Below, in pieces: positions 1 through 64,000 of a DNA stretch of 64,000 bases; within the stretch, counting starts at the first letter, position 1, and each line of letters opens with the position of its first letter. The DNA lies in contig DATAWG010000099.1 in NCBI GenBank assembly GCA_036267355.1, positions 90,393 to 154,392 of the forward strand. Reading direction: 5' to 3'. The notes under the pieces are model-generated. The model did no database searches, was not told where the DNA came from, and saw nothing but the letters and a program-made list of their open reading frames with translations. This DNA is from Pirellulales bacterium. Lineage in GTDB: Bacteria > Planctomycetota > Planctomycetia > Pirellulales > DATAWG01. A program made the translations under genes and the position numbers.

Positions 1-3000
1 CGAGCCGCCGCCGCTGACAGTCAGAGCGGTGCTGTTGAGATTCAATGCCGCCGAGACATTGGTGCCGTTGAGCGTGGCAATCGTGCGGGTTGGATTGTTG
101 AAGTTGACGGTGCCGTTGGCGGTTAGCGTGCTGGCCGTGGAGATCGAACCGCCGGGGAGAACGCTCAGCGTTCCGCCCGAGGAAACGCTGACGCCGGTGC
201 CGACGATCGCGCCGCCGCTGCCGATTGCGAGCGTGCCGCCGGTGACATTGGTGTTGCCGGTGTAGGTGTTCGCATTGGTGAGCGTGAGCACGTTCGGTCC
301 GCTTTCGGTGAAAGTGCCGCTGCCGCTGATCACGTTGCCGTAGCTCTGCGGGTTGAAATTGGCGAAGACGAGGGCGGCATTGTCGAGAATGTTGCCGGCG
401 ACCGAGCCGTTCGAGGTTGCGCCATCGCCCAAGCGCAGCGTGCCGCTTGTGATCGTGGTGCCGCCGCTATAAGCATTCGCGCCGGTGAGGGTGAGCGTTC
501 CGCCGTTGACGGTGAGGCTTCCCGCGGGCCCTCCGTCTGCAATCGTGCCGCTGAAGCTCCCGCCGCCGGTGACGGAGAGCGCGGTGCCGAAGAGATCCAG
601 CGCGGCGGAGCCGTTGGTGCCGTTGAGCATGGCAAGCGTGGTGGTCGAGTTGTCCAGGTTGACGACGCCGTTGTCGGTGAGATTCGTCGCCGTGGAGATC
701 GAACCGCCCGCGGCGATGTTCATCGTCGCGCCGGACGAAACATTGATGCCCGCGCCGGCGATCGAGCCCGTGGCGCCGACGTTGAGCGTGCCACTGGCGA
801 CATTGGTGTCGCCGGTGTAGGTGTTGGCGGCATTCAGCACGACGACGGCGCCGGGGCCCGATGTGGTGATTCCGTAGTTATTGCCGTTATCGGTGATCGC
901 TCCGAGAGTGAGCGTGCCGGCGCCGGAGCCGTTGTTGGCCACGTTGAATGTGGCGTTGCCGGTGAGTGTGACGGCGCCGAGCGTGAGTGCATAAGGAATA
1001 TTCGCCCCGGTGCTGCCGCCGGTGACGGAGAGCGTGCTGGCGCCGATCGTGGTTTGGCCGGTGATCGTGGCGAGATTGTATCCCGTGACGTCGATTGTCG
1101 AGTTCGCGGTTACCTGAACATTGTTCGCGAGCGTTTCGGCAACGAGACCGACGATTTCGAAACCTTCGAACGCGCCATTTCCGTTGATGTTGTCCAAGCC
1201 CACGGTTTGGCTAGTGCCGCTGAGGCCAGAGAACACGACATAGTCGCCGACCGTGTAGGTGCCGGGAGTGGTGCTGGTCGCTTGCGTGTAGGTGGTGGGC
1301 ACCGTATCGGAGGCGAGATAATAGGTGGTTCCGCCGAGAGTGATATTGTTGTCGCGACCGCCGGCCGTCGATTCCGCTGCGCCGGTGTAGACATACAGGC
1401 TGTAGCTCGAGTAAGGGATATTGCTGAGATTGAGCGAGAGCGTGCTGCCGGCAGCCCAGTAGAGATATCCGTTGAGCAGGGGAATGCTGCTTCCCGAGTT
1501 GTAGGTGCTGCCGACGCCGGTAAGGGTGAAGGATGCGCCGGTGGGATTGACCGAGGCATCGGTCAGCGACGTGGCCGAGCTGAAGCTGCTCCCCGCAAGA
1601 TTCATCCAGTTGTTCATCGTCGCGCCAGGGGCGCCGGAGCCGTTCGGGGCAAGCGCCGTGTAATTGCCGACGGCATTGCTGCCCTCAAAATGGACGCCGA
1701 TCTGGTTGTTCGTTCCGGGGAGACTTAAAGTGCCGCCATTCAGCACGACCGCGCCGGTGCCGAGCGTCGAATTGCCGAAAGTGGCGATCGTGCCTTGGTT
1801 GATCGTGGTGCCGCCGGTGTACGTATTGCTGCCGGAAAGAGCGAGCGTGCCGGCGTCGGTTTTGGTGAGTCCGCCGGCGCCGCTGATGACTCCTGGCACG
1901 GTCAACGTGTTCGTGGCGGTCACGTCGAAGGTGCCGCCGCTGCTGCCCAAATTGATGGCGCGATTGTTGGCGCCGGCAGTACCGTTAAAGAGTCCGAAGG
2001 TGGCGGTCGCTTGGAGCGTGCCGCCGTTGAGGTTGATCGCGGCGCCTGTGGATGCCGCGCCGAGATCGGCGTTGTTGGCAATGCTGGCGAAGCCGTTGAT
2101 GTAGGTCGCGCCGGTGTAGGTGTTCGTGGCGCCGCCGGCGAGCGTGGTGATGCCGGGGCCGGAAATCGTCAGCGTGTTGCCGGTGATGCCGGAGTTCACG
2201 GTCAGCGAACCGTAATCGATAAGAACGATCCCATTGCCGCCGCCGGCATGGAACGAGCCGCCGGTGATGATTGAACCGGTGGCGGCCGAGGTCACGAGAA
2301 TGCCGCCGGCGTCGACCAGGTCGTCGCCGGTCGCCGCCAACGTGAGCGTCGTGCTCGGGGTGCTGAACGTCAGCACTCCCGATTCCACGGCAGCGGTTGC
2401 GGTGTAGTTCTGCGTGAGATTGGTTTCACCGGCGTCGTTGCCAGAGAATGTATTCGTATTGGAGTAGCTTGCAAGCGCTGCGATCGCTCCGGCGCTGATC
2501 GTGGCCCAGGTGCTGCCATGATTGACCGTGGCATAGGCCGTCCAACTACTGGTGGCATCGACGAGAACGCCGGGGCCGACGGTCGTTTGCGTGGTGGTAA
2601 TGCTACCCGTTGTCGGCAGGACGAAGTCGATCGTTGCGCCGACCGTGCGGGTCAGTGCCCCGAGGACCAGATTATCGCCGGCGCCGAGCGCGACGCCGGC
2701 GGAGATCGACGAAGCGCCGGCGTTGAACGTGGTGCCGGTGAATGTTTCCGCGGCGGATCGGCCACCCAAGAGCTGCAGGGTTCCGCCCGCCAATTCGAGA
2801 GCCGAGCCGGTCGTGGTTCCCGTGACGGCCAATTGAAGCGTTCCGGCGTTGATCGATGTCGTGCCGGTATAGGTGTTCGCGCCGGCGAGGCTAACGAGCC
2901 CGGGGCCGGTCGTCGTCAATCCGCCCGAGCCGCTGATGGCGCTATTGACGGTGAGCGTGTTGCCGGTATTGACCGACCAGTTCTGCGTCGCGCCGAGCAC

Positions 3001-6000
3001 CAGCGGGGCGGCGATCGTCACCGCTCCCGCGGCCGAGTTCGTATTCCCGATCGTGATCCCGCCGGCGCCGATCGTAAGGGTGTTGAAGCTTGGATCGTTG
3101 CTCAGCGTCAGGGCGTTGGGATCGTTGCTGACCAAGCCGAGGATCGACATGTTGGCGCCGAGCGACATGTTTGCTTCGTTGGCGGCGCCGGTTGCGGAGA
3201 AATTGACGGTCGCGGTGGGGCCCGGCGGCAGCGGCGTCGCGATGCCCGTGATGTTCGACACCCAGTTGCTGGTGGCGCTTCCGTCGGAGGCGCCCCACAC
3301 TCCGCTGGCGGCGCCATAGCCGCCCGACCAATATTCAGCCGTGAGCTCGGGTTGAGGCGTGGTGGTAATCGTGACGGCATTTGCGCCGACGGTGAAATTG
3401 CTGACGGTGAAGTTCGTGTTGTTATAGACCGATAGGGCGTAGGTCGAGGCGCCGTTGGCGTTGAGGCCGCCGCCGACGGAACTGAGCAAGGTCTGAACGC
3501 CGGAGGGTACGGTTTGGCCCGCCACGCCATAGACATTCAGCGCCACCGAACCGCTGGCAGGCGTCGATGCGACGGCAGTGCCGCTGGTGGCGATCGTGTC
3601 GAGAATTTGCGTGCCGAGCGTGCTTCCGGCGGCAAAAGTAAGCGATGTGCCGCTGGTGGGCACGATCGCCAGCGTCGAGGGAGTTGTGCTGCCGGTGAGG
3701 TAGTTGAACGTCGCGCCCGCGCTAACGGTTAGCGCGCCGGTGCCGATGCCGCTACTGGTCGAGCCGACGGTTGGCGAGGTGGCCCCCAAGATGCCGGCGC
3801 TGACCGTGGTGCCGCCGGAATAGGTGTTCGCACCGGTCAGGGTGTTGAGGCCCGGACCAATCTGTTGAACGGCGCCGCTGCCGCCGATGACATTGGTGAC
3901 GCTCTGTGCGGCGGCAGTGCCCGGATCGAGCAAGAGCGTGCCGTTGTTGGTCAGGGTGGTAAGTGCGGAAATCGCGCCGCGGGTCGTGCCGTTGCCGAGC
4001 TGCAACGTTGCACCGGGATTGATCGTCGTAGCGCCGGTGTAGGAATCGGCGGCCGTGAGGATGGTCGTGCCCGGGCCGCTTGCCACAACCGCGATGGTTC
4101 CCGTGCCGCCCCCGATCGTGCTGCCGACCATGAGCGATCCGGAGTCGGCCAAGGTCAACGTTTCGGTTCCTGCGGCGCCGGAGGTGATCGCATCGGTGAT
4201 CGAAAGCGAGCCGCCGGCGACTTGCGAGACCGTCAGATTGTTGTCGAGCGTGATCGTCGAACCAGAGAAGGCGGAAGCGGCCGCGGCAGTGCCGCCGATC
4301 GTGAGCGTGCCGGTGTTGCCGGCCACGACCGTGATCGGGCTGGCGATCGTGTAGGAACCAGCCGTTAGCAAGCTGGCGGAGTTCGCGCCGAACGAGGCCC
4401 CGAGAGAAACGACGGCGGTCGAAAGGCCGAGCGGGCCGGTGGCTGAATTGGTGTTGTTCGCGCCGACAAGAATGGTGCCTGCATTGATTGTAGTGCCGAG
4501 CGTGTAGGTGTCGGCGCCGCTAAGCGTCATGATGCCGTTGCCGGTTTTCGAGACGCCGGCGGTATAGGCATTGAACGGCACGAGAGCGGACGAAACGTTC
4601 AGGTCCGACGGTGGATTTTGCGCGCCGCGGCTCACATTGAACGTTAGGTTGCCATTGATCTCGATGGCGACTTCGGTGGCGTTGATGGTTGCCGGATTGC
4701 CCGTCGTGGGATCGGACGTGGCGATGAAGCCTGCCCCGTTGTACATCGAATAATTGCCGTTGCCATCGCCCAGCCCGGCGGCGGAGGAGAGCGTTCCGCC
4801 GACCAGCGTCATGTTGTTGGCGATGGTTTGCCGCACGCCGCTGGCCGCGGTGACGGTGCCGCCGTTGTTGATCACGAGGGCTTCTTTGCCGGTGGTGTAG
4901 CCGAGCACATCGGTGGCATTCAGTCGCAGCGTGCCGCCGTTGTTGACGGTGATCGTCGGCGAGGCGGAAAGCTGCCCCGGCTGGCCGTTCGCCGTATTCA
5001 CCTGCAGCGTGCCGCCGCCGACGATCGTTCCGCCGGTGTAGGTGCTTACGCCGGTGAGGATCAATGTTCCGGAATCGGTTTTCGTGAGCGTGCCCGCTCC
5101 ATTCATCGCGGCCGACATGGTGAGCGTGTTGCTGCTGGTGACGTCGAAGGCGCCGCCATTGTTGCCCAGCGTGACTGCGTTGCCCAAGCTAAAGGTTCCG
5201 GTTGCCTGAAGCGTGCCGCCGTTGAACACGAGCGTTCCGCCGCCCATATTCGCCGCGGCCGCGATGCTCGCAAAGCCGTTTAGATACGTTCCGCCGCTGT
5301 AGGTGTTCGTGCCGCCGAGGGTCGTCATGCCGGGTCCGGAGATCGTCAGCGAGCCGCCGGTGATGGCGGAATTCACGGTCAGCGAACCGTAATCGATGAG
5401 AAGCACGGCGTTGCCGCCGCCGGCATGGAACGAGCCGCCGGTGATTGTTGTACCGGTTGCGGCCGGAATGACCAGGATGCCGCCGGCGTCGGCTAAGTCG
5501 TCATTGGTCGTCGCCAATGTGAGCGTGGTGTTGGGATCGCTGAACGTCACCACTCCCGATTCCACGGCGCCGGTGGCAGTGTAGTTCTGCGTGAGGTTAG
5601 TCTCACCGATATAGGTTGCAGGGAACGAATTCGTATTCGAATAGCTGGCGAGCGGCGCGATCGCTCCGCCGCTGATCGTGGCCCAGTTGGCGCCGCCATT
5701 GACGGTGGCGTACGCAGTCCAGTTGTTGGTGGCGTCGACGAGCACTCCGGGGCCGGTAAACGTGGTGGTCGTCGTGATGCTGCCGGTGGTCGGCAACGTG
5801 AAGTCGACCGTGGCGCCGGCGCTGCGAGTCAAACCGTTGAGCACCAAATTTTTTCCCGAACCGAGCGCGACTCCGGCGGAAATCGCAGACGCGCCGGCGT
5901 TGAACGTCGTCGCAGTGAATGTCTGGCTGGCGGATTCTCCGCCCATCAGTTGCAGCGTGCCGCCTCCCATGGCAAGAGAAGACGTGGCGATGCTGCCCGT

Positions 6001-9000
6001 GGCCGCGAGCCTCAATGTTCCACCGTTGACGCTTGTCGCCCCGGTGTACGTGCTGGCGCCGGAAAGCGTGAGCATGCCGGAGCCGATCTTCGTCAGAGCG
6101 CCGCTCGTTCCGTTGATCGAGCCGGCGAAGGCCGCGGGGCTGGTGTTGTCGCCGCCGACGGTCAAGGTCGCGGCGCCGATCGACACGGTGCCGCCGGTGC
6201 CGGTGAGCGAGCCGATCTGCGTGGCGTATTGAGTGCTCGAGCCGAGGCTCAATGTGCCGCCATTGACCGCTACGGCCGAGTTGTCGCCGAACGCACCGCT
6301 GACATTCGCGACCGACGCCACGCCGGCGGTGAGCGCGCTGCCGCTGCTGACAACTGTCGGGCCGGCGTAGGTGTTGGCGCCGGAGAGCGTTGTCGTGCCG
6401 GTGCCGATGATGGTCAGGCCGCCGGCGCCACTGATGACGCCGGCAAAAGCCGCGGGGTTGGTGTTGTTGCCGCCGATGGTGAGGGTCGCGGAGCCGAGAG
6501 CCACATTGCCGCCGATCGTGCCGCCGCCGGTGAGCGAGCCGATTTGCGTGTTGAGGCCTTCGAGATTCAGGCCCGCGCCGGCCGTATTGGCCAAGGTAAC
6601 GGCAGAATTGTTTCCGAGCGCTCCGCTCACGTTCGCCACCGAAGCGACACCCGCGGCAAGCGTGCCCGCGCTGACCAGGGTTGGTCCGGTATAGGTGTTC
6701 GCGCCGGAGAGATAGAGCGTGTTGGCGCCGGTTTGCGTCAGTCCGAGCACATTCGCGCCGCTGTTGGTGTTCGCGATCACGCCCGCGTAGGTAAAGGCGC
6801 CGTTGACGGCATTGGTCGTGTCGATCCCAAGGCTTGAGCCGCTCGCGAATCCGCCGCTGGCGACGCTCAAGTTCGTGAGCAGGGTTTGCAAGTCGGCGGC
6901 GGTAAAATGGCCCGACGCGCCGACGCCGAACGTCAGCGTCGCGCCCGGATTGACGGTGATATTGGCGGCGGTCCAACTCGCGGTGGTGTTGTCGTAGAGC
7001 GATGTTTCGGAGGTGAATTCGAGCGTGCCGGCGGAGGCCAGCGTCGGACCGGTGTAGGTGTTTGCGCCGGAAAGCGTCAGCGATCCGCTGCCGACTTTGG
7101 TCAAGCCGCCGTCGGGCGTGGCCCCCAAAGCCGTGGCGTGAAGGAGGGCTTGTGAAATCGTGACGGCGTTGGCTTGCGAGTCGATCACGGCGCCGCCGGC
7201 GAGGACATACGCATTGGAGATACCGGTCAAGAAGGTGGTCGAGGAAAGCGCCGCTTGTAGCGTGCCGCCGTTGAAATTGATCGTGCTCGAGCCACCGCTG
7301 CCAAAGCCTCGGGCCGTGCTCAGTATGCCGCCATTGAGATTGAGCACGCCCGTGCCACCATAACCGGCCAGGTAGATCAGATCGCTGGGAAACGCGCCGC
7401 CCGCGGCAACGGTGAGTGTGCCGCCGGCGATGGTGAGCGTGCCCGTTCCGTAAGTTCCGCTGTTGGTATCGCCGCCGCCGATAAACACTCGGCCGCCCCC
7501 CGCGCCGACGCTCAGCGATCCCGATGTGACATCGACCAGTCCGGTGGCGGCGTTGTAGCCGACGAGAAACTCGTCGCCCCCGGAAACGGCGAGCGTGCCG
7601 CCGGCGATGTTGAGCGTGCCATTGCCGCCCGAGCCGTTGCCGATGCGCACGCCGTTCACGCTGGCCGGATTGGCGCCGCTGGCGCCGGAGGCGTCGACAT
7701 TCAGTGTGCCGCCGTTGATGTTCAGCGTACCGGCGCTGGTGCCCCCGATGACGACTTCGCCGGACGTTCCCGCGAGGGAACTGGCGGTTGCGGAGCCGCT
7801 AAAAGTCAATGTCGCGCCGCCATTGACCGTTACGGCGCTACTGCCCGAATTGATGTAGGCGCCGTCGATGTTGGCGATGGTCGATGCGCCGTTGACGGTG
7901 AAGCCGCCGCCCGCGGCCGTGATCGAGCCGGCGGAGGCGATGGTCAAGGTGCCGGAGCTAACGATCGTGCCGCCGCTGTAGATGTTTGCGCCGCTGAGGG
8001 TCAAGGTGTCGCTGCCGGCCATGGTCAGACCGCCCGAGCCGGAGATTGGGCCGCTGATCGTGGTGCCGCCGGTGCCGGTGTCGGCGATCGTGAGCAGATA
8101 GCCGCCGTTGGCGACGCTGCCGCTCACGGTGAACAAGCTGCCGCTGGCATTGGTCCACGATTGGGCTGCGCCGAGGACAATCGGAGCGCTGATCGAATTG
8201 AGGCCCGCGCCGGAGGCGACCGTAATGCCCGAGCCGGCCGTGTTGGTGCCTGATGCGCCGGCCAGGATCGTAATTGAATTGGTCGCAACGGCGCCGGGGC
8301 CGATGGAAACTCCCGCAATGTTGAAATTTAGGCTATTGATCGTGAAGCTTTGGCCGAGCGATTGCGTCAGGTTGGCGGCTCCGGTTGCGGTTTCGAACAC
8401 GTTGGCGGTGCTGATCGGCAGGCCGCTGTTCACGCCACCAGTGGCCGCGGTGACCCAATTGGTTGTGCCGGCGGGGTTCGTGTTCCAATTGCCGTCGGTG
8501 CCGCCGGCCCAATACGTGTCGCCGGCTGCGCCGAGCGCGACATTCAATTGGACGCCTGTGCTCGATGCCGTCAGATACGCGACGTCGCCGGTGGGAGGCG
8601 TAAAGTTTCCAAGCGCAATCGCGGTAGGCGCTGGGCTGCTGGCGAAGCTGAGCAACGTGTACGGCGCCGAGCCGATGCCGAGCGTCGCTCCGCTCAAGGG
8701 CGATAGATTGATCGTGGCGCCGCCGGGGCCCGTGCTCAACATGCCCGTGGTGACGATTTGATCGGTCGCGCTGGCGCTGAAATTAAGATTTAGCACCGCG
8801 GCGCCCGAGGTGCTGCCTCCGAGCGTGAGATTGGTAGCCGACGTCGTCGCGTTGTTGATCGTGAGAGTGCTGGGAGAGGCTTCGGAGTTGGAGAACGCCA
8901 GAGTGCCGATGCCTGATGTGCCGCCGACTCTGAGGCTGCCGGCGCCGCCGGCTGCGGAGCCGATCGTGTAGTTGCCATTGATGAGCAATGTGCCGCTGTT

Positions 9001-10419
9001 GGCGGCGCTGCCGACGGCAACGGCCGTATCGCCCAACGAACCGGCGGTAAGGGCCAATGCGCCGGCATTGACGGTCGTCGCGCCGGTGTAGGTGTTCGGG
9101 CCGGAGAGGGTAAGCGTGCCGGTGCCGACCTTGATTATTCCACCCGGGCCGCTGAGGATGCCGCTGTAGGCCGTGCTGGCGTTGTTGCCGCCGACGAGGG
9201 GAGCCACGGCGGCCGGACTGCCGGCCAGATCTTGAAGCAGGATATTTCCCGAGCCCGAGAGGCCGCCGAGGTTCGGGGCATCGATTCCGGCGGCAAACGT
9301 CAATCCATTGTTCTCAATGACGGCGACGGTGCTGTTTTGGACGGCATTCGTGTTGGCCAATTGGAGCGTGCCGGTGCCAACGGTCGTGGCGCCGTTGTAG
9401 GTGTTGGCGCCCGCGAGGGCCAACGTGCCGCTGCCGGCCGTGGTGATGCCATAGCCGGCGCCGCTGATGACTCCGCCGATCGTCAACGTGTTGTTGCCGA
9501 CGGTGATGGTGGGCGAAGCAGTGAGCGCCACCGGGGCAGTTCCGAGATTGAGGCCGCTCGTCGAACCGGTGAACGTAAAACTTCCGCCGATGCTATACGA
9601 CCCCGAGCCGAGCGACAGCGTCATCGGCGAATTGCTGGTGTTGTCGATCGTGGTTCCACTGCCGATCGTAAACAGTTTGCCGGAGGCGAAACCGCTGAAC
9701 GCGCTCGCCGCCGCGGCCTGGGCAAAGTTCAAGGTGCCGGACGTCAACGTGAAGCCGGTGGTGAAGCCGGTGTTGCCTTCGGTGGTGTTGTTGCCGACGT
9801 CGAGGTTGACCGTCAGGCCGGCGCCGTTTTCCGTAATGATGCCACCGCCGCTCTGCTCATTGTAGCCGAGGGCCGTTTGAAAATTGATCGTGCCGCCGCC
9901 GGCAAGCGTAAGCGCGACTTCGTTGAAGTTCAGTGCAGCGCCGTTATATGTGTCGCCTTCATTCAAGACCGAGCCCGCGGCGACCGTCCAGGTTTGCGTG
10001 CCGCTGAGGTACGAGTTGGCCGAACCGGTCAACGTGATATTGGCGCTGCCGCTGCTGATCGCCAAACCGGTCCAATTGATTGCGGAATCGAGCGCCACAG
10101 TGAATGTGTCGCCGGCAAAGTCGGTCGACGAGGCCCCGAAGGTCAACTGCGCGCCGGCGGGGGCGGCGGCGAGGCCCGAATCGCCCCCCGTGTTGGAAGT
10201 TGTCCAGTAGCTGTAACCTTGCCCGGGGCTGTAAGTGCCCGTCGGACTTCCAAAGCCCGAACTGGTGGTGGTGTTGACGTCGAAGTAGTAGGCCGTTCCA
10301 TTCGCCGCGGCCAGGCGGGGCGCCGCAAACACGGCCGCGACCATGAGCAGCGCTTGCCAACCACAGCCGGCCCAGCCACCGCAGATCGAGGAAAACCAAG
10401 AACCGGTTGAACGACTCAT
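1..10419 (-). CDS. Giant secreted autotransporter-associated beta-strand repeat (PATR) / beta-helix surface protein, 5' (N-terminal) portion; gene continues beyond window start
   Basis: Minus-strand ATG at 10419..10417 gives MSRSTGSWFSSICGGWAGCGWQALLMVAAVFAAPRLAAANG (signal peptide), followed by an uninterrupted frame of Gly/Thr/Ser/Ala/Asn-rich repeats such as GTLTLSGANTYTGATTVNAGTLQL, LTLSGPNTYTGATTVNAGALAL and ITTAGSGTLALAGANTYNGATTVGTGTLQL, all the way to position 1. I spot-checked the frame at 1..36 and at 10381..10419. No stop in this frame would explain why the six-frame track (complete ORFs only) lacks it, while every other frame yields only short Arg/His/Gln-rich shadow ORFs. Confidence 0.8.
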   Translation of the reverse strand, partial: MSRSTGSWFSSICGGWAGCGWQALLMVAAVFAAPRLAAANGTAYYFDVNTTTSSGFGSPTGTYSPGQGYSYWTTSNTGGDSGLAAAPAGAQLTFGASSTDFAGDTFTVALDSAINWTGLAISSGSANITLTGSANSYLSGTQTWTVAAGSVLNEGDTYNGAALNFNEVALTLAGGGTINFQTALGYNEQSGGGIITENGAGLTVNLDVGNNTTEGNTGFTTGFTLTSGTLNFAQAAAASAFSGFASGKLFTIGSGTTIDNTSNSPMTLSLGSGSYSIGGSFTFTGSTSGLNLGTAPVALTASPTITVGNNTLTIGGVISGAGYGITTAGSGTLALAGANTYNGATTVGTGTLQLANTNAVQNSTVAVIENNGLTFAAGIDAPNLGGLSGSGNILLQDLAGSPAAVAPLVGGNNASTAYSGILSGPGGIIKVGTGTLTLSGPNTYTGATTVNAGALALTAGSLGDTAVAVGSAANSGTLLINGNYTIGSAAGGAGSLRVGGTSGIGTLAFSNSEASPSTLTINNATTSATNLTLGGSTSGAAVLNLNFSASATDQIVTTGMLSTGPGGATINLSPLSGATLGIGSAPYTLLSFASSPAPTAIALGNFTPPTGDVAYLTASSTGVQLNVALGAAGDTYWAGGTDGNWNTNPAGTTNWVTAATGGVNSGLPISTANVFETATGAANLTQSLGQSFTINSLNFNIAGVSIGPGAVATNSITILAGASGTNTAGSGITVASGAGLNSISAPIVLGAAQSWTNASGSLFTVSGSVANGGYLLTIADTGTGGTTISGPISGSGGLTMAGSDTLTLSGANIYSGGTIVSSGTLTIASAGSITAAGGGFTVNGASTIANIDGAYINSGSSAVTVNGGATLTFSGSATASSLAGTSGEVVIGGTSAGTLNINGGTLNVDASGASGANPASVNGVRIGNGSGGNGTLNIAGGTLAVSGGDEFLVGYNAATGLVDVTSGSLSVGAGGGRVFIGGGDTNSGTYGTGTLTIAGGTLTVAAGGAFPSDLIYLAGYGGTGVLNLNGGILSTARGFGSGGSSTINFNGGTLQAALSSTTFLTGISNAYVLAGGAVIDSQANAVTISQALLHATALGATPDGGLTKVGSGSLTLSGANTYTGPTLASAGTLEFTSETSLYDNTTASWTAANITVNPGATLTFGVGASGHFTAADLQTLLTNLSVASGGFASGSSLGIDTTNAVNGAFTYAGVIANTNSGANVLGLTQTGANTLYLSGANTYTGPTLVSAGTLAAGVASVANVSGALGNNSAVTLANTAGAGLNLEGLNTQIGSLTGGGTIGGNVALGSATLTIGGNNTNPAAFAGVISGAGGLTIIGTGTTTLSGANTYAGPTVVSSGSALTAGVASVANVSGAFGDNSAVAVNGGTLSLGSSTQYATQIGSLTGTGGTVSIGAATLTVGGDNTSPAAFAGSINGTSGALTKIGSGMLTLSGASTYTGATSVNGGTLRLAATGSIATSSLAMGGGTLQLMGGESASQTFTATTFNAGASAISAGVALGSGKNLVLNGLTRSAGATVDFTLPTTGSITTTTTFTGPGVLVDATNNWTAYATVNGGANWATISGGAIAPLASYSNTNSFPATYIGETNLTQNYTATGAVESGVVTFSDPNTTLTLATTNDDLADAGGILVIPAATGTTITGGSFHAGGGNAVLLIDYGSLTVNSAITGGSLTISGPGMTTLGGTNTYSGGTYLNGFASIAAAANMGGGTLVFNGGTLQATGTFSLGNAVTLGNNGGAFDVTSSNTLTMSAAMNGAGTLTKTDSGTLILTGVSTYTGGTIVGGGTLQVNTANGQPGQLSASPTITVNNGGTLRLNATDVLGYTTGKEALVINNGGTVTAASGVRQTIANNMTLVGGTLSSAAGLGDGNGNYSMYNGAGFIATSDPTTGNPATINATEVAIEINGNLTFNVSRGAQNPPSDLNVSSALVPFNAYTAGVSKTGNGIMTLSGADTYTLGTTINAGTILVGANNTNSATGPLGLSTAVVSLGASFGANSASLLTAGSYTIASPITVVAGNTGTLTIGGTAAAASAFSGSTITLDNNLTVSQVAGGSLSITDAITSGAAGTETLTLADSGSLMVGSTIGGGTGTIAVVASGPGTTILTAADSYTGATTINPGATLQLGNGTTRGAISALTTLTNNGTLLLDPGTAAAQSVTNVIGGSGAVQQIGPGLNTLTGANTYSGGTTVSAGILGATSPTVGSTSSGIGTGALTVSAGATFNYLTGSTTPSTLAIVPTSGTSLTFAAGSTLGTQILDTIATSGTAVASTPASGSVALNVYGVAGQTVPSGVQTLLSSVGGGLNANGASTYALSVYNNTNFTVSNFTVGANAVTITTTPQPELTAEYWSGGYGAASGVWGASDGSATSNWVSNITGIATPLPPGPTATVNFSATGAANEANMSLGANMSILGLVSNDPNALTLSNDPSFNTLTIGAGGITIGNTNSAAGAVTIAAPLVLGATQNWSVNTGNTLTVNSAISGSGGLTTTGPGLVSLAGANTYTGTTSINAGTLQLAVTGTTTGSALELAGGTLQLLGGRSAAETFTGTTFNAGASSISAGVALGAGDNLVLGALTRTVGATIDFVLPTTGSITTTQTTVGPGVLVDATSSWTAYATVNHGSTWATISAGAIAALASYSNTNTFSGNDAGETNLTQNYTATAAVESGVLTFSTPSTTLTLAATGDDLVDAGGILVTSAATGSIITGGSFHAGGGNGIVLIDYGSLTVNSGITGNTLTISGPGITTLAGGATNTYTGATYINGFASIANNADLGAASTGAAINLNGGTLQATATFGLFNGTAGANNRAINLGSSGGTFDVTATNTLTVPGVISGAGGLTKTDAGTLALSGSNTYTGGTTINQGTIATFGNSTLGTGAVVLNGGTLSLPGTNNQIGVHFEGSNAVGNYTALAPNGSGAPGATMNNWMNLAGSSFSSATSLTDASVNPTGASFTLTGVGSTYNSGSSIPLLNGYLYWAAGSTLSLNLSNIPYSSYSLYVYTGAAESTAGGRDNNITLGGTTYYLASDTVPTTYTQATSTTPGTYTVGDYVVFSGLSGTSQTVGLDNINGNGAFEGFEIVGLVAETLANNVQVTANSTIDVTGYNLATITGQTTIGASTLSVTGGSTGANIPYALTLGAVTLTGNATFNVANNGSGAGTLTLGAITDNGNNYGITTSGPGAVVVLNAANTYTGDTNVASGTLNVGATGSIAGAGINVSSGATMNIAAGGSISTATNLTDNGVVNLDNSTTTLAMLNGTNGSAALDLFGTALSVTGGGSFSGTIADGGPAGSLTVNGGTLTLTGANAYSGGTTITSGTLRLGDGATSNGSVAGNILDNAALVFANFNPQSYGNVISGSGTFTESGPNVLTLTNANTYTGNTNVTGGTLAIGSGGAIVGTGVSVSSGGTLSVLPGGSISTASTLTANGTVNFNNPTRTIATLNGTNVSAALNLNSTALTVSGGGS

Positions 10420-11103
10420 TGTTGTGCTCCTACGGATTCCTCGTTGTCGCGGGCAGGTCGGCGCGCGGCATCATGCGGTGAAAAGCAAGTTGAATCGATC
10501 GAGAAAAGAGGGGTGTGCGAAATTCGCCCGTCGCTGCTCGCAACGTGCGCAGCCGGGCCATATAGAGCGCTGCGCGGCGATTCGCTGGTCGAAGGATCGA
10601 CCGAATGAAGGTTGGCGATGTATATCGACTTCATGAGCGCAGTCGAACGGCCAGGGTACTGAAATCAGAGCAAACAAGCCGCCTGTGCGACATGCGAACG
10701 CGGAACCGCATTCCCCCATCCAAGCCAGCCAATCCTAACAAGCGGCCGAAAACTTGTCACGCATTTGGATCGGTTGGCAGTCGGACGTGTTCAAGGAGGT
10801 CAGGCTTTCCAGCCTGAAATTCCTCGGGTTCCTTCAGCCTAGGAAGGCTGACCTACGGCAAACGTGCTACTACCGTTTGGTTCGCCACCGACCGTTCCAC
10901 GCCGGCAACCGCCGGGGTGCTAGGTTCTAGCCTCGAATCATTGCGACCCAAATTCGGAAAAATCTTCAAGCAGATATGCGAATACATTTCGGCTTTGTAG
11001 AATGCCGCCTTCAGGCAACCGGCCGATTTCGCTTTTCTTTTCCGGCCAATGCGGGGGCTGGCATGTGCCAATTCTTGGCGACTGTCATGAGCGGAGTTTG
11101 ACA

Positions 11104-12096
11104 ATGAGAACGGAAAAAGCCGCGGGCTTTACGTTGGTCGAACTGCTCGTAGTGATCACGATCATTGGCATCCTGATGTCGCTATTGCTGCCTGCCGTGC
11201 AATCGGCGCGCGAGTCGGCCCGAATCGCGCAGTGCGAGAACAACCTGCACCAGATTGGGATCGCGGCCCAGTTGCACGTGCAAACGCTCGATTATTTCCC
11301 CTGCGCGGGCTGGTTTTGGACCTGGGCCGGCGATCCCGATCAAGGCACGGGGCTGAATCAGCCGGGCGGGTTCTTCTACAACATTCTTCCCTACATCGAC
11401 CAGAAAAATCTCTGGCAATTGGGGGCCGGAACCGCGCAATTAAGCTCGACGAAGAACGCCGCGATCGAGCAGGCCGCCACCACGCTATTGTCAGTGTACA
11501 ACTGCTCGAGCCGCCGGCCACTCCAGCTTTGGCCCTTTGTGAACGGCACCAGTTTCGTCAACATGACGCGCCCGGCGAGTCTCGCCCGCTGCGACTACGC
11601 GGCCAACGGCGGCGATGCAGGGTTGCCGATCTACAACCCCGGGCCGCCGAACTATGCCGATGGCCAATCCTTACCATGGTGGCAGAGCTTTTTGGGGTCT
11701 AACATTCCGGCCAATTATTCGGGCATTTGCGAGCCGGCCTGCCTGATCCGGGCCAGCGCGGTTCACACGGGAATGAGCAACCTGCTTTTGGCCGGCGAGC
11801 GATACATCAATCCCGACAATTATTTCAACGGCACCGACTCGGGCGACGACCAAGGCTGGGACATGGGCTACGATCTCGACACGAATCGCTGGGCCGGCAC
11901 CAGTTTCGCCCCGATGCAAGACACGCCGGGCTACGACAGCTACGAGAATTTTGGCAGCGCCCACCCGAGCGGATTTGCGGCCGTTTTCTGCGATGGCTCG
12001 GTGCACAAGCTCAGCTATGCCATCGACCCGACGACGATTGGCCACATGGCTAATCGCAACAGCACGATGGCGATCGACCCGACGAAAGTGCAGTAA
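11104..12096 (+). CDS. DUF1559 / H-X9-DG family protein with prepilin-type N-terminal cleavage/methylation domain (type II secretion pseudopilin-like; a Planctomycete-expanded family)
   Basis: ATG at 11104 gives [37 protein letters not shown], the classic prepilin leader plus hydrophobic helix. The C-terminal motif [15 protein letters not shown] is H-X9-DG. Divergently oriented to the giant gene across a 680-bp lower-GC spacer. Confidence 0.85.
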
Positions 12097-12228
12097 TTCC
12101 CCCGCGTGGGGCAAGCCGCGGCCGTTCACCGAACTACGCGCCGAAATTGTCCGCAAAATAGATCAAAAGATGCGAACGCGAATTGGGCACGGAGCCCAGC
12201 GAATGTCGAAGATTTGGCCGGCTACTTA

Positions 12229-12675
12229 ATGGTTGGTTCAGGCACCGCATCAACGCTCAATGTCACCGCATCGACCGTCCCCATCGGGCTCGCCTACGGC
12301 CTCACAACTCGGAGCAACAACTCTCAATAGCAACGTCACGTTCAATGTCGCGGACAACATCAACGGCGGCGGCAATGCCCTGGGCACGTTGACACTCGGT
12401 TCCATCAGCGACAGCGGCGGCGGATACGGAATCACCACGGCCGGCCCCGGCACGGTAGTCCTTTCGGCGGCCGCCAATCCCTACGGCGGCGCAACCGCAA
12501 TCAACTCCGGCGCCTTGCGCTTGGCCATGCCACGACAAATACGCGTTCTCTCCGAACGCGACATTCGCCGGCAGCCCCGCCGCGGTGCCCGAGCCCTCGG
12601 CAATCGTGTTGGCCGTATTCGCCGCGATCGGCCTGTTGCTCACCGTGCGTCGGCGAAGCGTTTGTTGCCGGTAGT
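12229..12675 (+). pseudogene. Degenerate remnant of a PATR-repeat protein with a PEP-CTERM sorting signal, disrupted by two frameshifts
   Basis: Three successive + frames carry the pieces. Frame 1 (ATG 12229) reads MVGSGTASTLNVTASTVPIGLAYG...stop at 12328. Frame 2 reads LGATTLNSNVTFNVADNINGGGNALGTLTLGSISDSGGGYGITTAGPGTVVLSAAANPYGGATAINSGALRLA (PATR-like). Frame 0 reads ATFAGSPAAVPEPSAIVLAVFAAIGLLLTVRRRSVCCR* (canonical PEP-CTERM: PEP, hydrophobic span, Arg cluster) ending about 12675. Confidence 0.4.
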
Positions 12676-12998
12676 ATGCGGCGGCCCTCGACCTCAATAG
12701 CATGCGGTTTCGCCTCGTTGTCGTAGTAAAGCGACATCGCGTTGCCGATTGGCAACGCGGTATGAGGCAAATCTTTGTCGGCGGGTCCAGACCGGCTGCC
12801 CAATGTCGCGACGGAAGTCGCAATTCCGATTCGCTTTGCGCTTAGGATCTCCCGCGGCATGGCGCGCGCGGGTCTTAGCGGGCGCATTCTTTGCCTTTTC
12901 TTCTCCGCACCGCCGGCACCCCCTGCTGCTTTTCCCGGGGGCGATCGCTCGGCGACCCAGCGGTTTTGTTCTCCCGCTTCACACAATGTCGAGCTGCC

Positions 12999-13763
12999 AT
13001 GAGCACACAAACCGATACGCAATTCGATTCGCTGGCACCATCGATTCGGTTGCACGACGGATCGCGCCGCACAGCGGAAGCAGTCGCTGCGCCGTATTTT
13101 TCGTTGGCGCGGCTACGGTTGGAGCGGAACGAGCCGATCGTCGAACCCGAGGGCAATCTGCGTGCGGGCTATCGAATTGCAAAGCGGGGGTTCGATATCG
13201 CCGGCGCGATTGTTGCGATTGTGCTGCTTTCGCCGGTGTTGGTCACGGTGTTCGTCGTGCTCTCGATTAGCACCTGGGGGCGGCCCTTGATTCGGCAAGA
13301 GCGGGTCGGATATTTGGGACGACGATTCGGCATGTACAAATTTCGCAGCATGCGCCTCGATGCCGAAAAGCTGCAGCATCTCGTCAAGAATGAACACAAT
13401 TCCGGGCCGATTTTCAAGAACCGCCGCGATCCGCGGATCACGCGCATCGGCCGACTTCTCCGCCGCACGAGCATCGACGAGATGCCGCAATTGTTCAACG
13501 TGCTTTTCGGACACATGTCGCTGGTCGGCCCGCGGCCGCCGTTGGCGAAGGAAGTGGCCCACTATAAGGCGTGGCAACGCCGTCGTTTGGCCATCCCGCC
13601 GGGGCTGACGTGCCTTTGGCAGGTGAGCGGGCGGTCGGAAATCGGCTTCGACGAGTGGGTGCGGATGGATATCTGGTATTTGCGAAATCAAAACCTGGCC
13701 ACCGATTTGCAGCTTCTGGTCCGCACGCCCTTGTGCGTGCTGAGCTGCCGCGGAGCGTATTGA
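12999..13763 (+). CDS. Bacterial sugar transferase (polyprenyl-phosphate glycosyl-1-phosphate transferase; EpsB/WcaJ/ExoY C-terminal-domain type; exopolysaccharide initiation)
   Basis: ATG at 12999 (MSTQTDTQ...). Family motifs KRGFDIAGAIVAIVLLSPVLV, GRRFGMYKFRSM, GPIFKNRRDPRITRIGRLLRRTSIDEMPQLFNVLFGHMSLVGPRP and LWQVSGRSEIGFDEWVRMDIWYLRNQNLATDL match PF02397. Confidence 0.85.
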   Translation: MSTQTDTQFDSLAPSIRLHDGSRRTAEAVAAPYFSLARLRLERNEPIVEPEGNLRAGYRIAKRGFDIAGAIVAIVLLSPVLVTVFVVLSISTWGRPLIRQERVGYLGRRFGMYKFRSMRLDAEKLQHLVKNEHNSGPIFKNRRDPRITRIGRLLRRTSIDEMPQLFNVLFGHMSLVGPRPPLAKEVAHYKAWQRRRLAIPPGLTCLWQVSGRSEIGFDEWVRMDIWYLRNQNLATDLQLLVRTPLCVLSCRGAY

Positions 13764-13810
13764 CTAGGGATTAGGGTGAGGGGTTAGGGTGAGGGGGTTA
13801 GGGTGAGGGC
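13764..13810. repeat. Family C G-rich telomere-like repeat (ctagggattagggtgaggggttagggtgagggggttagggtgagggc); G-quadruplex-capable
   Basis: Four or more GGG runs with short loops and TTAGGG units. Its reverse complement recurs 70 bp downstream at 13881..13918. Confidence 0.7.
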
Positions 13811-13880
13811 TGTGCGACGATGGGTTTCCCGCAACGATGCCCGGTGCGCTATAATCCAGGGGAGGCTCGTCCCGCGTCGT

Positions 13881-13918
13881 CCTATCCCCTCACCCTCGCC
13901 CTCACCCTCACCCTTTCC
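13881..13918. promoter_or_regulatory. Family C C-rich partner (cctatcccctcaccctcgccctcaccctcaccctttcc) 5 bp upstream of the ctpA ATG; a potential 5'-UTR stem with 13764..13810
   Basis: Inverted complement of the upstream G-rich element. The same C-rich box abuts the start codons at 19369, 22768, 29019 (minus) and 56658 (minus). Confidence 0.55.
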
Positions 13919-13922
13919 TCCG

Positions 13923-15293
13923 ATGCCTCGTCGAAATTATCTGATCATCCTCGCGATGGCGGTTGTGTCGTTTGCCTGCTACGGAGCGGTTGACCACAAT
14001 CGCTACGGCCGTTTTTTCGCGGAAGTCATCAACAAGGTCGACCGCGATTATGTGAAGCCGGTCGACAAGGAAAAGCTGTTCGATGCCGCAGTGAATGGAA
14101 TGCTGGCGACGCTCGACGAGAATTCCAAGTTCTACGAACCGGAAGATGCACAATCGAAGTTGCTTTCGGTGATCGATCAACAGTTCGGCGGCGTGGGCAT
14201 CGAGGTCAGCGCAGATCCGGCGACGCAGCAGATCGTCGTCCGCGGCACGATCGTCGGCTCGCCCGCTTATGCCGCCCACCTGCTGGTCGGCGATCGGATT
14301 GCAGGCATCGACGGTCAGTCCATCGCGCCGGATCCAAATCGGACAACCGGGCCATCGCTGATCGAGCAGGCGACAAAGCTGATCCGCGGCCCGATCGGCA
14401 CGACCGTGCGGCTGGAGTTGATTCGCGCCGGACAGGCCAAGCCGGTCGAAGTGACGCTCGAGCGGGCCGAAATCAGGGTCGATTCGGTGCTTGGCGACAG
14501 CCGCAATGCCGACGATTCCTGGAACTTTCACCTCGCGGGCCATCCCGAGATCGGCTACGTGCGAATCCGATCGTTCGGCGATCGCACGCCCCAGGAACTG
14601 CAAACCGCGCTCACCTCGATCGGCGCCGACAAGCTGAAGGGGCTCGTGCTCGATCTGCGCGGCGATCCGGGCGGCCGGCTCGATGCGGCCATTGATGTGT
14701 GCAGCTTTTTCATCCCGTCCGGGCAAACCGTTGTCACCACGCGCGGCCGCAATGACCGAGTGCAAGAGCGAGAGATCTCGCACGGACCGGCGATCTGCAC
14801 CGATGTGCCGATGGTGGTGTTGATCGATTCGATGAGCGCCAGCGCGAGCGAAATCGTTTCGGCATGCTTGCAAGACTACCATCGAGCGGTGATTTGCGGC
14901 CAGCGCTCGTTCGGCAAGGGAACCGTGCAGCGGATCATTCCGATGGGGGGCAACAACAGTGTGCTCAAGCTGACCACGGCCACGTATTGGCGGCCGAGCA
15001 ACAAGAACATCCATCGCCACAAGGGCGCCAAGGATTCGGACGAATGGGGTGTGCTACCGGACAAGGGTTTCGAGGTGAAAATGACCGACAAGGAACTCGA
15101 CGATTGGCTTAAAGACCGCGCTGCCCGGGATGTCGTGCATCGTTCGCAGCCGCCCGCGATCGGCGACGATCCACACGCCGAGGCAGCGGCGGCGATCGAT
15201 CCGCAATTGCAGCGGGCCGTCGATTATCTCGAGCACAAACCGGCCGAGGCCGCGCCGGCCGGAACGGCCGAGACCAAGAAAAACGCGGCATGA
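13923..15293 (+). CDS. ctpA: S41 family C-terminal processing peptidase (Ctp/Prc-like) with PDZ domain, N-terminal membrane anchor/signal
   Basis: ATG at 13923 gives MPRRNYLIILAMAVVSFACYG. FGGVGIEV tail-specific protease motif; PDZ segment GSPAYAAHLLVGDRIAGIDGQS; catalytic region GLVLDLRGDPGG...SASASEIVSACLQD...GKGTVQ. The track ORF starts upstream at 13803 inside the G-rich repeat; I chose the signal-peptide ATG. Confidence 0.85.
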   Translation: MPRRNYLIILAMAVVSFACYGAVDHNRYGRFFAEVINKVDRDYVKPVDKEKLFDAAVNGMLATLDENSKFYEPEDAQSKLLSVIDQQFGGVGIEVSADPATQQIVVRGTIVGSPAYAAHLLVGDRIAGIDGQSIAPDPNRTTGPSLIEQATKLIRGPIGTTVRLELIRAGQAKPVEVTLERAEIRVDSVLGDSRNADDSWNFHLAGHPEIGYVRIRSFGDRTPQELQTALTSIGADKLKGLVLDLRGDPGGRLDAAIDVCSFFIPSGQTVVTTRGRNDRVQEREISHGPAICTDVPMVVLIDSMSASASEIVSACLQDYHRAVICGQRSFGKGTVQRIIPMGGNNSVLKLTTATYWRPSNKNIHRHKGAKDSDEWGVLPDKGFEVKMTDKELDDWLKDRAARDVVHRSQPPAIGDDPHAEAAAAIDPQLQRAVDYLEHKPAEAAPAGTAETKKNAA

Positions 15294-15886
15294 ACGCGCC
15301 AGCGCGGGCGGCGGGCATGCCTGCTGGATTGAAAATATTGCCGGCATGCTGGCGCTCTGCTAGCACCCCTGGAACTCGGCAATTCGCAAACGGCCGAATC
15401 GTCCCTAAGTGGTTGTTCCCCTTGCCGCTAGAGGCGATTGGCCGGCGCGCGAATTCGATTCTTGCAGGGCAAGCGGCGCAGTTGGCCCGCGAGTTGCTTG
15501 GAAGACATGTTATGAAACGCGAACCCATCGCCGGTTCGGCTTGTCCCAGCATCACGTCGACGGAGCCACGCCATGCTTATGCAATCTCACCGCGCACTCG
15601 TCAAAGGCAATTCGATCATGGCAAGATGCCGCCCAGCCACGGCCGCCCAACATTCGCCGCACCACAATTCCGGGCAGCGCATTGCGATCCTCCGCGATCC
15701 TTCCAGTACGCTGAGGCTGCACCAACCGATTGCCGCCTCGCGAGCAATGGAGCCGAGCATTGCCGAATCGAACGATCATTCGTCCGGAACGCTGCTACCG
15801 TGGGCTGATCCCTATATCGCGGATCTGCATCGTCGGCATGAAGGCGAATTGCGCCGCGAGCGACGTGAAAACTCGTAGCGGCACCG

Positions 15887-15961
15887 GTCGACGTCCAGCC
15901 TATCGACCTCCAGCGTATCGACGTCCACCGTATCGGCCTCCAGCGTATCGGCCTCCACCGG
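15887..15961. repeat. 15-bp imperfect tandem repeat x5 (CGRCSTCCASCSTAT) within an ~1 kb apparently non-coding gap
   Basis: cgacgtccagcctat cgacctccagcgtat cgacgtccaccgtat cggcctccagcgtat cggcctccaccggca. Only short overlapping ORFs in all frames between 15294 and 16331. Confidence 0.6.
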
Positions 15962-16331
15962 CAGACTTTGCTTCCCAGTGCCGCAACCGAATTCGCAGCC
16001 GAATTCGCGGCCGATATGGTCATTTCCAAGACTCGAGCACCGTGTTGCGCGACTCACTCTCGAGTTGGTCAAACAACGACCCTTGCACCTGAGCGCCGTT
16101 CTCGTGCGTTCCGCTTTTTGAGCCCCTCACACTGCCCTCTCCCGGAAGGCGAGGGGGTTTGTGGAGAAGTCATTTTTCGGCCGAGCCCGAGCAGGCGTTC
16201 GAAGGCTCGTTCGACGATCGTGCGAAGTTGCTCTTGAGTGAGAAATTCGAATTTCAGGTCGTTCGCCAACCGCGCCTTCATCCGCTCGTCCGGCGCGGTG
16301 CTTCGCCTCCAAAAAAAGACTGGCCGCCGCG

Positions 16332-17660
16332 CTAAGTCGCCTCCGCCTGATTGAAGCTCTGTTCCTGGTAGCCTGTGGCGACGGCACTGAAAATGGTTGC
16401 GGTGGCGGCCATCAAGCCGGCGTAGAACCAGTAGTAGCCCGCGCCGGTGAGGTTGGGCATGGTCCAGTGGACGAGCGAGGCGAGCAGGTTGCCGGCGGAG
16501 ATTGATAAGAGATACAAGGCCATGATCACCGATTTCATTTCGCGCGGGGCCTGCGTGTATGAAAACTCCAGGCAGGTGATCGAGACCAGAATCTCGGCCG
16601 CGGTAAGCAGTGCATAGGCCAGGATTTGCCAGCCGACGCTCGGCGTTTGGCCCGCGGCGAGCCAGGCTTCGATCTTCGCCGGAACGATGAAGGTCAGGCT
16701 CATCAAGAACAGGCCGATCGCGATCTTGCGCAGCGGCGTGACTCGGAACACCAGGCCCGCGGCCGGGTAGACGATGTACGAAAATAGCGGGATGAACACC
16801 AGGATCAATACGCCGTTGACGGCCTGGATCTGCGATGGTTCCCAAGTGTGGCCGAGCCAGTGCAGGTTCAGCTTCTCCGCCTGCAGCACCCATTCCGAAT
16901 TGGCCTGCTGATAAAGGGCGTAAAAGACGGCCACGAACAGATAGATCACCAGCAGCCGAAGAATCGCCCGTAGGCCGACGCCGCTGAACGCTTCGCGGAC
17001 GAATCGCAGTCCGCCCGGCGGCACGTGCACGAACTTGTATCGCCCGAGCCAAAAGAAAATCGTCGCCAACAGCATCAACAGCCCGGGCACGGCGAACGCT
17101 ACGTGCGGCCCGAAACGCCTGAGCAGCACGGGCGTCAACAATTGCGAAACGAATGCGCCCAGATTGATCGAGAAATAGAACCAGCCGTACACCTTCGCGA
17201 GCAGATGCTGATTCTGTCGGCCGAACTGATCGCCGACGTGGGCCGACACGCAGGGCTTGATTCCGCCCGCGCCGAATGCGATCAGTCCCAGTCCGAGAAC
17301 AAGGCCGAGCCGGGTGTCGTCGAGGGCCAGGGCAAGGTGGCCGAGACAGTAGATGAACGAGAAGCTGAGAATCGTGCGATATTTTCCCAGCAAGCTATCG
17401 GAGAGAATTGCGCCGAGGACGGGGAAAAAATACACAGCAGCCGCGAAGTTGTGGAAGCAGATCGTGGCGTCGTGGTCCGACATCGGGGCCGGCTGGCCGC
17501 CGCGGCCCATCAGATAGTGGGTGAGAAAGACGGTGAGGATCGCGCTCATGCCATAGAAGCTAAACCGCTCGGCCGCTTCGTTGGCGACGATGTAGGGAAT
17601 GCCGCCCGGCATATTCGGCGAGGGGAGCGGCTTCGACAGATAGCGATCGGGTTGCGTCAT
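16332..17660 (-). CDS. POT/PTR2 family proton-dependent oligopeptide transporter (MFS)
   Basis: Minus ATG at 17660 (MTQPDRYLSKPL...). PTR2 signature ERFSFYGMSAILTVFL, GAGGIKPCVSAHVGDQF and 12 predicted TM helices. The track ORF extends upstream to 17762 with Arg/Pro-rich text and was trimmed. Confidence 0.85.
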   Translation of the reverse strand: MTQPDRYLSKPLPSPNMPGGIPYIVANEAAERFSFYGMSAILTVFLTHYLMGRGGQPAPMSDHDATICFHNFAAAVYFFPVLGAILSDSLLGKYRTILSFSFIYCLGHLALALDDTRLGLVLGLGLIAFGAGGIKPCVSAHVGDQFGRQNQHLLAKVYGWFYFSINLGAFVSQLLTPVLLRRFGPHVAFAVPGLLMLLATIFFWLGRYKFVHVPPGGLRFVREAFSGVGLRAILRLLVIYLFVAVFYALYQQANSEWVLQAEKLNLHWLGHTWEPSQIQAVNGVLILVFIPLFSYIVYPAAGLVFRVTPLRKIAIGLFLMSLTFIVPAKIEAWLAAGQTPSVGWQILAYALLTAAEILVSITCLEFSYTQAPREMKSVIMALYLLSISAGNLLASLVHWTMPNLTGAGYYWFYAGLMAATATIFSAVATGYQEQSFNQAEAT

Positions 17661-17756
17661 GCGACAGGTGAAAAAGGGGGGTGGGCGAGGCTCTCTCCTA
17701 AAACACCGACGCGCCGCGGAAGTCGGGCGGGGCCTGCATCGTCGGTCAAACTTCAT

Positions 17757-17790
17757 CGCCAACGCTTCGGGCCAGTGTGCCGAGCGGCGA
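17757..17790. repeat. Family B half-element (ccaacgcttcgggccagtgtgccgagcgg)
   Basis: Matches one arm (CGCTTCGGGC) of the family B palindrome plus the gtgtgcc box seen in the 59.7-kb tandem array. Confidence 0.45.
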
Positions 17791-18037
17791 GTTCTCGAGA
17801 TAAAGCCGAGAATCGCCAGCCGGGATGATACGCCGCGGGCCGGACGTGGGAAGGGGCCGGCTCAATCGAAAATCGCTCGCCCACGACACATGGGTTGATA
17901 CCGCGGAATTCGCGATGACCGTTCGTGCTGGCAAAGGAAGTGCGGTTGTAGCGATTTTCTCGACTCTGACGGTTCGCCGGGCCGATAAGCCCTATGGGTC
18001 GAAAGCGGAGATTTCTCGCCAGCGCAGAACCAGCAAC

Positions 18038-18091
18038 GCAGCAGGCACACTCCGTGTCGTGGCGCGGACGGCACACGGAGTGTGCCTGCTA
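18038..18091. repeat. Family A palindromic element (REP/MITE-like): gcagcaggcacactccgtgtcgtggcgcggacggcacacggagtgtgcctgctacg
   Basis: Near-perfect inverted repeat of about 23 bp (CAGGCACACTCCGTGT / ACACGGAGTGTGCCTG) with a 10-bp loop, in the divergent spacer between the POT transporter and the Cys-rich protein gene. Confidence 0.8.
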
Positions 18092-18166
18092 CGTTGGCGC
18101 CGCCGCGATTGGTGGCCGCGTGGCAAAGAGATAGAAACCGGCTGATTTTTCAGGGGGGAGACTCGG

Positions 18167-19072
18167 ATGAGAAAGTATTATCTGGCATTGTTTGCCGCAG
18201 TGGCGCTGGTTGGTTGGATGGATGCCACCAGCCGCGCCGATTGCGGTTGCGGCGCTGGTCCGTCTTGCGGAAGCGAAGGGGGAGGCTGCGGCGATCCCTC
18301 GTGCGTCGAGCCCTATTGCTGCGACCACGTCTGCAATTCCGGCTGGATTTGCGGCGGCGGATGCTCCTCGTGCGGCTCACGCCCGTGCTGCGGGCTGTTT
18401 CCGTTGTTTCCATGCCGTAACGAGTGCGAATGGCGGCGCTACCGGCCCTGCGATTCGTGCGGCTGTGGCGATTCCTGCGGCGGTGGCGGGTCGTGTGGTT
18501 GCCATGAATCTTGCGGTTGCGCGAAATCGTCTGGCTGCGAAAAGTCTTGCGGTTGCGAATCGTGTGGATGTGAGAAACCGTGCGGCTGCGAATCATGCGG
18601 GCGGCGCGCGTCATGCGGTTGCGAATCGTGCGGCTGCCATGAGTCTTGCGGTTGCGATGATGGCGGCTGCCGCCCGTGTGGATTGTTTCCGTGCCTTTTC
18701 CCCTGGATCCGCAGCGAACGGTGCAAGGGGGGCGGCGAGCGCTATGGGGAATGTGGCCAATGCGGTTGCGGCGAACTGTACCTTGGCGATTGGCGAAGCC
18801 AGCCGCCGCGCTGCGAACCGTGCAACTGCTGCGGCGGTTGGGTGGGACCCGGCGAACCGATCCCGTCCTATCAAATGCCGCCGCGAGCCGGCTCGGGCTA
18901 CGGCTACGGCCAAATCGTGCCCGGCCCGAATGGCTCGGCGCCGACGACGCCGAACGATTCGATGCCGAACGCCGCTCCGCCGCTAGCGCCCCCGACCACT
19001 CCGCCGCCGACGACCCTGCCGCCGTCGTATCCGCCGCGCACGTCGCAACGCCCGCATTGGAGCAACTACTAG
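18167..19072 (+). CDS. Secreted cysteine-rich tandem-repeat protein (about 12 S-C-G-C-x-x repeats flanked by two CGLFPxFPC boxes) with Pro/Thr-rich C-terminal tail; function unknown (metal/redox binding?)
   Basis: Signal peptide MRKYYLALFAAVALVGWMDATSRA. Core SCGCHESCGCAKSSGCEKSCGCESCGCEKPCGCESCGRRASCGCESCGCHESCGCDD lies between PCCGLFPLFPCRNEC and RPCGLFPCLFPWIRSERC. Cys is roughly 20% of residues, and the DNA shows matching 18-bp periodicity (tgcggttgcgaatcgtgt...). Confidence 0.6.
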   Translation: MRKYYLALFAAVALVGWMDATSRADCGCGAGPSCGSEGGGCGDPSCVEPYCCDHVCNSGWICGGGCSSCGSRPCCGLFPLFPCRNECEWRRYRPCDSCGCGDSCGGGGSCGCHESCGCAKSSGCEKSCGCESCGCEKPCGCESCGRRASCGCESCGCHESCGCDDGGCRPCGLFPCLFPWIRSERCKGGGERYGECGQCGCGELYLGDWRSQPPRCEPCNCCGGWVGPGEPIPSYQMPPRAGSGYGYGQIVPGPNGSAPTTPNDSMPNAAPPLAPPTTPPPTTLPPSYPPRTSQRPHWSNY

Positions 19073-19177
19073 CAAGCGCGCGGCATGCGGTGCGTGATTT
19101 AAAAACACCGAAGTGATGGGAGCGATTGGACGGCCCCGGCTCGCGGCAGCGAGTTGGGGTCGTGGTGTTTTGTAGCG

Positions 19178-19232
19178 GCGAGGGGCGAGGGACTAGGGAC
19201 TAGGGACGAGGGGCGAGGGGCGAGCAAGGGGG
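19178..19232. repeat. Family C G-rich repeat (gcgaggggcgagggactagggactagggacgaggggcgaggggcgagcaaggggg)
   Basis: Multiple GGG/GGGG runs. The complementary C-rich box lies at 19342..19368. Confidence 0.7.
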
Positions 19233-19341
19233 AACGCCTTTGTTGGTGGCGCTTCTGGGCGAGCCAACCGCCGCACGCTAAACTGGCAATCGCAAGTAAG
19301 CCCGCCACCTGCACCAGGGCACCAGCCCCGAGCCACATTCT

Positions 19342-19368
19342 CTCGCCCCTCGCCCCTCGCCCCTTCCC
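19342..19368. promoter_or_regulatory. Family C C-rich box (ctcgcccctcgcccctcgccccttccc) ending at the base before the ATG of the TPP enzyme gene
   Basis: Directly abuts ATG 19369 and is the inverted complement of 19178..19232, about 110 bp upstream. Confidence 0.55.
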
Positions 19369-21060
19369 ATGCGCGGCATCGACGCTTTTCTCGAAATGCT
19401 CGCCGCCGCCGGCGTTCGCCACATTTTCGGCAATCCGGGCACGACCGAGTTGCCGCTTTGCGATGCCATGCTGGCGGATGGCCGGCTGCAATACATTCTC
19501 GGGCTGCAAGAAGTGCCCGTAATGGCCATGGCCGACGGCTATGCGATGGCTTCTGGCAAGCTGGGCGTGGTAAATGTGCATATTTGCGCCGGCTTGGGCA
19601 ATGCGATGGGGATGCTCTACAACTCGTTTCGCTCCGGCACGCCGCTCTTGCTCACCGCCGGCCAGCAAGATCGCCGCTTGCGATTCGAAGAACCGATTCT
19701 GTGGGGCGACATGTTGGGCGTCGTGCGGCCGTGGACGAAATGGGCCGTGGAGGTCGAGCGCGTCGAAGATATTCCCTCGGCCATGCGGCGGGCGATGCAA
19801 ACCGCGCTCATGCCGCCGACCGGCCCCGTGTTCCTGTCGATCCCGCTCGACTTGCAAACCGCGTCGGCCGAATTCGACACGACGCTATCCAATCCGCCCG
19901 ATCCCCAAATTATTCCGGCTGCGGCGGCGATCGAGCGAGCAGTCGACGTGTTGCTTGCGGCCAAGCGGCCGGGAATTCTGGTCGGCAGCCGCGTAGTGGA
20001 GCGCGGGGCGGTGCAGGAATTGGCGACCGTGGCCGAGCGCCTCGGAGCGGCGGTGCTTTCGGAACCAGGAACGACGCACGGCCGGCTCAGCTTTCCCTCC
20101 GACCATCCGCTCTATGCCCAGGGCCTGCCGCTTTGGTCGCCCGAGATACGCCAGCGGCTCGCGGAGTTCGACACGCTGTTGGTCGTCGGCATGGACTTGT
20201 TTCGCCCATATCTTTATCACGAGCCGGCCCGCGCGATGCCCGAGCACATTCGCCTCGTGCATCTGGATGAAGATCAATATCAACTCGGGAAGAACTATCC
20301 GCTGGCCGCGGCGATTTGGGGCAGCACCAAAGGCGGCCTGGCGGCGCTCGACGCCGAATTGTCGCGCCGCATGACCGCCGAGCAAACCGCTGCCGCCCGA
20401 GGCCGGGCCGAATCGCTCGCGGCAGCGCAGCGGCGGGTCCGCGAATCGTTGCGCCGCGAGGCCGATGCGCAGCGGCGATTGCGCCCGATGACGCCGCTGG
20501 CGGCAATGGCGGCTGTCGCCGGCGTACTGCCGAAGAACGTCGCGGTCGTCGAAGAAGCAGTCACCACCACCAACACCACGCTCGAACGCTTGGGCGCGAT
20601 CGCCGATCCCTCGGGCTATTTCGGCCATCGCGGCTGGGCGCTGGGCTGGGGATTGGGCTGCTCGATCGGCGTGCGGTTGGCGTGGCCCGATCGGCCAGTA
20701 CTGGCCCTACTCGGCGACGGTGCGTCCCTCTACGGAATTCAAGGGCTGTGGACGGCCGCCCGCTATCGCATTCCAGTGACCTTCGTGATTTTCAACAATG
20801 CCCAGTACCAGATTCTGAAGATCGGCTCGCGAATGATGAACCTGCCGGAGGCCGGCGCGAGCCGGTTTTTGGGCATGGACATCACGGATCCCGAGGTCGA
20901 TTTTCTGGGATTGGCCCGATCGCTGAGCATCGCGGCCGAACGAGTGACCGAGCCGGAGGAATTGGCCGAGCGTGTGGCAACCTCGCTGGCCGGCGATCGA
21001 CCGCAATTGATCGAAGTGCCAATTGCCCGCGACGTGCAGGAGCGATTAACGTATGGGTGA
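19369..21060 (+). CDS. Thiamine pyrophosphate-dependent enzyme (acetolactate synthase large subunit / benzoylformate decarboxylase family)
   Basis: N-terminal TPP-enzyme Pyr domain IFGNPGTTELPL...GYAMASGK and the C-terminal TPP-binding motif LLGDGASLYGIQGLWTAARYRIPVTFVIFNNAQY (GDG...NN). An unusual Arg/Ala-rich coiled linker (RRMTAEQTAAARGRAESLAAAQRRVRESLRREADAQRRL) sits between the middle and PP domains. Confidence 0.8.
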   Translation: MRGIDAFLEMLAAAGVRHIFGNPGTTELPLCDAMLADGRLQYILGLQEVPVMAMADGYAMASGKLGVVNVHICAGLGNAMGMLYNSFRSGTPLLLTAGQQDRRLRFEEPILWGDMLGVVRPWTKWAVEVERVEDIPSAMRRAMQTALMPPTGPVFLSIPLDLQTASAEFDTTLSNPPDPQIIPAAAAIERAVDVLLAAKRPGILVGSRVVERGAVQELATVAERLGAAVLSEPGTTHGRLSFPSDHPLYAQGLPLWSPEIRQRLAEFDTLLVVGMDLFRPYLYHEPARAMPEHIRLVHLDEDQYQLGKNYPLAAAIWGSTKGGLAALDAELSRRMTAEQTAAARGRAESLAAAQRRVRESLRREADAQRRLRPMTPLAAMAAVAGVLPKNVAVVEEAVTTTNTTLERLGAIADPSGYFGHRGWALGWGLGCSIGVRLAWPDRPVLALLGDGASLYGIQGLWTAARYRIPVTFVIFNNAQYQILKIGSRMMNLPEAGASRFLGMDITDPEVDFLGLARSLSIAAERVTEPEELAERVATSLAGDRPQLIEVPIARDVQERLTYG

Positions 21061-21361
21061 GCGGATGGTTGTGAGGCAAAAGAGGACTGCCGGGGCGCCA
21101 CCGCTGGATTGCCCGGACAAGCCGGCAGTGGCATGCTTCATGCGCGGCGTCGCGCCGCTGTGCCGCTCAAATCATTGACCGGCCAAAGTGGGCCAGCGTA
21201 CAATCCGCGAATTCTTGTAGAGGCGGCCGGAGCGCGGACTGCGACGTTTGCAGGTTGCGACGTTCGCACTGCCGCGAAAGCGTTCTAGCCCGTTGCCGCG
21301 ATGCGTCGTCGAGGCGCCGTTTCTGTTGATCGTTCCTACGTTTTGTCATTGGGAATCTTCC

Positions 21362-22717
21362 ATGAATTGCCGCGCGTGTCGCGCCTGTTTGGCGATCGTC
21401 GGGCTGACATCAATTCTTGCGAGCGGATGCGAGCGGCGATCGAATGCCGATGCCCAGTCGGTTCGGCAGGTCGTGCGATTTGCTCCGGCGCAAACTCGCA
21501 AGGTCACCGACTACGCTTTCTATAATGGGCGGACGGCCGCGGTCGAGTCGGTCAACATCAAGGCGCGTGTCGACGGGTATCTCAATTCGGTCGATTTCGT
21601 CTCGGGCACGGAAGTGACGAAGGGAAAGCAACTCTTCAAGATCGATCCCCGGCCATACCAGGCAGCTTACGACGAGGTCGAGGGGCAAGTGCAGCTGGCC
21701 CAAGCCCGGCTCGGCCTGGCCGACGCCGATTTGAAGCGGGCAAACGAGCTTTTCAAAACGCCCGGCGCGATCAGCCAGCAAGACATCGACACGCGTGTCG
21801 CCGCTCAAAAGGAAGCCGTGGCCGCGGTCGCCGCTTCGAAAGCGAATGCCGAATCGGCAAAGCTGAATCTCGAATTCACGAGCATCGCTTCGCCGATCGA
21901 CGGCGTGGTCGATCGCAATCGGATCACGGTCGGGAATCTCGTGACCAAGGATTCGACGTTGCTGACGACGGTTGTGTCGCAAACGCCGATGTACGTTTAT
22001 TTCGACGTCGATGAATACACGATGCTTCGCGTCGAAAAGCTAATTCAGGAGGGCAAAGTTCCGTCGCACGAAAGGGGGAAAGCGGTGCCGGTGGAAATGG
22101 GCCTTTCCGACCAAGGCGACGAATATCCGATTTCCGGAAACATCGACTTCGTCAGCAATCAACTCGATTCGGGCACCGGCACGATCGCTGTCCGCGCGGT
22201 GTTCGACAATCCGAAGTTGACTTCCGCCGATGCTGCCGCCGATTCGACCGGAAGCCATCGTCTGATGCGGCCCGGCTTGTTCGTGCGAATCCGGCTTCCG
22301 CTCGGACCGCCGTACACGGCATTGGTCGTTCCGCAAGCGGCCGTCGGCACCGATCAGGGGCTGAAATATCTACTCGTGGTGAACGACAAAGGCGCGGTCG
22401 AATATCGCCCGGTGATTCAAGGCGCCGAGCAGGCCGACGGATGGCAGGTGGTCGTTCCCAAAAAGATGGTGCAAACGAACGAGGGCTTGCGGCCCCTCGA
22501 AGCCGGCGAGACCACGAGCGAGCCTACGGTCGATAGCCTGCGAGCCGACGATCGGGTCGTGGTCGGCGGACTGCAGCAAGTGCGGCCGGGCATGATCGTC
22601 AACGCGAAACCGATTCCGCCCGGCGAGCCGATGGCGATGCCGGCCACGGCGGGCCCGGGCCCGTCGCCCGCCGACCTGTCGCCGCCCGTTCCCACCAAAA
22701 CCGAGAAACAGCACTAG
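21362..22717 (+). CDS. Efflux RND transporter periplasmic adaptor subunit (membrane fusion protein, HlyD/AcrA family), lipoprotein
   Basis: ATG at 21362 gives MNCRACRACLAIVGLTSILASGC (lipobox LASGC). It has a coiled-coil hairpin (QAAYDEVEGQVQLAQARLGLADADLKRANELF) and lipoyl/beta-barrel segments, and sits immediately upstream of the RND permease. Confidence 0.85.
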   Translation: MNCRACRACLAIVGLTSILASGCERRSNADAQSVRQVVRFAPAQTRKVTDYAFYNGRTAAVESVNIKARVDGYLNSVDFVSGTEVTKGKQLFKIDPRPYQAAYDEVEGQVQLAQARLGLADADLKRANELFKTPGAISQQDIDTRVAAQKEAVAAVAASKANAESAKLNLEFTSIASPIDGVVDRNRITVGNLVTKDSTLLTTVVSQTPMYVYFDVDEYTMLRVEKLIQEGKVPSHERGKAVPVEMGLSDQGDEYPISGNIDFVSNQLDSGTGTIAVRAVFDNPKLTSADAAADSTGSHRLMRPGLFVRIRLPLGPPYTALVVPQAAVGTDQGLKYLLVVNDKGAVEYRPVIQGAEQADGWQVVVPKKMVQTNEGLRPLEAGETTSEPTVDSLRADDRVVVGGLQQVRPGMIVNAKPIPPGEPMAMPATAGPGPSPADLSPPVPTKTEKQH

Positions 22718-22724
22718 GCGTTTT

Positions 22725-22767
22725 TCCCCGAACCCTATCCCCTCACCCTCGCCCCCACCCTTTCCCC
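22725..22767. promoter_or_regulatory. Family C C-rich box (ccccgaaccctatcccctcaccctcgcccccaccctttcccc) directly abutting the GTG start of the RND permease
   Basis: Same CCTCACCCTCGCCC core as at 13881, 19342 and 29124. It lies in the 50-bp gap between the adaptor and permease genes; no G-rich partner was found nearby. Confidence 0.5.
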
Positions 22768-25700
22768 GTGTTCTCACGCTTCTTCATCGAACGGCCGATC
22801 TTCGCCTGGGTGGTGTCGATCGTCATCGTCTTGGTCGGCGGAGTGGCGGCGTTTCGATTGCCGATCGCGCAGTATCCCGATATCACGCCACCGACCGTGC
22901 AGGTGTCGGCGATCTATCCCGGCGCGAATGCGCAAGTCGTCGCCGACAGCGTGGCCGCGCCGATCGAGCAGCAAGTCAACGGCGTCGAGCGGATGATGTA
23001 TATGTCGTCGCAATGCACCAACGACGGCGCGTATTCGCTGACGATCACGTTCGAGCTTGGCACCGATCTCAATATGGCGCAGGTGTTGGTGCAAAACCGC
23101 GTGGCGCTTGCCATGCCGCAATTGCCGTCGCAGGTGCAGGTGCAAGGAGTCACGACGAAAAAGAAATCGCCAAGCATTCTCTTGGCGGTAAACCTGATAT
23201 CGCCACACCACTCGCTCGACGATCTTTACCTTTCGAACTACGCCACGATCCAGATCAAAGACGAATTGCTGCGGCTTCCCGGCGTCGGCGATTTGAGCTA
23301 TTTGGGCCAGCGCGATTACAGCATGCGAGTGTGGCTCGATCCACAAAGGATGGCCTCGCGCAATCTGACCGCCAGCGAGGTCGTGCGCGCGGTGCAAAAC
23401 CAAAACGTGCAAGTGGCTGCCGGGCAGATCGGCCGCGAACCGATGCTTCCCGGCCAGCAATTTCAGTTCACGATGAGCACGCTGGGCCGATTGCTGGATC
23501 GCTCGCAGTTCGAAAACATCATCATCAAAACCGGCGCTGCCGACGCGACACAAGGCGACACATCCAGCCAAGTGGTTCGGCTCCGCGACGTGGCCCGCGT
23601 CGAGCTCGGAGCGCAGCAATACGATCAAATATGCCGGCTCGACGGGCAGCCGTCGGTCGGATTGGCGGTGTTCCAATTGCCCGGCTCGAACGCGCTCGCC
23701 GTGGCCAATGCGGTCAAAGCCACGATGGAAACGCTCAAAAAGCGGTTTCCCAAAGACCTCGACTACCGCATCGTTTACGACACAACGCCGTTCATTGACC
23801 AATCGATCCACGAAGTGTTCAAGACGCTCGGCGAAGCGATCTTGTTGGTGGCGATCGTGGTGCTGTTCTTCCTGCAAGATTGGAAGGCGATGATTTTGCC
23901 GATGATCGACGTGCCCGTCTCGCTGGTGGGCACATTTGCCATCATGGCCATTCTGGGATTCAGCCTGAACAATCTTACGCTGTTCGGCATGGTGCTAGCG
24001 ATCGGCATCGTGGTCGATGATGCCATTGTCGTGCTGGAAAATGTCGAGCGGCAACTGTCGTTCGGGCTCGACCCAAAAACTGCCACGATCAGGGCCATGG
24101 ACGAAATCACCGGCCCGATCATCGCCATCACGCTGGTGCTCTGTGCGGTGTTTTTGCCGAGCGTGTTCATGCCGGGCGTGACGGGACAGTTCTTCCGGCA
24201 GTTTGCACTGGTGATTTCCTCCGCGATGGTTATCTCGGCGATCAATGCCCTCACGCTAACGCCGTCTCGCGCCGTGGCCATCTTCTCGTCCGAAGAACTC
24301 GACGAGCACGGCCATCCGCGGCGCGAGGCGCTTCCCTGGTGGATTTTCGCGATCCTTGGCGGGCTGATCTCGGCGAAGCTACTGCACGATCCGATGATGG
24401 GCTGGCTGGGGATTTCGATGGGGCATGACTCGCACGGGGCGGCGGCGTCCCGCGGCATGTCGGAATTGCTCTCGTGGCTAGTTTTCGCAGCCGCCGCGCT
24501 GCCGGGACTCATCGCCGGCGGCGTGCTTGGAAAGATCGTGATCCGGCCGGTCAACAAAGCGCTGGCGCGGCTGTTCGGCGCATTCAATCGCCTGTTCGAC
24601 CGATTGACGGTTTTCTATGGCCAAACGATCGCCCGGCTGTTGCGTGTGTCGGCGATCGTGATGCTGGTGTACGTCGGCTTGCTCTTCCTGACCGGCTGGT
24701 CGATGAACCGAGCGCCGAAGGGATTCATTCCGACGCAAGATCAGGGCTACTTGCTCGTGAATGTCCAATTGCCCGACTCGGCTTCGGTGCAGCGAACGAA
24801 ACAGGTGATGGCGCAAATCGATCGGATCGCGCTCGGCAGCGCCGACGGCAAGGATCGCACGCCCGGCGTGATCCACACGCTGTCGATTGCCGGGCAGTCG
24901 TTCTTGCTCAATGCCAATGGATCCAATTTCGGTTCGTGCTTTGTCATCCTCGACGATTTTTCCAAGCGCCACACGGCGGCGGAATACGACGAAGCGGTCG
25001 CCCAAACGCTCCGCAAGCGATTCGCCGCCGAGATCGACGGGGCGCAGATTCAAGTGTTTCGCGCTCCGCCGATTCAAGGCCTCGGCACGGCGGGCGGCTT
25101 TAAGGTGCAAGTCGAGCAGCGCGGCTATTCCGATTTGCCGGCACTGCAGCAGCAATGCGAACAATTGGTGGCCGATGCCGGCAGCGACCGTCGGCTCGTC
25201 GGGTTATTCAGCATGTTCCGAGCCGGCACGCCGCAGATTTTCCTCGATATCGATCGCAGCAAATGCCAATTGCTCGGCGTCAATGTCAACGAAGTGTTCA
25301 ACACGCTCGAAGTGTACATGGGGGGCTATTTCATCAATTTGTTCAATGCGTTCGGCCGCACCTGGCAAGTGAACATGATGGCCGAATCGCGGTTCCGCAA
25401 TCGCGCCTCCGATTTGCAGCAACTGCAGGTCCGCAACGCGGCCGGCCAGATGGTTCCGCTGGGAACGCTGGTGAAATCGGAAAGCGTCGGCGGGCCCGTG
25501 ATGGTTATCCGCTACAACATGTATCCCTCGGCCCCCGTGGTCGGCAATCCCGCGCCGGGCACCAGTTCCGGCGACGTGGTGCGGATCATCGAAAACAAAG
25601 GCGATCAAGCCGGCATCGTATCGGAGTGGACCGAGATCATGTATTTACAGTTGCAAGAAGGGAGTGGGGCAATTGTCGTGTTCCTCGTCGGCTCGGCACT

Positions 25701-26196
25701 GGTGTTTTTCGTGTTGGCCGCGAAATACGAAAGCTGGAAATTGCCGATGGCGGTGATTCTCGTCGTGCCGATGTGTTTGCTTTGCTCGGTCGAGGGAATG
25801 ATGCTGGTCGCGCTGCCGGTCGATATTTTCGTGCAGATCGGCTTTCTGGTGTTGGTGGGTCTGGCGGCGAAGAATGCGATTTTGATCGTTGAATTCGCCG
25901 CACAGATGGCGGCCGAGGGGAAGCCCGTGTTCGAAGCCACCGTCGAGGCGGCCCGATTGCGGCTCCGGCCGATCGTAATGACCTCGCTGGCATTTATCCT
26001 AGGCGTGGTGCCGCTGATGATCGGCGAAGGGGCCGGAGCCGAAATGCGCCGCTCGCTGGGCACGGCTGTTTTCGCGGGCATGATCGGCGTTACCGGCTTC
26101 GGGATCATTCTCACGCCGATTTTTTTCTACGTGATCCTCCGCCGCAGCCCACCCAAGCCGGCCGCTGCCGATCACACGAAACCGGCCGGGAAATAG
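22768..26196 (+). CDS. RND efflux permease (HAE1/AcrB-AcrD-AcrF family), 1142 aa, with GTG start and long insertions
   Basis: MFSRFFIERPIFAWVVSIVIVLVGGVAAFRLPIAQYPDITPPTVQVSAIYPGANAQVVADSVAAPIEQ is the canonical AcrB N-terminus, and 12 TM plus two large periplasmic loops are recognisable. The ORF starts with gtg at 22768. A histidine/Met-rich insert (LDEHGHPRREALPWW...GISMGHDSHGAAASRGM) makes it about 100 aa longer than the E. coli homolog. Confidence 0.9.
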   Translation: MFSRFFIERPIFAWVVSIVIVLVGGVAAFRLPIAQYPDITPPTVQVSAIYPGANAQVVADSVAAPIEQQVNGVERMMYMSSQCTNDGAYSLTITFELGTDLNMAQVLVQNRVALAMPQLPSQVQVQGVTTKKKSPSILLAVNLISPHHSLDDLYLSNYATIQIKDELLRLPGVGDLSYLGQRDYSMRVWLDPQRMASRNLTASEVVRAVQNQNVQVAAGQIGREPMLPGQQFQFTMSTLGRLLDRSQFENIIIKTGAADATQGDTSSQVVRLRDVARVELGAQQYDQICRLDGQPSVGLAVFQLPGSNALAVANAVKATMETLKKRFPKDLDYRIVYDTTPFIDQSIHEVFKTLGEAILLVAIVVLFFLQDWKAMILPMIDVPVSLVGTFAIMAILGFSLNNLTLFGMVLAIGIVVDDAIVVLENVERQLSFGLDPKTATIRAMDEITGPIIAITLVLCAVFLPSVFMPGVTGQFFRQFALVISSAMVISAINALTLTPSRAVAIFSSEELDEHGHPRREALPWWIFAILGGLISAKLLHDPMMGWLGISMGHDSHGAAASRGMSELLSWLVFAAAALPGLIAGGVLGKIVIRPVNKALARLFGAFNRLFDRLTVFYGQTIARLLRVSAIVMLVYVGLLFLTGWSMNRAPKGFIPTQDQGYLLVNVQLPDSASVQRTKQVMAQIDRIALGSADGKDRTPGVIHTLSIAGQSFLLNANGSNFGSCFVILDDFSKRHTAAEYDEAVAQTLRKRFAAEIDGAQIQVFRAPPIQGLGTAGGFKVQVEQRGYSDLPALQQQCEQLVADAGSDRRLVGLFSMFRAGTPQIFLDIDRSKCQLLGVNVNEVFNTLEVYMGGYFINLFNAFGRTWQVNMMAESRFRNRASDLQQLQVRNAAGQMVPLGTLVKSESVGGPVMVIRYNMYPSAPVVGNPAPGTSSGDVVRIIENKGDQAGIVSEWTEIMYLQLQEGSGAIVVFLVGSALVFFVLAAKYESWKLPMAVILVVPMCLLCSVEGMMLVALPVDIFVQIGFLVLVGLAAKNAILIVEFAAQMAAEGKPVFEATVEAARLRLRPIVMTSLAFILGVVPLMIGEGAGAEMRRSLGTAVFAGMIGVTGFGIILTPIFFYVILRRSPPKPAAADHTKPAGK

Positions 26197-26352
26197 CACG
26201 ACGAAGCCGTGCTCGACAACACTTGCTCCGCGCTTTGGATACCGTAAACTCAACGAATATGGCAGCGTAAGTTTGACCGGCCGGCCCGCGCCGAGCATCG
26301 CTTGTGGTTTCGCGCGTCGGCCATTCATAAATCGCTCACCACTCGAACCACC

Positions 26353-26964
26353 ATGCACCACAGAATACACCGAACATCCCTTTTTGCCGCAATGCTCGCT
26401 GTCGCGGCGGCGACCGTGTTGGTAGCCGGCGCCGGCTGCCAGGCCGGTTCTTCGGCGCCGGCGAGCACGGCCCCGGGAGCAAACGCGATGACGATATCGA
26501 TCACCAGTAGCGCGTTCAAAGCTGGCGAACCGATTCCCGCGCAGTATACTGCCGACGGCAAGGATATTTCACCGCCGCTGGCATGGACCGGCGCGCCGCG
26601 GGCGACGAAGGAATTCGTCCTAATCTGTGACGATCCCGACGCTCCGTCGGCCCAGCCGTGGGTCCATTGGGTGATGTATAAAATTCCGGCCGACACGAAA
26701 TCACTCGCCGAGGCGATTCCCCGCGAGACGAATCCACCATCGCCGGCCGGCGCGGTGCAAGGAATCAATTCGTTCGGCAAAGGCAAACTCGGCTATCTCG
26801 GACCCTCGCCGCCGAAGGGAAAGCCACACCACTACCATTTCCATCTCTACGCCCTCGACACGACGCTCCCGGCAACGCCCGGCCTCGACAAGGAAAAAGT
26901 GCTCGCCGCGATGAAGGGTCACATGATTGGCGAAGGCGAATTGATTGGCACCTACCAACGTTGA
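26353..26964 (+). CDS. YbhB/YbcL family Raf-kinase-inhibitor-like (PEBP) lipoprotein
   Basis: ATG at 26353 gives MHHRIHRTSLFAAMLAVAAATVLVAGAGC (lipobox). PEBP motifs DISPPLAWTGAP, CDDPDAP and HHYHFHLYALD. Confidence 0.8.
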   Translation: MHHRIHRTSLFAAMLAVAAATVLVAGAGCQAGSSAPASTAPGANAMTISITSSAFKAGEPIPAQYTADGKDISPPLAWTGAPRATKEFVLICDDPDAPSAQPWVHWVMYKIPADTKSLAEAIPRETNPPSPAGAVQGINSFGKGKLGYLGPSPPKGKPHHYHFHLYALDTTLPATPGLDKEKVLAAMKGHMIGEGELIGTYQR

Positions 26965-26993
26965 CGCATTGGTTGTGGCGGAGCGATCCGCCG

Positions 26994-27057
26994 GGGCTCC
27001 CTCGCTAACGCTTCGGGCCAGTATGACCGACACCAGCCCGAAGCGTTAGCGAGGGGC
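26994..27057. repeat. Family B palindromic element: ggggctccctcgctaacgcttcgggcc-agtatgaccgacacca-gcccgaagcgttagcgagggg
   Basis: Perfect 20-bp arms CCCTCGCTAACGCTTCGGGC / GCCCGAAGCGTTAGCGAGGG with a 16-bp loop, 30 bp after the PEBP stop. Confidence 0.8.
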
Positions 27058-27118
27058 GGCCCCGCGAGGCAGAGTGAATCCGCTACGACCGCCATTAAAC
27101 ACCAGAGAACCCGACACC

Positions 27119-28153
27119 ATGCCGAGCCATCGCCAAACCATTTGCGTTCGCCGCCGAATGTTGCTTGCCGCGACCATTGCCGTCGGATCTTGTATCCAAC
27201 TCGCGGCCGCCGCCGATCAGCCAGCCACCATTGGCGCGCACACGAATTGGGTCACGGCCGTGGCGTTCTCGCCGACCGACGGCACGTTGGTCAGTGTCGG
27301 CGGGCAGAGCCTTTTGTATCGGCCCGGTGAAGTGCTGCTGTGGAACCCGAGCGATGGAAAATTGAAAGCGTCGCTCGACGGATCGGCCACGACGGTCTGG
27401 TCGGTGGCAGTTTCACCGGATGGCAAAATGCTCGCCACCGGCGGCTACGACGGAGTCGTCAAGCTCTGGGAAATGCCCTCGGGCAAACCGCTCCGCGATT
27501 TGAAAAAACACAAGCATTGGGTCCGCGCGCTGGCCTTTACGCCCGACAGCAAGTTTCTCGTCTCGGGGAGCGAAGACACGACGGTGATCGTGTGGGAAGC
27601 TGGCTCTGGCAAGGATGTGAAAACAATCGAGGCCCATGCGGGGCCGGTCTATGGCGTGGCCGTTTCGCCGGACGGCAAGACGATTGCCACCGCCGGCGGC
27701 GACAACTTGGCCAAGCTCTGGGATTTCGACAAGGGCACGATGCGGGCGAAGCTCGAAGGGCACCAGGATGCGGTGTGGACCGTGGCCTATCGCAAGGATG
27801 GCTCGCTGCTGGCGACGGCCGGGGCGGATCATGTCGTGAAGCTGTGGTCGCCCGACGGCAAATCGCAGGGCGAGTTGACGGGGCACAAGGATTGGATCCT
27901 CTCGGCCGCGTTTTCGCCCACCGACGGCAACGTGCTCGCCACCGGCAGCCACGATCGCACGGCCAAGCTGTGGGACATCGGCGCTAAGAAAGAATCGCAA
28001 TCGATTCCGTTGAAAGGAGCGGCCTGGGGCGTCGCCATTTCACCGGACGGCAAGCTGCTGGCGATCGGCAGCCATGGCGATTCGCTGACGGTGTGGGATA
28101 TCGCGGCCAAGAAGAGCCGCTTCGCAGCGCCGGCGACCGCGGCTAACAAATAA
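27119..28153 (+). CDS. Secreted WD40 repeat (7-bladed beta-propeller) protein
   Basis: Signal peptide MPSHRQTICVRRRMLLAATIAVGSCIQLAAAADQP, then repeated units such as HTNWVTAVAFSPDG..LVSVG, VWSVAVSPDGKMLATGGYDGVVKLWE, HWVRALAFTPDSKFLVSGSEDTTVIVWE, GPVYGVAVSPDGKTIATAGGDNLAKLWD and ILSAAFSPTDGNVLATGSHDRTAKLWD. Confidence 0.8.
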   Translation: MPSHRQTICVRRRMLLAATIAVGSCIQLAAAADQPATIGAHTNWVTAVAFSPTDGTLVSVGGQSLLYRPGEVLLWNPSDGKLKASLDGSATTVWSVAVSPDGKMLATGGYDGVVKLWEMPSGKPLRDLKKHKHWVRALAFTPDSKFLVSGSEDTTVIVWEAGSGKDVKTIEAHAGPVYGVAVSPDGKTIATAGGDNLAKLWDFDKGTMRAKLEGHQDAVWTVAYRKDGSLLATAGADHVVKLWSPDGKSQGELTGHKDWILSAAFSPTDGNVLATGSHDRTAKLWDIGAKKESQSIPLKGAAWGVAISPDGKLLAIGSHGDSLTVWDIAAKKSRFAAPATAANK

Positions 28154-28302
28154 TTTTTGCGCCGGCGAGCGAAGCAATCCGACGATCGCAAGTCCGCGGG
28201 CCCAAGCCCGGGGAAGGCCTGGAGAGCCGCCACGACTGGCGAATGCTTTCCTTGGCCTTCCCTGGGCTTCGCGAAGTGCATTCGAAGATCGACCTACCGC
28301 CG

Positions 28303-29019
28303 TCAGGCCGCGGTGAGCAATTTCCGCGGCGCACGGTCACGGCGGCCCGGCTGTTCGCACTGCTTTCGCGTTCCGGATTCCGCCCAGGCTTCCGCTTCGA
28401 CCGTGAGCCGGTTCAGCAGCCGTTCCACTTTTCCGCGATAAAGCTCGATGCCAGCGCGATCCAGATTCGGCGGAATCGCGATTGTCGGGCTGGTAACGGC
28501 TCGAATTCGGGAGCCCAGCCGTGGCACGGCGAAGCGATCCCACGAACCCGCCCGCCACGGCCGATCGTAGCCGAAGCCCATCAGCACCAGCGGCAGCCCC
28601 AGCTTCGACGCCAGAAAAATGCAACCGGGAGCGAGCGTGCGCCGCGGGCCGCGTGGGCCGTCGGGCGTAATGGCCAGATTGAGTTCGTTGCAATCGCAAA
28701 GCAATTCGCGCAGCGCCACCGCGCCCCCTTTATACGTCGAGCCGCGCACGCAATCGAAACCCATGTGGTAGGCGATGCGGGCCAAGATTTCGGCGTCGCG
28801 ATGCCGGCTCAAGAGCATTGCCAGATTGCAATTTCCGCGCAGATAGAGCGGGGCGAGAATGTATTCGTGCCAGAAGATATAAATCTTTTGGCCCTCGCAT
28901 GCCGGATTCACCGGGTCGACGGCCGGATCGTACAACGCCGCCTTGTATTCCATCGTGCCCATCCAACGCCGCACCGCGGCGGAGGCGAGAAGGCCGGCGA
29001 AGTTCGTAAATAGGGGCAT
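28303..29019 (-). CDS. Lysophospholipid acyltransferase-like protein (DUF374 / LPLAT family)
   Basis: MPLFTNFAGLLASAAVRRWMGTMEYKAALYDPAVDPVNPACEGQKIYIFWHEYILAPLYLRGNCNLAMLLSRHRDAEILARIAYHMGFDCVRGSTYKGGAVALRELL...ITPDGPRGP matches the DUF374 architecture (Kdo2-lipid A / lipid acyltransferase accessory family). Minus ATG at 29019. Confidence 0.7.
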   Translation of the reverse strand: MPLFTNFAGLLASAAVRRWMGTMEYKAALYDPAVDPVNPACEGQKIYIFWHEYILAPLYLRGNCNLAMLLSRHRDAEILARIAYHMGFDCVRGSTYKGGAVALRELLCDCNELNLAITPDGPRGPRRTLAPGCIFLASKLGLPLVLMGFGYDRPWRAGSWDRFAVPRLGSRIRAVTSPTIAIPPNLDRAGIELYRGKVERLLNRLTVEAEAWAESGTRKQCEQPGRRDRAPRKLLTAA

Positions 29020-29050
29020 GGGCGAGGGGCGACGGGCGAGGGGCGAGTGA
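29020..29050. promoter_or_regulatory. Family C element (gggcgaggggcgacgggcgaggggcgagtg on +; C-rich on the coding strand) abutting the start codon of the minus-strand LPLAT gene
   Basis: Reverse complement reads cactcgcccctcgcccgtcgcccctcgccc-ATG. The partner copy at 29124..29157 overlaps the dapF stop. Confidence 0.5.
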
Positions 29051-29120
29051 AGCGGCCGATACCGCTACGCGATTTTTTCGGGTTCGTTCAAGTCACTCAA
29101 AAAAAACTTCCACATCTGGG

Positions 29121-30095
29121 TTACTCGCCCCTCGCCCCTCGCCCCTCGCCCCTCACGTCGTTCCAATCGCCGTTAAATACTTCCACGGCGGGGCCAGTCA
29201 TGTAGACGTGTTGGTCGCTCGAGCGCCATTCGAGTTCCAAATCGCCGCCGGGCAGATGGGCCAGGATACGACGATCGGTGCGGCCCGTGAGCACTCCCGC
29301 CACACACACCGCGCAAGCCCCGGTGCCGCAGGCCAACGTGATCCCGCTGCCGCGCTCCCACGTTCGCATCGTCACTTCCTGCCGGCCATCGACCTGCACG
29401 AAATGCACGTTGATTCGCTTGGGAAAAAACACGTAGCGTTCCAACAGCGGCCCATAACACTCGAGCGTCACGCGAGCCACGTCCGGATCATAAATCACCA
29501 AGTGCGGATTACCCATCGACACACCCGTAATGTGCAGCCTTCCACCGAAGGGCTCAAAGATATCCGGTTGTGCGAGCGCAGCTGCAGCGCCAGATCCGGG
29601 AGGCAAAATTTTGGCTGCTTCTACGGCCGCCATTTTGAAAAGCTCGGCCAATGGAAAATCAACGACCTGCGCCGTCGGCGGAACGCCGGGCAGCGCCATC
29701 GGAATCTTGGCCATTTCCAAGATCGGCGCGCCCATGTCTACCCGCACGCGGTCAACCCGATCATTCTCGATCTCCAAATCGAGCGTGAGCACGCCGTTGC
29801 CGGTTTCGATTTTCAACTGCGGCTTGCGGGCAATGCCGTGGTCGTAGATATATTTCGCCACGCAGCGAATCCCATTGCCGCACATCTCCGATTCCGAGCC
29901 GTCGGCGTTGAACATCCGCATCCGGGCATCGGCCATTTCGGAGGGGCAAATCAAGATCAGCCCGTCGCCGCCGACGCCAAAATGCCGGTCCGCGATCCGC
30001 CGGGCCAAGTCGGCCGGATCGTCCGGAATCGGTTCGGCAAAGCAATCGACGTAAACATAGTCGTTGCCTGCCCCGTGCATTTTGGTAAATCGCAT
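29121..30095 (-). CDS. dapF: Diaminopimelate epimerase
   Basis: MRFTKMHGAGNDYVYVD, the catalytic Cys motifs MCGNGIRC and LACGTGACAV, and two-domain DapF length. The C-terminal 12 aa are encoded by the family C repeat. Confidence 0.9.
   Translation of the reverse strand: MRFTKMHGAGNDYVYVDCFAEPIPDDPADLARRIADRHFGVGGDGLILICPSEMADARMRMFNADGSESEMCGNGIRCVAKYIYDHGIARKPQLKIETGNGVLTLDLEIENDRVDRVRVDMGAPILEMAKIPMALPGVPPTAQVVDFPLAELFKMAAVEAAKILPPGSGAAAALAQPDIFEPFGGRLHITGVSMGNPHLVIYDPDVARVTLECYGPLLERYVFFPKRINVHFVQVDGRQEVTMRTWERGSGITLACGTGACAVCVAGVLTGRTDRRILAHLPGGDLELEWRSSDQHVYMTGPAVEVFNGDWNDVRGEGRGARGE
29124..29157. repeat. Family C C-rich repeat (ctcgcccctcgcccctcgcccctcgcccctcacg) overlapping the last codons of dapF
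   Basis: Encodes the odd C-terminal tail ...NDVRGEGRGARGE* of DapF and is the inverted complement of 29020..29050 (about 100-bp stem-loop potential). Confidence 0.65.
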
Positions 30096-30301
30096 GCGAA
30101 AATTCCCGTCATCGAATCAACCTGTGGCCGAGAGATTTTACGGAAAGCAGCGAATCGCGGCAAACCCGGTTTCAGGGCGGAAGGTGACTCACGCGGAGTC
30201 GCGTCGGGACGGAGAGCCGGGAGCCGGCCGGAATCTGAAATTCGTACCCTCCGCTCCCTCCTTGGCTCCGCGTGAGAAGCTGCCAAGCTTATACTACTTG
30301 C

Positions 30302-32440
30302 ATGTCGCAGGCAGAGCCGATGATCGACGATTCCGGCGGTCCCGCAGCGGCCTCTGCCGCCGCTCCGCCGCCGCGCGCGCTGCACACGCCGGTGCAGTTT
30401 CTCAAAGGAGTCGGTCCGGCTCGGGCGGAACTGCTCAACCGGCTCGATTTGAACACCATTGCCGACACGCTGTTCTATTTCCCGCGCGATTATCAAGACC
30501 TGACCGATCTGCGCAGCATCGCCGATTTGGAAGAAGACAAACTGATTTCCGTTCGCGGCATTATCGAAGAATCCGAACTGCGAAACACTGGGCCCGGCCG
30601 CTCGCTTCTGGGAGTGTTGGTGCGAGACGAGCGGCGGCTATATCTGCGGGCCCTATGGTTCAACCAGCCATACATGCTCGAAAAATTCTCGCGCGGCCAG
30701 GAATTGCTTCTGACGGGCAAGGCGGTGCTGCATGGCGGGCGATGGGAGATGGTCCACCCCCGTGTGCAATGGCTCGATCCCGACGAACCGCCGCCGGCGG
30801 GCCAAATGCTGCCGATTTATCCGCTCACCGAAGGGCTGACGCAAGGCAATCTGCGAAATATCGTGCGCGGCGCGATCGAATCTCACGTCGAGCAGTTGGA
30901 CGAAGTGTTTACCGCGGAGTTTCTCGCCCACAAGCAGCTTTGGGCGCTACGGCAAGCGCTGCCGGCGATCCATTTCCCGGCCAATCCGGCCGAACTGGCT
31001 CACGCCCGGCGGCGGTTTCGCTATCAAGAACTCTTTATCCTGCAACTGGCGCTGGCTGTGAAACGCCAAACGCAACAGAGCCAGGCCGCGGCCAGCCGAC
31101 TCGAAGTCGATGCTCGGATCGATGCCCGCATCCGCCGGCTGTTTCCCTTCGAGTTGACCGCGGGGCAGCAGGATGTAATCCGCCAGATCGCGGCCGACAT
31201 GGCTCGCCCGACGCCGATGAACCGGCTTTTGCAGGGCGATGTCGGCAGCGGCAAAACCATCGTGGCTGTGTATGCAATGTTGCTCGCGGTGGCACACGGC
31301 CATCAAGCGGCTCTGATGGCGCCCACGGAAGTTCTCGCCCGGCAACATGCCCGCACGCTCGGCCGGCTATTGGCCACCAGCCGCGTGCGGATCGGCGTGC
31401 TCACGGGGGGCGTCGGCGGCAAGGATCGCGAATCGCTGCTGGCTCGAATCACGGCCGGCGAGATTGATATCGTCGTCGGCACGCAGGCCATCGTCCGCAG
31501 CGAAGTGGAATTCGCGCGGCTGGGGCTGGTGGTGATCGACGAACAGCATAAATTCGGCGTTCGCCAGCGGGCCTTGCTGAAGCGGGCCGGCGGCGATCCG
31601 CATTGCCTCATCATGACCGCGACGCCCATTCCGCGCACCCTGACGATGACGCTGTACGGCGATCTGGATGTCTCGACGCTCTCCGATCGTCCGCCGGGCC
31701 GGCAGAGCATCCACACCTATCTCGCCGCCGCAGCCGATCGGCCGAAATGGTGGGATTTCTTTCGCCGCAAGATTCGCGAGGGACGACAGGGATACGTCAT
31801 CGTTCCGCTGGTCGAGGAATCAGAAAACGTCGCCACGGCCAACTTGGAAGCGACATTCGAGGAACTCACCCAAGATCAACTCGCCGAATTCCGGCTCGGA
31901 TTGATTCATGGCCGAATGTCGGCCGAGGAAAAGGACGCCGCGATGCAGGCCTTCGCCGAGGGGCGGACGCAAGTGCTCGTGGCGACGACGGTGGTCGAGG
32001 TGGGCGTCGATGTGCCGAATGCGACGCTGATGACGATCGCCGGCGCCGAGCGATTCGGGCTGGCTCAATTGCACCAACTTCGCGGCCGCATCACGCGCGG
32101 CGCACACCCGGGCTATTGTTGCGTGCTCACCGACGCGAAATCCGACGAAGTGGTCGACCGGCTGATGCGATTCGTTGAAACGACCGACGGATTTCGCCTG
32201 TCCGAGCTCGATTTGGAGTTGCGAGGCCCCGGCGACATGCTCGGCACGCGGCAACACGGCCTGCCGCCATTTCGGGCCGCCGATCTGCTGCGCGATGCGG
32301 GCCTGCTGACCGAAGCCCGCGCCGACGCGGCCCAAATGGTCGCTGCCGACCCCGGCCTGCGATCGCCCGAGCACGCAAAACTCCGCCGCATGGTGCTCGC
32401 CCGCTACGGCCAAGCGCTCGACCTCGGCGATGTGGGATAA
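30302..32440 (+). CDS. recG: ATP-dependent DNA helicase RecG
   Basis: Wedge domain, helicase motifs GDVGSGKT (Walker A), VIDEQHKFG (DEQH box) and ATPIPRTL, and the C-terminal TRG motif LRGRITRGAHPGYC. ATG 30302 (MSQAEP...) chosen; the track ORF begins 30272, so the start is uncertain by about 10 codons. Confidence 0.9.
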   Translation: MSQAEPMIDDSGGPAAASAAAPPPRALHTPVQFLKGVGPARAELLNRLDLNTIADTLFYFPRDYQDLTDLRSIADLEEDKLISVRGIIEESELRNTGPGRSLLGVLVRDERRLYLRALWFNQPYMLEKFSRGQELLLTGKAVLHGGRWEMVHPRVQWLDPDEPPPAGQMLPIYPLTEGLTQGNLRNIVRGAIESHVEQLDEVFTAEFLAHKQLWALRQALPAIHFPANPAELAHARRRFRYQELFILQLALAVKRQTQQSQAAASRLEVDARIDARIRRLFPFELTAGQQDVIRQIAADMARPTPMNRLLQGDVGSGKTIVAVYAMLLAVAHGHQAALMAPTEVLARQHARTLGRLLATSRVRIGVLTGGVGGKDRESLLARITAGEIDIVVGTQAIVRSEVEFARLGLVVIDEQHKFGVRQRALLKRAGGDPHCLIMTATPIPRTLTMTLYGDLDVSTLSDRPPGRQSIHTYLAAAADRPKWWDFFRRKIREGRQGYVIVPLVEESENVATANLEATFEELTQDQLAEFRLGLIHGRMSAEEKDAAMQAFAEGRTQVLVATTVVEVGVDVPNATLMTIAGAERFGLAQLHQLRGRITRGAHPGYCCVLTDAKSDEVVDRLMRFVETTDGFRLSELDLELRGPGDMLGTRQHGLPPFRAADLLRDAGLLTEARADAAQMVAADPGLRSPEHAKLRRMVLARYGQALDLGDVG

Positions 32441-32474
32441 GTTTCTGTATCAAACTTCACTGACCGGCACACTA

Positions 32475-32610
32475 ACCCGAAGCGTTAGCGAGGTCGCGCC
32501 CGAGGACCGGTCATGCTCGCTTAGAGCGCGAGCCAATGTGTACGCGGAATGGCCCTCATTGAGCGGTATGAAGCCGTCGTTGCGGGGCTCCCTCGCTAAC
32601 GCTTCGGGCT
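32475..32610. repeat. Family B element, open configuration (arm acccgaagcgttagcgagg ... 90-bp spacer ... ccctcgctaacgcttcgggct)
   Basis: Same 20-bp arms as 26994..27057 but in the opposite arrangement, around an approximately 90-bp spacer that contains its own palindrome (gcgcgagc / gctcgcttagagcgcgagc). It fills the recG to LysR-like gap. Confidence 0.7.
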
Positions 32611-32637
32611 AGTATTGTTTTCGCGCGGAGGCGCGGA

Positions 32638-33618
32638 GTGAATTTTGGATTGGCTCGGTCATTGTTTGCTGGGGGAGTCGCCGGGGACCGTGAACGCGTC
32701 GAGATCGTAGATTGCGATGAATTTCGCCAGCGCGGGAGCCGGATGGCGGCGCTGGGCATCGAGAATCAATGCGTTGCGGAATCGGCCCAGATCAAGATAC
32801 GCCTGGTAGTCGGCCGGGATGGAAACGCCAAGCTGCCCGAAATCGCTCCGGCCGGCGAAGAACGCCCGGGCGTTTTTGGACCGGTAAATCTGCTGCGTCC
32901 AACTCGGATCGGAAACGGCCATCTTGGAAAGCTTTTCGAGCGTCGCGCGCTGCTGCGGGAAGAGCTTTGCGAGCTGTTCGATTCGGAAAATCCGACGCGG
33001 GAAGTGCGCGTCGCGGCCAGCCAGTACCTGATTCACTACGTGCTCATCGATGCGATCCGGCGCTTCCACGCTTCGTTTCCGACAATTCGGATTCGCCTGG
33101 AAACGCGCACCGAGCACGAAATTGAGCACGCATTGCAGAACGACGCCGAATTGGACGTCGGCATCGCCGCTCCGCTCGAGCCGTCGCCGGATCTGGAATA
33201 CCGCCATCTCTTCTCGCTGGATTGGAGCCTTTTGACGCCGCCGAGCCATCCGCTGCTCAAGCGACGTCGCTTGACCTTGGGCGATCTGGTGAACGAGCCG
33301 CTGATTTTGTTCGAGCGAGGCTCGACGGGCCGGCAACACATCGTGGATGCGTTTCGCCGCGAGGGTTTGTCGCCGCGCGTCGAAATGGAAACGACCACCA
33401 CGCAAGTGATCGTGCAGATGGTCGAGGCGGGGTTGGGAGTTTCGATTGTGCCGCTGTTGGCCAGCGGCATCGTTACGCGATCGCGGCGAGTCGGAGTGCG
33501 CAGCCTCGCAGCGCGCATCCGCCCGATCGATTCCGGAATCTTGGTGCGTCGCGGCGACCCGCCGTCGACGGCCGCGAGTGAATTCATCGAATTCATCGCG
33601 AAGCGCTGTGCGAAGTGA
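32638..33618 (+). CDS. LysR-family regulator substrate-binding domain protein; N-terminal HTH not recognisable (atypical or degenerate N-terminus)
   Basis: Residues from ...GKLFERRALLREELCELFDSENPTREVRVAASQYLIHYVLIDAIRRFHASFPTIRIRLETRTEHEIEHALQNDAELDVGIAAP...LILFERGSTGRQHIVDAFRREGLSPRVEMETTTTQVIVQMVEAGLGVSIVP match LysR linker plus effector-binding domains. The first 90 aa (GTG start per track) show no winged-HTH signature (no SQPAVS-like box). Confidence 0.6.
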   Translation: MNFGLARSLFAGGVAGDRERVEIVDCDEFRQRGSRMAALGIENQCVAESAQIKIRLVVGRDGNAKLPEIAPAGEERPGVFGPVNLLRPTRIGNGHLGKLFERRALLREELCELFDSENPTREVRVAASQYLIHYVLIDAIRRFHASFPTIRIRLETRTEHEIEHALQNDAELDVGIAAPLEPSPDLEYRHLFSLDWSLLTPPSHPLLKRRRLTLGDLVNEPLILFERGSTGRQHIVDAFRREGLSPRVEMETTTTQVIVQMVEAGLGVSIVPLLASGIVTRSRRVGVRSLAARIRPIDSGILVRRGDPPSTAASEFIEFIAKRCAK

Positions 33619-33647
33619 TCCGGTTTTCGGGGCGGTTTGCGTTCCGT

Positions 33648-35159
33648 CTAAAATTGATCCGCGCCGGTCAGCTTTTCTTCGACTTTGTCTGCCTGCCAGG
33701 CGATGGCCGTTAGCATTTGCGAAATGGCCGGGCCCGTAAGCGTGTCGGCCAGCGCGCTGCCTTGAAGGACAACCATTTCGCGGTCGCCGATTTTGTTGAA
33801 TGCAAACGCACCGTGAACCAGCTTCATGTTGTATCGCAACAGGGCGGCGGCATTCTGGTCCGTGGCCGGGCCGCACGTGGAGCGGAAATTCACGGTCGCC
33901 TGTCCGCTTTCATCATGTTGGCCGAACGCGACCGTGACGATTTGTTTGCGGAGCGCGCCGACGGGAATGGTGACTTGCCATTCGTCGGCACTGTCGTCGA
34001 GCTTGTAACCGCCGGCCTGAACGACGTTGCGAACCAATTGTTTCGGATCGACCGACGCCGTGAGATCGTCGAAATCGGGTCCGCCGGATGCCGTGGCAAC
34101 GATCGAACCGCTCGCGCTGGCGGCCGGCCCGCTGGCGTGGCTCGCAGCGGCCGTAGAAACCATCGGCGCCGCGACGCCCATCGCCGCCGTCGGTTGCGGC
34201 TGCTGCGGCGCGTAGCCCTGTTGGGGAGGATATTCCTGGGGCGGCGAATATCCTTGGGGAGCCGCCGTCACCGTGCCCATGCCCCCCGGCTGCGGAGCGT
34301 ATTGCGTGCCGCTCATCATCGCGTCGCGAATCATGGCGGGCATCATCATGCCGAAGCCGGCTCCCATACCCATGCCCATCGTCGAGGCGGCCCCGTCGCT
34401 GCCTCCAGCCGCGGCCATCTTAGCCATGCTCTGCGCGGCTTGGAATTTCATGAACGCATTCAAATCGCCGACGGCGCCCATCGAACTGCGGGCGTCGATC
34501 GCTTGCTGCACTTCGTCGGGCGGGGTAATGGCGTTGATGAAGAAGTCGACCAGCTCGAGGCCATATTTGCTGAAATCGGCGGCGACTTTGGCGCGGGCCG
34601 CCGAAGCGATCTGCTCGTAGTGCGTCGCCATGTCCAACAGGCTCATGCCGGCCGCGCCGAGCACGTCGGCCAATCGCGACACGATCAGATCGCGGAGAAA
34701 TTCGGTCACTTGATCGGTCGTGTATTTTCCCTGCGTGCCGACGAGCGTGTTCAAGAGCACCGAGCTATTGGCCACGCGGAGCGAATACTTCCCGAACGAG
34801 CGGAGCCGCACCATGCCGAAATCGCGATCGCGAAATGGAATCGGCTGCGGCGTACCCCACTTCTGATCGAGGAACGTCTGCTTGCCGATGAAATAAACGC
34901 TGGCTTGAAACGGCGATTTTTCCCAGGGAATCGTCAGCAGACGGGTGAGAATCGGCACATTGGCCGTCGTGAGCATGTGCCGGCCCGGCGGGAACGAGTC
35001 GAGCGCTTTGCCATCGCGAAAAAAAACCGCCTCCTGGTTTTCTTGCACGATCAATTGCGCCCCGTATTTGATGTCGGCCGAGCCCTCCGGCGGAATCCGC
35101 TCGACTAGCGAATGGTTCGATTCATCGAAGAACTGGATCACTTCCAAGCGCAGGCCCAT
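33648..35159 (-). CDS. SPFH/band-7 domain protein (COG4260-like) with Gly/Met/Pro/Gln-rich linker and a C-terminal YbjN-like domain
   Basis: Internal ATG ([54 protein letters not shown]...) starts an approximately 300-aa SPFH fold, followed by a low-complexity linker ([23 protein letters not shown]...[12 protein letters not shown]) and then a roughly 150-aa alpha/beta domain ([34 protein letters not shown]...[30 protein letters not shown]). The track ORF's first 104 codons are Arg-rich junk and were trimmed. Confidence 0.7.
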
Positions 35160-35232
35160 GAGAAAATCTCCATGCGGATATGGCGGTTCATGTCTAGCGT
35201 TTATACTACCTGCCGAAGGCTCGCCACAGCCC

Positions 35233-35892
35233 TTATGCCAAGCCTTTGAGCAGTTCGGTTCGCTGATCGCAATTCTGTTGAATCGTGTCGAGCTTCGCTG
35301 CCAAGATCGGGATCGCCGCCTCGGGATCGCTCGGCATCGTGTTCGCGGCCGACACCGGATCTTCTGCCGGCGCGGCAGACGGCGGCGGGCTGCCGGGCAT
35401 CGGATTATCCGCCGGCGGAGCGGCAGCGGCAACGGGCGGCGCGACGGCAGCCGGCGGTTTTGCGATCGCATCGCCGCTCGGCGGCATGCCGGCCAGATGT
35501 TCGGTCATCGCGACATATTCGTCGACCGAATGCATCAGCAGCACATCGTGGTCGTACACCTGATCCAGCAGGGCCTGGTCGACTTTCACCAAGTCGAACA
35601 CGCCCGTGTAGCCTTCCCATGCTCCCCGAATGCGAGCGATCAGTTCGTCGGTTTTGGCCCGCAGCCGGTCGAACTGCGGGAGGATCGCGATCTTGCCGGC
35701 ATCGGCCAACTTTAGCGCGACCGCATCCATCGCCCGCTTGCTCCGCTGCAGACGATCGGCCAGCCAAGTGCGCTGGAGTGCGTCGCTATCGCGGCGATAT
35801 TCGCGTTCCAAATAGCCGTGGAAGCCCGGAATCGCACCGACGAGCATCATCAACGAATTGCGATGTTGGACATAGGATCGCGGCTCGGGCAT
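35233..35892 (-). CDS. Hypothetical protein (219 aa; N-terminal helical domain, Pro/Ala-rich middle), co-directional and 74 bp upstream of the SPFH gene
   Basis: [51 protein letters not shown]...[64 protein letters not shown]... No family recognised, but codon usage is typical of neighbouring genes. Confidence 0.5.
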
Positions 35893-36051
35893 AAGGATCT
35901 CGACAAGGGGAGGGATTCAAGGAATTTGGCGAACGCACGATCGACGGGGCAAAAGAGCCGAGGATAATTCGCCGGCCGAGCGTCGATCTTGCCCCGCCGC
36001 CATGATAGCACTTGTCCCAGCCGCCGGGCAAACGCCCCGCGCCGGTTGCAA

Positions 36052-36199
36052 AGTAGCAGGCACACTCCGTATGCCGTCTGCCGCGGTACGGCCCGCACTA
36101 GCCCGAAGCGTTGGCGAGGGCGCGCCGCCAACGCGGGTTCACCCTCGCTAACGCTTCGGGCTAATGTGGGCAGACGGCGCACGGAGTGTGCCTGCTACG
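36052..36199. repeat. Composite nested repeat: family A arms (agtagcaggcacactccgtatgccgtctgcc ... gcagacggcgcacggagtgtgcctgctacgt) enclosing a complete family B palindrome (36100..36163)
   Basis: Outer arms pair over about 30 bp. The inner segment is gcccgaagcgttggcgaggg-cgcgccgccaacgcgggttcac-cctcgctaacgcttcgggct. It occupies the divergent spacer between 35892 (minus gene start) and the HEAT-repeat gene. Confidence 0.8.
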
Positions 36200-36311
36200 T
36201 ATCGCGTTTTATTTCGTTGACCGGTCTTGGCTTGCCGCGGACGGTTCGCTATAGTCCCCGCCGCTCACGTCTACGCGAGTCTCCTCTCGTTCAATCTCTT
36301 CGAACCAGCCG

Positions 36312-37163
36312 ATGGCGATTTTGATGCGCGCATCCAACGAGCCCCTGCGACGATCGGGCTGGCTCCAGGCGACCGAGCGGCATCGTTTCGCTGTTTGCGC
36401 CGCCATGGCGTGTCTGTCTGCCGCGATCTTCAGCGGTTGTTGGTGGGGCGGAGCCGACGGTGTTCCGTTCTACTACAGCAAGAAAGACAAACAGCAGCAG
36501 CTTGCCGATTTGGAACACTATGGCCCATTCGCCTTCCAGCGAATCGAAACAATCAAGAAGATGGGCGAATACGCCGCCAAGTCGCCGCAGCTCGAGAAGG
36601 AAAAGGTAGCCGCCAAACTGGCTTCCAATATCCAAACGGAGCAAGATCCGCTGGTGCGAATGGTGATCATCCGCGAGCTGGGGCGCATTCCGACCGAGAT
36701 TTCATCGTCTGTGCTCACCGCGGGAATCAAGGATCCCGATCCGGAAGTGCGGATGGAGGTTTGCACGGCCTGGGGCAAACGGGTGCATCAATCGCTCGCC
36801 AAGGGTGGCGGAATTCCGCCCGGGCCGACCGAAGATTCGGCCGTGCGAGTGCTCGCCGGGGCGCTGGCGAGCGACACGAATTTCGATGTGCGCATGTTCG
36901 CCGCCCGTGCGCTCGGCGAAGTGCCGCGCGATCCGCGGGCGATCGCCGCGCTGGGAATCGCGCTGAAGGGTTCGACGGATCCGGCCATGACGTACAACGT
37001 GGTCACGTCGCTGAAATCGGTTTCCGGCAAAGATTTCGGCAGCGATGTGAAGCAATGGCAGCAATTCGCCGACAGCTTCATTCCACAAGCCATCGTGCCG
37101 CCCACCGGCCTCGGCCAGCAAGCCCCCAGTGCCATTGCCTCGCGCCCATCGCGGACGAACTAG
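36312..37163 (+). CDS. HEAT-repeat (PBS-lyase-like) protein, probable lipoprotein
   Basis: Repeated units DPLVRMVIIRELGRIP, DPDPEVRMEVCTAWGK, DTNFDVRMFAARALGEV and DPRAIAALGIALKGSTDP. A possible lipobox MACLSAAIFSGC begins at 36405, so the true start may be that internal ATG. Confidence 0.65.
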   Translation: MAILMRASNEPLRRSGWLQATERHRFAVCAAMACLSAAIFSGCWWGGADGVPFYYSKKDKQQQLADLEHYGPFAFQRIETIKKMGEYAAKSPQLEKEKVAAKLASNIQTEQDPLVRMVIIRELGRIPTEISSSVLTAGIKDPDPEVRMEVCTAWGKRVHQSLAKGGGIPPGPTEDSAVRVLAGALASDTNFDVRMFAARALGEVPRDPRAIAALGIALKGSTDPAMTYNVVTSLKSVSGKDFGSDVKQWQQFADSFIPQAIVPPTGLGQQAPSAIASRPSRTN

Positions 37164-37348
37164 CGCCCAAGCGATCGGGCCTCGCTATTTCTCTCTCGCC
37201 GCTACAGTTTCACTCCCCGCGTGGGTCCGCATGGGGCAACTCTGAGCAAGCGGCGCCGCGGTTCGCTAGAATGGCTTCGGCGGTTTTGCTCGCCCGCGGT
37301 TACTAAAGCCGTATGCCAAGTCTTCAATCGAACCATTGGGAGGTCGTT

Positions 37349-38185
37349 ATGAACCGTCGTTGGACTCGTGCTTTGGCGATTGCCGTATCGATTGCTGTTC
37401 TAGTTGCCCTGAAGTTTTCAATGGCCGCCGAGCCGGATGACAAAGGGGCGCCGGCAGAGCCTCCTGACCGACCGGCCGGTGCGCCGGCCGAACCGGAAGC
37501 GAAAAAATTCACCGGCACCGTGGCCCAGTTCAACTACACGCCACGTGGCGAACGCGACGGCATTTTGCTCACCAGCGACGGCAAACTCGTGCAACTCAAT
37601 TTCCCGCCGCACGAGGCCGGCAAGCTAACCGGTACGGTGGCCGTCGGCGACCAGATCACTGCCGAGGCAACGCCCGAACGCGCGCGAGCCGACCATGCCG
37701 TTCTCCATCTCCAAAAGCTGACGACCGTCAAGGGGAAAGAGATAGAAATGGCCGGACCGCGGCGGCCGCGTGGCCCGGAAGGCGGCCGTGGCGCCGGCCG
37801 CGGCGATGGACCGGAGCAAACCGGTTCGACTGGCCGAGAGCGGGCATTGCCCAAGACCGAAACGGTCAAAGGCGTCGTGAAGTCGCTCAACCGCGGCGCT
37901 CGCGGCGAAGTCGACGGGGCAACGCTCGAAAGCGGCGATTTCGTTCACATCGGACCGCGCGAAGCCGAAGAGGCCAAACTCGCCGTCGGACAGGAAATCT
38001 CAGTCGAGGGCTATGCGATGAAAATGGCCGATGGACACACGATGATTTCATTCCCGGTGAAGATCAATGACAAGGAAGTGTCGCGGCCGGGCCCCGGCCA
38101 CCGCGGCGTCGCTGCGGACCGTCGACCGCCCTCCGACGGCGATGCGCCGCCGCGCGGCGAGGCCCCGCCGCCGGACGAGAAATAA
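37349..38185 (+). CDS. Secreted hypothetical protein with two tandem homologous about 45-aa domains and Gly/Arg/Pro-rich linkers
   Basis: ATG 37349 gives MNRRWTRALAIAVSIAVLVALKFSMAAEP (signal peptide). Internal repeat FTGTVAQFNYTPRGERDGILLTSDGKLVQLNFPPHEAGKL versus VKGVVKSLNRGARGEVDGATLESGDFVHIGPREAEEAKL. Confidence 0.55.
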   Translation: MNRRWTRALAIAVSIAVLVALKFSMAAEPDDKGAPAEPPDRPAGAPAEPEAKKFTGTVAQFNYTPRGERDGILLTSDGKLVQLNFPPHEAGKLTGTVAVGDQITAEATPERARADHAVLHLQKLTTVKGKEIEMAGPRRPRGPEGGRGAGRGDGPEQTGSTGRERALPKTETVKGVVKSLNRGARGEVDGATLESGDFVHIGPREAEEAKLAVGQEISVEGYAMKMADGHTMISFPVKINDKEVSRPGPGHRGVAADRRPPSDGDAPPRGEAPPPDEK

Positions 38186-38324
38186 ACCTTGCCGATCCGC
38201 CCTGCTCCAATCGCGCAAAACGGCCCAGGCAAGGCCTGCAATCCAAGACGGTAGCCAGAAGCTGCCGACGGCATGACAACCGTGGACAATTCGAACGATT
38301 TTGCGGATGTGGCCGCGCCCCGCT

Positions 38325-38660
38325 ATGTCAATCAAGCATCGACTCCGAAATCCGTTCTACGCCTTGGCGATGGTGCTCGGCCTGTTGTTTACCATTACCA
38401 CCTGTGCCGATGCGGTTTTGATGATGAAAACGAATCGGGCCGGGGCAATGCCGCGACCGGGCGAGCCGGGATACGAATTGATGACCTTGCTCGATCGGCA
38501 TGGGACGGAGATACTTGTCGGCGAATTGGCCGCCCTGGGGCTATGCACTGTCGCCGCAATCCGATTGGACCATGTGCGCGATCGGCGCAAATTCGCCCGG
38601 CGGCAGGAAGGCAACCGATCAGAGACCGGGGGCGGCGCCGCGAATGCGGACCAGGGATAG
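38325..38660 (+). CDS. Possible small two-TM membrane protein
   Basis: MSIKHRLRNPFYALAMVLGLLFTITTCADAVLMM...ILVGELAALGLCTVAAIRL gives two hydrophobic helices. No homolog recognised; weak. Confidence 0.3.
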   Translation: MSIKHRLRNPFYALAMVLGLLFTITTCADAVLMMKTNRAGAMPRPGEPGYELMTLLDRHGTEILVGELAALGLCTVAAIRLDHVRDRRKFARRQEGNRSETGGGAANADQG

Positions 38661-38795
38661 TCCCCTTTTGCGGACCGGCGACTGTCCCCATTCGCGGACC
38701 GGGGACTGTCCCCCTTAGCACCACCCCCTCAGCACCCGGGAAAGGCGCCGAGACACGAGAAGCCACTGAGGGCCAAAGACCAGGAAGCAAAGAAC

Positions 38796-39176
38796 ATGAA
38801 CGTGCAAAATTATGAACAGTTGCCCGCGACGCCCGTCGATATGGAAGGCGCGCACGATTGCCGGATTCGAGTGCTTGTGGGACAGCGCGAAGGGGCGCCG
38901 AATTTCGTCATGCGGCAATTCGAAGTCGCACCCGGCGGCCATACGCCAAAGCACTCGCACGATTACGAGCACGAAGTGTTCGTGTTGGAAGGCTCGGGCG
39001 TGGCGATGGAAGGCGAGCGTGAACACGCGCTTGCGGCCGGCGATGTCGTGTTCGTGCGGCCGAACGAAGTCCATCAGTTTCGCAACACCGGTGGCAATCC
39101 GTTGAAGTTTCTTTGCCTGATCCCGAATTCGGCGGCGGGAAAACCGGTAACGGTCGCACCCGGCGCAAGTTGTTAG
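38796..39176 (+). CDS. Cupin domain protein
   Basis: Two cupin motifs, PGGHTPKHSHDYEHEVFVLEGSG and GDVVFVRPNEVHQFRNTG. 126 aa. Confidence 0.8.
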   Translation: MNVQNYEQLPATPVDMEGAHDCRIRVLVGQREGAPNFVMRQFEVAPGGHTPKHSHDYEHEVFVLEGSGVAMEGEREHALAAGDVVFVRPNEVHQFRNTGGNPLKFLCLIPNSAAGKPVTVAPGASC

Positions 39177-39180
39177 GAAC

Positions 39181-39269
39181 GTAGTAGGCACACTCCGTGT
39201 GCCGCCTGCCGTGCTCTGTGCGCAACGTTCCGAGGTGCGCAGACGGCACACGGAGTGTGCCTGCTACGT
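39181..39269. repeat. Family A palindromic element (gtagtaggcacactccgtgtgccgcctgcc...42-bp spacer...gcagacggcacacggagtgtgcctgctacg)
   Basis: About 30-bp perfect arms around the spacer, between the cupin gene and ligA. The same arms occur at 18038, 36052 and 42696. Confidence 0.8.
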
Positions 39270-39294
39270 TGGCCGCGGCTGGGCCGCGATCTAA

Positions 39295-41355
<2,061 letters not shown>

Positions 41356-41457
41356 TGTCCATGCCCCGATGGAGCCGCCGAGACCGAGGTTCGAAAAAAT
41401 AAACCGCGTTCATGAGACGGCGCAAACGTTGACCAGCGATCCGTCGAATTGGCGGCA

Positions 41458-42000
41458 CTATCCCTTTTCCGGGATGTGCAACTTCTTTAATTCGGCGGCC
41501 ACCTGAGAGCCGGCCTTGTCGGTATTGATCTTCTTATCGATGGCCAGAATCTTGCCGTCCTTGCCGATGTAAAAAGTCCAGCGGTTGGCGAAGCCACGCT
41601 CCTTGTTCACCACGCCGTAGGCCTTGGCCGTTTCGCGCGTCGGATCGGCGAGGATCGCATAGTCCTTCACGCCCAGAGATTCGGCAAATTTCGTGTTTTC
41701 CTCCGGAGTGTCGACGCTGGCGGTGAAATACGCCACGTTGAACTTCTTGATCGCATCGCTATCGGCTTGAAACGATTTGCATTCCTTGGTGCAACCGCCG
41801 GTGAATGCCTTGGGAAACCAAGCCAACACGACGGCTTGCTTGCCTTCGAAATCTTTCAGGCTGTGCGTTTTGCCGTCGGAGCCTTTGAGCGAGAAATCGG
41901 GCGCCTGATCGCCGACCTTCAAATCCGCCGCATGCACTTTGGCGCCGCCGAAAATAAAACTCAATCCGACGGCCATGAGACTCGAAAGAACCTTTTTCAC
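41458..42000 (-). CDS. Secreted peroxiredoxin (AhpC/TSA/Bcp thioredoxin-fold family)
   Basis: Signal peptide MKKVLSSLMAVGLSFIFGGAKVHA, a thioredoxin-like fold with peroxidatic Cys context WFPKAFTGGCTKEC, and DFSLKGSDGKTHSLKDFEGK. Confidence 0.85.
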   Translation of the reverse strand: MKKVLSSLMAVGLSFIFGGAKVHAADLKVGDQAPDFSLKGSDGKTHSLKDFEGKQAVVLAWFPKAFTGGCTKECKSFQADSDAIKKFNVAYFTASVDTPEENTKFAESLGVKDYAILADPTRETAKAYGVVNKERGFANRWTFYIGKDGKILAIDKKINTDKAGSQVAAELKKLHIPEKG

Positions 42001-42093
42001 GGCGATGACTCCTGTGAGGGCAAAATTCAGGTGGGAAAGCAGGCGGCAACGAACCGTTAGATTAACACGGCGATAGATGAGATTCCACTCACC

Positions 42094-42564
42094 CTAATAC
42101 TTCAACCCGTTCTTGCGGATGTGGACGAGTGGACGAGCACCGGTTGCGAGCCGCCCCGCGACCACGCGGGCGAGGAAGACGTGGTGGTCGCCCGAGTCGA
42201 TTTTGCCGGCAGGTTCGCATTCCAAAAAGCCCACCACGCCATCGAGAAGCGGCAGCCCGGTGGCGGTTCGCTCCAGCGGCAGGCCGGAAAACGCTTTGCC
42301 CGGAGGCCGTTCGCGGCTGAAATGTCGAACCAGCGAAAGTTGGTCGTCGGCCAACACGTTCAACACAAACGGCGTCCCTGCGGCCAGCCACTCGGCGAGC
42401 CGGCGATCCTTTCGCAGCGCGATCGAAATCATCGGCGGCTCGAAGCCGGCCTGCATCACCCAACTGGCGAGCATGCCATCCTCCTCGTCGCCGCGCCGGG
42501 CCGCTAAAACGAACAATCCGCTGGGCAATCGCCCTAAAACACCGGCAAGCTGAGCAGGACTCAA
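42094..42564 (-). CDS. Flavin reductase-like (FMN-binding split-barrel) domain protein
   Basis: LPSGLFVLAARRGDEEDGMLASWVMQAGFEPPMISIALRKDR...GDHHVFLARVV matches HpaC/RutF-like flavin reductase domains. Co-directional with the peroxiredoxin. Confidence 0.75.
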   Translation of the reverse strand: MSPAQLAGVLGRLPSGLFVLAARRGDEEDGMLASWVMQAGFEPPMISIALRKDRRLAEWLAAGTPFVLNVLADDQLSLVRHFSRERPPGKAFSGLPLERTATGLPLLDGVVGFLECEPAGKIDSGDHHVFLARVVAGRLATGARPLVHIRKNGLKY

Positions 42565-42695
42565 TGGTTATTCCCCTGCTTCAGCGTGCAGCGTGGCACG
42601 CTGAAGCGTGAACTCCAACAAGGATTCAAAAGCCACGTTATACTCGGGCGCTTGACGATTGGACACACGCAACAAAACGACGCCACAGCTCGTAT

Positions 42696-42840
42696 CGTAG
42701 CAGGCACACTCCGTGTGCCGTCCGCCGTGCTCCGTGCTCCGTCCGCCGTGCTTCGTCCGCCGTGCTCCGTGCTTCGTCCGCCATTTATGGCGTGGACCGC
42801 GCCGCGGAGTGCCGACGGCAAACGGCGTGTGCCTCCTACG
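42696..42840. repeat. Family A element with expanded, internally repetitive spacer (cgtagcaggcacactccgtgtgccg + [tccgccgtgctccgtgct]n + degenerate right arm ggcaaacggcgtgtgcctcctacg)
   Basis: The left arm is identical to other copies. The spacer holds 4-5 tandem about 18-bp units (ccgtgctccgtgctccgtccgccgtgcttcgtccgccgtgctccgtgcttcgtccgcc), and the right arm carries mismatches. It lies upstream of the methyltransferase gene. Confidence 0.7.
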
Positions 42841-42954
42841 TTGGCTGCGACCGCGCAAGTGCTTCGTCGGCCTTCCAACGGTCACCGGTTTTCCGTACCC
42901 TGGTGGCTTCATGTCAGGCTGGAAAGCCAGACGTACAACTGCCTGGAATCGATT

Positions 42955-43644
42955 ATGGCCGGCCTGCTGAGCGATTATCGCGTGTTCGTGCGGCAATTTT
43001 TCCGTCGCTATCATACCACCGGCGCGATTTTGCCGAGCGGACGGCGGCTCGCATCGGCACTATGCCATTATGTCGGCGAAAGCGACGGGCTCGCGGGGCG
43101 GCAGATTCTCGAAGTCGGCCCGGGCACCGGGGCCGTCACCGCCCGGCTCGTCGAAGTGCTGCGCCCCGACGACGATCTAACGCTCGTCGAGCTGAACGAC
43201 GAATTTGTCCAGCACCTCCAAACTCGGTTTGCAAGCGAGCCGGGCTTTCGCGCCGTTGCCGGCCGCACGCAGATTATCCATTCCCGGCTCGAAGAATTGG
43301 CCGGCGAACGGCGTTATGACCGGATCATCTCCGGGCTGCCATTGAACAACTTTGCCGCCGCGGAGGTCGAACAAATACTAGGGGTGTTTGGCCGACTGTT
43401 GAAGGCCGGCGGTATCCTCTCGTTCTTCGAATACATCGCGATTCGGCGCGTAAAGGTCGTCATCAGCGGTCGGGCCGAGCGGCAGCGGCTCCGCGAAATC
43501 GGCCGTTTGCTGGGTGATCTGTTCGAGCATCGCCAAATCCGTTGCGATGCCGTTTGGCCAAACGTCACGCCGGCCTGGGTGCATCATGTGCGGTTTGCCG
43601 ATGCGCCGGAGGATGGGGTCGCAATCGGTAGGCCGGCGCGGTAG
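42955..43644 (+). CDS. Class I SAM-dependent methyltransferase (phospholipid N-methyltransferase-like, COG3963-type)
   Basis: ATG 42955 (MAGLLSDYRVFVRQFF...), motif I ILEVGPGTGAVTARL and acidic motif II DLTLVELNDEFV. The track ORF begins 42586 but its first 123 codons read through the family A repeat. Confidence 0.7.
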   Translation: MAGLLSDYRVFVRQFFRRYHTTGAILPSGRRLASALCHYVGESDGLAGRQILEVGPGTGAVTARLVEVLRPDDDLTLVELNDEFVQHLQTRFASEPGFRAVAGRTQIIHSRLEELAGERRYDRIISGLPLNNFAAAEVEQILGVFGRLLKAGGILSFFEYIAIRRVKVVISGRAERQRLREIGRLLGDLFEHRQIRCDAVWPNVTPAWVHHVRFADAPEDGVAIGRPAR

Positions 43645-43853
43645 GAAACGCAGTTCCTGTGGCACGCGCGAAACCGCAAGCGAACCCCGAACTCGACAGG
43701 CATGAAGCTCGCTTGCGGTTTCGCTCGCTCGGCAATCCCTTGCCGGCGCTGCGGGTTCTGGGAGGCTGTTTGGGCTTCGCTTGTCGCGTTCGTGCGGGCT
43801 CCCTATACTGAACAGCGGTGGCAACGGGGCAATCTTTAGGGAGTTTTCCCGGT

Positions 43854-45422
43854 ATGAAAAGTCGCCTTTTGCTCGGGGTGTTGTTGGTTGCCGGGGCCGT
43901 CGCTCCGGCGGCATGGCTTGGGTGGTCGGTGCGTGGGTTTGCCGAAGAACCGGCGAAATCAAGCAACACCGTGGCCATGCACGACGACGGCACGCTCGCC
44001 GAACCGGCGCCCAAAACTCCGGCCCAAGCCGCCTCTGAAAAGCGCGAAGAGCAGGAATTCTTCGAAATGTACAAGGCCCTGGCCGACACGGTCGATCAGG
44101 TCGATCGCAACTATGTCAAAAAGATCGATCGCCGGGAGTTGATGGAGGCCGCGATCAAGGGAGTGCTCAGCAAGCTCGATCCCTATTCCAGCTACATCGG
44201 GCCGGAAGACGCCGGCCGCTTCAAGGATACAGTCGAAAATCAGTTCGGCGGCATCGGTATCCAAATCGTTGCCGAAGATGGGCAAATCAAGGTGCTCAGC
44301 CCGCTGCTCGGCAGCCCGGCATACAAGGCCGGTTTGCAGGCCGGCGATCGAATTCTTAAAATTGGCGGCCAATCGGCCGTCGGCATGCTGCTCGACGATG
44401 CGGTCCATAAGCTCAAAGGCGACGTGGGCACGAGCGTGTCGCTTACCGTGGCGCATGCCATCGGCGGCAAGCAAGAAACCGTCACGGTCAATCGCGAGTT
44501 GATTCATGTCGACACCGTGCTCGGCGATCACCGCAAGAGCGACGACACCTGGGATTTCATGCTCGATCCCGAACGGCGAATCGGCTACATCTGCATCACC
44601 ACTTTCAGCCGCGATACGGCCCAAGACCTTAAGAAGGCGATGATCGAACTCAAGGCCCAAAAGCTCCGCGGCCTGATCCTCGACCTGCGGTTCAATCCCG
44701 GTGGCCTTTTGACCGCCGCGGTCGACACCTGCGATATGTTTCTGAAAGAAGGCCGAATCGTCAGCACCGAAGGGCGCAATTCTCCGAAACGTGTGTGGGA
44801 TGCAACGAAAAAGTCCGACGCCTACAGCGGCTTCCCGATGGTCGTGCTCGTGAACCACTACAGCGCCAGCGCCAGTGAAATCGTTTCGGCCTGTTTGCAA
44901 GACCACCAGCGAGCAATCGTCATCGGCGATCGAACGTGGGGCAAAGGAAGCGTGCAAAACGTCATCGAGCTCGAAGACGGCAAAAGCCTGCTGAAGCTGA
45001 CCACGGCCAGCTACAAGCGGCCCAACGGACACAACATCCATCGGTTTCCGGATTCGAAGGAATCCGACGAATGGGGCGTCATGCCGAATCCCGGCTTCGC
45101 GGTGAAGCTGAGCGAGGAGGAAATGGGCGAACTGCTCGCCGAACGCCGCGAGCGAGACATCTTGCTGCCGCAGAAAAAGGCCAATCCGCCAGACGCCAAT
45201 AACGCCAAGCCGGATGCAAAAACGCAGGCAGCGCACGACGCCAAGAAGCCCGACGCGGGAAAATCCGAAACGGCCAAAGCACACGATCTGAAACCCGATG
45301 CCGGCAAGCCGGAAGCAGCCAAGCCAGAAGCAGCCAAGGCTGACTCGGAAAAACCCGCCAACGATCGTCAGCTTCAAAAGGCAATCGACTATCTCACGAC
45401 GGAACTGGCCAAGACCTCTTGA
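43854..45422 (+). CDS. S41 family C-terminal processing peptidase, paralog of 13923..15293, with Lys/Ala/Pro-rich C-terminal extension
   Basis: ATG 43854 gives MKSRLLLGVLLVAGAVAPAAWLGW (signal). It is collinear with the first paralog (FGGIGIQIV, PDZ GSPAYKAGLQAGDRILKIGGQS, ILDLRFNPGG, SASASEIVSACLQDHQRAIVIGDRTWGKGSVQ, SDEWGVMPNPGFAVKLSEEEMGELL). Tail: KPDAKTQAAHDAKKPDAGKSETAKAHDLKPDAGKPEAAKPEAAKADSEKP. Confidence 0.85.
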   Translation: MKSRLLLGVLLVAGAVAPAAWLGWSVRGFAEEPAKSSNTVAMHDDGTLAEPAPKTPAQAASEKREEQEFFEMYKALADTVDQVDRNYVKKIDRRELMEAAIKGVLSKLDPYSSYIGPEDAGRFKDTVENQFGGIGIQIVAEDGQIKVLSPLLGSPAYKAGLQAGDRILKIGGQSAVGMLLDDAVHKLKGDVGTSVSLTVAHAIGGKQETVTVNRELIHVDTVLGDHRKSDDTWDFMLDPERRIGYICITTFSRDTAQDLKKAMIELKAQKLRGLILDLRFNPGGLLTAAVDTCDMFLKEGRIVSTEGRNSPKRVWDATKKSDAYSGFPMVVLVNHYSASASEIVSACLQDHQRAIVIGDRTWGKGSVQNVIELEDGKSLLKLTTASYKRPNGHNIHRFPDSKESDEWGVMPNPGFAVKLSEEEMGELLAERRERDILLPQKKANPPDANNAKPDAKTQAAHDAKKPDAGKSETAKAHDLKPDAGKPEAAKPEAAKADSEKPANDRQLQKAIDYLTTELAKTS

Positions 45423-45568
45423 GCCGCTTTGCGAGATGTCTGCGACAAAGGCACCGGCGGCTAGCGTCTTGCCCGCTCACGTTGGTTTGATGGCGCGTGA
45501 GCGGCAAGGCGCTAGCCGCAGGTAGACATTTTTACCGCTTGCCCTACGCCGCCCGGATTTCGCCGGCG

Positions 45569-46585
45569 ATGAATATCCTCACGATCGAAACCACCTGCGA
45601 CGAAACCGCCGCGGCCGTCGTCACCGATCAGCTCGCCGTGCTTGGTTCGTCGGTCGCATCGCAGGATGAATTGCACCGGCCGTTCAACGGCGTCGTGCCG
45701 GAAATCGCCTCCCGCGCTCACGTCGAGCGAATTCTCCCGGTGATCGATCGCGCGATGTCGCAAGCGGGGCTAAAGCTCTCGCAACTCGACGCGGTCGCTG
45801 TCGCTCATACGCCCGGTTTGGCCGGTTCGCTATTGGTCGGTCTCTCGGCCGCGAAGGCGCTCGCGGTCGCGCTGCAGATTCCGCTCGTGGCGATCGACCA
45901 TCTGCAGGCCCATGTCTATGCCTGCCGGCTCGCTGCCGGCCGCGACGTTTTTCCGTGCATCGGGCTGATCGTCAGTGGCGGCCATACGAGCTTATATCGC
46001 TGCCTCGGGCCGCTCGATTTCACGTTGCTGGGGGGCACGATTGACGACGCCGCCGGCGAAGCGTTCGACAAAGTGGCCGCTTTGATGGGCCTTGGCTATC
46101 CCGGTGGCCCGGCAATCGAAGCCGCGGCACGCGACGGCAACCCGCGGGCTTTTTCTTTTCCCAGGCCGTTTCTTTCCGACAAGACTCGGCTCGAGTTCAG
46201 CTTTAGCGGATTGAAAACGGCCGTGCGCTATCAAATTCAGCCCCCCGGCGAGGCCCCGCGAGCCGAACCACCGGCGGCCGAGGAGCTGGCCGATCTGGCC
46301 GCCAGTTTTCAGGCGGCCGTGATCGATTGCCTCGCGGGAAAGGCGATGGCCGCGATCGAGCAGAGTGGATTGCGGCGGTTTTGCGTGGGCGGGGGCGTAG
46401 CGGCCAATTCGGCTCTGCGCCGCCGCTTGGAGACAGATTGCCGGCGCCGCGGCGTCGAATTGCACATTCCGCCGCTGGCCCTATGCACCGACAATGCCGT
46501 AATGGGCGCCATTGCAGTCGAACGCCTCAAGGCCGGCCAATTCGCCCCCCTCGATCTCGACGCCTTCCCCGCAGCGGCACGCTAG
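45569..46585 (+). CDS. tsaD: tRNA N6-adenosine threonylcarbamoyltransferase
   Basis: MNILTIETTCDETAAAV, HVERILPVI and SGGVAANSALRRRL, and Kae1/TsaD family length. ATG 45569. Confidence 0.9.
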   Translation: MNILTIETTCDETAAAVVTDQLAVLGSSVASQDELHRPFNGVVPEIASRAHVERILPVIDRAMSQAGLKLSQLDAVAVAHTPGLAGSLLVGLSAAKALAVALQIPLVAIDHLQAHVYACRLAAGRDVFPCIGLIVSGGHTSLYRCLGPLDFTLLGGTIDDAAGEAFDKVAALMGLGYPGGPAIEAAARDGNPRAFSFPRPFLSDKTRLEFSFSGLKTAVRYQIQPPGEAPRAEPPAAEELADLAASFQAAVIDCLAGKAMAAIEQSGLRRFCVGGGVAANSALRRRLETDCRRRGVELHIPPLALCTDNAVMGAIAVERLKAGQFAPLDLDAFPAAAR

Positions 46586-46681
46586 GTGGGCGGGGCGGCC
46601 AATAGAGGGGCACCGAAGAGCAGGCATGTTTCGACACGGGCACGGCGGGCTTTCGGGCCCTGACAAAGGCCCCTCGCTGTC

Positions 46682-48838
46682 TCAATGCCCGATGCGCATT
46701 TCTTCAGGGCGTAGCGAGCCGTTTCCGCTGACGCGGGCTTCGACCGGCGTGGCGGCTGGATGCAGGGCCAAGAGCCGTTCCTGGCAGCGGTAGGCGACGC
46801 CTCCTTCCGGCGGGCGAAGGTGAACATAGGTGCCGTCGGCTTGCAGAATTCGCGCTTTCACGTTGTCGTTCAAATAAGCCGGCACAATCTCGTGCAGAAT
46901 CCGCTCCTTCAACTCCGGCGATTCAATCGGAAACATAACTTCCACGCGGCGATAAAAATTTCGCGGCATCCAATCGGCGCTCGCCAGATAGATCTGGCAA
47001 TCTTCGTCGGGGCCGAAGACATACACCCGGCTGTGCTCCAAAAACCGATCGACAATGCTGCGCACGCGAATGTTGTCGGAAATGCCCGGCAGCCCCGGGC
47101 GCAAGCAGCAGATGCCGCGAGCTACGAGATCGATCGGCACACCCGCCTGGCTCGCCCGATAAAGCGCTTCGATAATGCGGTGGTCCACCACGGCGTTGGT
47201 CTTGGCGAAAATTCGGGCCGGCCTCCCTTCGCGGGCACGATTGGTTTGTTCTTCGATCAATTGCAGCGTGCGGCGCTGCAAATCGGTGGGGGCCACGAAC
47301 AATCGCCGCCATTGATGGCCTTGCGAATAACCGGTGAGCAAGTTGAACAAGGCCGAGGCGTCGGCGGCGATGTCTTCGTCGGCGGTGAACAGGCCAAGAT
47401 CGGTGTAGAGCAGAGCGGTCGAGGGGTTGTAGTTGCCCGTGCTGAGGTGCACATAGCGGCGCAGCAAGTTTCCCTCTTGCCTCACCACCAGCGACACCTT
47501 GCAATGCGTTTTCAAATCCAAAAAGCCGAACACGACGTGAACGCCGGCACGTTCCATTTGCCGCGCCCAGCTCACGTTGTTCGCTTCGTCGAAACGGGCC
47601 TTCAGCTCGACGAGGGCCGTTACATGCTTGCCGTTTTCCGCCGCGGAAATCAGGGCTCGGGTGACCGGCGAATCGCCGCTGGTACGGTAAAGCGTTTGCT
47701 TGATGGCCAGCACGCGCGGATCGTTCGCCGCCCGGCTGATAAAATCGACCACCGGATCGAAACTGTCGTACGGATGATGCAGCAGGATGTCGCGACGGGC
47801 GATCAATGCAAACAAATCGTCGCCGCGGCGCCGCATCCCGCGCGGCAATTGCGGCGAAAACGGCGGATCGCGCAGGGCGTCGAAATTCGGCAGCTTCGTC
47901 AGCTCGACAAGTGCCGTCAGATCCAGCGGGCCAGGAATCCGGTACACCTCGCTATAACCCTCGGGCACACCGTCGCGAATCGATTCTTCGTCGGTGATCA
48001 ATTCGAGCAATTCGTCGCTGCCGCCGGCGGCAATTTCCAATCGCACCGCTTCGCCGCGTTGCCGGGCCTTGAGCCGATCTTCGATCAGCCGCAACATGTC
48101 GTCGGATTCTTGCTCCAACAGTTCGATATCGCTGTCGCGCGTGATGCGAAAGGTTGTCCACGACAGCACGTCGAACCCGCCGAACAACTCCGGCAATCGA
48201 GCCGAGACGGCCTCCTCTAACAAGATAAATTGCTGGCGATCGCCTTGACCCAGCGCCACGAGCCGCGGCAACACCTGCGGCACCTGCACGACCGCAAACA
48301 GTTGCTTCGGACCCAAGCCGCGCCGCCGCTCGAGAATCGCCGCCAGATAGAGCCCGCGGTTGTGATAGCGCGGACTGGGATGCGCCGGATCGACGGCCAT
48401 CGGCGTGAGGATTGGAAAGGCTCGTTCGCGGAAAAACCGATCGAGCGTTTCCAGTTGTACCGGGTCGAGTTCGCTGTGTTTCAAAAGCGTAACGCCGGCT
48501 TGCGCCAGTTGCGGCAGCACAGCGTCGTTCCAGCAGCGATATTGCGCGGCGACAAGTTCTTGCGTCCGCCGGGCGATGCGCTGCAGTTGCGTGATCGGCC
48601 GCATTCCGTCGGGCGCGAAATCTTGTGGAGCGCCGTCGCCAAATGCCTGCTCACGCAAGCCCGCCACGCGCACCATGAAAAACTCGTCCAAGTTCGAGCT
48701 GAAGATCGAGAGGAATTTGACACGCTCCAGCAGCGGGTTGGTCGGGTCTTCTGCCTCTTCCAACACCCGCGCATTGAACTCCAGCCAACTCATCTCGCGA
48801 TTGACAAACTGCTCAGCCTGAAACGTCTGCTCGAACAT
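46682..48838 (-). CDS. ppk: Polyphosphate kinase 1
   Basis: N-terminal MFEQTFQAEQFVNREMSWLEFNARVLEEA, the conserved Ppk1 box VDRFLEHSRVYVFG, two PLD-like HKD regions and about 720 aa length. Minus ATG 48838; the track ORF starts 48889. Confidence 0.9.
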   Translation of the reverse strand: MFEQTFQAEQFVNREMSWLEFNARVLEEAEDPTNPLLERVKFLSIFSSNLDEFFMVRVAGLREQAFGDGAPQDFAPDGMRPITQLQRIARRTQELVAAQYRCWNDAVLPQLAQAGVTLLKHSELDPVQLETLDRFFRERAFPILTPMAVDPAHPSPRYHNRGLYLAAILERRRGLGPKQLFAVVQVPQVLPRLVALGQGDRQQFILLEEAVSARLPELFGGFDVLSWTTFRITRDSDIELLEQESDDMLRLIEDRLKARQRGEAVRLEIAAGGSDELLELITDEESIRDGVPEGYSEVYRIPGPLDLTALVELTKLPNFDALRDPPFSPQLPRGMRRRGDDLFALIARRDILLHHPYDSFDPVVDFISRAANDPRVLAIKQTLYRTSGDSPVTRALISAAENGKHVTALVELKARFDEANNVSWARQMERAGVHVVFGFLDLKTHCKVSLVVRQEGNLLRRYVHLSTGNYNPSTALLYTDLGLFTADEDIAADASALFNLLTGYSQGHQWRRLFVAPTDLQRRTLQLIEEQTNRAREGRPARIFAKTNAVVDHRIIEALYRASQAGVPIDLVARGICCLRPGLPGISDNIRVRSIVDRFLEHSRVYVFGPDEDCQIYLASADWMPRNFYRRVEVMFPIESPELKERILHEIVPAYLNDNVKARILQADGTYVHLRPPEGGVAYRCQERLLALHPAATPVEARVSGNGSLRPEEMRIGH

Positions 48839-49058
48839 TTTCGCATCTCTGAACCATCGAACGTCGAAAACAGGCCGGATTCCATTCACCGGCCAACTGA
48901 ATCATATGGCCAATTTGCCGAAGGCGGAACCCCGTATGCCGCTGCGCGCAATACCGCAACGATGATCTCATCAGAAACTAATACCTCGCTAATCGGCCAC
49001 GCCCAAATGCAACTATTGACATGCCACAAGCCCGGCGAATATATTTGCGTACACGAAT

Positions 49059-49406
49059 ATGAAGATCCGCCCCGCCAGCGACGTCGATCTCATGTTCCGA
49101 GCGTGCTCGGACCGAACCCGATTGCGCATGCTGTCTTTGCTTCGCGGCGGCGAACGTTGCGTTTGCGATTTGGTCGACACGCTCCGCGTGCCGCAGCCAA
49201 AGGCCTCGCGACATCTGGCCTATCTACGTCGGGCGGGGCTGGTTCGATGCCGCAAGGAAGGCCTCTGGAGCTATTACTGCCTGGCGCCGGCGAAGACCTC
49301 CTTCCACGCCAAGTTGTTGGATTGCCTGAGCTGTTGTTTCGAAGACGTGCCCGAGCGGACCGATGCCGCCCGGCGCTTGGCCGCGCGCGGAAGCCGTTGC
49401 CCATGA
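49059..49406 (+). CDS. arsR: ArsR/SmtB family metalloregulator (arsenic-responsive repressor)
   Basis: DLMFRACSDRTRLRMLSLL...ERCVCDLVDTLRVPQPKASRHLAYLRRAGLV: a winged HTH with the ELCVCDL-type As(III)-binding Cys pair. Overlaps the start of the downstream channel-ArsC gene (operon). Confidence 0.8.
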   Translation: MKIRPASDVDLMFRACSDRTRLRMLSLLRGGERCVCDLVDTLRVPQPKASRHLAYLRRAGLVRCRKEGLWSYYCLAPAKTSFHAKLLDCLSCCFEDVPERTDAARRLAARGSRCP

Positions 49407-49437
49407 ATTTTTTTCTCCATTCGATTTGCCTCAGCGC

Positions 49438-50580
49438 ATGAAAATCCACGCAGCGGAGGCAATCGGCACATTCGCGCTTGTTTTCGCCGGCACGGGCGCG
49501 GTTGTCGTCGACGAACGGACGGGCGGGCAGGTGACTCATGTCGGCGTCGCCTTGACGTTTGGCCTGGTGGTGATGGCGATGATTTACGCCGTCGGCGACA
49601 TTTCCGGCGCCCATCTCAACCCGGCCGTGACTCTCGGATTCTGGTTCGCTCGGCGGCTACCGGGCCGGGCGGTTGCTGCTTATATTCTCAGCCAAGTGAG
49701 CGGCGCATTGGTCGCGAGCGCGTCGTTGCGGGCGATGTTCGGTGCGGGAGACCTCGGCGCGACACTTCCCGCCGGGTCGGTGTGGCAAAGTTTTTTTCTG
49801 GAATTGCTGCTGACGGCTCTGTTGATGTTCGTGATTCTTCGCGTCTCTTCGGGCCCGAAGGAAAAGGGATTGCTGGCGGGCGTTGCGGTCGGCGGCGTCA
49901 TCGCATTTGAGGCTCTCTTCGGTGGACCGATTTCCGGGGCATCGATGAACCCGGCCCGTTCGCTCGCGCCGGCGATCGTGGGTGGTTCTATCAAGGATTT
50001 GTGGGTGTATCTCACCGCGCCGCCGCTTGGCGCGCTGCTCGCCGTCGTGGCATTTTACTGCGTAGGGAGCGCCGACGAACGCAATGCGGCCGGCTCCGAC
50101 TTTGCAAAATCTTCCGTCAGATCCGCCAATCAGGGTGGCTCAATGCAACGCGTCGTGTTTGTCTGCATCGAAAATTCCAATCGTAGCCAAATGGCCGAAG
50201 CCTTCGCACGAATGCTCGGCGGCGTGGAGGCATTTAGCGCGGGATCGCGGCCGTCGGGCCAGGTTAGTCCGAAGGCCATCGCCGCGATGAACGAGCTTGG
50301 CTACGACCTTTCGACGCACCACTCCAAATCGCTTGCCGATCTGCCAGATCTGCCGTTTGATGTCGCCGTCACGATGGGTTGCGGCGACGCTTGTCCGAAT
50401 TTGAAAGCGATGCGGCGCGAGGACTGGAAGATCCCCAATCCCAATGAGCTGTCGCCCGAGCAATTTCGCACGATCCGCGATTTAATCGCCGGTAAGGTCA
50501 ATAAGCTGATTTTCGATCTGCGAAAATCGGATTGCGGGCATTCGCAATGCCCGAGTATACCGGCTAACGAAATGGCATAA
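49438..50580 (+). CDS. Aquaglyceroporin (MIP family) fused to C-terminal LMW-PTP-type arsenate reductase ArsC (channel-enzyme fusion)
   Basis: ATG 49438 (MKIHAAEAIGTFALVFAGTGAV). Two NPA boxes (SGAHLNPAVTLG and GASMNPARSLAP) and six TM helices, then a linker and VVFVCIENSNRSQMAEA (CX5R P-loop of low-molecular-weight phosphatase/ArsC) with downstream redox Cys (CGDAC). Confidence 0.8.
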   Translation: MKIHAAEAIGTFALVFAGTGAVVVDERTGGQVTHVGVALTFGLVVMAMIYAVGDISGAHLNPAVTLGFWFARRLPGRAVAAYILSQVSGALVASASLRAMFGAGDLGATLPAGSVWQSFFLELLLTALLMFVILRVSSGPKEKGLLAGVAVGGVIAFEALFGGPISGASMNPARSLAPAIVGGSIKDLWVYLTAPPLGALLAVVAFYCVGSADERNAAGSDFAKSSVRSANQGGSMQRVVFVCIENSNRSQMAEAFARMLGGVEAFSAGSRPSGQVSPKAIAAMNELGYDLSTHHSKSLADLPDLPFDVAVTMGCGDACPNLKAMRREDWKIPNPNELSPEQFRTIRDLIAGKVNKLIFDLRKSDCGHSQCPSIPANEMA

Positions 50581-50749
50581 GCGGCGGCACGATGACCTCA
50601 GGCGCAGACGCAAGCGTGCCGCCGCGTCTGTCGGGCCATCTGCGGCCGGAACAGCCGATAATCTAATGTTGGGCCGTTTGACGCGACTGGCTATAATCCG
50701 GCCGCTATCAGCCGGGTGGCCGATGCGCTTTTGGCTCCGAGGAGAGAGT

Positions 50750-51103
50750 GAAATGACACGGAAGTTTGCTTTTGTTGCCGCAATCGGAATGTTGCTGGCG
50801 TCGCTCTCGGCGACGCCCGTTCGGGCGGGCGGGGTCCGCGTCGGCGTTGGTATTGGCATCGGAATCCCGGGTCCCTACTGGGGCGGCTATCCCGGCTATT
50901 ACCGTCCCTATTATTATCCGCCCTACGGCTATTACCCCTATTACCCGTACTATCCGTACTACGCTCCGCCGCCGCCGGCCTACGCCCCGGCTCCTGCCCC
51001 GGTTTACGCGGGGCCAGCGCCGGTGTACGCCCAGCCGGCCCCGGTTTACACGCCGGCTCCGGTGCCCCAACAGGTGCCCCCCTATCCGCAGCCGAGCCGT
51101 TAG
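50750..51103 (+). CDS. Secreted Tyr/Pro-rich low-complexity protein
   Basis: ATG 50750 gives MTRKFAFVAAIGMLLASLSATPVRA (signal), then GVGIGIGIPGPYWGGYPGYYRPYYYPPYGYYPYYPYYPYYAPPPPAYAPAPAPVYAGPAPVYAQPAPVYTPAPVPQQVPPYPQPSR. Confidence 0.5.
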   Translation, partial: EMTRKFAFVAAIGMLLASLSATPVRAGGVRVGVGIGIGIPGPYWGGYPGYYRPYYYPPYGYYPYYPYYPYYAPPPPAYAPAPAPVYAGPAPVYAQPAPVYTPAPVPQQVPPYPQPSR

Positions 51104-51186
51104 GAAAGCTCCGGGAGCCCGCGGCGCTAGCAAGGAATTGGGCCCTCGTACGTTCCTGGCTGGCCCGGATTATTCATGGCGCCACA

Positions 51187-51245
51187 CTAGCCCGAAGCGT
51201 AAGCGAGGGAGCCACCGACGCTTACCCTCTCTAACGCTTCGGGCT
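51187..51245. repeat. Family B palindromic element (agcccgaagcgtaagcgaggg-agccaccgacgcttac-cctctctaacgcttcgggct)
   Basis: Slightly diverged arms (gtaagc vs gttagc). Flanked by its own 12-bp inverted repeat cattcatggcgcc...ggcactatgaataatccgg. Confidence 0.7.
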
Positions 51246-51335
51246 ACTATTTCGCAGCGTGTCGCGAATTCCTGGCACTATGAATAATCCGGGCTAGCGC
51301 TGCGGGCTCGAGAAGCCACTTGCTTTGCCGCTCGA

Positions 51336-51617
51336 TCAATCGCCGGCCGACTCGCCCGCTCTTATTGTACGCACCCGGCACAGCAGGCAGGGCATGAACA
51401 CCAGGCCGCCGCATCCGGCGCAGCGCCGCGGCGGCCCCAATGGCCGATGCGGATCGCCCCAACGATCTTCCGTGCGGCGAATTCTCGGGCGATGCCCTTT
51501 GGCGATCGCCCCGATCGTTCCCCGGCTCACGCCGACGGCGCGCGAAATCGTGCGTTGCGAAAGCCGACCTTCGGCAAGCAGGCGGACGATTTCATCGACG
51601 ATTCCCTGAGAGATCAT
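51336..51617 (-). CDS. Small HTH protein with C-terminal CxxC...CxxC zinc-ribbon-like tail (94 aa)
   Basis: MISQGIVDEIVRLLAEGRLSQRTISRAVGVSRGTIGAIAKGHRP (helix-turn-helix) followed by RRCAGCGGLVFMPCLLCRV. Internal ATG of the 224-aa track ORF, whose upstream part is Arg/Ser-rich junk. Confidence 0.45.
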   Translation of the reverse strand: MISQGIVDEIVRLLAEGRLSQRTISRAVGVSRGTIGAIAKGHRPRIRRTEDRWGDPHRPLGPPRRCAGCGGLVFMPCLLCRVRTIRAGESAGD

Positions 51618-51675
51618 GGCCGAGCGCCTCCGATTTTCGCGGGAAGAAGGTTCGTTCAAACGGCGGAAAAGCGGC

Positions 51676-51939
51676 TCAATTCCAGCCGTCTTCCGACTCG
51701 TCCGGATCGATCCAGAAATCTCCGTCGTCGGGCTCGGGCTCCTCATCAATTTCCAGTCCGGAATCGTCCAGCGGATCGAGCGACTCATCCGCATCGTCGT
51801 CCCACTCGGTTTCTGCCTCGCCGTCGGGGAGCGGAAAATCTTCGGGCAGAAAATTCGCCTGGGAAACGATGCAGCCTGCGCGGCCGTCGGCGTGGCGGGG
51901 ACCGGGAAGAGGCGATTGTGGCTTTGAAGGATTCGACAT
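51676..51939 (-). CDS. Possible very acidic small protein (87 aa, D/E-rich C-terminus)
   Basis: MSNPSKPQSPLPGPRHADGRAGCIVSQANFLPEDFPLPDGEAETEWDDDADESLDPLDDSGLEIDEEPEPDDGDFWIDPDESEDGWN. Co-directional, 58 bp upstream of the HTH gene. The antisense Ser-rich ORF is the alternative reading; weak. Confidence 0.3.
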   Translation of the reverse strand: MSNPSKPQSPLPGPRHADGRAGCIVSQANFLPEDFPLPDGEAETEWDDDADESLDPLDDSGLEIDEEPEPDDGDFWIDPDESEDGWN

Positions 51940-52136
51940 GATGGTTTTCTCCGGCTGGAATGCGAACGGACTAATGTAACTATGTACACTATTTGCCGGC
52001 CATTTTTCAAACAGATTTTTGAACATTATTTTGGACATTATTCTGAGCTTTATGGACAATCTGCTCCGGCCTTGGTAAACTCAAGCGGATGGCGTGGACG
52101 GGGCGATTCAAATCCGTCACGCGGAGCTTCGCAGCC
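51940..52136. promoter_or_regulatory. AT-rich (locally about 40% GC) divergent intergenic region; candidate bidirectional promoter
   Basis: aactatgtacactatttgccggccatttttcaaacagatttttgaacattattttggacattattctgagctttatggacaatctg stands out from the about 68% GC background, and it separates the minus-strand small genes from the plus-strand small ORF at 52137. Confidence 0.4.
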
Positions 52137-52388
52137 ATGACGCTTAAGCCCTACAATGCCGAGCAGTTGGATCAGCTTGCGCTCAGAATTCTCGATATTT
52201 CGTATCAAATTCGGCAGATGAGCGTCGCCAAGAGCAATTCGCCCGAGTTGGAACTCGCGGTGCATGAGAAGAAGGCGTTGGAATGGATCGCCCATCTCGA
52301 AGCATGGGCCGCAGATGCCCGCGCCCGGCTTGAAATGGCCACCGTTCGCTATCGTGGCGCAAAGCTCGCCAGCCGAATTTCTGAATAA
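52137..52388 (+). CDS. Hypothetical small helical protein (83 aa)
   Basis: MTLKPYNAEQLDQLALRILDISYQIRQMSVAKSNSPELELAVHEKKALEWIAHLEAWAADARARLEMATVRYRGAKLASRISE. No family recognised; lower-GC codon usage. Confidence 0.3.
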   Translation: MTLKPYNAEQLDQLALRILDISYQIRQMSVAKSNSPELELAVHEKKALEWIAHLEAWAADARARLEMATVRYRGAKLASRISE

Positions 52389-52758
52389 AATTCGGTGTAT
52401 ACATGCGCTGATTAACAACGCCTGGGATGGCGCTCTTCGCGAACAGCGTCCACTACCCCATCCGCTTCGCCCCGAAGCTTCTATGGCAGCCGGCTGTACG
52501 GGTGCGGCAAGCATTGCCGTCTGCGGTCAGTTGCCGCATTCCTCCGCCGGCGCACGCGGTTCGCAGGCGTCTTCAGCGGGGAGGTGCTAGCGTCCGAAGA
52601 TCGAAAGGGAACGCACAAGTGCAACGCCTTCCGAGCCCGTTCCCTTGGCAAGGAGACCGATATCCATCCTTGCTGGCGCAACGGGCTCTCACGCTTGCCG
52701 CGCGACGTACACCGACAAACCACCGCACTGCAACATCTCTCACTCGATCGGGATCGTC

Positions 52759-52884
52759 ATGGCCGAGCTCTGGATTCAACCCGTCATCAGCATCGTGTTT
52801 TTGGTCGTGTGCGGGCTGGCCAGCGACATCCTGATCTGCGGCCGCAAGGCCGCCCGCGAAGCTCGCCGATCACGCTCACACTAG
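52759..52884 (+). CDS. Candidate 41-aa hydrophobic membrane peptide with basic C-terminus
   Basis: MAELWIQPVISIVFLVVCGLASDILICGRKAAREARRSRSH: one TM helix plus an R/K-rich tail. Sits in the lower-GC islet; weak. Confidence 0.25.
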   Translation: MAELWIQPVISIVFLVVCGLASDILICGRKAAREARRSRSH

Positions 52885-53084
52885 CCGAGCGCTGGCTATT
52901 CTTGCTTCGCATTTTTCGCGATACTGGCGCATCGCGCAACAGCCGTGCCGCCGCCCAGGTCTGCCGCGGCTTTTGAATCCGTTGCCGGCGCGATCGTTTT
53001 TGGTGACAGAACCGGCGGCATTTCGGTTACCACCGTAGCCTGCGAATCGTTCCACGTGCCAATCACCCCGGCGCCGCGCCGCGC

Positions 53085-54116
53085 GTGCAAATGCAGCCAG
53101 AATCGCGTGGATTTTTGCAAACGCTTGTCGGCGACGGACGGCCGCTCTTCATCTTCACCGGGCTGTGCCTCGGCCTGTCGGGCGGTTTCGCCCTGTTTCA
53201 ATCGGCGACCGGCCAGTTCTTGCCGCAGGACACGGAGTTTTTGCGAATGGCCGCGGAAGATCTGTGCAATATCCGCGAGTGCCGCATCGTCCATTTCATG
53301 TTCCACGACCGGGTCAGCTTCGGCGGCTCGCTGATCGCGATCGCGGCACTGTATTTGTGGCTGGCCGAGTTTCCGCTGAAGGCCGGGGCCGCGTGGGCTT
53401 GGTGGACGTTCTTGCTAAGCGGCGTCGTCGGCTTCGGCAGCTTTTTGACGTATCTCGGCTACGGCTATTTCGACACCTGGCATGGCGCCGCCACGCTTGG
53501 CCTGCTTCCCTGCTTCGTCGCCGGCTTGTGGCTCTCGCGGCGAATCGTGAAAGCGCAGTCTTCCGCCAACGGAGCCGACGCCTCATGGCGAAGCTTGTTC
53601 CGCTTGCCGAGCGGATTGAACTGGCGATCGTGTCGCGGCTTCGGGATCGTGTGTTTGCTCGCGACCGCGTGTGGAATGATCGGGGCGGGCTTCACGATCC
53701 AATACATCGGGATGACACGCGTGTTCGTGTCCACCGATCTGGCGTTTATCGGCCTGACTCGCCAGCGGCTCGACCTGATCAACCCGCGACTGATTCCGCT
53801 GATCGCCCACGATCGGGCCGGCTTCGGCGGCGGCGTGGCGACCGCGGGGCTTTTGCTCTTCTCATGCGTGTGGCATGGCGGCGTTTCGCGGTCGCTATGG
53901 CAAGCCCTTTTGATCGGCGGCATCGCCGGCTGGGGCACGGCGATCGGAATCCATCCGATCATCGGCTACACCGATCCCAGCCACCTCGCCCCGGCCATCG
54001 CCGGCGCCGCACTTTTTTTCGCCGGTCTCGCCTTTACACACCGCGACGGGCGAGAGAAAAATGTGGAGAGCAAAATGGGACAGCCACCAAATTCGACTAA
54101 AACGCACCGCCGTTAG
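53085..54116 (+). CDS. Hypothetical polytopic integral membrane protein (about 9-10 TM)
   Basis: Long hydrophobic segments (LFIFTGLCLGLSGGFALF, LIAIAALYLWLAEFPL, WWTFLLSGVVGFGSFLTYLGYGYF, LGLLPCFVAGLWL, GIVCLLATACGMIGAGFTIQYIG, VATAGLLLFSCVW, LLIGGIAGWGTAIGIHPIIGY, AIAGAALFFAGLAF). No motif recognised. Confidence 0.55.
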   Translation: MQMQPESRGFLQTLVGDGRPLFIFTGLCLGLSGGFALFQSATGQFLPQDTEFLRMAAEDLCNIRECRIVHFMFHDRVSFGGSLIAIAALYLWLAEFPLKAGAAWAWWTFLLSGVVGFGSFLTYLGYGYFDTWHGAATLGLLPCFVAGLWLSRRIVKAQSSANGADASWRSLFRLPSGLNWRSCRGFGIVCLLATACGMIGAGFTIQYIGMTRVFVSTDLAFIGLTRQRLDLINPRLIPLIAHDRAGFGGGVATAGLLLFSCVWHGGVSRSLWQALLIGGIAGWGTAIGIHPIIGYTDPSHLAPAIAGAALFFAGLAFTHRDGREKNVESKMGQPPNSTKTHRR

Positions 54117-54315
54117 TGAATAGCCGACATGCCGAGTGGCGAACCGACCGTTGCCCGCCCACAGACGGGCGGTAACAGGCTCAGGGGCAGAAAACGGGGT
54201 CAGAACTAATTACGAGCCCCAGATTATCGGGGTGAGAACTAGTTCTGACCTTCTGGCCCGTTTTCCCGTCAAGAAGAGTCGCCTCCGCTATCCGGCTGCG
54301 ACGTCCGCGCGTGGC

Positions 54316-55137
54316 TCACGCGTGGGAGGATACACCGCGCCTACGTCGCACGACCGCGAGCAGGCCGATTGCACCTAGGCCAAACAGCGCGAGCGACGCT
54401 GGCTCGGGCACGGCGGTTACGCCGCTGGTGATCGTCAGATCGCTTGCGAGGCCGTCGTAGTTCGGTCCGCCGCCGCCGGGGGCGACCGCAAGATGAATCG
54501 CATTAAAGCCGCCGAATGTGCCGGTTGGGGTGACGCCCGTGCCGGCCTCCACGCCGTTGACAAAGAACGAGAAGACGCCGCCGATATCGTCCACCTTTAG
54601 ATCGTAGTCGGTGTCGAGAGCGACCGGAGCGGAGCCGATAAGAACGCCCGAATACCCTCCGGAAGTTCCGGAAGTGAAATTGTTCCCGTCGTAGCTGAAA
54701 TAAGCCACCCAATCACCGCTGGCATCTTCGCCGATCTGCAGATCTCCACCGCGACCGCCGTCGGACGAAAACAGAATGCCCTGCGCATAACTGGTGAGGG
54801 CCGCGTGTACTTCGACGGAAAAGTTGTCGTTGGGCAGCGTCGTGGCGCCCGACTGCGTGCCATAAAATCCGCCGGTAGCGCTCCAATCCGAGCTGGTCGA
54901 GCTCGGGCCGCCAAGGGGACCTCCCGGGGCCGGATTGGCGCCGCTGTATGGGGTCTCGAAATTATGGCCGCCGACGCTATCGAGCGGCATGCCCGAGGCG
55001 GTCGAGCCGCCAGAATATCCGGTGGCGTCGTTCGAGAGCGTCCAATCGGCCACGATCGTGCTTGCCGAAGCACGGTCGGCCACGAATGCGAAGGCCAGCA
55101 AACCAGCCGCCACCGCAATTGCATGATGCAGTTTCAT
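54316..55137 (-). CDS. PEP-CTERM sorting domain-containing secreted protein (Gly/Ser/Thr-rich lectin-like body)
   Basis: Minus ATG 55137 gives MKLHHAIAVAAGLLAFAFVADRASA (signal peptide). The C-terminus GVTAVPEPASLALFGLGAIGLLAVVRRRRGVSSHA is a canonical PEP-CTERM (PEP + TM + Arg cluster). The upstream 48 codons of the track ORF were trimmed. Confidence 0.8.
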   Translation of the reverse strand: MKLHHAIAVAAGLLAFAFVADRASASTIVADWTLSNDATGYSGGSTASGMPLDSVGGHNFETPYSGANPAPGGPLGGPSSTSSDWSATGGFYGTQSGATTLPNDNFSVEVHAALTSYAQGILFSSDGGRGGDLQIGEDASGDWVAYFSYDGNNFTSGTSGGYSGVLIGSAPVALDTDYDLKVDDIGGVFSFFVNGVEAGTGVTPTGTFGGFNAIHLAVAPGGGGPNYDGLASDLTITSGVTAVPEPASLALFGLGAIGLLAVVRRRRGVSSHA

Positions 55138-55389
55138 CGGATGCCAAATCTTAGTGTTGAAGAAAAACACAATAGCCCGTGCCTCGCATTCCCCGTGCGA
55201 GTTCCACAGGCCGGCGTGACTCATCCCACGCAGAATCGCGATCCCCCGAGGCGATCGAATGCAATGCGCAGGCGACATCAACTTGCGCCTAGTTTACGCA
55301 GCCGCGCCAACCACTGTCAACCAAGCACCTTTGCAGGGGTGTCTTCGCTGATAGCGGCATCGTGAATTCAGTCGGCATCAAGGCAAGCC

Positions 55390-56658
55390 TCATTTCAGCA
55401 GCCGCGCGTTGAGCCAATCGGCGTGGGCTTGGATATCGCCTTGGTCGGCGAAATCGACCAACAGGCTCAGGCGTTTGGCGCCCGCCAGATCGACCTTGAT
55501 CGATTGCGAGGCTGTGCCGCCGCGGACGATGGGGCCGTCGTATTTGAGCGTCCAATGGCCGCTGCCGTCGTCGGTGTAAACGCGGAAAAGGGCGCTGCCG
55601 TGGCCGGCGGTTTGGTCGTCGATCGCCGTTTCAGCCGCGAATTCGCGAAATGGCTTGTCGAGCACATACGTCAGCCGCGATGCACTGTGCATCCCCAGGC
55701 CCTTCAAAAAAAGCTGCCCGCCGGCGCGAAGCTGCGTGCCGAGCACATTGCGGTCGGCATGCCATGGCCATTTCAGATCCAACAGCGGGATATATTGGTA
55801 GCTCGCGGGCTTCAGGTCCGAGAGATAGACGCAGCGGCCGCCCAACGGCTGGAGCGCACAAATGTCGTCGGCCGAGAGTTCCAGCGGTGGAGCGTTTGCC
55901 GGCGCGGACGCCAATGACACATGGGCTTTGACGTCGTCGAACGTCGTCGCCGACACCAGGAGCCGGGAGCCATCGGACAAGCCGAGCCAAGCGCGAGCGC
56001 TGGTCGGATGCGGTTTGGCGGCCAGCGCGGAATTCATCGCAAGGGCAGCGATCTTGGCGGTGCGCACTTTGAGTTCGCCGGCGGCAGTGCGAATGCGAAC
56101 CACGTCGTCGGTCAGCGAAAGAAGTTCGCCGCTGATTGCGTCGCCGTTGACCAACAGCAATCGATCGCCCCCGGCGCCGGCGGTCGGCAGTTTGGCCAGC
56201 AGTGCATCGCCGCTTTGCGGATCGGCCGGCGGATGAAACACGATTCCGGCGATAATTTCCAGCGGCAATTTGACGCTGCCGCCGGACGACCAATCCAACA
56301 GAGCCCGCTGCTTGTCGATATCGGCGATGTCGGCAACGATGAGCGAGCCATCGACCAGCAAGACTTGCGTTTGGCCATGCGGCTCGGCCCAGCGTCCCCA
56401 CCAGCACAAATCGGCAGCCGGCATTTGCTTTGGCGCGGCCGTGGCGGCGGGGCCGGCGAAAGTGAGCCGCCAATCGGCATCGACCGTGCGGAGGCGAGCT
56501 TCGAACGGAGCGCCATCTACGGGAACGGCGGTGGGCAAGTCGGCAGCCGCGGCGGCGGAGCAGAGTGCTGCGAGCAGGAAGAGAGGGGCGAGGGGAAGGA
56601 CAGGGGTCAGGGGTCGGGGGTCAGGGGTCAGAATAAGAAGTGGGACGCGAGGCGGCAT
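55390..56658 (-). CDS. Secreted NPCBM/NEW2 domain-containing protein
   Basis: The C-terminal about 150 aa (YLSDLKPASYQYIPLLDLKWPW...LFLKGLGMHSASRLTYVLDKPFREFAAETAIDD...GSALFRVYTDDG...QGDIQAHADWLNARLLK) match the NPCBM carbohydrate-binding module pattern (ends ADWxNARL). The N-terminal signal region is encoded by the family C repeat. Confidence 0.7.
   Translation of the reverse strand: MPPRVPLLILTPDPRPLTPVLPLAPLFLLAALCSAAAAADLPTAVPVDGAPFEARLRTVDADWRLTFAGPAATAAPKQMPAADLCWWGRWAEPHGQTQVLLVDGSLIVADIADIDKQRALLDWSSGGSVKLPLEIIAGIVFHPPADPQSGDALLAKLPTAGAGGDRLLLVNGDAISGELLSLTDDVVRIRTAAGELKVRTAKIAALAMNSALAAKPHPTSARAWLGLSDGSRLLVSATTFDDVKAHVSLASAPANAPPLELSADDICALQPLGGRCVYLSDLKPASYQYIPLLDLKWPWHADRNVLGTQLRAGGQLFLKGLGMHSASRLTYVLDKPFREFAAETAIDDQTAGHGSALFRVYTDDGSGHWTLKYDGPIVRGGTASQSIKVDLAGAKRLSLLVDFADQGDIQAHADWLNARLLK
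56581..56630. repeat. Family C G-rich repeat (gagaggggcgaggggaaggacaggggtcaggggtcgggggtcaggggtcag) inside the first 25 codons of the minus-strand NPCBM gene
   Basis: On the coding strand it is C-rich and encodes PLLILTPDPRPLTPVLPLAPL. Six GGG+ runs. Confidence 0.65.
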
Positions 56659-56710
56659 GGATGGATTAGGAATATTCCTTGCTGGCGCTGCGGGCTCGTG
56701 GGCGGGGGAG

Positions 56711-58981
56711 TTAGCGCTTTAAAATCGGATTTACCCAGACGGCCCAGGCATCGCCGTTGTCGCCGGCGCTGTGTACCTCGAGCTGCAGCACTCTGAAGTT
56801 TCCGACGGGGACATTGCACTCTTGGCTTTCTTCCGCCCCGCGGATCGGACGCGAGATCCAAAGGATTTTTCCATCGCCGCGGGCTTCGAAAGTGATCGCC
56901 GATTTCGGCTTCGCCTTGTCTTGCAATCCGACTACTGCCGTAAAGTTGTGAAACTTGCGATCGACCGTGAACGACACGGTCGCCTTGCCGTTTTCCGGCG
57001 GGGCCATCGCCAGCGCGTGCTTCACCGTCACGCCGCGGAACGAAACTGTTTGCGGCGACCCCTCGGGCAAACCGCTTGCCCCCTGCTTCCCGAGCGATCC
57101 GAGCCCCACCGAAACGTCTTGTTCCGGTAGATCGTCGAGATAAACCATTTTCACGGCGCCGAGTTCGACGCCGGCGTCTTCGCTCGACCGCTTTTCGGCC
57201 TTTTTCAAATCCAACCCGCTCAGGCCGGGCAGTGCTTCGTGATACCAGTATTTCGCCCGGGCAAACATTGCGATGACAAACGGGCTCTTATTGTCGCCGA
57301 TCTTTTCGGCCGCGTTCCACCATGCGTCGCCGAGCTTGGCGCGGTCGGCGGCGCCCGTGGGAGAATCGGGGGGCGCATCCGGAGCGGCAGCTTCCATTCC
57401 GGCAAGCTTTTTCAGCGCCACATCGCTGCCGTGCGACAGAAATGGTAGCCCCGCTTTCCAGTCTCCCTTTTGAAAACATAGAAACCGGCCGACGATGAGG
57501 TTCGCGTCGGCATCGTCGGGATGCGCGGCGAGCTTCTGCTTCGCGGCTTTAAAATCCTCCGCGACATTCTGCATCCGCTGAGCTCGCGATCGGGCCTCGT
57601 GGGCCTGATCGCGCAGCAGTGGCTCGCCGACGGCATCGGCCATCATGGCGGCCACGTTTGCGATTTCGACCGCGGCATCGTAATGATCGGCGGCCAGCGC
57701 GTTATCGGTCATCGACAACGCGTGGGTAGCGACGTATTGTTTCTCCGGCGTCGACTTTGCCAGATGCGAAAGCTTGATCATCGCTTGGGCCTTCATATCC
57801 CACCCGTCGACGGCGAAGTATGAATCCAAACCGTCGATCGCTTCGAACGCCAGATCGGCGTCGCCGGCTTTGACGGCCAAATCCATCGCCTGCGTGCCCA
57901 TCACGTAACGCTGATCGGCGTTGTCCTTGGTCTCGGAGGCCAGCTTGATCAAGCTGCGAACTAAATCGAGACGAGCGTCGGCCGTGAGCGCTTTGGCGTA
58001 GTCGTCTTTCAGCACGTCGCGCACCTGCGCGAGCGCCTTGGCTTGTGCCGCTTGGTCGGGGATGGGTTTTCGGGTTTCGGCCGCCGCTTCCGGAAGTTTC
58101 GGTGATTCTGGCGGCTGTTTGTGCGGTCGCGGCTTGTCTGGTTTGTCGGGATCTGGATTCGTCGCAACCGGCGGATGGATGGCCACCTCCGTTGGCGCGA
58201 CATCGGGCGTCGAAGGCGGGTGCGGATTGCTGGGCGTATTCGCCGGTTGGATTTTTGGCAATGCCGGATGGGGGGGCGTTTTCGGCTTACCGGTCAACAA
58301 CTCGTCGCCGGGGTGCTTTTCGACGTTCGTGCCCGAGTTGCTCGGATTCGCTTGGTTCGTGTCGCCGGCGCTTTGGCTAGTGACGACGATATATGCACCG
58401 ATCGCGATCCCCACGACGACGACCGCTGCCACGATCCCGAAAATCGGCGTCTGCGAGCTTTTTTTCGTCTTGCGCGATGAATAGCCTGAAGCGCTCGATT
58501 TGAACGACCCGCGAGGGCTGAGCGGCAGCGGCTCTGGCTCCCAAACGCCGGTCTTTGGCGCCGGCGCGGGATTGTCGATAAAATCCAAGGGTCCGGCAGC
58601 AACCGGCTCCTGCACCGCCATGCGAGCCTCGGCCGACGAAGCCGCCGACGGTAGATCGCCCGGCGGAGCCGCTGGGGGCGCCTGCGGCGGAGCGGCCTTG
58701 GCCAGCTTTGCCCGCAAGCGGTCGTCATATTCCTTTTTCTTGTCGGGCCGCAGCAGACAAACCTTGGCGGTGGAAATCTGATTGAGCAGCTTCTGCGTAA
58801 GTTCGGCGTGCTGGCCCGTTTGCAACGATCGCAGATGCACCATCCGCTGGTCGGCAGCCGCTTCGATCACATCCGGATCCGTCTCGAACGGATTGATCGC
58901 CAACAACCGATAATAGTTCGGCGGCTGCTCGGCGGGCGGAATGCCAAGCCATTTGTAATATGGATCGAACGTCGCTGCCAT
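56711..58981 (-). CDS. Membrane-anchored protein with conserved Planctomycete N-terminal motif (DPYYKWLGIPP...PNYYRLLAI), single TM, Pro-rich linker, helical middle domain and C-terminal NPCBM-like domain
   Basis: MAATFDPYYKWLGIPPAEQPPNYYRLLAINPFETDPDVIEAAADQRMVHLRSLQTG; TM IFGIVAAVVVVGIAIGAYIVV; C-terminus LDDLPEQDVSVGLGSLGKQG...VKHALAMAPPENGKATVSFTVDRKFHNFTAVVGLQD...GDAWAVWVNPILKR, parallel to the neighbouring NPCBM protein. Confidence 0.7.
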   Translation of the reverse strand: MAATFDPYYKWLGIPPAEQPPNYYRLLAINPFETDPDVIEAAADQRMVHLRSLQTGQHAELTQKLLNQISTAKVCLLRPDKKKEYDDRLRAKLAKAAPPQAPPAAPPGDLPSAASSAEARMAVQEPVAAGPLDFIDNPAPAPKTGVWEPEPLPLSPRGSFKSSASGYSSRKTKKSSQTPIFGIVAAVVVVGIAIGAYIVVTSQSAGDTNQANPSNSGTNVEKHPGDELLTGKPKTPPHPALPKIQPANTPSNPHPPSTPDVAPTEVAIHPPVATNPDPDKPDKPRPHKQPPESPKLPEAAAETRKPIPDQAAQAKALAQVRDVLKDDYAKALTADARLDLVRSLIKLASETKDNADQRYVMGTQAMDLAVKAGDADLAFEAIDGLDSYFAVDGWDMKAQAMIKLSHLAKSTPEKQYVATHALSMTDNALAADHYDAAVEIANVAAMMADAVGEPLLRDQAHEARSRAQRMQNVAEDFKAAKQKLAAHPDDADANLIVGRFLCFQKGDWKAGLPFLSHGSDVALKKLAGMEAAAPDAPPDSPTGAADRAKLGDAWWNAAEKIGDNKSPFVIAMFARAKYWYHEALPGLSGLDLKKAEKRSSEDAGVELGAVKMVYLDDLPEQDVSVGLGSLGKQGASGLPEGSPQTVSFRGVTVKHALAMAPPENGKATVSFTVDRKFHNFTAVVGLQDKAKPKSAITFEARGDGKILWISRPIRGAEESQECNVPVGNFRVLQLEVHSAGDNGDAWAVWVNPILKR

Positions 58982-59297
58982 CGGGCTCCCTCTTCCAGGC
59001 GCATGTTCCGCTTCCCCGCCGCGCCCGATCGGAAATTTGGTCGTCTGTTGCCATTATGCGGCAGCACTGTTGCAATCGCAAGACTCGCGAGCGCTTGGTT
59101 TCGGAGAAGCCAGATGCAACAAGGTGCGGAAGCGCAGGCTTGCTCTGGCGGCCTGTTCAGTCGATCGTTTGCTGCCGCCTGAGACGAGGGATGCGGTCGA
59201 AAGGTTCCCTGCCCTGGAACGCTTTTGAACCAAGCGCTATACTAGCATTGGAGCCGTGGTGCAAGGGATGATCGGCGGCGTTCGGGAGATGAGAAGC

Positions 59298-59585
59298 ATG
59301 GACCGTGCCCACGCACGACAACGCCGAACGGTGCATTACAGCGGCCGTGTGCAGGGCGTTGGCTTCCGATTTTCGGCCGAACGTATCGCCGGCCAATACC
59401 AAGTCGCGGGATTTGTGAAGAACCTTGCCGATGGCCGCGTGTTGCTGGTGGTTGAGGGGGAAATCCCGGAACTGGATCGTTTTCTGGCCGAAGTTCAAGC
59501 GGAGATGGCCGGAAACATTCGCACCGTTGCGGTCGAGCCGGGAACCGCATCGAGCGAATTTTCCGAGTTTGGAGTGCGATATTGA
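59298..59585 (+). CDS. acyP: Acylphosphatase
   Basis: [44 protein letters not shown] is the acylphosphatase signature (VxGxVQGVxFR + GxVxNxxDGxV). Start chosen at [10 protein letters not shown]; alternatives are 59256 or 59289. Confidence 0.8.
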
Positions 59586-59654
59586 CCCCGCCCGAGGAAA
59601 CTCTGCCGACGCCCGGTGCGTAGAGAAGAAGTTAGGTTTTGCCTCTAGACACTA

Positions 59655-59850
59655 GTCTGATGCGTAAGCGAGGCTAAGCTAGCCAGATGCGTTCGCGAGG
59701 CAGAGGATGCCTCAATCCTCGCTGACGCTTCGGGTTAGTGTGCCGCGTGGCACTCGGCCAATCCTCGCTGACGCTTCGGGTTAGTGTGCCGTGTGGCACT
59801 CGGCCAATCCTCGCTGACGCTTCGGGCTAGTGTGCCGCGTGGCACTCGGC
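59655..59850. repeat. Family B-derived array: degenerate palindrome arms followed by 3 tandem copies of a 47-bp unit (caatcctcgctgacgcttcgggttagtgtgccgcgtggcactcggc)
   Basis: Tandem copies occur at about 59712, 59759 and 59806 with 1-2 substitutions (gttag/gctag; gcgtgg/gtgtgg). Each unit carries the CTCGCTGACGCTTCGGG arm plus a gtgtgcc/ggcac mini-palindrome. There are no unique spacers, so it is not CRISPR. Confidence 0.75.
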
Positions 59851-59934
59851 CTCGTCTGCGAATCGCTCGTGACTTCGGTAGTCACGAACTCGACCGCGAC
59901 TGCCGTTGCTCGGCGCAACAGGATAAGAAATAGA

Positions 59935-61443
59935 ATGACTCTTGGCGGCGGAATGTTGCTCGCAGCGCTCGGCACCTGGCTGACGCCCCCTTGGCTGTTG
60001 GGCGTCGGCGCGGCGATTGGCCTGCTTGTGCTGGCGATCGGTTATGGCATTGCCATGGGTGTTTCGCGTCGGTCTGGCCTGTTTCTACATGATGCCTTAC
60101 GCGAAGGCTTCTTGCGGCCGGTGTTGATCGTGGCCTGTGTGCTTGCGGTCATCGCGCTGGCGGCTTCGCCCGTGGTGCCGGTCAAAGATTTGATCCGCTC
60201 GATCACACGGCTGCCGCACTCCGGGAAAATCGCCCTCGCGGAAACGATTGCTCCGGGCGCCCAGGATCAGCGAGTGGCGCTCGACATCCGCCCGGCCGAG
60301 TTGAAATCGCTGCACATCGACAGCGATGAGGATGTGAAAATCTCGTTGATGCAGTTCGGCATCATCAAGCAGGCCCAGCAAGGGCATATCGAGATTACGG
60401 CCGGCGAGCCCTACGATTGGTCGCGCGCCAACAGCGAAAACAATCTTTTCTACGGGGAACGAAGCGATGAATCGATGATGAGCATTCGCAACTTGAGCGA
60501 CAAGCCGGCCCATCTTCAGTTCACCGGCATGACGAGCGAGGAATTTCCGGCCGTGCAAACCGTGCCGCAAACGGCAGCGGCCCTGGTGGGGCTCGTGCTG
60601 TTGTTCCTGTTGTTCAAGGCGCTGGCGCCGAAAATTGCCGCCGTGGCTTTGGCAACCGCGCGCGAAGTGACAGTGCAGCCGCTATTTCAGATCGTGGCCG
60701 TCGTCGGAGCCTTTGCCCTGCTGGTGGTCATCTATATTCCCGGGAATACGTTTGGCGAAGACGTGAAGATGCTCAAATCGAGCGACGTCACGCTGATCAA
60801 GATCCTCTCGGTGATCGTGGCGCTGTGGGCGGCCAGTGAATCGGTCTCCGGCGAACTCGAAGGCCGCACGGCCATGACCGTGCTATCGAAGCCGATCGGC
60901 CGGCGACAATTCTTGATCGGCAAATTCGTGGGCATCATCTTGCCGGTGGCCCTGCTGTTCTTGATCCTGGGCTCGGCGTTTCTGCTCACGGTTTCCTACA
61001 AAGTGGTTTACGATGCCCGCGAATCGGCGAAGCTCGAGCCGAACTGGATCGAATGTTATCAGGCGATGATCACGTCGGTGCCGGTGCTGGTGCTGGCGTT
61101 TTTCGAGGCCGTCGCGCTGGCCGCCTTGAGCGTGGCCATCTCGACGCGGCTATCGGCCTTGGCGACGCTGATCATCTGTTGCTCGGTGTACGTGCTCGGG
61201 CACTTGGTGCCGATGCTGGTGGCGTCGAGCGCGAGCGACAGTTACGGATTTATCAATTTTACCGGTCAATTATTTTCTGCCGTGTTGCCGGTGCTCGACC
61301 ATTTCGAGAGCGAAGCGGCTGTGGCAACCGATGCCGCCATCCCGCTGGTGTACATTGCTTGGGCCGGCCTCTATTGCCTTCTCTACAGCACGGTGGCTAT
61401 GCTCGTCGGTTTGACTCTTTTCGAAGACCGCGATCTGGCCTGA
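59935..61443 (+). CDS. ABC-2 family transporter permease (about 10 TM, with large extracytoplasmic loop)
   Basis: ATG 59935 (MTLGGGMLLAALGTWL...). Multiple TM helices; the C-terminal half (LSKPIGRRQFLIGKFVGIILPVALLFLILGSAFLL ... ICCSVYVLGHLVPMLVAS) matches the ABC-2 permease pattern. The upstream track codons run through the repeat array. Confidence 0.7.
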   Translation: MTLGGGMLLAALGTWLTPPWLLGVGAAIGLLVLAIGYGIAMGVSRRSGLFLHDALREGFLRPVLIVACVLAVIALAASPVVPVKDLIRSITRLPHSGKIALAETIAPGAQDQRVALDIRPAELKSLHIDSDEDVKISLMQFGIIKQAQQGHIEITAGEPYDWSRANSENNLFYGERSDESMMSIRNLSDKPAHLQFTGMTSEEFPAVQTVPQTAAALVGLVLLFLLFKALAPKIAAVALATAREVTVQPLFQIVAVVGAFALLVVIYIPGNTFGEDVKMLKSSDVTLIKILSVIVALWAASESVSGELEGRTAMTVLSKPIGRRQFLIGKFVGIILPVALLFLILGSAFLLTVSYKVVYDARESAKLEPNWIECYQAMITSVPVLVLAFFEAVALAALSVAISTRLSALATLIICCSVYVLGHLVPMLVASSASDSYGFINFTGQLFSAVLPVLDHFESEAAVATDAAIPLVYIAWAGLYCLLYSTVAMLVGLTLFEDRDLA

Positions 61444-61520
61444 TGCGAGCAGCCTGTTGAAGACATCTTGCCGCCGGATGGCGTCTGCCATCCTCTGTGG
61501 GCAACCCACCGCGGGGCGCA

Positions 61521-61547
61521 GAAGGCACACGGAGAGTGCCTGCTACG
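61521..61547. repeat. Family A half-element (gaaggcacacggagagtgcctgctacg)
   Basis: Matches the right arm GGCACACGGAGTGTGCCTGCTACG with one mismatch. No left arm nearby. Confidence 0.55.
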
Positions 61548-61674
61548 ATGACGGGGCCGAAGCCAGCTAGTTGCAGTCGCCGGATTGCTTGCGCGGCCGT
61601 CTCCAAGCAGAATGTCAGAGAGTCGCTGCGTTGACCGCTGGCCTTGATCCCGACATCTCTTCTCCGCTTGCTTC

Positions 61675-63630
61675 ATGCAGAAATTTGGCTGGAACTCGTT
61701 CCACCGCACCCGGCGATTTGCGTCTCCATCGAGCGGCGCGAAATTTCGCCTGGCGGCGGCAAGCGTTGCCGCGGCGGTGATGCTCGTCCTGCTGTTGATG
61801 TTGCTCTCGGCATTGGCCGACTTGCTGGTCACTCGCGGAAGCTTGGAAGTATTTCCAGGCGAGCGGGCCGAGGCGCCCGCAGCGGCAGGCAACCCCGATC
61901 AGATCGGCCCGACAGTCGAATATCGCGATCGCGGCCTGCTGCCGCTCGTTTGGCGGTTGCGTGGGACGATGCTTGGTTCGTTCGCCGAGTGGTCCTACGA
62001 TCATTGGTATGCTCTACGATCGAACTCGAAATGCCTGCTGGCGTTGATTGTCGTGGGTTGGAGTTTGGCGCTGGCGTATGGATTATCGCGCTACGGTTTG
62101 GAGCGCTGGGCGCAAACGGCAACGCTCGATGTCGTGCGGCGGTTGCGAAATGACCTGTTTCAACATTCGACGCGGCTTGGGGCGGGCGATTTGCTGCTCG
62201 GACAGCGGCAAAATGTCGTCGAGTTGTTCGTCGAGCGCATCGAAACGTTCGCCACCGGATTGGTCGCGTGGTATCGCGCGGTGCCGCATGCGGTATTAGT
62301 GTTGGTGCCGTTGGCAATCGTCGCGCTGTGGGTGGATCCTTTCTTGGCGCTCGCGATTATTCTGCTGGCGGCGTTGAGCCGGCTGATGTTCAACGCGCTT
62401 CGAATTCGCTCTCAGCAGCGCGATAAATATTGGGGCGATCGAGCGGCGCAACAGCGGGCCACCCTGGTTGAAGATCTGCGGCAGGTGCGATTGCTGGCCA
62501 ATTTTGCGCCGATCGCCGATCAGGTCGGTCCGTCGTTCGAAACGCGATTAAACCAAGCGCATGCGGCCGCGGTTCGCCAGCACACGAGCCGGGCAGCCAC
62601 TTGGCCAAGCGTCATCGTGTTCATTCTTGCCGGCGTGGGACTGAGCCTTTTGGTCTGCGGATGGAATGTGTTGCACGAGCCGCCGCGGCTTTCGCTTTCA
62701 GGCACGGTGTTGATGAGCGGCGCGCTGCTGGCGGCCGTATTTCCGATTTGGACGTTGCGGCAATTGTCCACGGCCCTCTCGACTGCCGAACCGGCCGCGG
62801 CGGAAATCATGGCTTATTTAGAGCGGCAACCCGCCGTGGGGCAAGTCCCCGAGGCCAAACCGCTAACGCGGCCGAGCCGCGATTTGGCGCTCGCCGGCGT
62901 TACGCTGGCCGCCGTGCGCGGGCATCGGCTTTTGGACGACGTTTCACTGACGATTCCATGCGGCAGCAGTATGGGAATTCTCGCCTCGGATCATGAAACG
63001 CCGCTGGCGATGGCCGGCCTTTTGGCCCGATTCTACGATCCCACCGCGGGCCGTGTTTTGTTCGACGGCAAAGACATTGGCCGGGCGACGTTGGCGTCCG
63101 TCCGATCGCTGGTCAGCCTGTTGTTGCCCGATCGCTTTTTGGCAACCGGAACGGTGACGGAGAATTTGAGCTGCGGCGATGCGCGGATTTCCGCGGTCGA
63201 AGTTGCGGATGCCGCGCGGCAAGCCCATGCCTATGAATTCATTCAGCGGTTGCCGCAAGGATTCGATACGATCATCGGACCGCATGGCTTTCATCTCGCG
63301 CCGGCAGAGCAAATGCTGTTGGGCTGGGCGCGCGTCGTATTGCGGAATCCGGCAATCATCATCCTGGGAGAATGGAAACAAGAATTCGATGCGGCGATGA
63401 GCGAACAATTGGCTGCCGCCGCCGCCCGAGCGATCGCCGGCCGCACGGTAATCGTCTTGGCTCGACGGTTGCCCACGCTGCGCGCCGTGGAACGGATTCT
63501 GTTGTTCCACCAGGGAAAGCTGCACGGCGACGGTAGCCACATCGATCTGCTCGCGGAATCCGAGCTGTACCGGCACTTGAACTACGTGCGGTTCAATGAA
63601 TTTCGTAATCAAGTAAGCGGGGAGTGGTGA
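61675..63630 (+). CDS. ABC exporter-like fused TMD-NBD protein with degenerate (probably non-catalytic) nucleotide-binding domain
   Basis: N-terminal 6-TM exporter fold (LLALIVVGWSLALAYGL, VLVLVPLAIVALWVDPFLALAIILLAAL, VIVFILAGVGLSLLVCGW). In the C-terminal NBD-like region, the Walker A position reads GSSMGILASDHETPLAMAGLLARFYDPTAGRV (no GxxGxGKS/T), the signature position reads LAPAEQ instead of LSGGQ, and Walker B reads IIILGE. Confidence 0.65.
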   Translation: MQKFGWNSFHRTRRFASPSSGAKFRLAAASVAAAVMLVLLLMLLSALADLLVTRGSLEVFPGERAEAPAAAGNPDQIGPTVEYRDRGLLPLVWRLRGTMLGSFAEWSYDHWYALRSNSKCLLALIVVGWSLALAYGLSRYGLERWAQTATLDVVRRLRNDLFQHSTRLGAGDLLLGQRQNVVELFVERIETFATGLVAWYRAVPHAVLVLVPLAIVALWVDPFLALAIILLAALSRLMFNALRIRSQQRDKYWGDRAAQQRATLVEDLRQVRLLANFAPIADQVGPSFETRLNQAHAAAVRQHTSRAATWPSVIVFILAGVGLSLLVCGWNVLHEPPRLSLSGTVLMSGALLAAVFPIWTLRQLSTALSTAEPAAAEIMAYLERQPAVGQVPEAKPLTRPSRDLALAGVTLAAVRGHRLLDDVSLTIPCGSSMGILASDHETPLAMAGLLARFYDPTAGRVLFDGKDIGRATLASVRSLVSLLLPDRFLATGTVTENLSCGDARISAVEVADAARQAHAYEFIQRLPQGFDTIIGPHGFHLAPAEQMLLGWARVVLRNPAIIILGEWKQEFDAAMSEQLAAAAARAIAGRTVIVLARRLPTLRAVERILLFHQGKLHGDGSHIDLLAESELYRHLNYVRFNEFRNQVSGEW

Positions 63631-64000
63631 AGGCTCGAATGGCGGGCGACGCCACGTGGCGATTCAAGGGGGTCAGGCACATTTTCCGGCGGTGCGCCGA
63701 TCGGCGATTCAAAGGGGCTGAAAAGGTGTCAGGAACCGTTTTTTCCGCTTTCTGCCCCGCCGGCTTGCAAATGAACCGCTTTGTGGAGCGCGTCGGTCTC
63801 TGTTTCTTGGTTCGAGTGGTCATCCCAGTATCTCCTATTTGAGGGTTGGGCAAACTCCTCAATAGAAGCGCTGGGACGGTCCTTTTTCATTGATTTAAAG
63901 GATTTTGGGGACATACCAGGGGACGCAGCTCTTTTTCACGACTGATCGTCGGGCGGGTTCTTCGGCGGGCAACAGAAACGAGCTGCGTTCTGCTGCGTCC

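Follow-up and report, generated by a model that had tools for sequence, protein, structure and literature searches.

Two REP-type repeat families nested in a divergent promoter spacer of a Pirellulales bacterium

The window analysed here is a stretch of 64,000 nucleotides from a Pirellulales bacterium (GCA_036267355.1), a bacterial chromosome segment of 62% G+C that encodes, among others, RecG, a LysR regulator, an SPFH protein and an NAD-dependent ligase. Weaker named protein hits (Thermoguttaceae, Thermostilla, Planctomycetota) point to a planctomycete, probably of the Pirellulales, as do the MAGs in which the same repeats occur. Gene boundaries were taken from open reading frames (ORFs) and the G+C composition of codon positions rather than from a gene finder. 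The element under study lies in a 419-bp spacer (between 35892 and 36312) that separates two divergent genes. The leftward gene (35233–35892, minus strand) encodes a protein of 219 amino acids with no Pfam domain, and the rightward gene (36312–37163, plus strand) encodes a HEAT-repeat protein with a lipoprotein-like N-terminus. A scan for consensus promoters gave three sites in total against 0.1 expected, two of which face outward and flank the element. The promoter-like site of the leftward gene (36002–36031, minus strand) consists of TTGCCC, 18 nt and TG-TATCAT, and its −10 box is conserved in all relatives. That of the HEAT-repeat gene (36227–36255, plus strand) consists of TTGGCT, 17 nt and TATAGT, with both boxes conserved in all relatives. 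A divergent promoter spacer is a minority location for REPs.

A repeat search of the window identified the element, at positions 36053–36198, as a 146-bp imperfect palindrome composed of two nested inverted repeats. The outer arms (36053–36082 and 36169–36198) are 30 nt each, lie 86 nt apart and show 93% complementarity. The inner arms (36091–36120 and 36142–36171), again 30 nt each, are separated by 21 nt and show 90% complementarity, and an innermost 9-bp pair is formed by 36108–36116 with 36126–36134. The outer arms belong to a repeat family termed A and carry one substitution each relative to its consensus; the inner arms belong to a second family, B, and carry one and no substitutions, respectively, relative to its core. 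Five units, namely A-left, B-left, a B remnant, B-right and A-right, are packed into 146 nt in inverted arrangement and are of more than one type, as in a BIME.

The left arm of family A (36053–36082, plus strand) begins with the tag GTAG (36053–36056), followed by CA, the hairpin GGCACAC-TCC-GTATGCC (36059–36075), which contains one stem-breaking substitution, and an inner extension GTCTGCC. The short stretch GCGGTACG (36083–36090) is the sole A-loop sequence that lies outside B and, together with 36080–36082, makes up an 11-nt bulge present only on the left. The left arm of family B (36091–36120, plus strand) consists of GCCCGCACTAG and CCCGAAGCGTTGGCGAGGG, with one substitution in the core. 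After the B loop (36121–36141) the right arm of family B (36142–36171, minus strand) has a core that equals the consensus and an outer extension CTAATGTGGGC. It adjoins the right arm of family A (36169–36198, minus strand) without a spacer. This last arm reads GGCAGAC, GGCGCAC-GGA-GTGTGCC, TG and CTAC and also contains one stem-breaking substitution. Both A arms of the composite are thus disrupted in their hairpins, and most other A arms are perfect. These substitutions fit an old A doublet, although the numbers are too small for dating. The B loop contains CGCCAACGC-GGGTT, the exact complement of the B-left variant GCGTTGGCG with which it forms the 9-bp pair. Judged by its sequence, CGCCAACGC-GGGTT looks like a third B arm, now degenerate and oriented as B-right is, and a decayed third arm at this place suggests that the B part may have had a history of its own as a small cluster.

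When the left half of the composite is aligned base by base with the right half in reverse complement, the stretch from the GTAG tag to GAGGG gives 52 matches out of 57. The halves differ by five substitutions and by the one left-only bulge of 11 nt (approximately 36080–36090). The junction between A and B is alike on both sides, GTCTGC|CCRCAYTAG, apart from this single 11-nt indel. As single-stranded DNA the region 36045–36206 folds at −71.9 kcal/mol, compared with −37.1 ± 3.4 kcal/mol for shuffled sequences (z −10.3), and as RNA at −123.2 kcal/mol (z −12.4); the fold is one long interrupted stem. The original prediction had placed a complete family B palindrome in the loop of a family A palindrome at 36052–36199, with the arms in the order A-left, B-left, B-right, A-right, and had proposed base-level realignment and folding as checks. 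All of this is borne out: both parts are complete family members in the order claimed, the outer arms pair, the inner arms match the family B consensus, and the double hairpin or long stem lies far above the shuffles in stability.

There is no target-site duplication at the composite, the flanks of which (TTGCAAA|GTAG...CTAC|GTATCGC) are inverted rather than direct. The flanks of other copies (AAC|GTAG...CTAC|GTT) are likewise inverted and not direct, so that the duplication typical of MITEs is not seen there either. Several other readings of the sequence were considered and discarded. The composite is not an intrinsic terminator, as it has no T-run and no terminator-like site, and it is not CRISPR-like, as it has no unique spacers. 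Nor is it protein-coding: two ORFs that run through it (35850–36182 and 35989–36324) are without the third-position G+C (GC3) pattern of coding sequence. Across the whole window no Rfam family was matched at gathering score; the sub-threshold matches (miRNA precursors, VA RNA and Mcr7, including a miRNA-precursor-like match at 36091–36172) are generic hairpin look-alikes.

Family A is a REP with a GTAG tag, and its arms form REPIN-like doublets when paired in inverted orientation. The consensus of the arm is (A/C)(A/G)GTAG(C/T)A-GGCACAC-TCC-GTGTGCC-GTCYGC, in which an unpaired GTAG and two bases precede a 7-bp stem with a 3-nt loop. A consensus arm alone is palindromic and folds at −8.4 kcal/mol (DNA). 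The 19-nt core is matched nine times in the window against 0.04 expected. A-like core matches that adjoin a GTAG-like tag were pooled from the window and from public contigs (Pirellulales, Pirellulaceae, Planctomycetaceae and Schlesneria MAGs, several IMG/VR contigs and the syntenic relative L041), giving 62 in all, some of them degenerate or chance matches. The tag is GTAG in 58 of the 62, the exceptions including one GCAG (18038) and one CTAG (L005), and the core is identical to the consensus in 44. A compensatory stem variant, GGCACGC/GCGTGCC, in which two substitutions keep the pairing, occurs four times. The arms are arranged singly, in tandem runs and as head-to-head doublets in which the GTAG tags lie outermost and the spacers, of 12–54 nt, are unrelated (L001, L017, L022, L024, L026, L030 and L041). 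Identical arms are found in contigs assigned to several planctomycete orders.

In the window all A arms are dispersed between ORFs with coding-like GC3. Besides the composite there are head-to-head doublets at 18034–18096, with a 15-nt loop, and at 39178–39270, with a 29-nt loop, the latter between a cupin gene and ligA; the core search also gave a single arm at 61518–61546 (minus strand). A further doublet at 42697–42840 has an expanded loop that contains 3.5 tandem copies (42709–42782) of the unit CTCCGTGCGCCGTCCGCCGTG, which is 21 nt long and comes from the inner half of the A arm. A loop built from arm-derived tandem units indicates that slippage, in addition to insertion, makes A loops grow. 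Outside the window, a Pirellulales MAG contig (L001) carries three copies of an element of about 170 nt within 8 kb (1500–1685, 3710–3895 and 6137–6320). Each has A arms on the outside and a conserved interior of 118 nt with an inner stem of its own, and the mean column identity is 93%. The same contig has three tandem A arms at 1410–1530. The neighbours of the element there are caspase-domain, FGE-sulfatase and TPR proteins, and no transposase is nearby.

Family B has the arm consensus GGCACAC-TAG-CCCGAAGCGTTAGCGAGGG and a unit length of 20–29 nt; its core is matched 12 times in the window against 0.04 expected. A B arm alone folds at only −2.2 kcal/mol on either strand, and a stem is formed by the doublet alone. 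The tetranucleotide beside the core varies (CTAG, CTAA, TTAG, CCAG, CTGG, CCAA, ACAA and ATAA, with GTAG once). As it neither folds on itself nor has a GTAG tag, B is not a canonical REP and is not filed in the GTAG family. Its arrangements are those of a REP-type repeat, but it departs from the GTAG family in these two defining features. The window contains a tail-to-tail doublet at 26999–27055 (17-nt spacer), a head-to-head doublet at 32471–32613 (83-nt loop), which is downstream of recG, and a second head-to-head doublet at 51179–51255 (15-nt loop). Three tandem 46-nt units at 59713–59851 (minus strand, 96% identity) each consist of a B arm, TTAG or CTAG, T and a hairpin GTGCC-GCGT-GGCAC, and such a unit looks like a tagged REP fused to a B unit. 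All B copies in the window lie outside ORFs with coding-like GC3. Elsewhere the family is found, in the form of doublets and of 28-nt tandem units, in other planctomycete contigs and in IMG/VR contigs. In most B arms (for example 32471–32480, 51183–51192 and 59735–59745) the outer extension is GGCACAC followed by TAG, and the 5′ half-stem of the A hairpin is made of this very 7-mer, GGCACAC. The common sequence may be a shared recognition motif, or it may be due to chance.

The composite had been described as the only site at which both families occur. It is the sole nested site in the window; a second divergent spacer (17763–18166), however, also holds both families, as a degenerate single B arm (17753–17772, minus strand) lies there about 260 nt from the A doublet at 18034–18096, not nested with it.

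Other features of the window are separate from these two families. A third structured repeat is present in three intergenic regions (13762–13932, 19174–19364 and 29012–29154), where four to seven copies of the G-rich heptamers GGGGCGA / GGCGAGG face an inverted CTCGCCC run 75–140 nt away; a G-quadruplex could form from the G-rich arm. Tandem repeats are found at 18480–18657 (33 nt, 5.3 copies, inside the ORF 18167–19072) and at 38645–38713 (24 nt, 2.9 copies, at the end of the ORF 38301–38660). The first part of the window (1–10000) has a strongly positive GC skew (+0.08 to +0.15) and a negative AT skew, and it contains only short ORFs with a third-position G+C of 0.8–0.89, unlike the remaining window.

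Orthologous regions were fetched via homologues of the 219-amino-acid protein. The gene order, HEAT-repeat gene, 219-amino-acid homologue and SPFH gene, is kept in all fetched relatives, and both −10 boxes, ATGATAGCA and GCTATAGTCCC, are conserved. In three lineages (L013, L040 and L042/L043) the site is empty and the boxes are 79–80 nt apart, compared with 246 nt in the window. Two other lineages contain a third palindromic family at this site, with distances of 243 nt (L012) and 307 nt (L041). The arms of this third family, GTGTGGCACTGGCAAGCGAAGTCTGCCAGTG, each form a hairpin CACTGGCA...TGCCAGTG; they lie at approximately 9700–9860 in L012 and 9570–9800 in L041, and none is found in the window. 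In each of the three occupied lineages, a T-rich ancestral spacer is still recognizable on the right-hand side of the insertion. The site is therefore polymorphic for presence and absence, as is described for MITEs, although the relatives share only 68–79% amino acid identity in the flanking gene, so that this is not polymorphism at strain level. The empty relatives, together with the conserved boxes, show that the composite was added to an ancestral arrangement of back-to-back promoters, and comparison of the occupied sites shows that the spacer of about 18 nt between the −35 boxes has been taken by palindromic repeats more than once. Lying upstream of both predicted start sites, the composite is probably not part of an mRNA at this locus, and any action from this position would be that of DNA rather than of an mRNA element.

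Two REP-type repeat families make up the composite as a BIME-like cluster, which belongs with ordinary REP/BIME-type elements rather than representing a new kind of element. The explanation that we consider best, and to which we give about an even chance, is that a B doublet was inserted into the loop of a pre-existing A doublet. We infer that a short-loop A doublet was in place first; a complete B doublet (36091–36168) would then have integrated at the 3′ edge of the A loop of about 8–11 nt to give the 146-bp imperfect palindrome. The whole block is an insertion in the spacer of about 18 nt between the back-to-back divergent promoters and, as DNA, would be selfish or neutral and able to form a cruciform or hairpin. 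By analogy with known GTAG REPs, family A may be mobilized by an HUH/Y1 (RAYT-type) transposase acting on single-stranded hairpins. Deleting 36091–36168 in silico leaves GTAG..GTCTGCC-GCGGTACG-GGCAGAC..CTAC, an A doublet with a loop of 8–11 nt that resembles free A doublets (in L024, in L041 at 12203–12268 and in the window at 18034–18096). The inner part of the composite measures 81 nt, compared with 77 nt for the free B doublet at 51179–51255. Insertion is favoured because removal of B leaves an A doublet of the free type and because the inner part has the size of free B doublets. There is one nesting in 64 kb, and by a rough estimate a B locus would fall inside an A doublet by chance in about 1–2% of cases per locus, or about 5–10% per window; as the feature was selected after the fact, this figure is not compelling.

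The symmetric junction of A and B is explained by palindromization as well as by precise insertion at the loop edge. In such a process a neighbouring pair of one A and one B arm would have given rise to an inverted copy, through template switching or hairpin-primed synthesis for instance, or, as a variant, two A arms would have been added symmetrically around an existing B doublet. The same junction is found on both sides save for the 11-nt indel, as this process would predict, and arrangements that could have served as its starting point do exist. These half-composites consist of a lone B arm and, 14–33 nt further on, a lone A arm of the same relative orientation, and occur in L003, L005, L014 and L015. 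The recurrent adjacency could mean that B and A form a unit rather than independent elements. The spacers of the four half-composites are, however, unrelated in both sequence and length, which argues against a conserved A–B unit. A scan of genome contigs for the B-to-A junction pattern gave 10 matches, none of them a full nesting, where a rough calculation predicts about eight by chance; five of the 10 (Deltaproteobacteria, Streptomyces, Paraprevotella, Burkholderiaceae and Acidimicrobiia) match the pattern alone and are chance. By a rough estimate, about one such adjacency would arise by chance in each repeat-rich genome, and the search for half-composites asked for exactly one B/A orientation. 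In the metagenome scan two half-composites were the only finds. In addition, both parts of the composite are of the size of free-standing doublets. We regard palindromization as unlikely, although it explains the junction equally well.

These results bear on what the original prediction had proposed for the origin of the nesting. Its alternatives, insertion into the loop or a modular composite element, are the right ones, with insertion favoured, but palindromization also fits the symmetric junction. The proposed alignment to other A copies leaves, once B is removed, a canonical short-loop A doublet, but the junction revealed in this way fits palindromization equally. The statement that the site gives a direct handle on the mobility and ordering of the two families is too strong, as the junction is symmetric and no second nesting was found in collections from which the source genome is absent. 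The prediction also missed that the repeats are of the REP/REPIN/BIME type, a known class with published examples of mixed-family and nested arrangements (PMC3733652).

The modular alternative treats the nested arrangement as a multi-copy, MITE-like unit in which the A arms are terminal repeats and B is internal cargo, all moving together. The three copies of the A-armed element of about 170 nt in L001, at 93% identity, make this conceivable, since they show that A-armed elements with cargo can multiply as units. No second A[B]A junction is present in the window, and exact-match scans of 185,579 species-representative genomes, JGI metagenomes and IMG/VR, none of which holds the source genome, gave no full nesting. 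The IMG/VR scans for the nested pattern gave nothing real, their single match (L039) being due to chance. The stem-breaking substitutions in both A arms are also unlike a recently amplified unit, and we regard a modular unit as improbable.

The location of the composite, exactly between two conserved back-to-back promoter-like sites, its very stable fold and the large palindromes at the same place in two other lineages raise the question of whether it is a functional structured element. It might insulate the divergent promoters from each other or couple them, for example as a cruciform or a site for protein binding, or it might be a structured RNA. The comparison with the relatives does not favour this: three related lineages are empty, with their promoter boxes conserved regardless, and the occupants of the other two come from a different family. 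Moreover, A and B repeats are found in convergent and unidirectional as well as divergent spacers, no Rfam family is matched, and the position upstream of both predicted start sites means that the composite is probably untranscribed. A functional role of this kind is very unlikely.

Inverted REPs or TIRs flank REPtrons, which are frequently lost by deletion (PMC3733652), so that nested arms could in principle be left behind when a RAYT gene flanked by inverted A and B repeats is lost. Only 21 nt separate the B arms here, however, and these resemble a decayed B arm rather than coding sequence, while in relatives the site is a promoter spacer without a gene; a REPtron remnant thus has little to commend it and is highly improbable. 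An independent metagenome contig of 901 bp encodes an identical copy of the 219-amino-acid protein and ends inside A-left at the same position, which confirms the left junction and at the same time shows that assembly breaks at the repeat. Chance juxtaposition or an assembly artefact such as a fold-back chimera is scarcely credible: amplification or assembly errors can make long palindromes and the metagenome contig breaks within A-left, but the arms differ by five substitutions and the 11-nt indel, unlike a fold-back, the left junction is reproduced in that independent assembly, and all four arms come from families with many independent copies.

We also compared the composite with known systems. 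A GTAG REP is defined as an imperfect palindrome of 20–40 bp, with a stem of 6–13 bp, a short loop and an unpaired GTAG (or GYAG/GTRG) at one end, and the same REPs usually flank its cognate RAYT gene. Family A is similar to GTAG REPs and REPINs in its terminal GTAG, two unpaired bases, 7-bp stem, 3-nt loop and conserved 3′ extension, in its single arms, tandem clusters and head-to-head doublets of variable spacing, in its extragenic location and in its compensatory stem variant. The coexistence of several families in one genome is a further likeness. GTAG REPs form head-to-head, tail-to-tail and head-to-tail dimers with spacers of 20–100 bp (Di Nocera et al., 2013; PMC3733652), and head-to-head doublets are the REPINs of Bertels and Rainey (2011), as cited in PMC3733652. 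Family A is unlike the published GTAG REPs in that its sequence corresponds to no published consensus and in that identical arms extend across several planctomycete orders, and family B is unlike them in having neither tag nor self-complementarity. A search of a literature library gave no paper with the exact A and B repeat sequences. As far as the supplement peptides of PMC3733652 permit a judgement, the GTAG-20/21 families of R. baltica do not correspond to A or B.

RAYT-type Y1/HUH enzymes recognize a hairpin and a 5′ tetranucleotide on single-stranded DNA (PMC3733652; PMC6006769). In contrast to GTAG REP systems, no cognate RAYT was found in the window or the fetched loci. A six-frame regular-expression search for the HUH...Y motif of RAYT/Y1 enzymes gave no transposase in the window and 43 fetched loci, the sole match (in L013) being a MotA/ExbB protein, and no Y1_Tnp domain was found among 18 proteins scanned against Pfam, including the ORFs of L001. 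A Y1 class enriched in Planctomycetes is flanked by atypical structures that have the foot CnGA (PMC6006769), which is different from the GTAG foot of family A.

The BIMEs of enterobacteria are similar to the composite in that inverted units of more than one type lie in one intergenic region and can form a single large hairpin. In the BIMEs of E. coli, REP subtypes alternate side by side with conserved linkers, mostly at the 3′ ends of transcription units. In contrast, one doublet here lies wholly within the other; the composite joins unrelated families, and divergent promoters lie on either side of it. Published examples include hybrid dimers of mixed families, REP dimers that sit inside other palindromes and GTAG units next to unrelated stem-loops (PMC3733652). 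Nested or adjoined cases include GTAG-15 of A. variabilis, CGTC-1 of H. neapolitanus and GTAG-23 of T. roseum, and GTAG-1 units of P. putida and P. fluorescens adjoin unrelated stem-loops (PMC3733652). These cases, including those with double-palindromic TIRs, share with the composite a GTAG or CGTC REP that is nested in, or adjoins, an unrelated inverted repeat. They differ in that the REP dimer is the inner partner, or in that tens to hundreds of copies exist, whereas here the GTAG REP is on the outside and one copy is known.

The loop or centre of a REP palindrome is also an integration site for other mobile elements, as proposed for the composite. IS1397 and ISKpn1 insert in BIME loops. 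The targeting of REP/BIME palindromes by insertion sequences is attributed to Tobes and Pareja (2006) in PMC3733652. Such insertion sequences are autonomous, with a transposase gene and target duplications, whereas the guest here is 81 nt long, non-coding and without a target duplication. Finally, MITEs and nested MITEs resemble the composite in being short and non-coding, with terminal inverted repeats, multiple copies and empty sites in relatives. They differ in that the A and B copies have no target-site duplication and that single and tandem arms are found as well, a REP-like feature.

Two previously undescribed short-repeat families are thus added to the REP/REPIN catalogue, A as a canonical GTAG REP and B as a second REP-type repeat. 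Particular to the composite are a GTAG REP on the outside, a guest made of a non-palindromic repeat and a location in a divergent promoter spacer. It cleanly exemplifies the insertion of a REP-type cluster between promoters that stand back to back, in a spacer that is filled elsewhere by a different palindrome. For annotation, the repeats explain the assembly breaks at this locus and call for caution against spurious ORFs that run through A and B copies. The understanding of REP-type elements as such is unchanged, and the finding would gain greater value only if B truly prefers A loops. That the A loop is a preferred integration site for B, or that A and B arms are a bipartite substrate of one Y1 transposase, appears doubtful at best. 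If either were true, it would explain the recurrent B/A adjacency and the shared GGCACAC, and the site would offer a natural picture of how a REP-mobilizing enzyme targets hairpin loops, in a phylum unstudied for such systems.

What the first reader, a model, noticed from the sequence alone, without database searches (positions are those of the whole stretch)
49059..50580. arsR-regulated aquaglyceroporin::ArsC channel-enzyme fusion
One polypeptide carries a complete MIP channel (two NPA boxes, six TM helices) followed by a low-molecular-weight phosphatase-type arsenate reductase domain (CIENSNRS P-loop). It lies immediately downstream of, and overlaps, an ArsR with the CVCDL As(III) site. Fusing the As(III)-permeable channel to the reductase would couple reduction to efflux. 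Comparable fusions have been reported in a few actinobacteria, so finding one in a Planctomycete-type genome suggests independent fusion or horizontal transfer. No arsB/acr3 or arsA is seen nearby.
Basis: partly seen in the sequence, partly recalled or inferred. Interest (0 to 1): 0.6.

Follow-up and report, generated by a model that had tools for sequence, protein, structure and literature searches.

The report
Arsenic channel fused to arsenate reductase
A Pirellulales (Planctomycetota) genome encodes one protein that joins a plant-NIP-like arsenite channel to an arsenate reductase, under an arsenic-sensing repressor; this is a real but fairly ordinary new example of a channel-enzyme fusion first described in actinobacteria in 2010.

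Summary
One uninterrupted ORF (49438-50580, 380 aa) carries a complete MIP channel (Pfam E 1.6e-48) and a C-terminal LMW-phosphatase-type ArsC (E 9.6e-16). An ArsR with a CVC site lies 31 nt upstream.

- The channel is a NIP-like AqpN with an F-A-A-R filter, not a GlpF-type aquaglyceroporin.
- arsR overlaps only the longest, non-conserved start (49363).
- The reductase has the three-cysteine layout of thioredoxin-coupled Cg_ArsC1' (C243, C315, C319).
- The near-invariant general-acid Asp is Asn here (N334, the only N among 119 sequences).

The fusion is not rare: 37 of the 120 best database hits are fused. It derives from a widespread aqpN-arsC gene pair. In 33 unfused pairs from many phyla, 20 overlap by 4 nt. 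The window's channel half is closest to unfused Pirellulales channels (73-77% identity, against 69% or less for fused ones). That argues for a local, independent fusion with no compositional sign of transfer.

Most likely function: ArsR-controlled, single-protein arsenate detoxification, in which arsenate is reduced at the channel mouth and As(OH)3 leaves passively. It is a new member of a known kind (Wu, Song and Beitz 2010), of moderate interest.

The parts
49016..49045 (+). sigma-70-like promoter of the arsR operon: TTGACA, 18-nt spacer, TATATT
   Evidence: 11 of 12 consensus matches. It is the only promoter-like site in 48800-50800; shuffles give a mean of 0.5.
49040..49059 (.). Operator-like imperfect inverted repeat (TATATTTGCG-TACA-CGAATA) overlapping the -10 hexamer and abutting the arsR ATG
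   Evidence: The same motif, TATATTCGC-N4-5-(G)CGAATA, sits directly before the arsR ATG in L013, L005 and L072, with a variant in L036. A palindrome was also reported. ArsR binding itself is inferred.
49059..49406 (+). arsR: ArsR/SmtB metalloregulator, 115 aa, with C34-V-C36 in the DNA-binding region and a C-terminal C89-x2-C92-C93 motif
   Evidence: Pfam HTH_5 E 3.2e-16. NCBIfam NF033788 scores 87.6 bits against a cut-off of 55. Orthologues precede the channel gene in L013 and L005.
49438..50580 (+). aqpN::arsC fusion gene (380 aa, stop TAA 50578-50580)
   Evidence: One ORF with MIP and LMWPc domains. It is identical to NCBI HEX4000035.1 'aquaporin [Pirellulales bacterium]'.
49438..50064 (+). 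AqpN (NIP-like MIP) channel domain, aa 1-209: NPA boxes at 49618-49626 and 49948-49956; ar/R filter F41 (49558-60), A159 (49912-14), A168 (49939-41), R174 (49957-59)
   Evidence: The best solved relative is rice NIP2;1, E 1.4e-41. The filter residues are near-invariant in 21 fused homologues. The model shows six TM helices and two half-helices.
50065..50142 (+). Linker, aa 210-235, low-confidence and non-conserved; probably a former intergenic spacer
   Evidence: pLDDT is below 50 for residues 222-233. Window 50048-50140 (which includes the linker) has no nucleotide match to the nearest relative L013. The region is hypervariable among fused homologues.
50143..50145 (+). Internal ATG (M236), which aligns with the start codon of stand-alone arsC genes
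   Evidence: Stand-alone ArsCs begin M-x-(K/R)-V-(L/V)-F-V-C. The window reads M236-Q-R-V-V-F-V-C243. Use as an internal start is not shown.
50143..50523 (+). ArsC domain (LMW-phosphatase fold), aa 236-362: P-loop C243-X5-R249-S (50164-50187); C315 (50380-82) and C319 (50392-94) in GCGDACP; N334 (50437-39) at the general-acid Asp position
   Evidence: The best solved relatives are all arsenate reductases: 2L17 at 7.2e-19 and 3T38 at 2.6e-18. Residue conservation was counted over 119 aligned ArsC sequences.
50524..50577 (+). C-terminal tail unique to this protein, aa 363-380 (RKSDCGHSQCPSIPANEMA), containing C-x4-C
   Evidence: It is absent from all aligned homologues. Its function is unknown.

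Best explanation
This is a two-gene, ArsR-controlled arsenate-detoxification module. Its effector is a natural fusion of a NIP-like (AqpN) metalloid channel with a cytoplasmic LMW-phosphatase-type arsenate reductase.

Proposed mechanism:
1. ArsR sits on the inverted repeat that overlaps the -10 box. It leaves when As(III) binds its C34/C36 pair.
2. Arsenate taken up through phosphate systems is attacked by Cys243 in the C-X5-R P-loop of the ArsC domain.
3. The Cys315/Cys319 pair resolves the intermediate, releasing As(III) and forming a disulfide.
4. Thioredoxin most likely re-reduces that disulfide.
5. As(OH)3 is formed at the cytoplasmic mouth of the tetrameric channel and leaves passively down its own gradient through the F-A-A-R pore. 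No ATP or proton gradient is needed.

The fusion arose locally from the widespread, translationally coupled aqpN-arsC gene pair. The channel's stop codon was lost and translation now reads through about 80 nt into the old arsC start (M236).

Shown here: the ORF, the domains, the motifs, the context, the distribution and the relation to unfused pairs.
Inferred: substrate, redox partner, direction of flux, ArsR binding and any kinetic benefit of the fusion.
For: ORF and domains:
- One ORF with MIP and LMWPc domains.
- All significant solved relatives of the C-terminal half are arsenate reductases.

Reductase residues:
- C243, N246, R249, S250 and C319 are invariant, and C315 is present in 92 of 95 ENSNRS-type sequences.
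- C243, C315 and C319 align with C88, C162 and C166 of 3T38. PMC6514093 names these as the catalytic cysteines of thioredoxin-dependent Cg_ArsC1'.

Channel identity:
- NIP2;1 is the best solved relative.
- The FAAR filter is that of bacterial NIP-like channels.
- MIP termini are cytoplasmic (established family knowledge), so the reductase faces the cytoplasm.

Regulation:
- arsR lies upstream, behind a strong promoter and an inverted repeat conserved in four related loci.
- The closest fused homologue, P0002, has the same arsR-fusion arrangement.

Ars context of the parts:
- aqpN followed by arsC is tightly linked in 33 loci from many phyla, with a median gap of -4 nt.
- The pair also occurs on plasmids as arsR-arsC-aquaporin-arsC.
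- Stand-alone ENSNRS-type ArsCs sit in arsR/arsM-like clusters.

Reality of the fusion:
- 37 fused clusters, one in a complete genome.
- Identical sequence in three database sources.

Precedent:
- Actinobacterial MIP-ArsC fusions confer arsenate resistance (Wu et al. 2010, as summarised in PMC9775063, PMC6205960 and PMC12838822).
Against: - N334 replaces the Asp of the D-P motif. That position is D in 116 of 119 ArsC sequences, C in two, and N only here. In LMWP-type ArsCs this Asp is regarded as the general acid (PMC9807832), so the reductase may be slow or impaired.
- No NCBIfam ArsC equivalog reaches its cut-off. The best is TIGR02689 at 79.9 bits against 157.6. The ENSNRS subclass is therefore uncharacterised in these libraries.
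- No activity, transport or regulation data exist for this protein.
- A passive channel would also admit external As(III).
- Most fused homologues examined (4 of 6 loci) have no arsR or other ars neighbour.
Confidence: 0.75

Rival explanations
1. The protein is mainly an As(III)/metalloid channel and the fused ArsC domain is catalytically crippled by the Asp-to-Asn change. Under this reading the domain is a decaying remnant, or at most an arsenate- or arsenite-binding appendage. Arsenate reduction would be done by another enzyme encoded elsewhere in the genome.
For: N334 is the only Asn among 119 aligned ArsC sequences at the general-acid position. The catalytic role of that Asp is given in PMC9807832. 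The nearest relative, L013, carries two separate arsC genes of different types, so redundancy is common.
Against: Every other catalytic residue is intact, and the domain is 73-74% identical to its nearest relatives with no other sign of decay. Two fused homologues carry Cys at the same position, so the family tolerates change there. In arsenate reduction the leaving group is hydroxide or water, so dependence on the acid may be smaller than in phosphatases; this last point is inference.
Confidence: 0.12
2. The ENSNRS-type LMW-phosphatase domain is not an arsenate reductase. It would reduce another pentavalent species, such as antimonate or methylarsenate, whose trivalent product leaves through the AqpN pore.
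For: No curated ArsC equivalog model is matched above its cut-off. The P-loop C-[VI]-E-N-S-N-R-S differs from characterised ArsCs. Stand-alone members sit next to ArsM-like methyltransferases, and one homologue is a methyltransferase-AqpN-ArsC triple fusion.
Against: All solved relatives are arsenate reductases, with no other enzyme in the hit list above 1e-4. The cysteine triad matches a characterised arsenate reductase. NCBI's pipeline names the gene downstream of aqpN in the plasmid pair 'arsenate reductase ArsC'; its P-loop subclass was not checked here.
Confidence: 0.07
3. The fusion is an assembly or sequencing artefact. The organism would really have separate aqpN and arsC genes, as most relatives do.
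For: The unfused pair is the norm: none of 33 pairs from species-representative genomes is fused. Only 2 of the 150 best 50%-cluster representatives are full-length fusions. The window comes from a metagenome-assembled genome.
Against: The join is a 26-aa in-frame linker, not a single-base slip at a 4-nt overlap. The sequence is identical in NCBI, JGI and Logan entries, although these may share raw data. There are 36 other fused clusters, one in the complete Limnoglobus roseus genome.
Confidence: 0.03
4. The C-terminal domain is a genuine protein-tyrosine phosphatase that regulates the channel, unrelated to arsenic.
For: The Pfam family is LMWPc, and JGI annotates some homologues as protein-tyrosine-phosphatase.
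Against: The second cysteine pair, the arsR neighbour, the ars-cluster context of relatives and the exclusively ArsC hits among solved structures all point to arsenic.
Confidence: 0.03

Closest known systems
Actinobacterial MIP-ArsC channel-enzyme fusions (Salinispora tropica, Frankia alni; Wu, Song and Beitz, J Biol Chem 2010)
   Same: Same architecture: an N-terminal MIP channel and a C-terminal LMW-phosphatase-type arsenate reductase in one polypeptide. Same proposed logic: the permeant is made at the pore and leaves passively, giving single-gene arsenate resistance. From my memory of the abstract, the characterised reductase domain couples to thioredoxin, which matches the cysteine layout found here.
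   Different: The published channels are described as aquaglyceroporin-type or aquaglyceroporin-derived. The channel here is NIP-like AqpN with a FAAR filter. The host phylum is Planctomycetota, not Actinomycetota. The P-loop subclass is ENSNRS. The origin is independent, from a local unfused pair. I could not obtain the actinobacterial sequences, so the difference in channel class rests on the literature's wording and not on an alignment made here.
Mycobacterium tuberculosis ACR3-ArsC fusion (Rv2643)
   Same: An arsenite exporter fused to an LMWP-type, thioredoxin-class ArsC.
   Different: The membrane part there is an ACR3 secondary transporter, not a passive MIP channel.
Unfused aqpN-arsC gene pairs in ars clusters; AqpN channels in ars operons (Pommerrenig et al., New Phytol 2020, not readable here); the Sinorhizobium meliloti AqpS/ArsC pathway
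   Same: Same two components, in the same order, with the same regulator. The pair is found in many phyla and on plasmids, usually with a 4-nt start/stop overlap. The nearest relative, L013, has arsR-aqpN-arsC-pstS-like-arsC.
   Different: In those cases the two proteins are separate. Here the stop codon is gone and a 26-aa linker joins them.
Corynebacterium glutamicum Cg_ArsC1' (PDB 3T38), a thioredoxin-dependent arsenate reductase
   Same: C-X5-R P-loop plus the TMGCGDxCP motif. C88, C162 and C166 align with C243, C315 and C319.
   Different: Cg_ArsC1' carries an N-terminal ArsR-like extension and not a channel. Its P-loop is CVHNAGRS. It keeps the Asp of the D-P motif, which is Asn here.
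Rice NIP2;1 / Lsi1 (PDB 7CJS, 7NL4) and plant NIPs
   Same: It is the closest solved relative of the channel half (E 1.4e-41). Both belong to the NIP/AqpN lineage of metalloid channels.
   Different: The Lsi1 filter is G-S-G-R (silicic acid). The filter here is F-A-A-R, the bacterial and early-plant type.

Membership tests
MIP / aquaporin superfamily (PF00230) | Profile match above the curated threshold; six transmembrane helices with two NPA half-helices | tested here: met
   165.8 bits against a cut-off of 25. NPA boxes at residues 61 and 171. The model has helices 2-28, 34-52, 76-101, 115-138, 141-166 and 188-209, plus half-helices 62-70 and 172-182.
AqpN / NIP-like grade of prokaryotic MIPs | Closer to NIPs than to AqpZ, AqpM or GlpF; ar/R filter F-A-A-R | tested here: met
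   NIP2;1 scores 146 bits, AqpM 96, AqpZ about 88 and GlpF 72 (partial match). The filter is F41/A159/A168/R174, near-invariant in homologues. FAAR is stated to be the bacterial NIP filter in PMC3355642. No rooted phylogeny with reference sets was made.
   GlpF is the weakest prokaryotic match and aligns only to residues 6-99. NCBIfam aquaglyceroporin Gla scores 49.8 bits against a cut-off of 400. The GlpF filter composition is from my own knowledge.
LMW-phosphatase-type arsenate reductase (ArsC, PF01451 fold) | C-X5-R-(S/T) P-loop with Asn at the fourth position | tested here: met
   C243-I-E-N246-S-N-R249-S250. C, N, R and S are invariant in 119 sequences.
LMW-phosphatase-type arsenate reductase (ArsC, PF01451 fold) | Resolving cysteine pair for the disulfide cascade | tested here: met
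   C315 and C319 in GCGDACP align with C162 and C166 of thioredoxin-dependent Cg_ArsC1'.
LMW-phosphatase-type arsenate reductase (ArsC, PF01451 fold) | General-acid Asp of the D-P motif | tested here: not met
   N334-P335. The position is D in 116 of 119 aligned sequences. The role of the Asp is given in PMC9807832.
LMW-phosphatase-type arsenate reductase (ArsC, PF01451 fold) | Arsenate reductase activity and identity of the reductant | not testable with these tools
   This needs an enzyme assay. No NCBIfam equivalog reaches its cut-off.
Channel-enzyme fusions of Wu, Song and Beitz 2010 | MIP channel and ArsC in one polypeptide, with the reductase at the C-terminus | tested here: met
   the sequence is identical in three database entries.
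Channel-enzyme fusions of Wu, Song and Beitz 2010 | Common descent with the actinobacterial fusions | tested here: inconclusive
   The window's channel half is nearest to unfused Pirellulales channels, and fused forms are scattered in a neighbour-joining tree. Fused proteins carry at least three different ArsC subclasses. The Salinispora and Frankia sequences themselves could not be retrieved.
Channel-enzyme fusions of Wu, Song and Beitz 2010 | Confers arsenate resistance as a single gene | not testable with these tools
   This needs a complementation experiment.
As(III)-responsive ArsR (R773 type) | ArsR/SmtB winged helix with a C-V-C pair in the DNA-binding region | tested here: met
   HTH_5 E 3.2e-16 and NF033788 above its cut-off. 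PRK10141 scores 72.5 bits against 97, below its cut-off. C34-V-C36-D-L is read directly from the sequence.
As(III)-responsive ArsR (R773 type) | Operator upstream of its own operon; release by As(III) | tested here: inconclusive
   A conserved inverted repeat overlaps the -10 box in five loci. Binding and induction were not testable.

The most novel reading that the evidence does not exclude
The ENSNRS subclass of LMW-phosphatase 'ArsC' has hundreds of members in species-representative genomes and matches no curated equivalog. It may not be an ordinary arsenate reductase. Together with AqpN it could form a reduce-and-release system for another pentavalent metalloid species, such as methylarsenate or antimonate. 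In this particular protein, the Asn at the general-acid position might mark a shift in substrate or mechanism, or a binding or gating role for the domain.
Probability: 0.08. Interest if true: 0.6.

Novelty: new member of a known kind. Interest (0 to 1): 0.33.

Why it matters
The finding extends the channel-enzyme fusion idea. The literature I could search still attributes this idea to 'certain actinobacteria' as late as 2026. Here it appears in Planctomycetota and in the NIP-like AqpN lineage that gave rise to plant metalloid channels.

The fusion is a recurrent outcome of a conserved, translationally coupled gene pair. That makes fused and unfused natural variants available side by side. They could be used to test whether tethering an enzyme to a passive channel really speeds detoxification.

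Practically, these proteins are under-annotated in public databases as plain 'aquaporin'. Arsenic-gene surveys that look for arsC, acr3 or arsB would misjudge such genomes.

None of this overturns current understanding.

Tried and rejected
- I could not read Wu et al. 2010 (PMC3000990) or Pommerrenig et al. 2020 (10.1111/nph.16217); neither is held. Statements about them come from citing reviews or from my memory and are marked as such.
- I tried to recover the Salinispora and Frankia fusion proteins by searching with P0048, a fused protein with an actinobacterial-type ArsC. This returned only unnamed metagenome proteins, so there is no direct comparison with the published fusions.
- The genome-contig scan was intended to count fused genes by phylum. 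ORF analysis showed that its 'full-length' matches are separate adjacent genes. I rejected my first reading that the fusion itself is widespread in cultured or representative genomes.
- The first neighbour-joining tree run timed out and was rerun with fewer sequences. That tree has no support values, so I rely mainly on identities and on the different ArsC subclasses.
- Recent horizontal transfer: GC is 58-63% across the module, like its flanks. I found no mobile-element gene in the Pfam scans of the window's long ORFs. Not supported.
- A functional link to the divergent ppk1 neighbour: ppk1 is not found beside the module in L013 or L005. I treat it as coincidence.
- The terminator scan after the gene found nothing beyond chance.
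- I did not run fold searches on the model, because the sequence matches to solved structures were already decisive.
Full report
**1. What is in the sequence**

The six-frame ORF list shows a single open frame from 49363 to 50580 on the + strand, with no stop or frame change. All homologues begin at the equivalent of ATG 49438 (M-K/R-x-L-A-A-E...). An identical 380-aa protein is deposited as HEX4000035.1, 'aquaporin [Pirellulales bacterium]'. The 25-residue extension from 49363 is not conserved. I therefore take 49438-50580 as the gene.

Pfam finds MIP (E 1.6e-48) over the first 205 residues or so, and LMWPc (E 9.6e-16) over the last 120 or so.

Upstream, 49059-49406 encodes a 115-aa ArsR/SmtB regulator. 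HTH_5 scores E 3.2e-16 and NF033788 is above its cut-off. It carries C34-V-C36-D-L. With the conserved start there is a 31-nt gap between the two genes, so the 'overlap' in the finding applies only to the longest ORF.

Pfam scans of every long ORF in the 64-kb window found no other arsenic gene. They found housekeeping and typical planctomycete genes: ppk1, tsaD, recG, ligA, an RND pump and a DUF1559 protein.

**2. The channel half**

Against solved structures, the best match by far is rice NIP2;1/Lsi1 (E 1.4e-41). AqpM scores 2.8e-26 and AqpZ about 1e-24. GlpF scores 5e-19 and aligns over residues 6-99 only.

I placed the four aromatic/arginine filter positions by their fixed offsets from the NPA boxes: N-20, N-12, N-3 and N+3. 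I checked these offsets on Lsi1 G88/S207/G216/R222 and AqpZ F43/H174/T183/R189, whose numbering is from my own knowledge. This gives F41, A159, A168 and R174. These four residues are invariant or near-invariant in 21 fused homologues.

FAAR is described as the filter of bacterial NIP-like channels and of the earliest plant NIPs (PMC3355642; PMC10716587). Prokaryotic MIPs are divided into AqpM, AqpN, AqpZ and GlpF grades (PMC8355241; bioRxiv 10.1101/351064). This one is AqpN, not a GlpF-type aquaglyceroporin.

From memory of the abstract of Pommerrenig et al. 2020, which is not held here: aqpN genes lie prevalently in ars operons, and AqpN channels pass arsenite and boric acid but little water.

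**3. The reductase half**

Thirteen of the 15 solved-structure hits with E of 1e-3 or better, including all below 1e-8, are arsenate reductases. The best are Synechocystis ArsC 2L17 (7.2e-19) and Corynebacterium glutamicum Cg_ArsC1' 3T38 (2.6e-18).

In an alignment of 119 ArsC domains from related loci and proteins:
- The nucleophile C243, N246, R249 and S250 are invariant.
- C319 is invariant within the ENSNRS subclass.
- C315 is present in 92 of 95 members of that subclass.

The motif TMGCGDxCP is shared with Cg_ArsC1'. Its catalytic cysteines C88, C162 and C166 and its thioredoxin dependence are stated in PMC6514093. These align with C243, C315 and C319. I therefore infer thioredoxin coupling.

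One feature is not met. The Asp of the D-P motif is regarded as the general acid (PMC9807832). It is D in 116 of 119 sequences and C in two, and it is Asn (AAT, 50437-50439) only in this protein. The same residue appears in the two other database copies. This is the main caveat on activity.

No NCBIfam ArsC equivalog reaches its cut-off, so the C-[VI]-E-N-S-N-R-S subclass is uncharacterised in these libraries. It is nevertheless common.

**4. Structure**

An AlphaFold2 model built on 21 homologues has mean pLDDT 81.3. It shows six transmembrane helices and two half-helices, a Rossmann-like alpha/beta domain from residue 237, and a low-confidence linker (pLDDT below 50 for residues 222-233). 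Both MIP termini are cytoplasmic (family knowledge), so the reductase lies at the cytoplasmic mouth.

**5. Regulation**

The only promoter-like site in 48800-50800 is TTGACA-18-TATATT at 49016-49045, with 11 of 12 consensus matches.

Directly before the arsR ATG, the window reads TATATTTGCG-TACA-CGAATA. The corresponding regions of four related arsR genes read as follows:
- L013: TATATTCGC-ttgca-
- L005: TATATTCGC-cgaaa-CGAATA
- L072: TATATTCGC-ttaa-GCGAATA
- L036: TATATGCGC-cggggt-GCATATA

A conserved inverted repeat that overlaps the -10 box is the expected form of an autoregulated ArsR operator. Binding itself is inferred.

**6. How common the fusion is, and where it came from**

In the 5.8-billion-protein collection, 37 of the 120 best hits carry both domains at 48-66% identity. 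One is from the complete genome of Limnoglobus roseus. The remaining hits are stand-alone channels that are 64-78% identical over the channel half.

The scan of species-representative genomes at first looked like many full-length matches in many phyla. ORF analysis showed that these are two adjacent genes, not one. In 33 aqpN-then-arsC pairs, 20 have the 4-nt start/stop overlap typical of translational coupling, and the median gap is -4 nt. The pairs come from Planctomycetota, Bacteroidota, Verrucomicrobiota, Acidobacteriota, Chloroflexota, Actinomycetota, Proteobacteria and others.

Further evidence on distribution:
- The pair also occurs on plasmids. Deinococcus aquaticus pDATS02 carries arsR-arsC-aquaporin-arsC beside a Tn3 transposase.
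- Among 50%-identity cluster representatives, only 2 of the best 150 are full-length fusions.
- Fused proteins carry at least three different ArsC subclasses: ENSNRS; CIHNSARS/CTHNSARS with a VCD...CP layout; and CVQNAGRS.
- In a neighbour-joining tree of channel halves, fused proteins fall in ten or more separate places among unfused ones (no support values).
- Ten of 32 fused proteins have an unfused nearest neighbour.

The fusion has therefore arisen repeatedly, or has been undone repeatedly. Fission cannot be excluded.

**7. Origin of this particular fusion**

The window's channel half is 73-77% identical to at least 14 unfused channels and at most 69% identical to any fused one.

The nearest species-representative genome is L013, another Pirellulales MAG. 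It has arsR, aqpN, a thioredoxin-type arsC (CIGNSCRS, 4-nt overlap), a PstS-like binding protein and an ENSNRS-type arsC, all as separate genes.

Nucleotide similarity between the window and L013:
- Window 49092-50047 matches L013 arsR-aqpN at 73%.
- Window 50141-50388 matches the distal arsC of L013 at 76%.
- The 93 nt between these two blocks match nothing.

M236 aligns with the start codon of stand-alone arsC genes. The simplest reading is that the aqpN stop codon was lost and translation reads through a short spacer into arsC. This may have followed loss of the intervening genes.

The closest fused homologue, P0002, has the same arsR-fusion arrangement. Its linker is not alignable with the window's. 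Its channel half scores lower against the window than that of L013 does (275 against 322 bits).

GC content across the module (58-63%) matches the flanks. I see no sign of recent transfer.

**8. Mechanism, with status of each step**

- ArsR represses the operon and As(III) derepresses it. Inferred from motif and operator.
- ArsC domain: Cys243 attacks arsenate, C315/C319 resolve the intermediate, and thioredoxin recycles the enzyme. Inferred from homology, and weakened by N334.
- As(OH)3 exits through the FAAR pore down its gradient. Inferred from family data.
- Tethering four reductase domains to a tetrameric channel raises the local As(III) concentration at the pore. This concept comes from Wu et al. 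2010, as summarised in PMC9775063 and PMC12838822.
- The absence of acr3, arsB and arsA from the window is consistent with a self-sufficient module. The rest of the genome was not seen.

**9. Comparison with what is known, and verdict**

The kind is known. MIP-ArsC fusions from Salinispora and Frankia, and the ACR3-ArsC fusion of M. tuberculosis, were described in 2010. Reviews from 2018, 2022 and 2026 still cite only actinobacteria.

This case differs in four ways:
- channel grade (AqpN; the published ones are described as aquaglyceroporin type);
- reductase subclass;
- host phylum;
- independent origin.

I could not align it with the published proteins, so the channel-class contrast rests on the literature's wording.

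I rate it a new member of a known kind. It is real and correctly spotted, and modestly interesting. The interest lies mainly in the recurrent-fusion pattern and in the Asp-to-Asn change at the general-acid position.

Noticed in passing
L007 6001-7755 (protein P0025): A 584-aa triple fusion: a SAM-dependent methyltransferase (ArsM-like Pfam set), an AqpN channel and an ENSNRS-type ArsC in one ORF on a metagenome contig.
   Followed up: partly
proteins P0284 and P0279: Further three-domain architectures. P0284 is MIP + GNAT acetyltransferase + LMWPc (444 aa). P0279 is MIP + PF21234 + LMWPc (430 aa).
   Followed up: no
L013 5159-6217: The nearest relative's ars cluster contains a PstS-like periplasmic phosphate-binding protein (PBP_like_2, E 1.2e-41) between two arsC genes of different subclasses. 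This may be an arsenate/phosphate discrimination component.
   Followed up: partly
window 49323-49340 and 49398-49400 (ArsR C89, C92, C93, C114): Besides the C-V-C pair, ArsR has a C-terminal C-x2-C-C motif that is conserved in the ArsRs of L013 and L005 and partly (C-x3-C) in L072. L072 has lost the second Cys of the C-V-C pair (CVGDL). This suggests a second or alternative metalloid site.
   Followed up: no
window 50666-51103 (+); likely start ATG 50754: The small ORF just downstream of the fusion encodes a signal-peptide-like N-terminus followed by a Tyr/Pro-rich low-complexity tail (YYPPYGYYPYYPYYPYYAPPPP...). It has no Pfam match and could be co-transcribed.
   Followed up: no
window 46682-48889 (-): Polyphosphate kinase ppk1 is the divergent neighbour of arsR. 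A phosphate-metabolism gene beside an arsenate module is suggestive, but ppk1 is not found next to the module in L013 or L005.
   Followed up: partly
window 50524-50577: The fusion protein ends in an 18-aa tail with C-G-H-S-Q-C that no homologue has. It is an extra vicinal-type cysteine pair of unknown role.
   Followed up: no
L082 2185-4390 and L062 2770-4387: In Bacteroidota, stand-alone ENSNRS-type ArsC genes sit in clusters of arsR, an ArsM-like methyltransferase, in L082 a GNAT acetyltransferase, and arsC, without a channel gene next to them.
   Followed up: partly
L088 3670-5578 (Deinococcus aquaticus plasmid pDATS02): An arsR-arsC-aquaporin-arsC operon with a 4-nt overlap between the aquaporin gene and the second arsC. 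It lies about 1.3 kb from a Tn3-family transposase, so the pair is on mobile DNA.
   Followed up: partly
proteins P0150, P0189, P0206, P0239: Very long proteins (928-1459 aa) in the representative library contain four to six separate MIP-like stretches.
   Followed up: no
L001 6001-7056 (Limnoglobus roseus fusion, P0022): This fused protein has R-R-G-D-E-C-P instead of G-C-G-D-x-C-P, so it lacks the first resolving cysteine. It also has no arsR or ars neighbour; it sits beside an RND efflux operon.
   Followed up: partly
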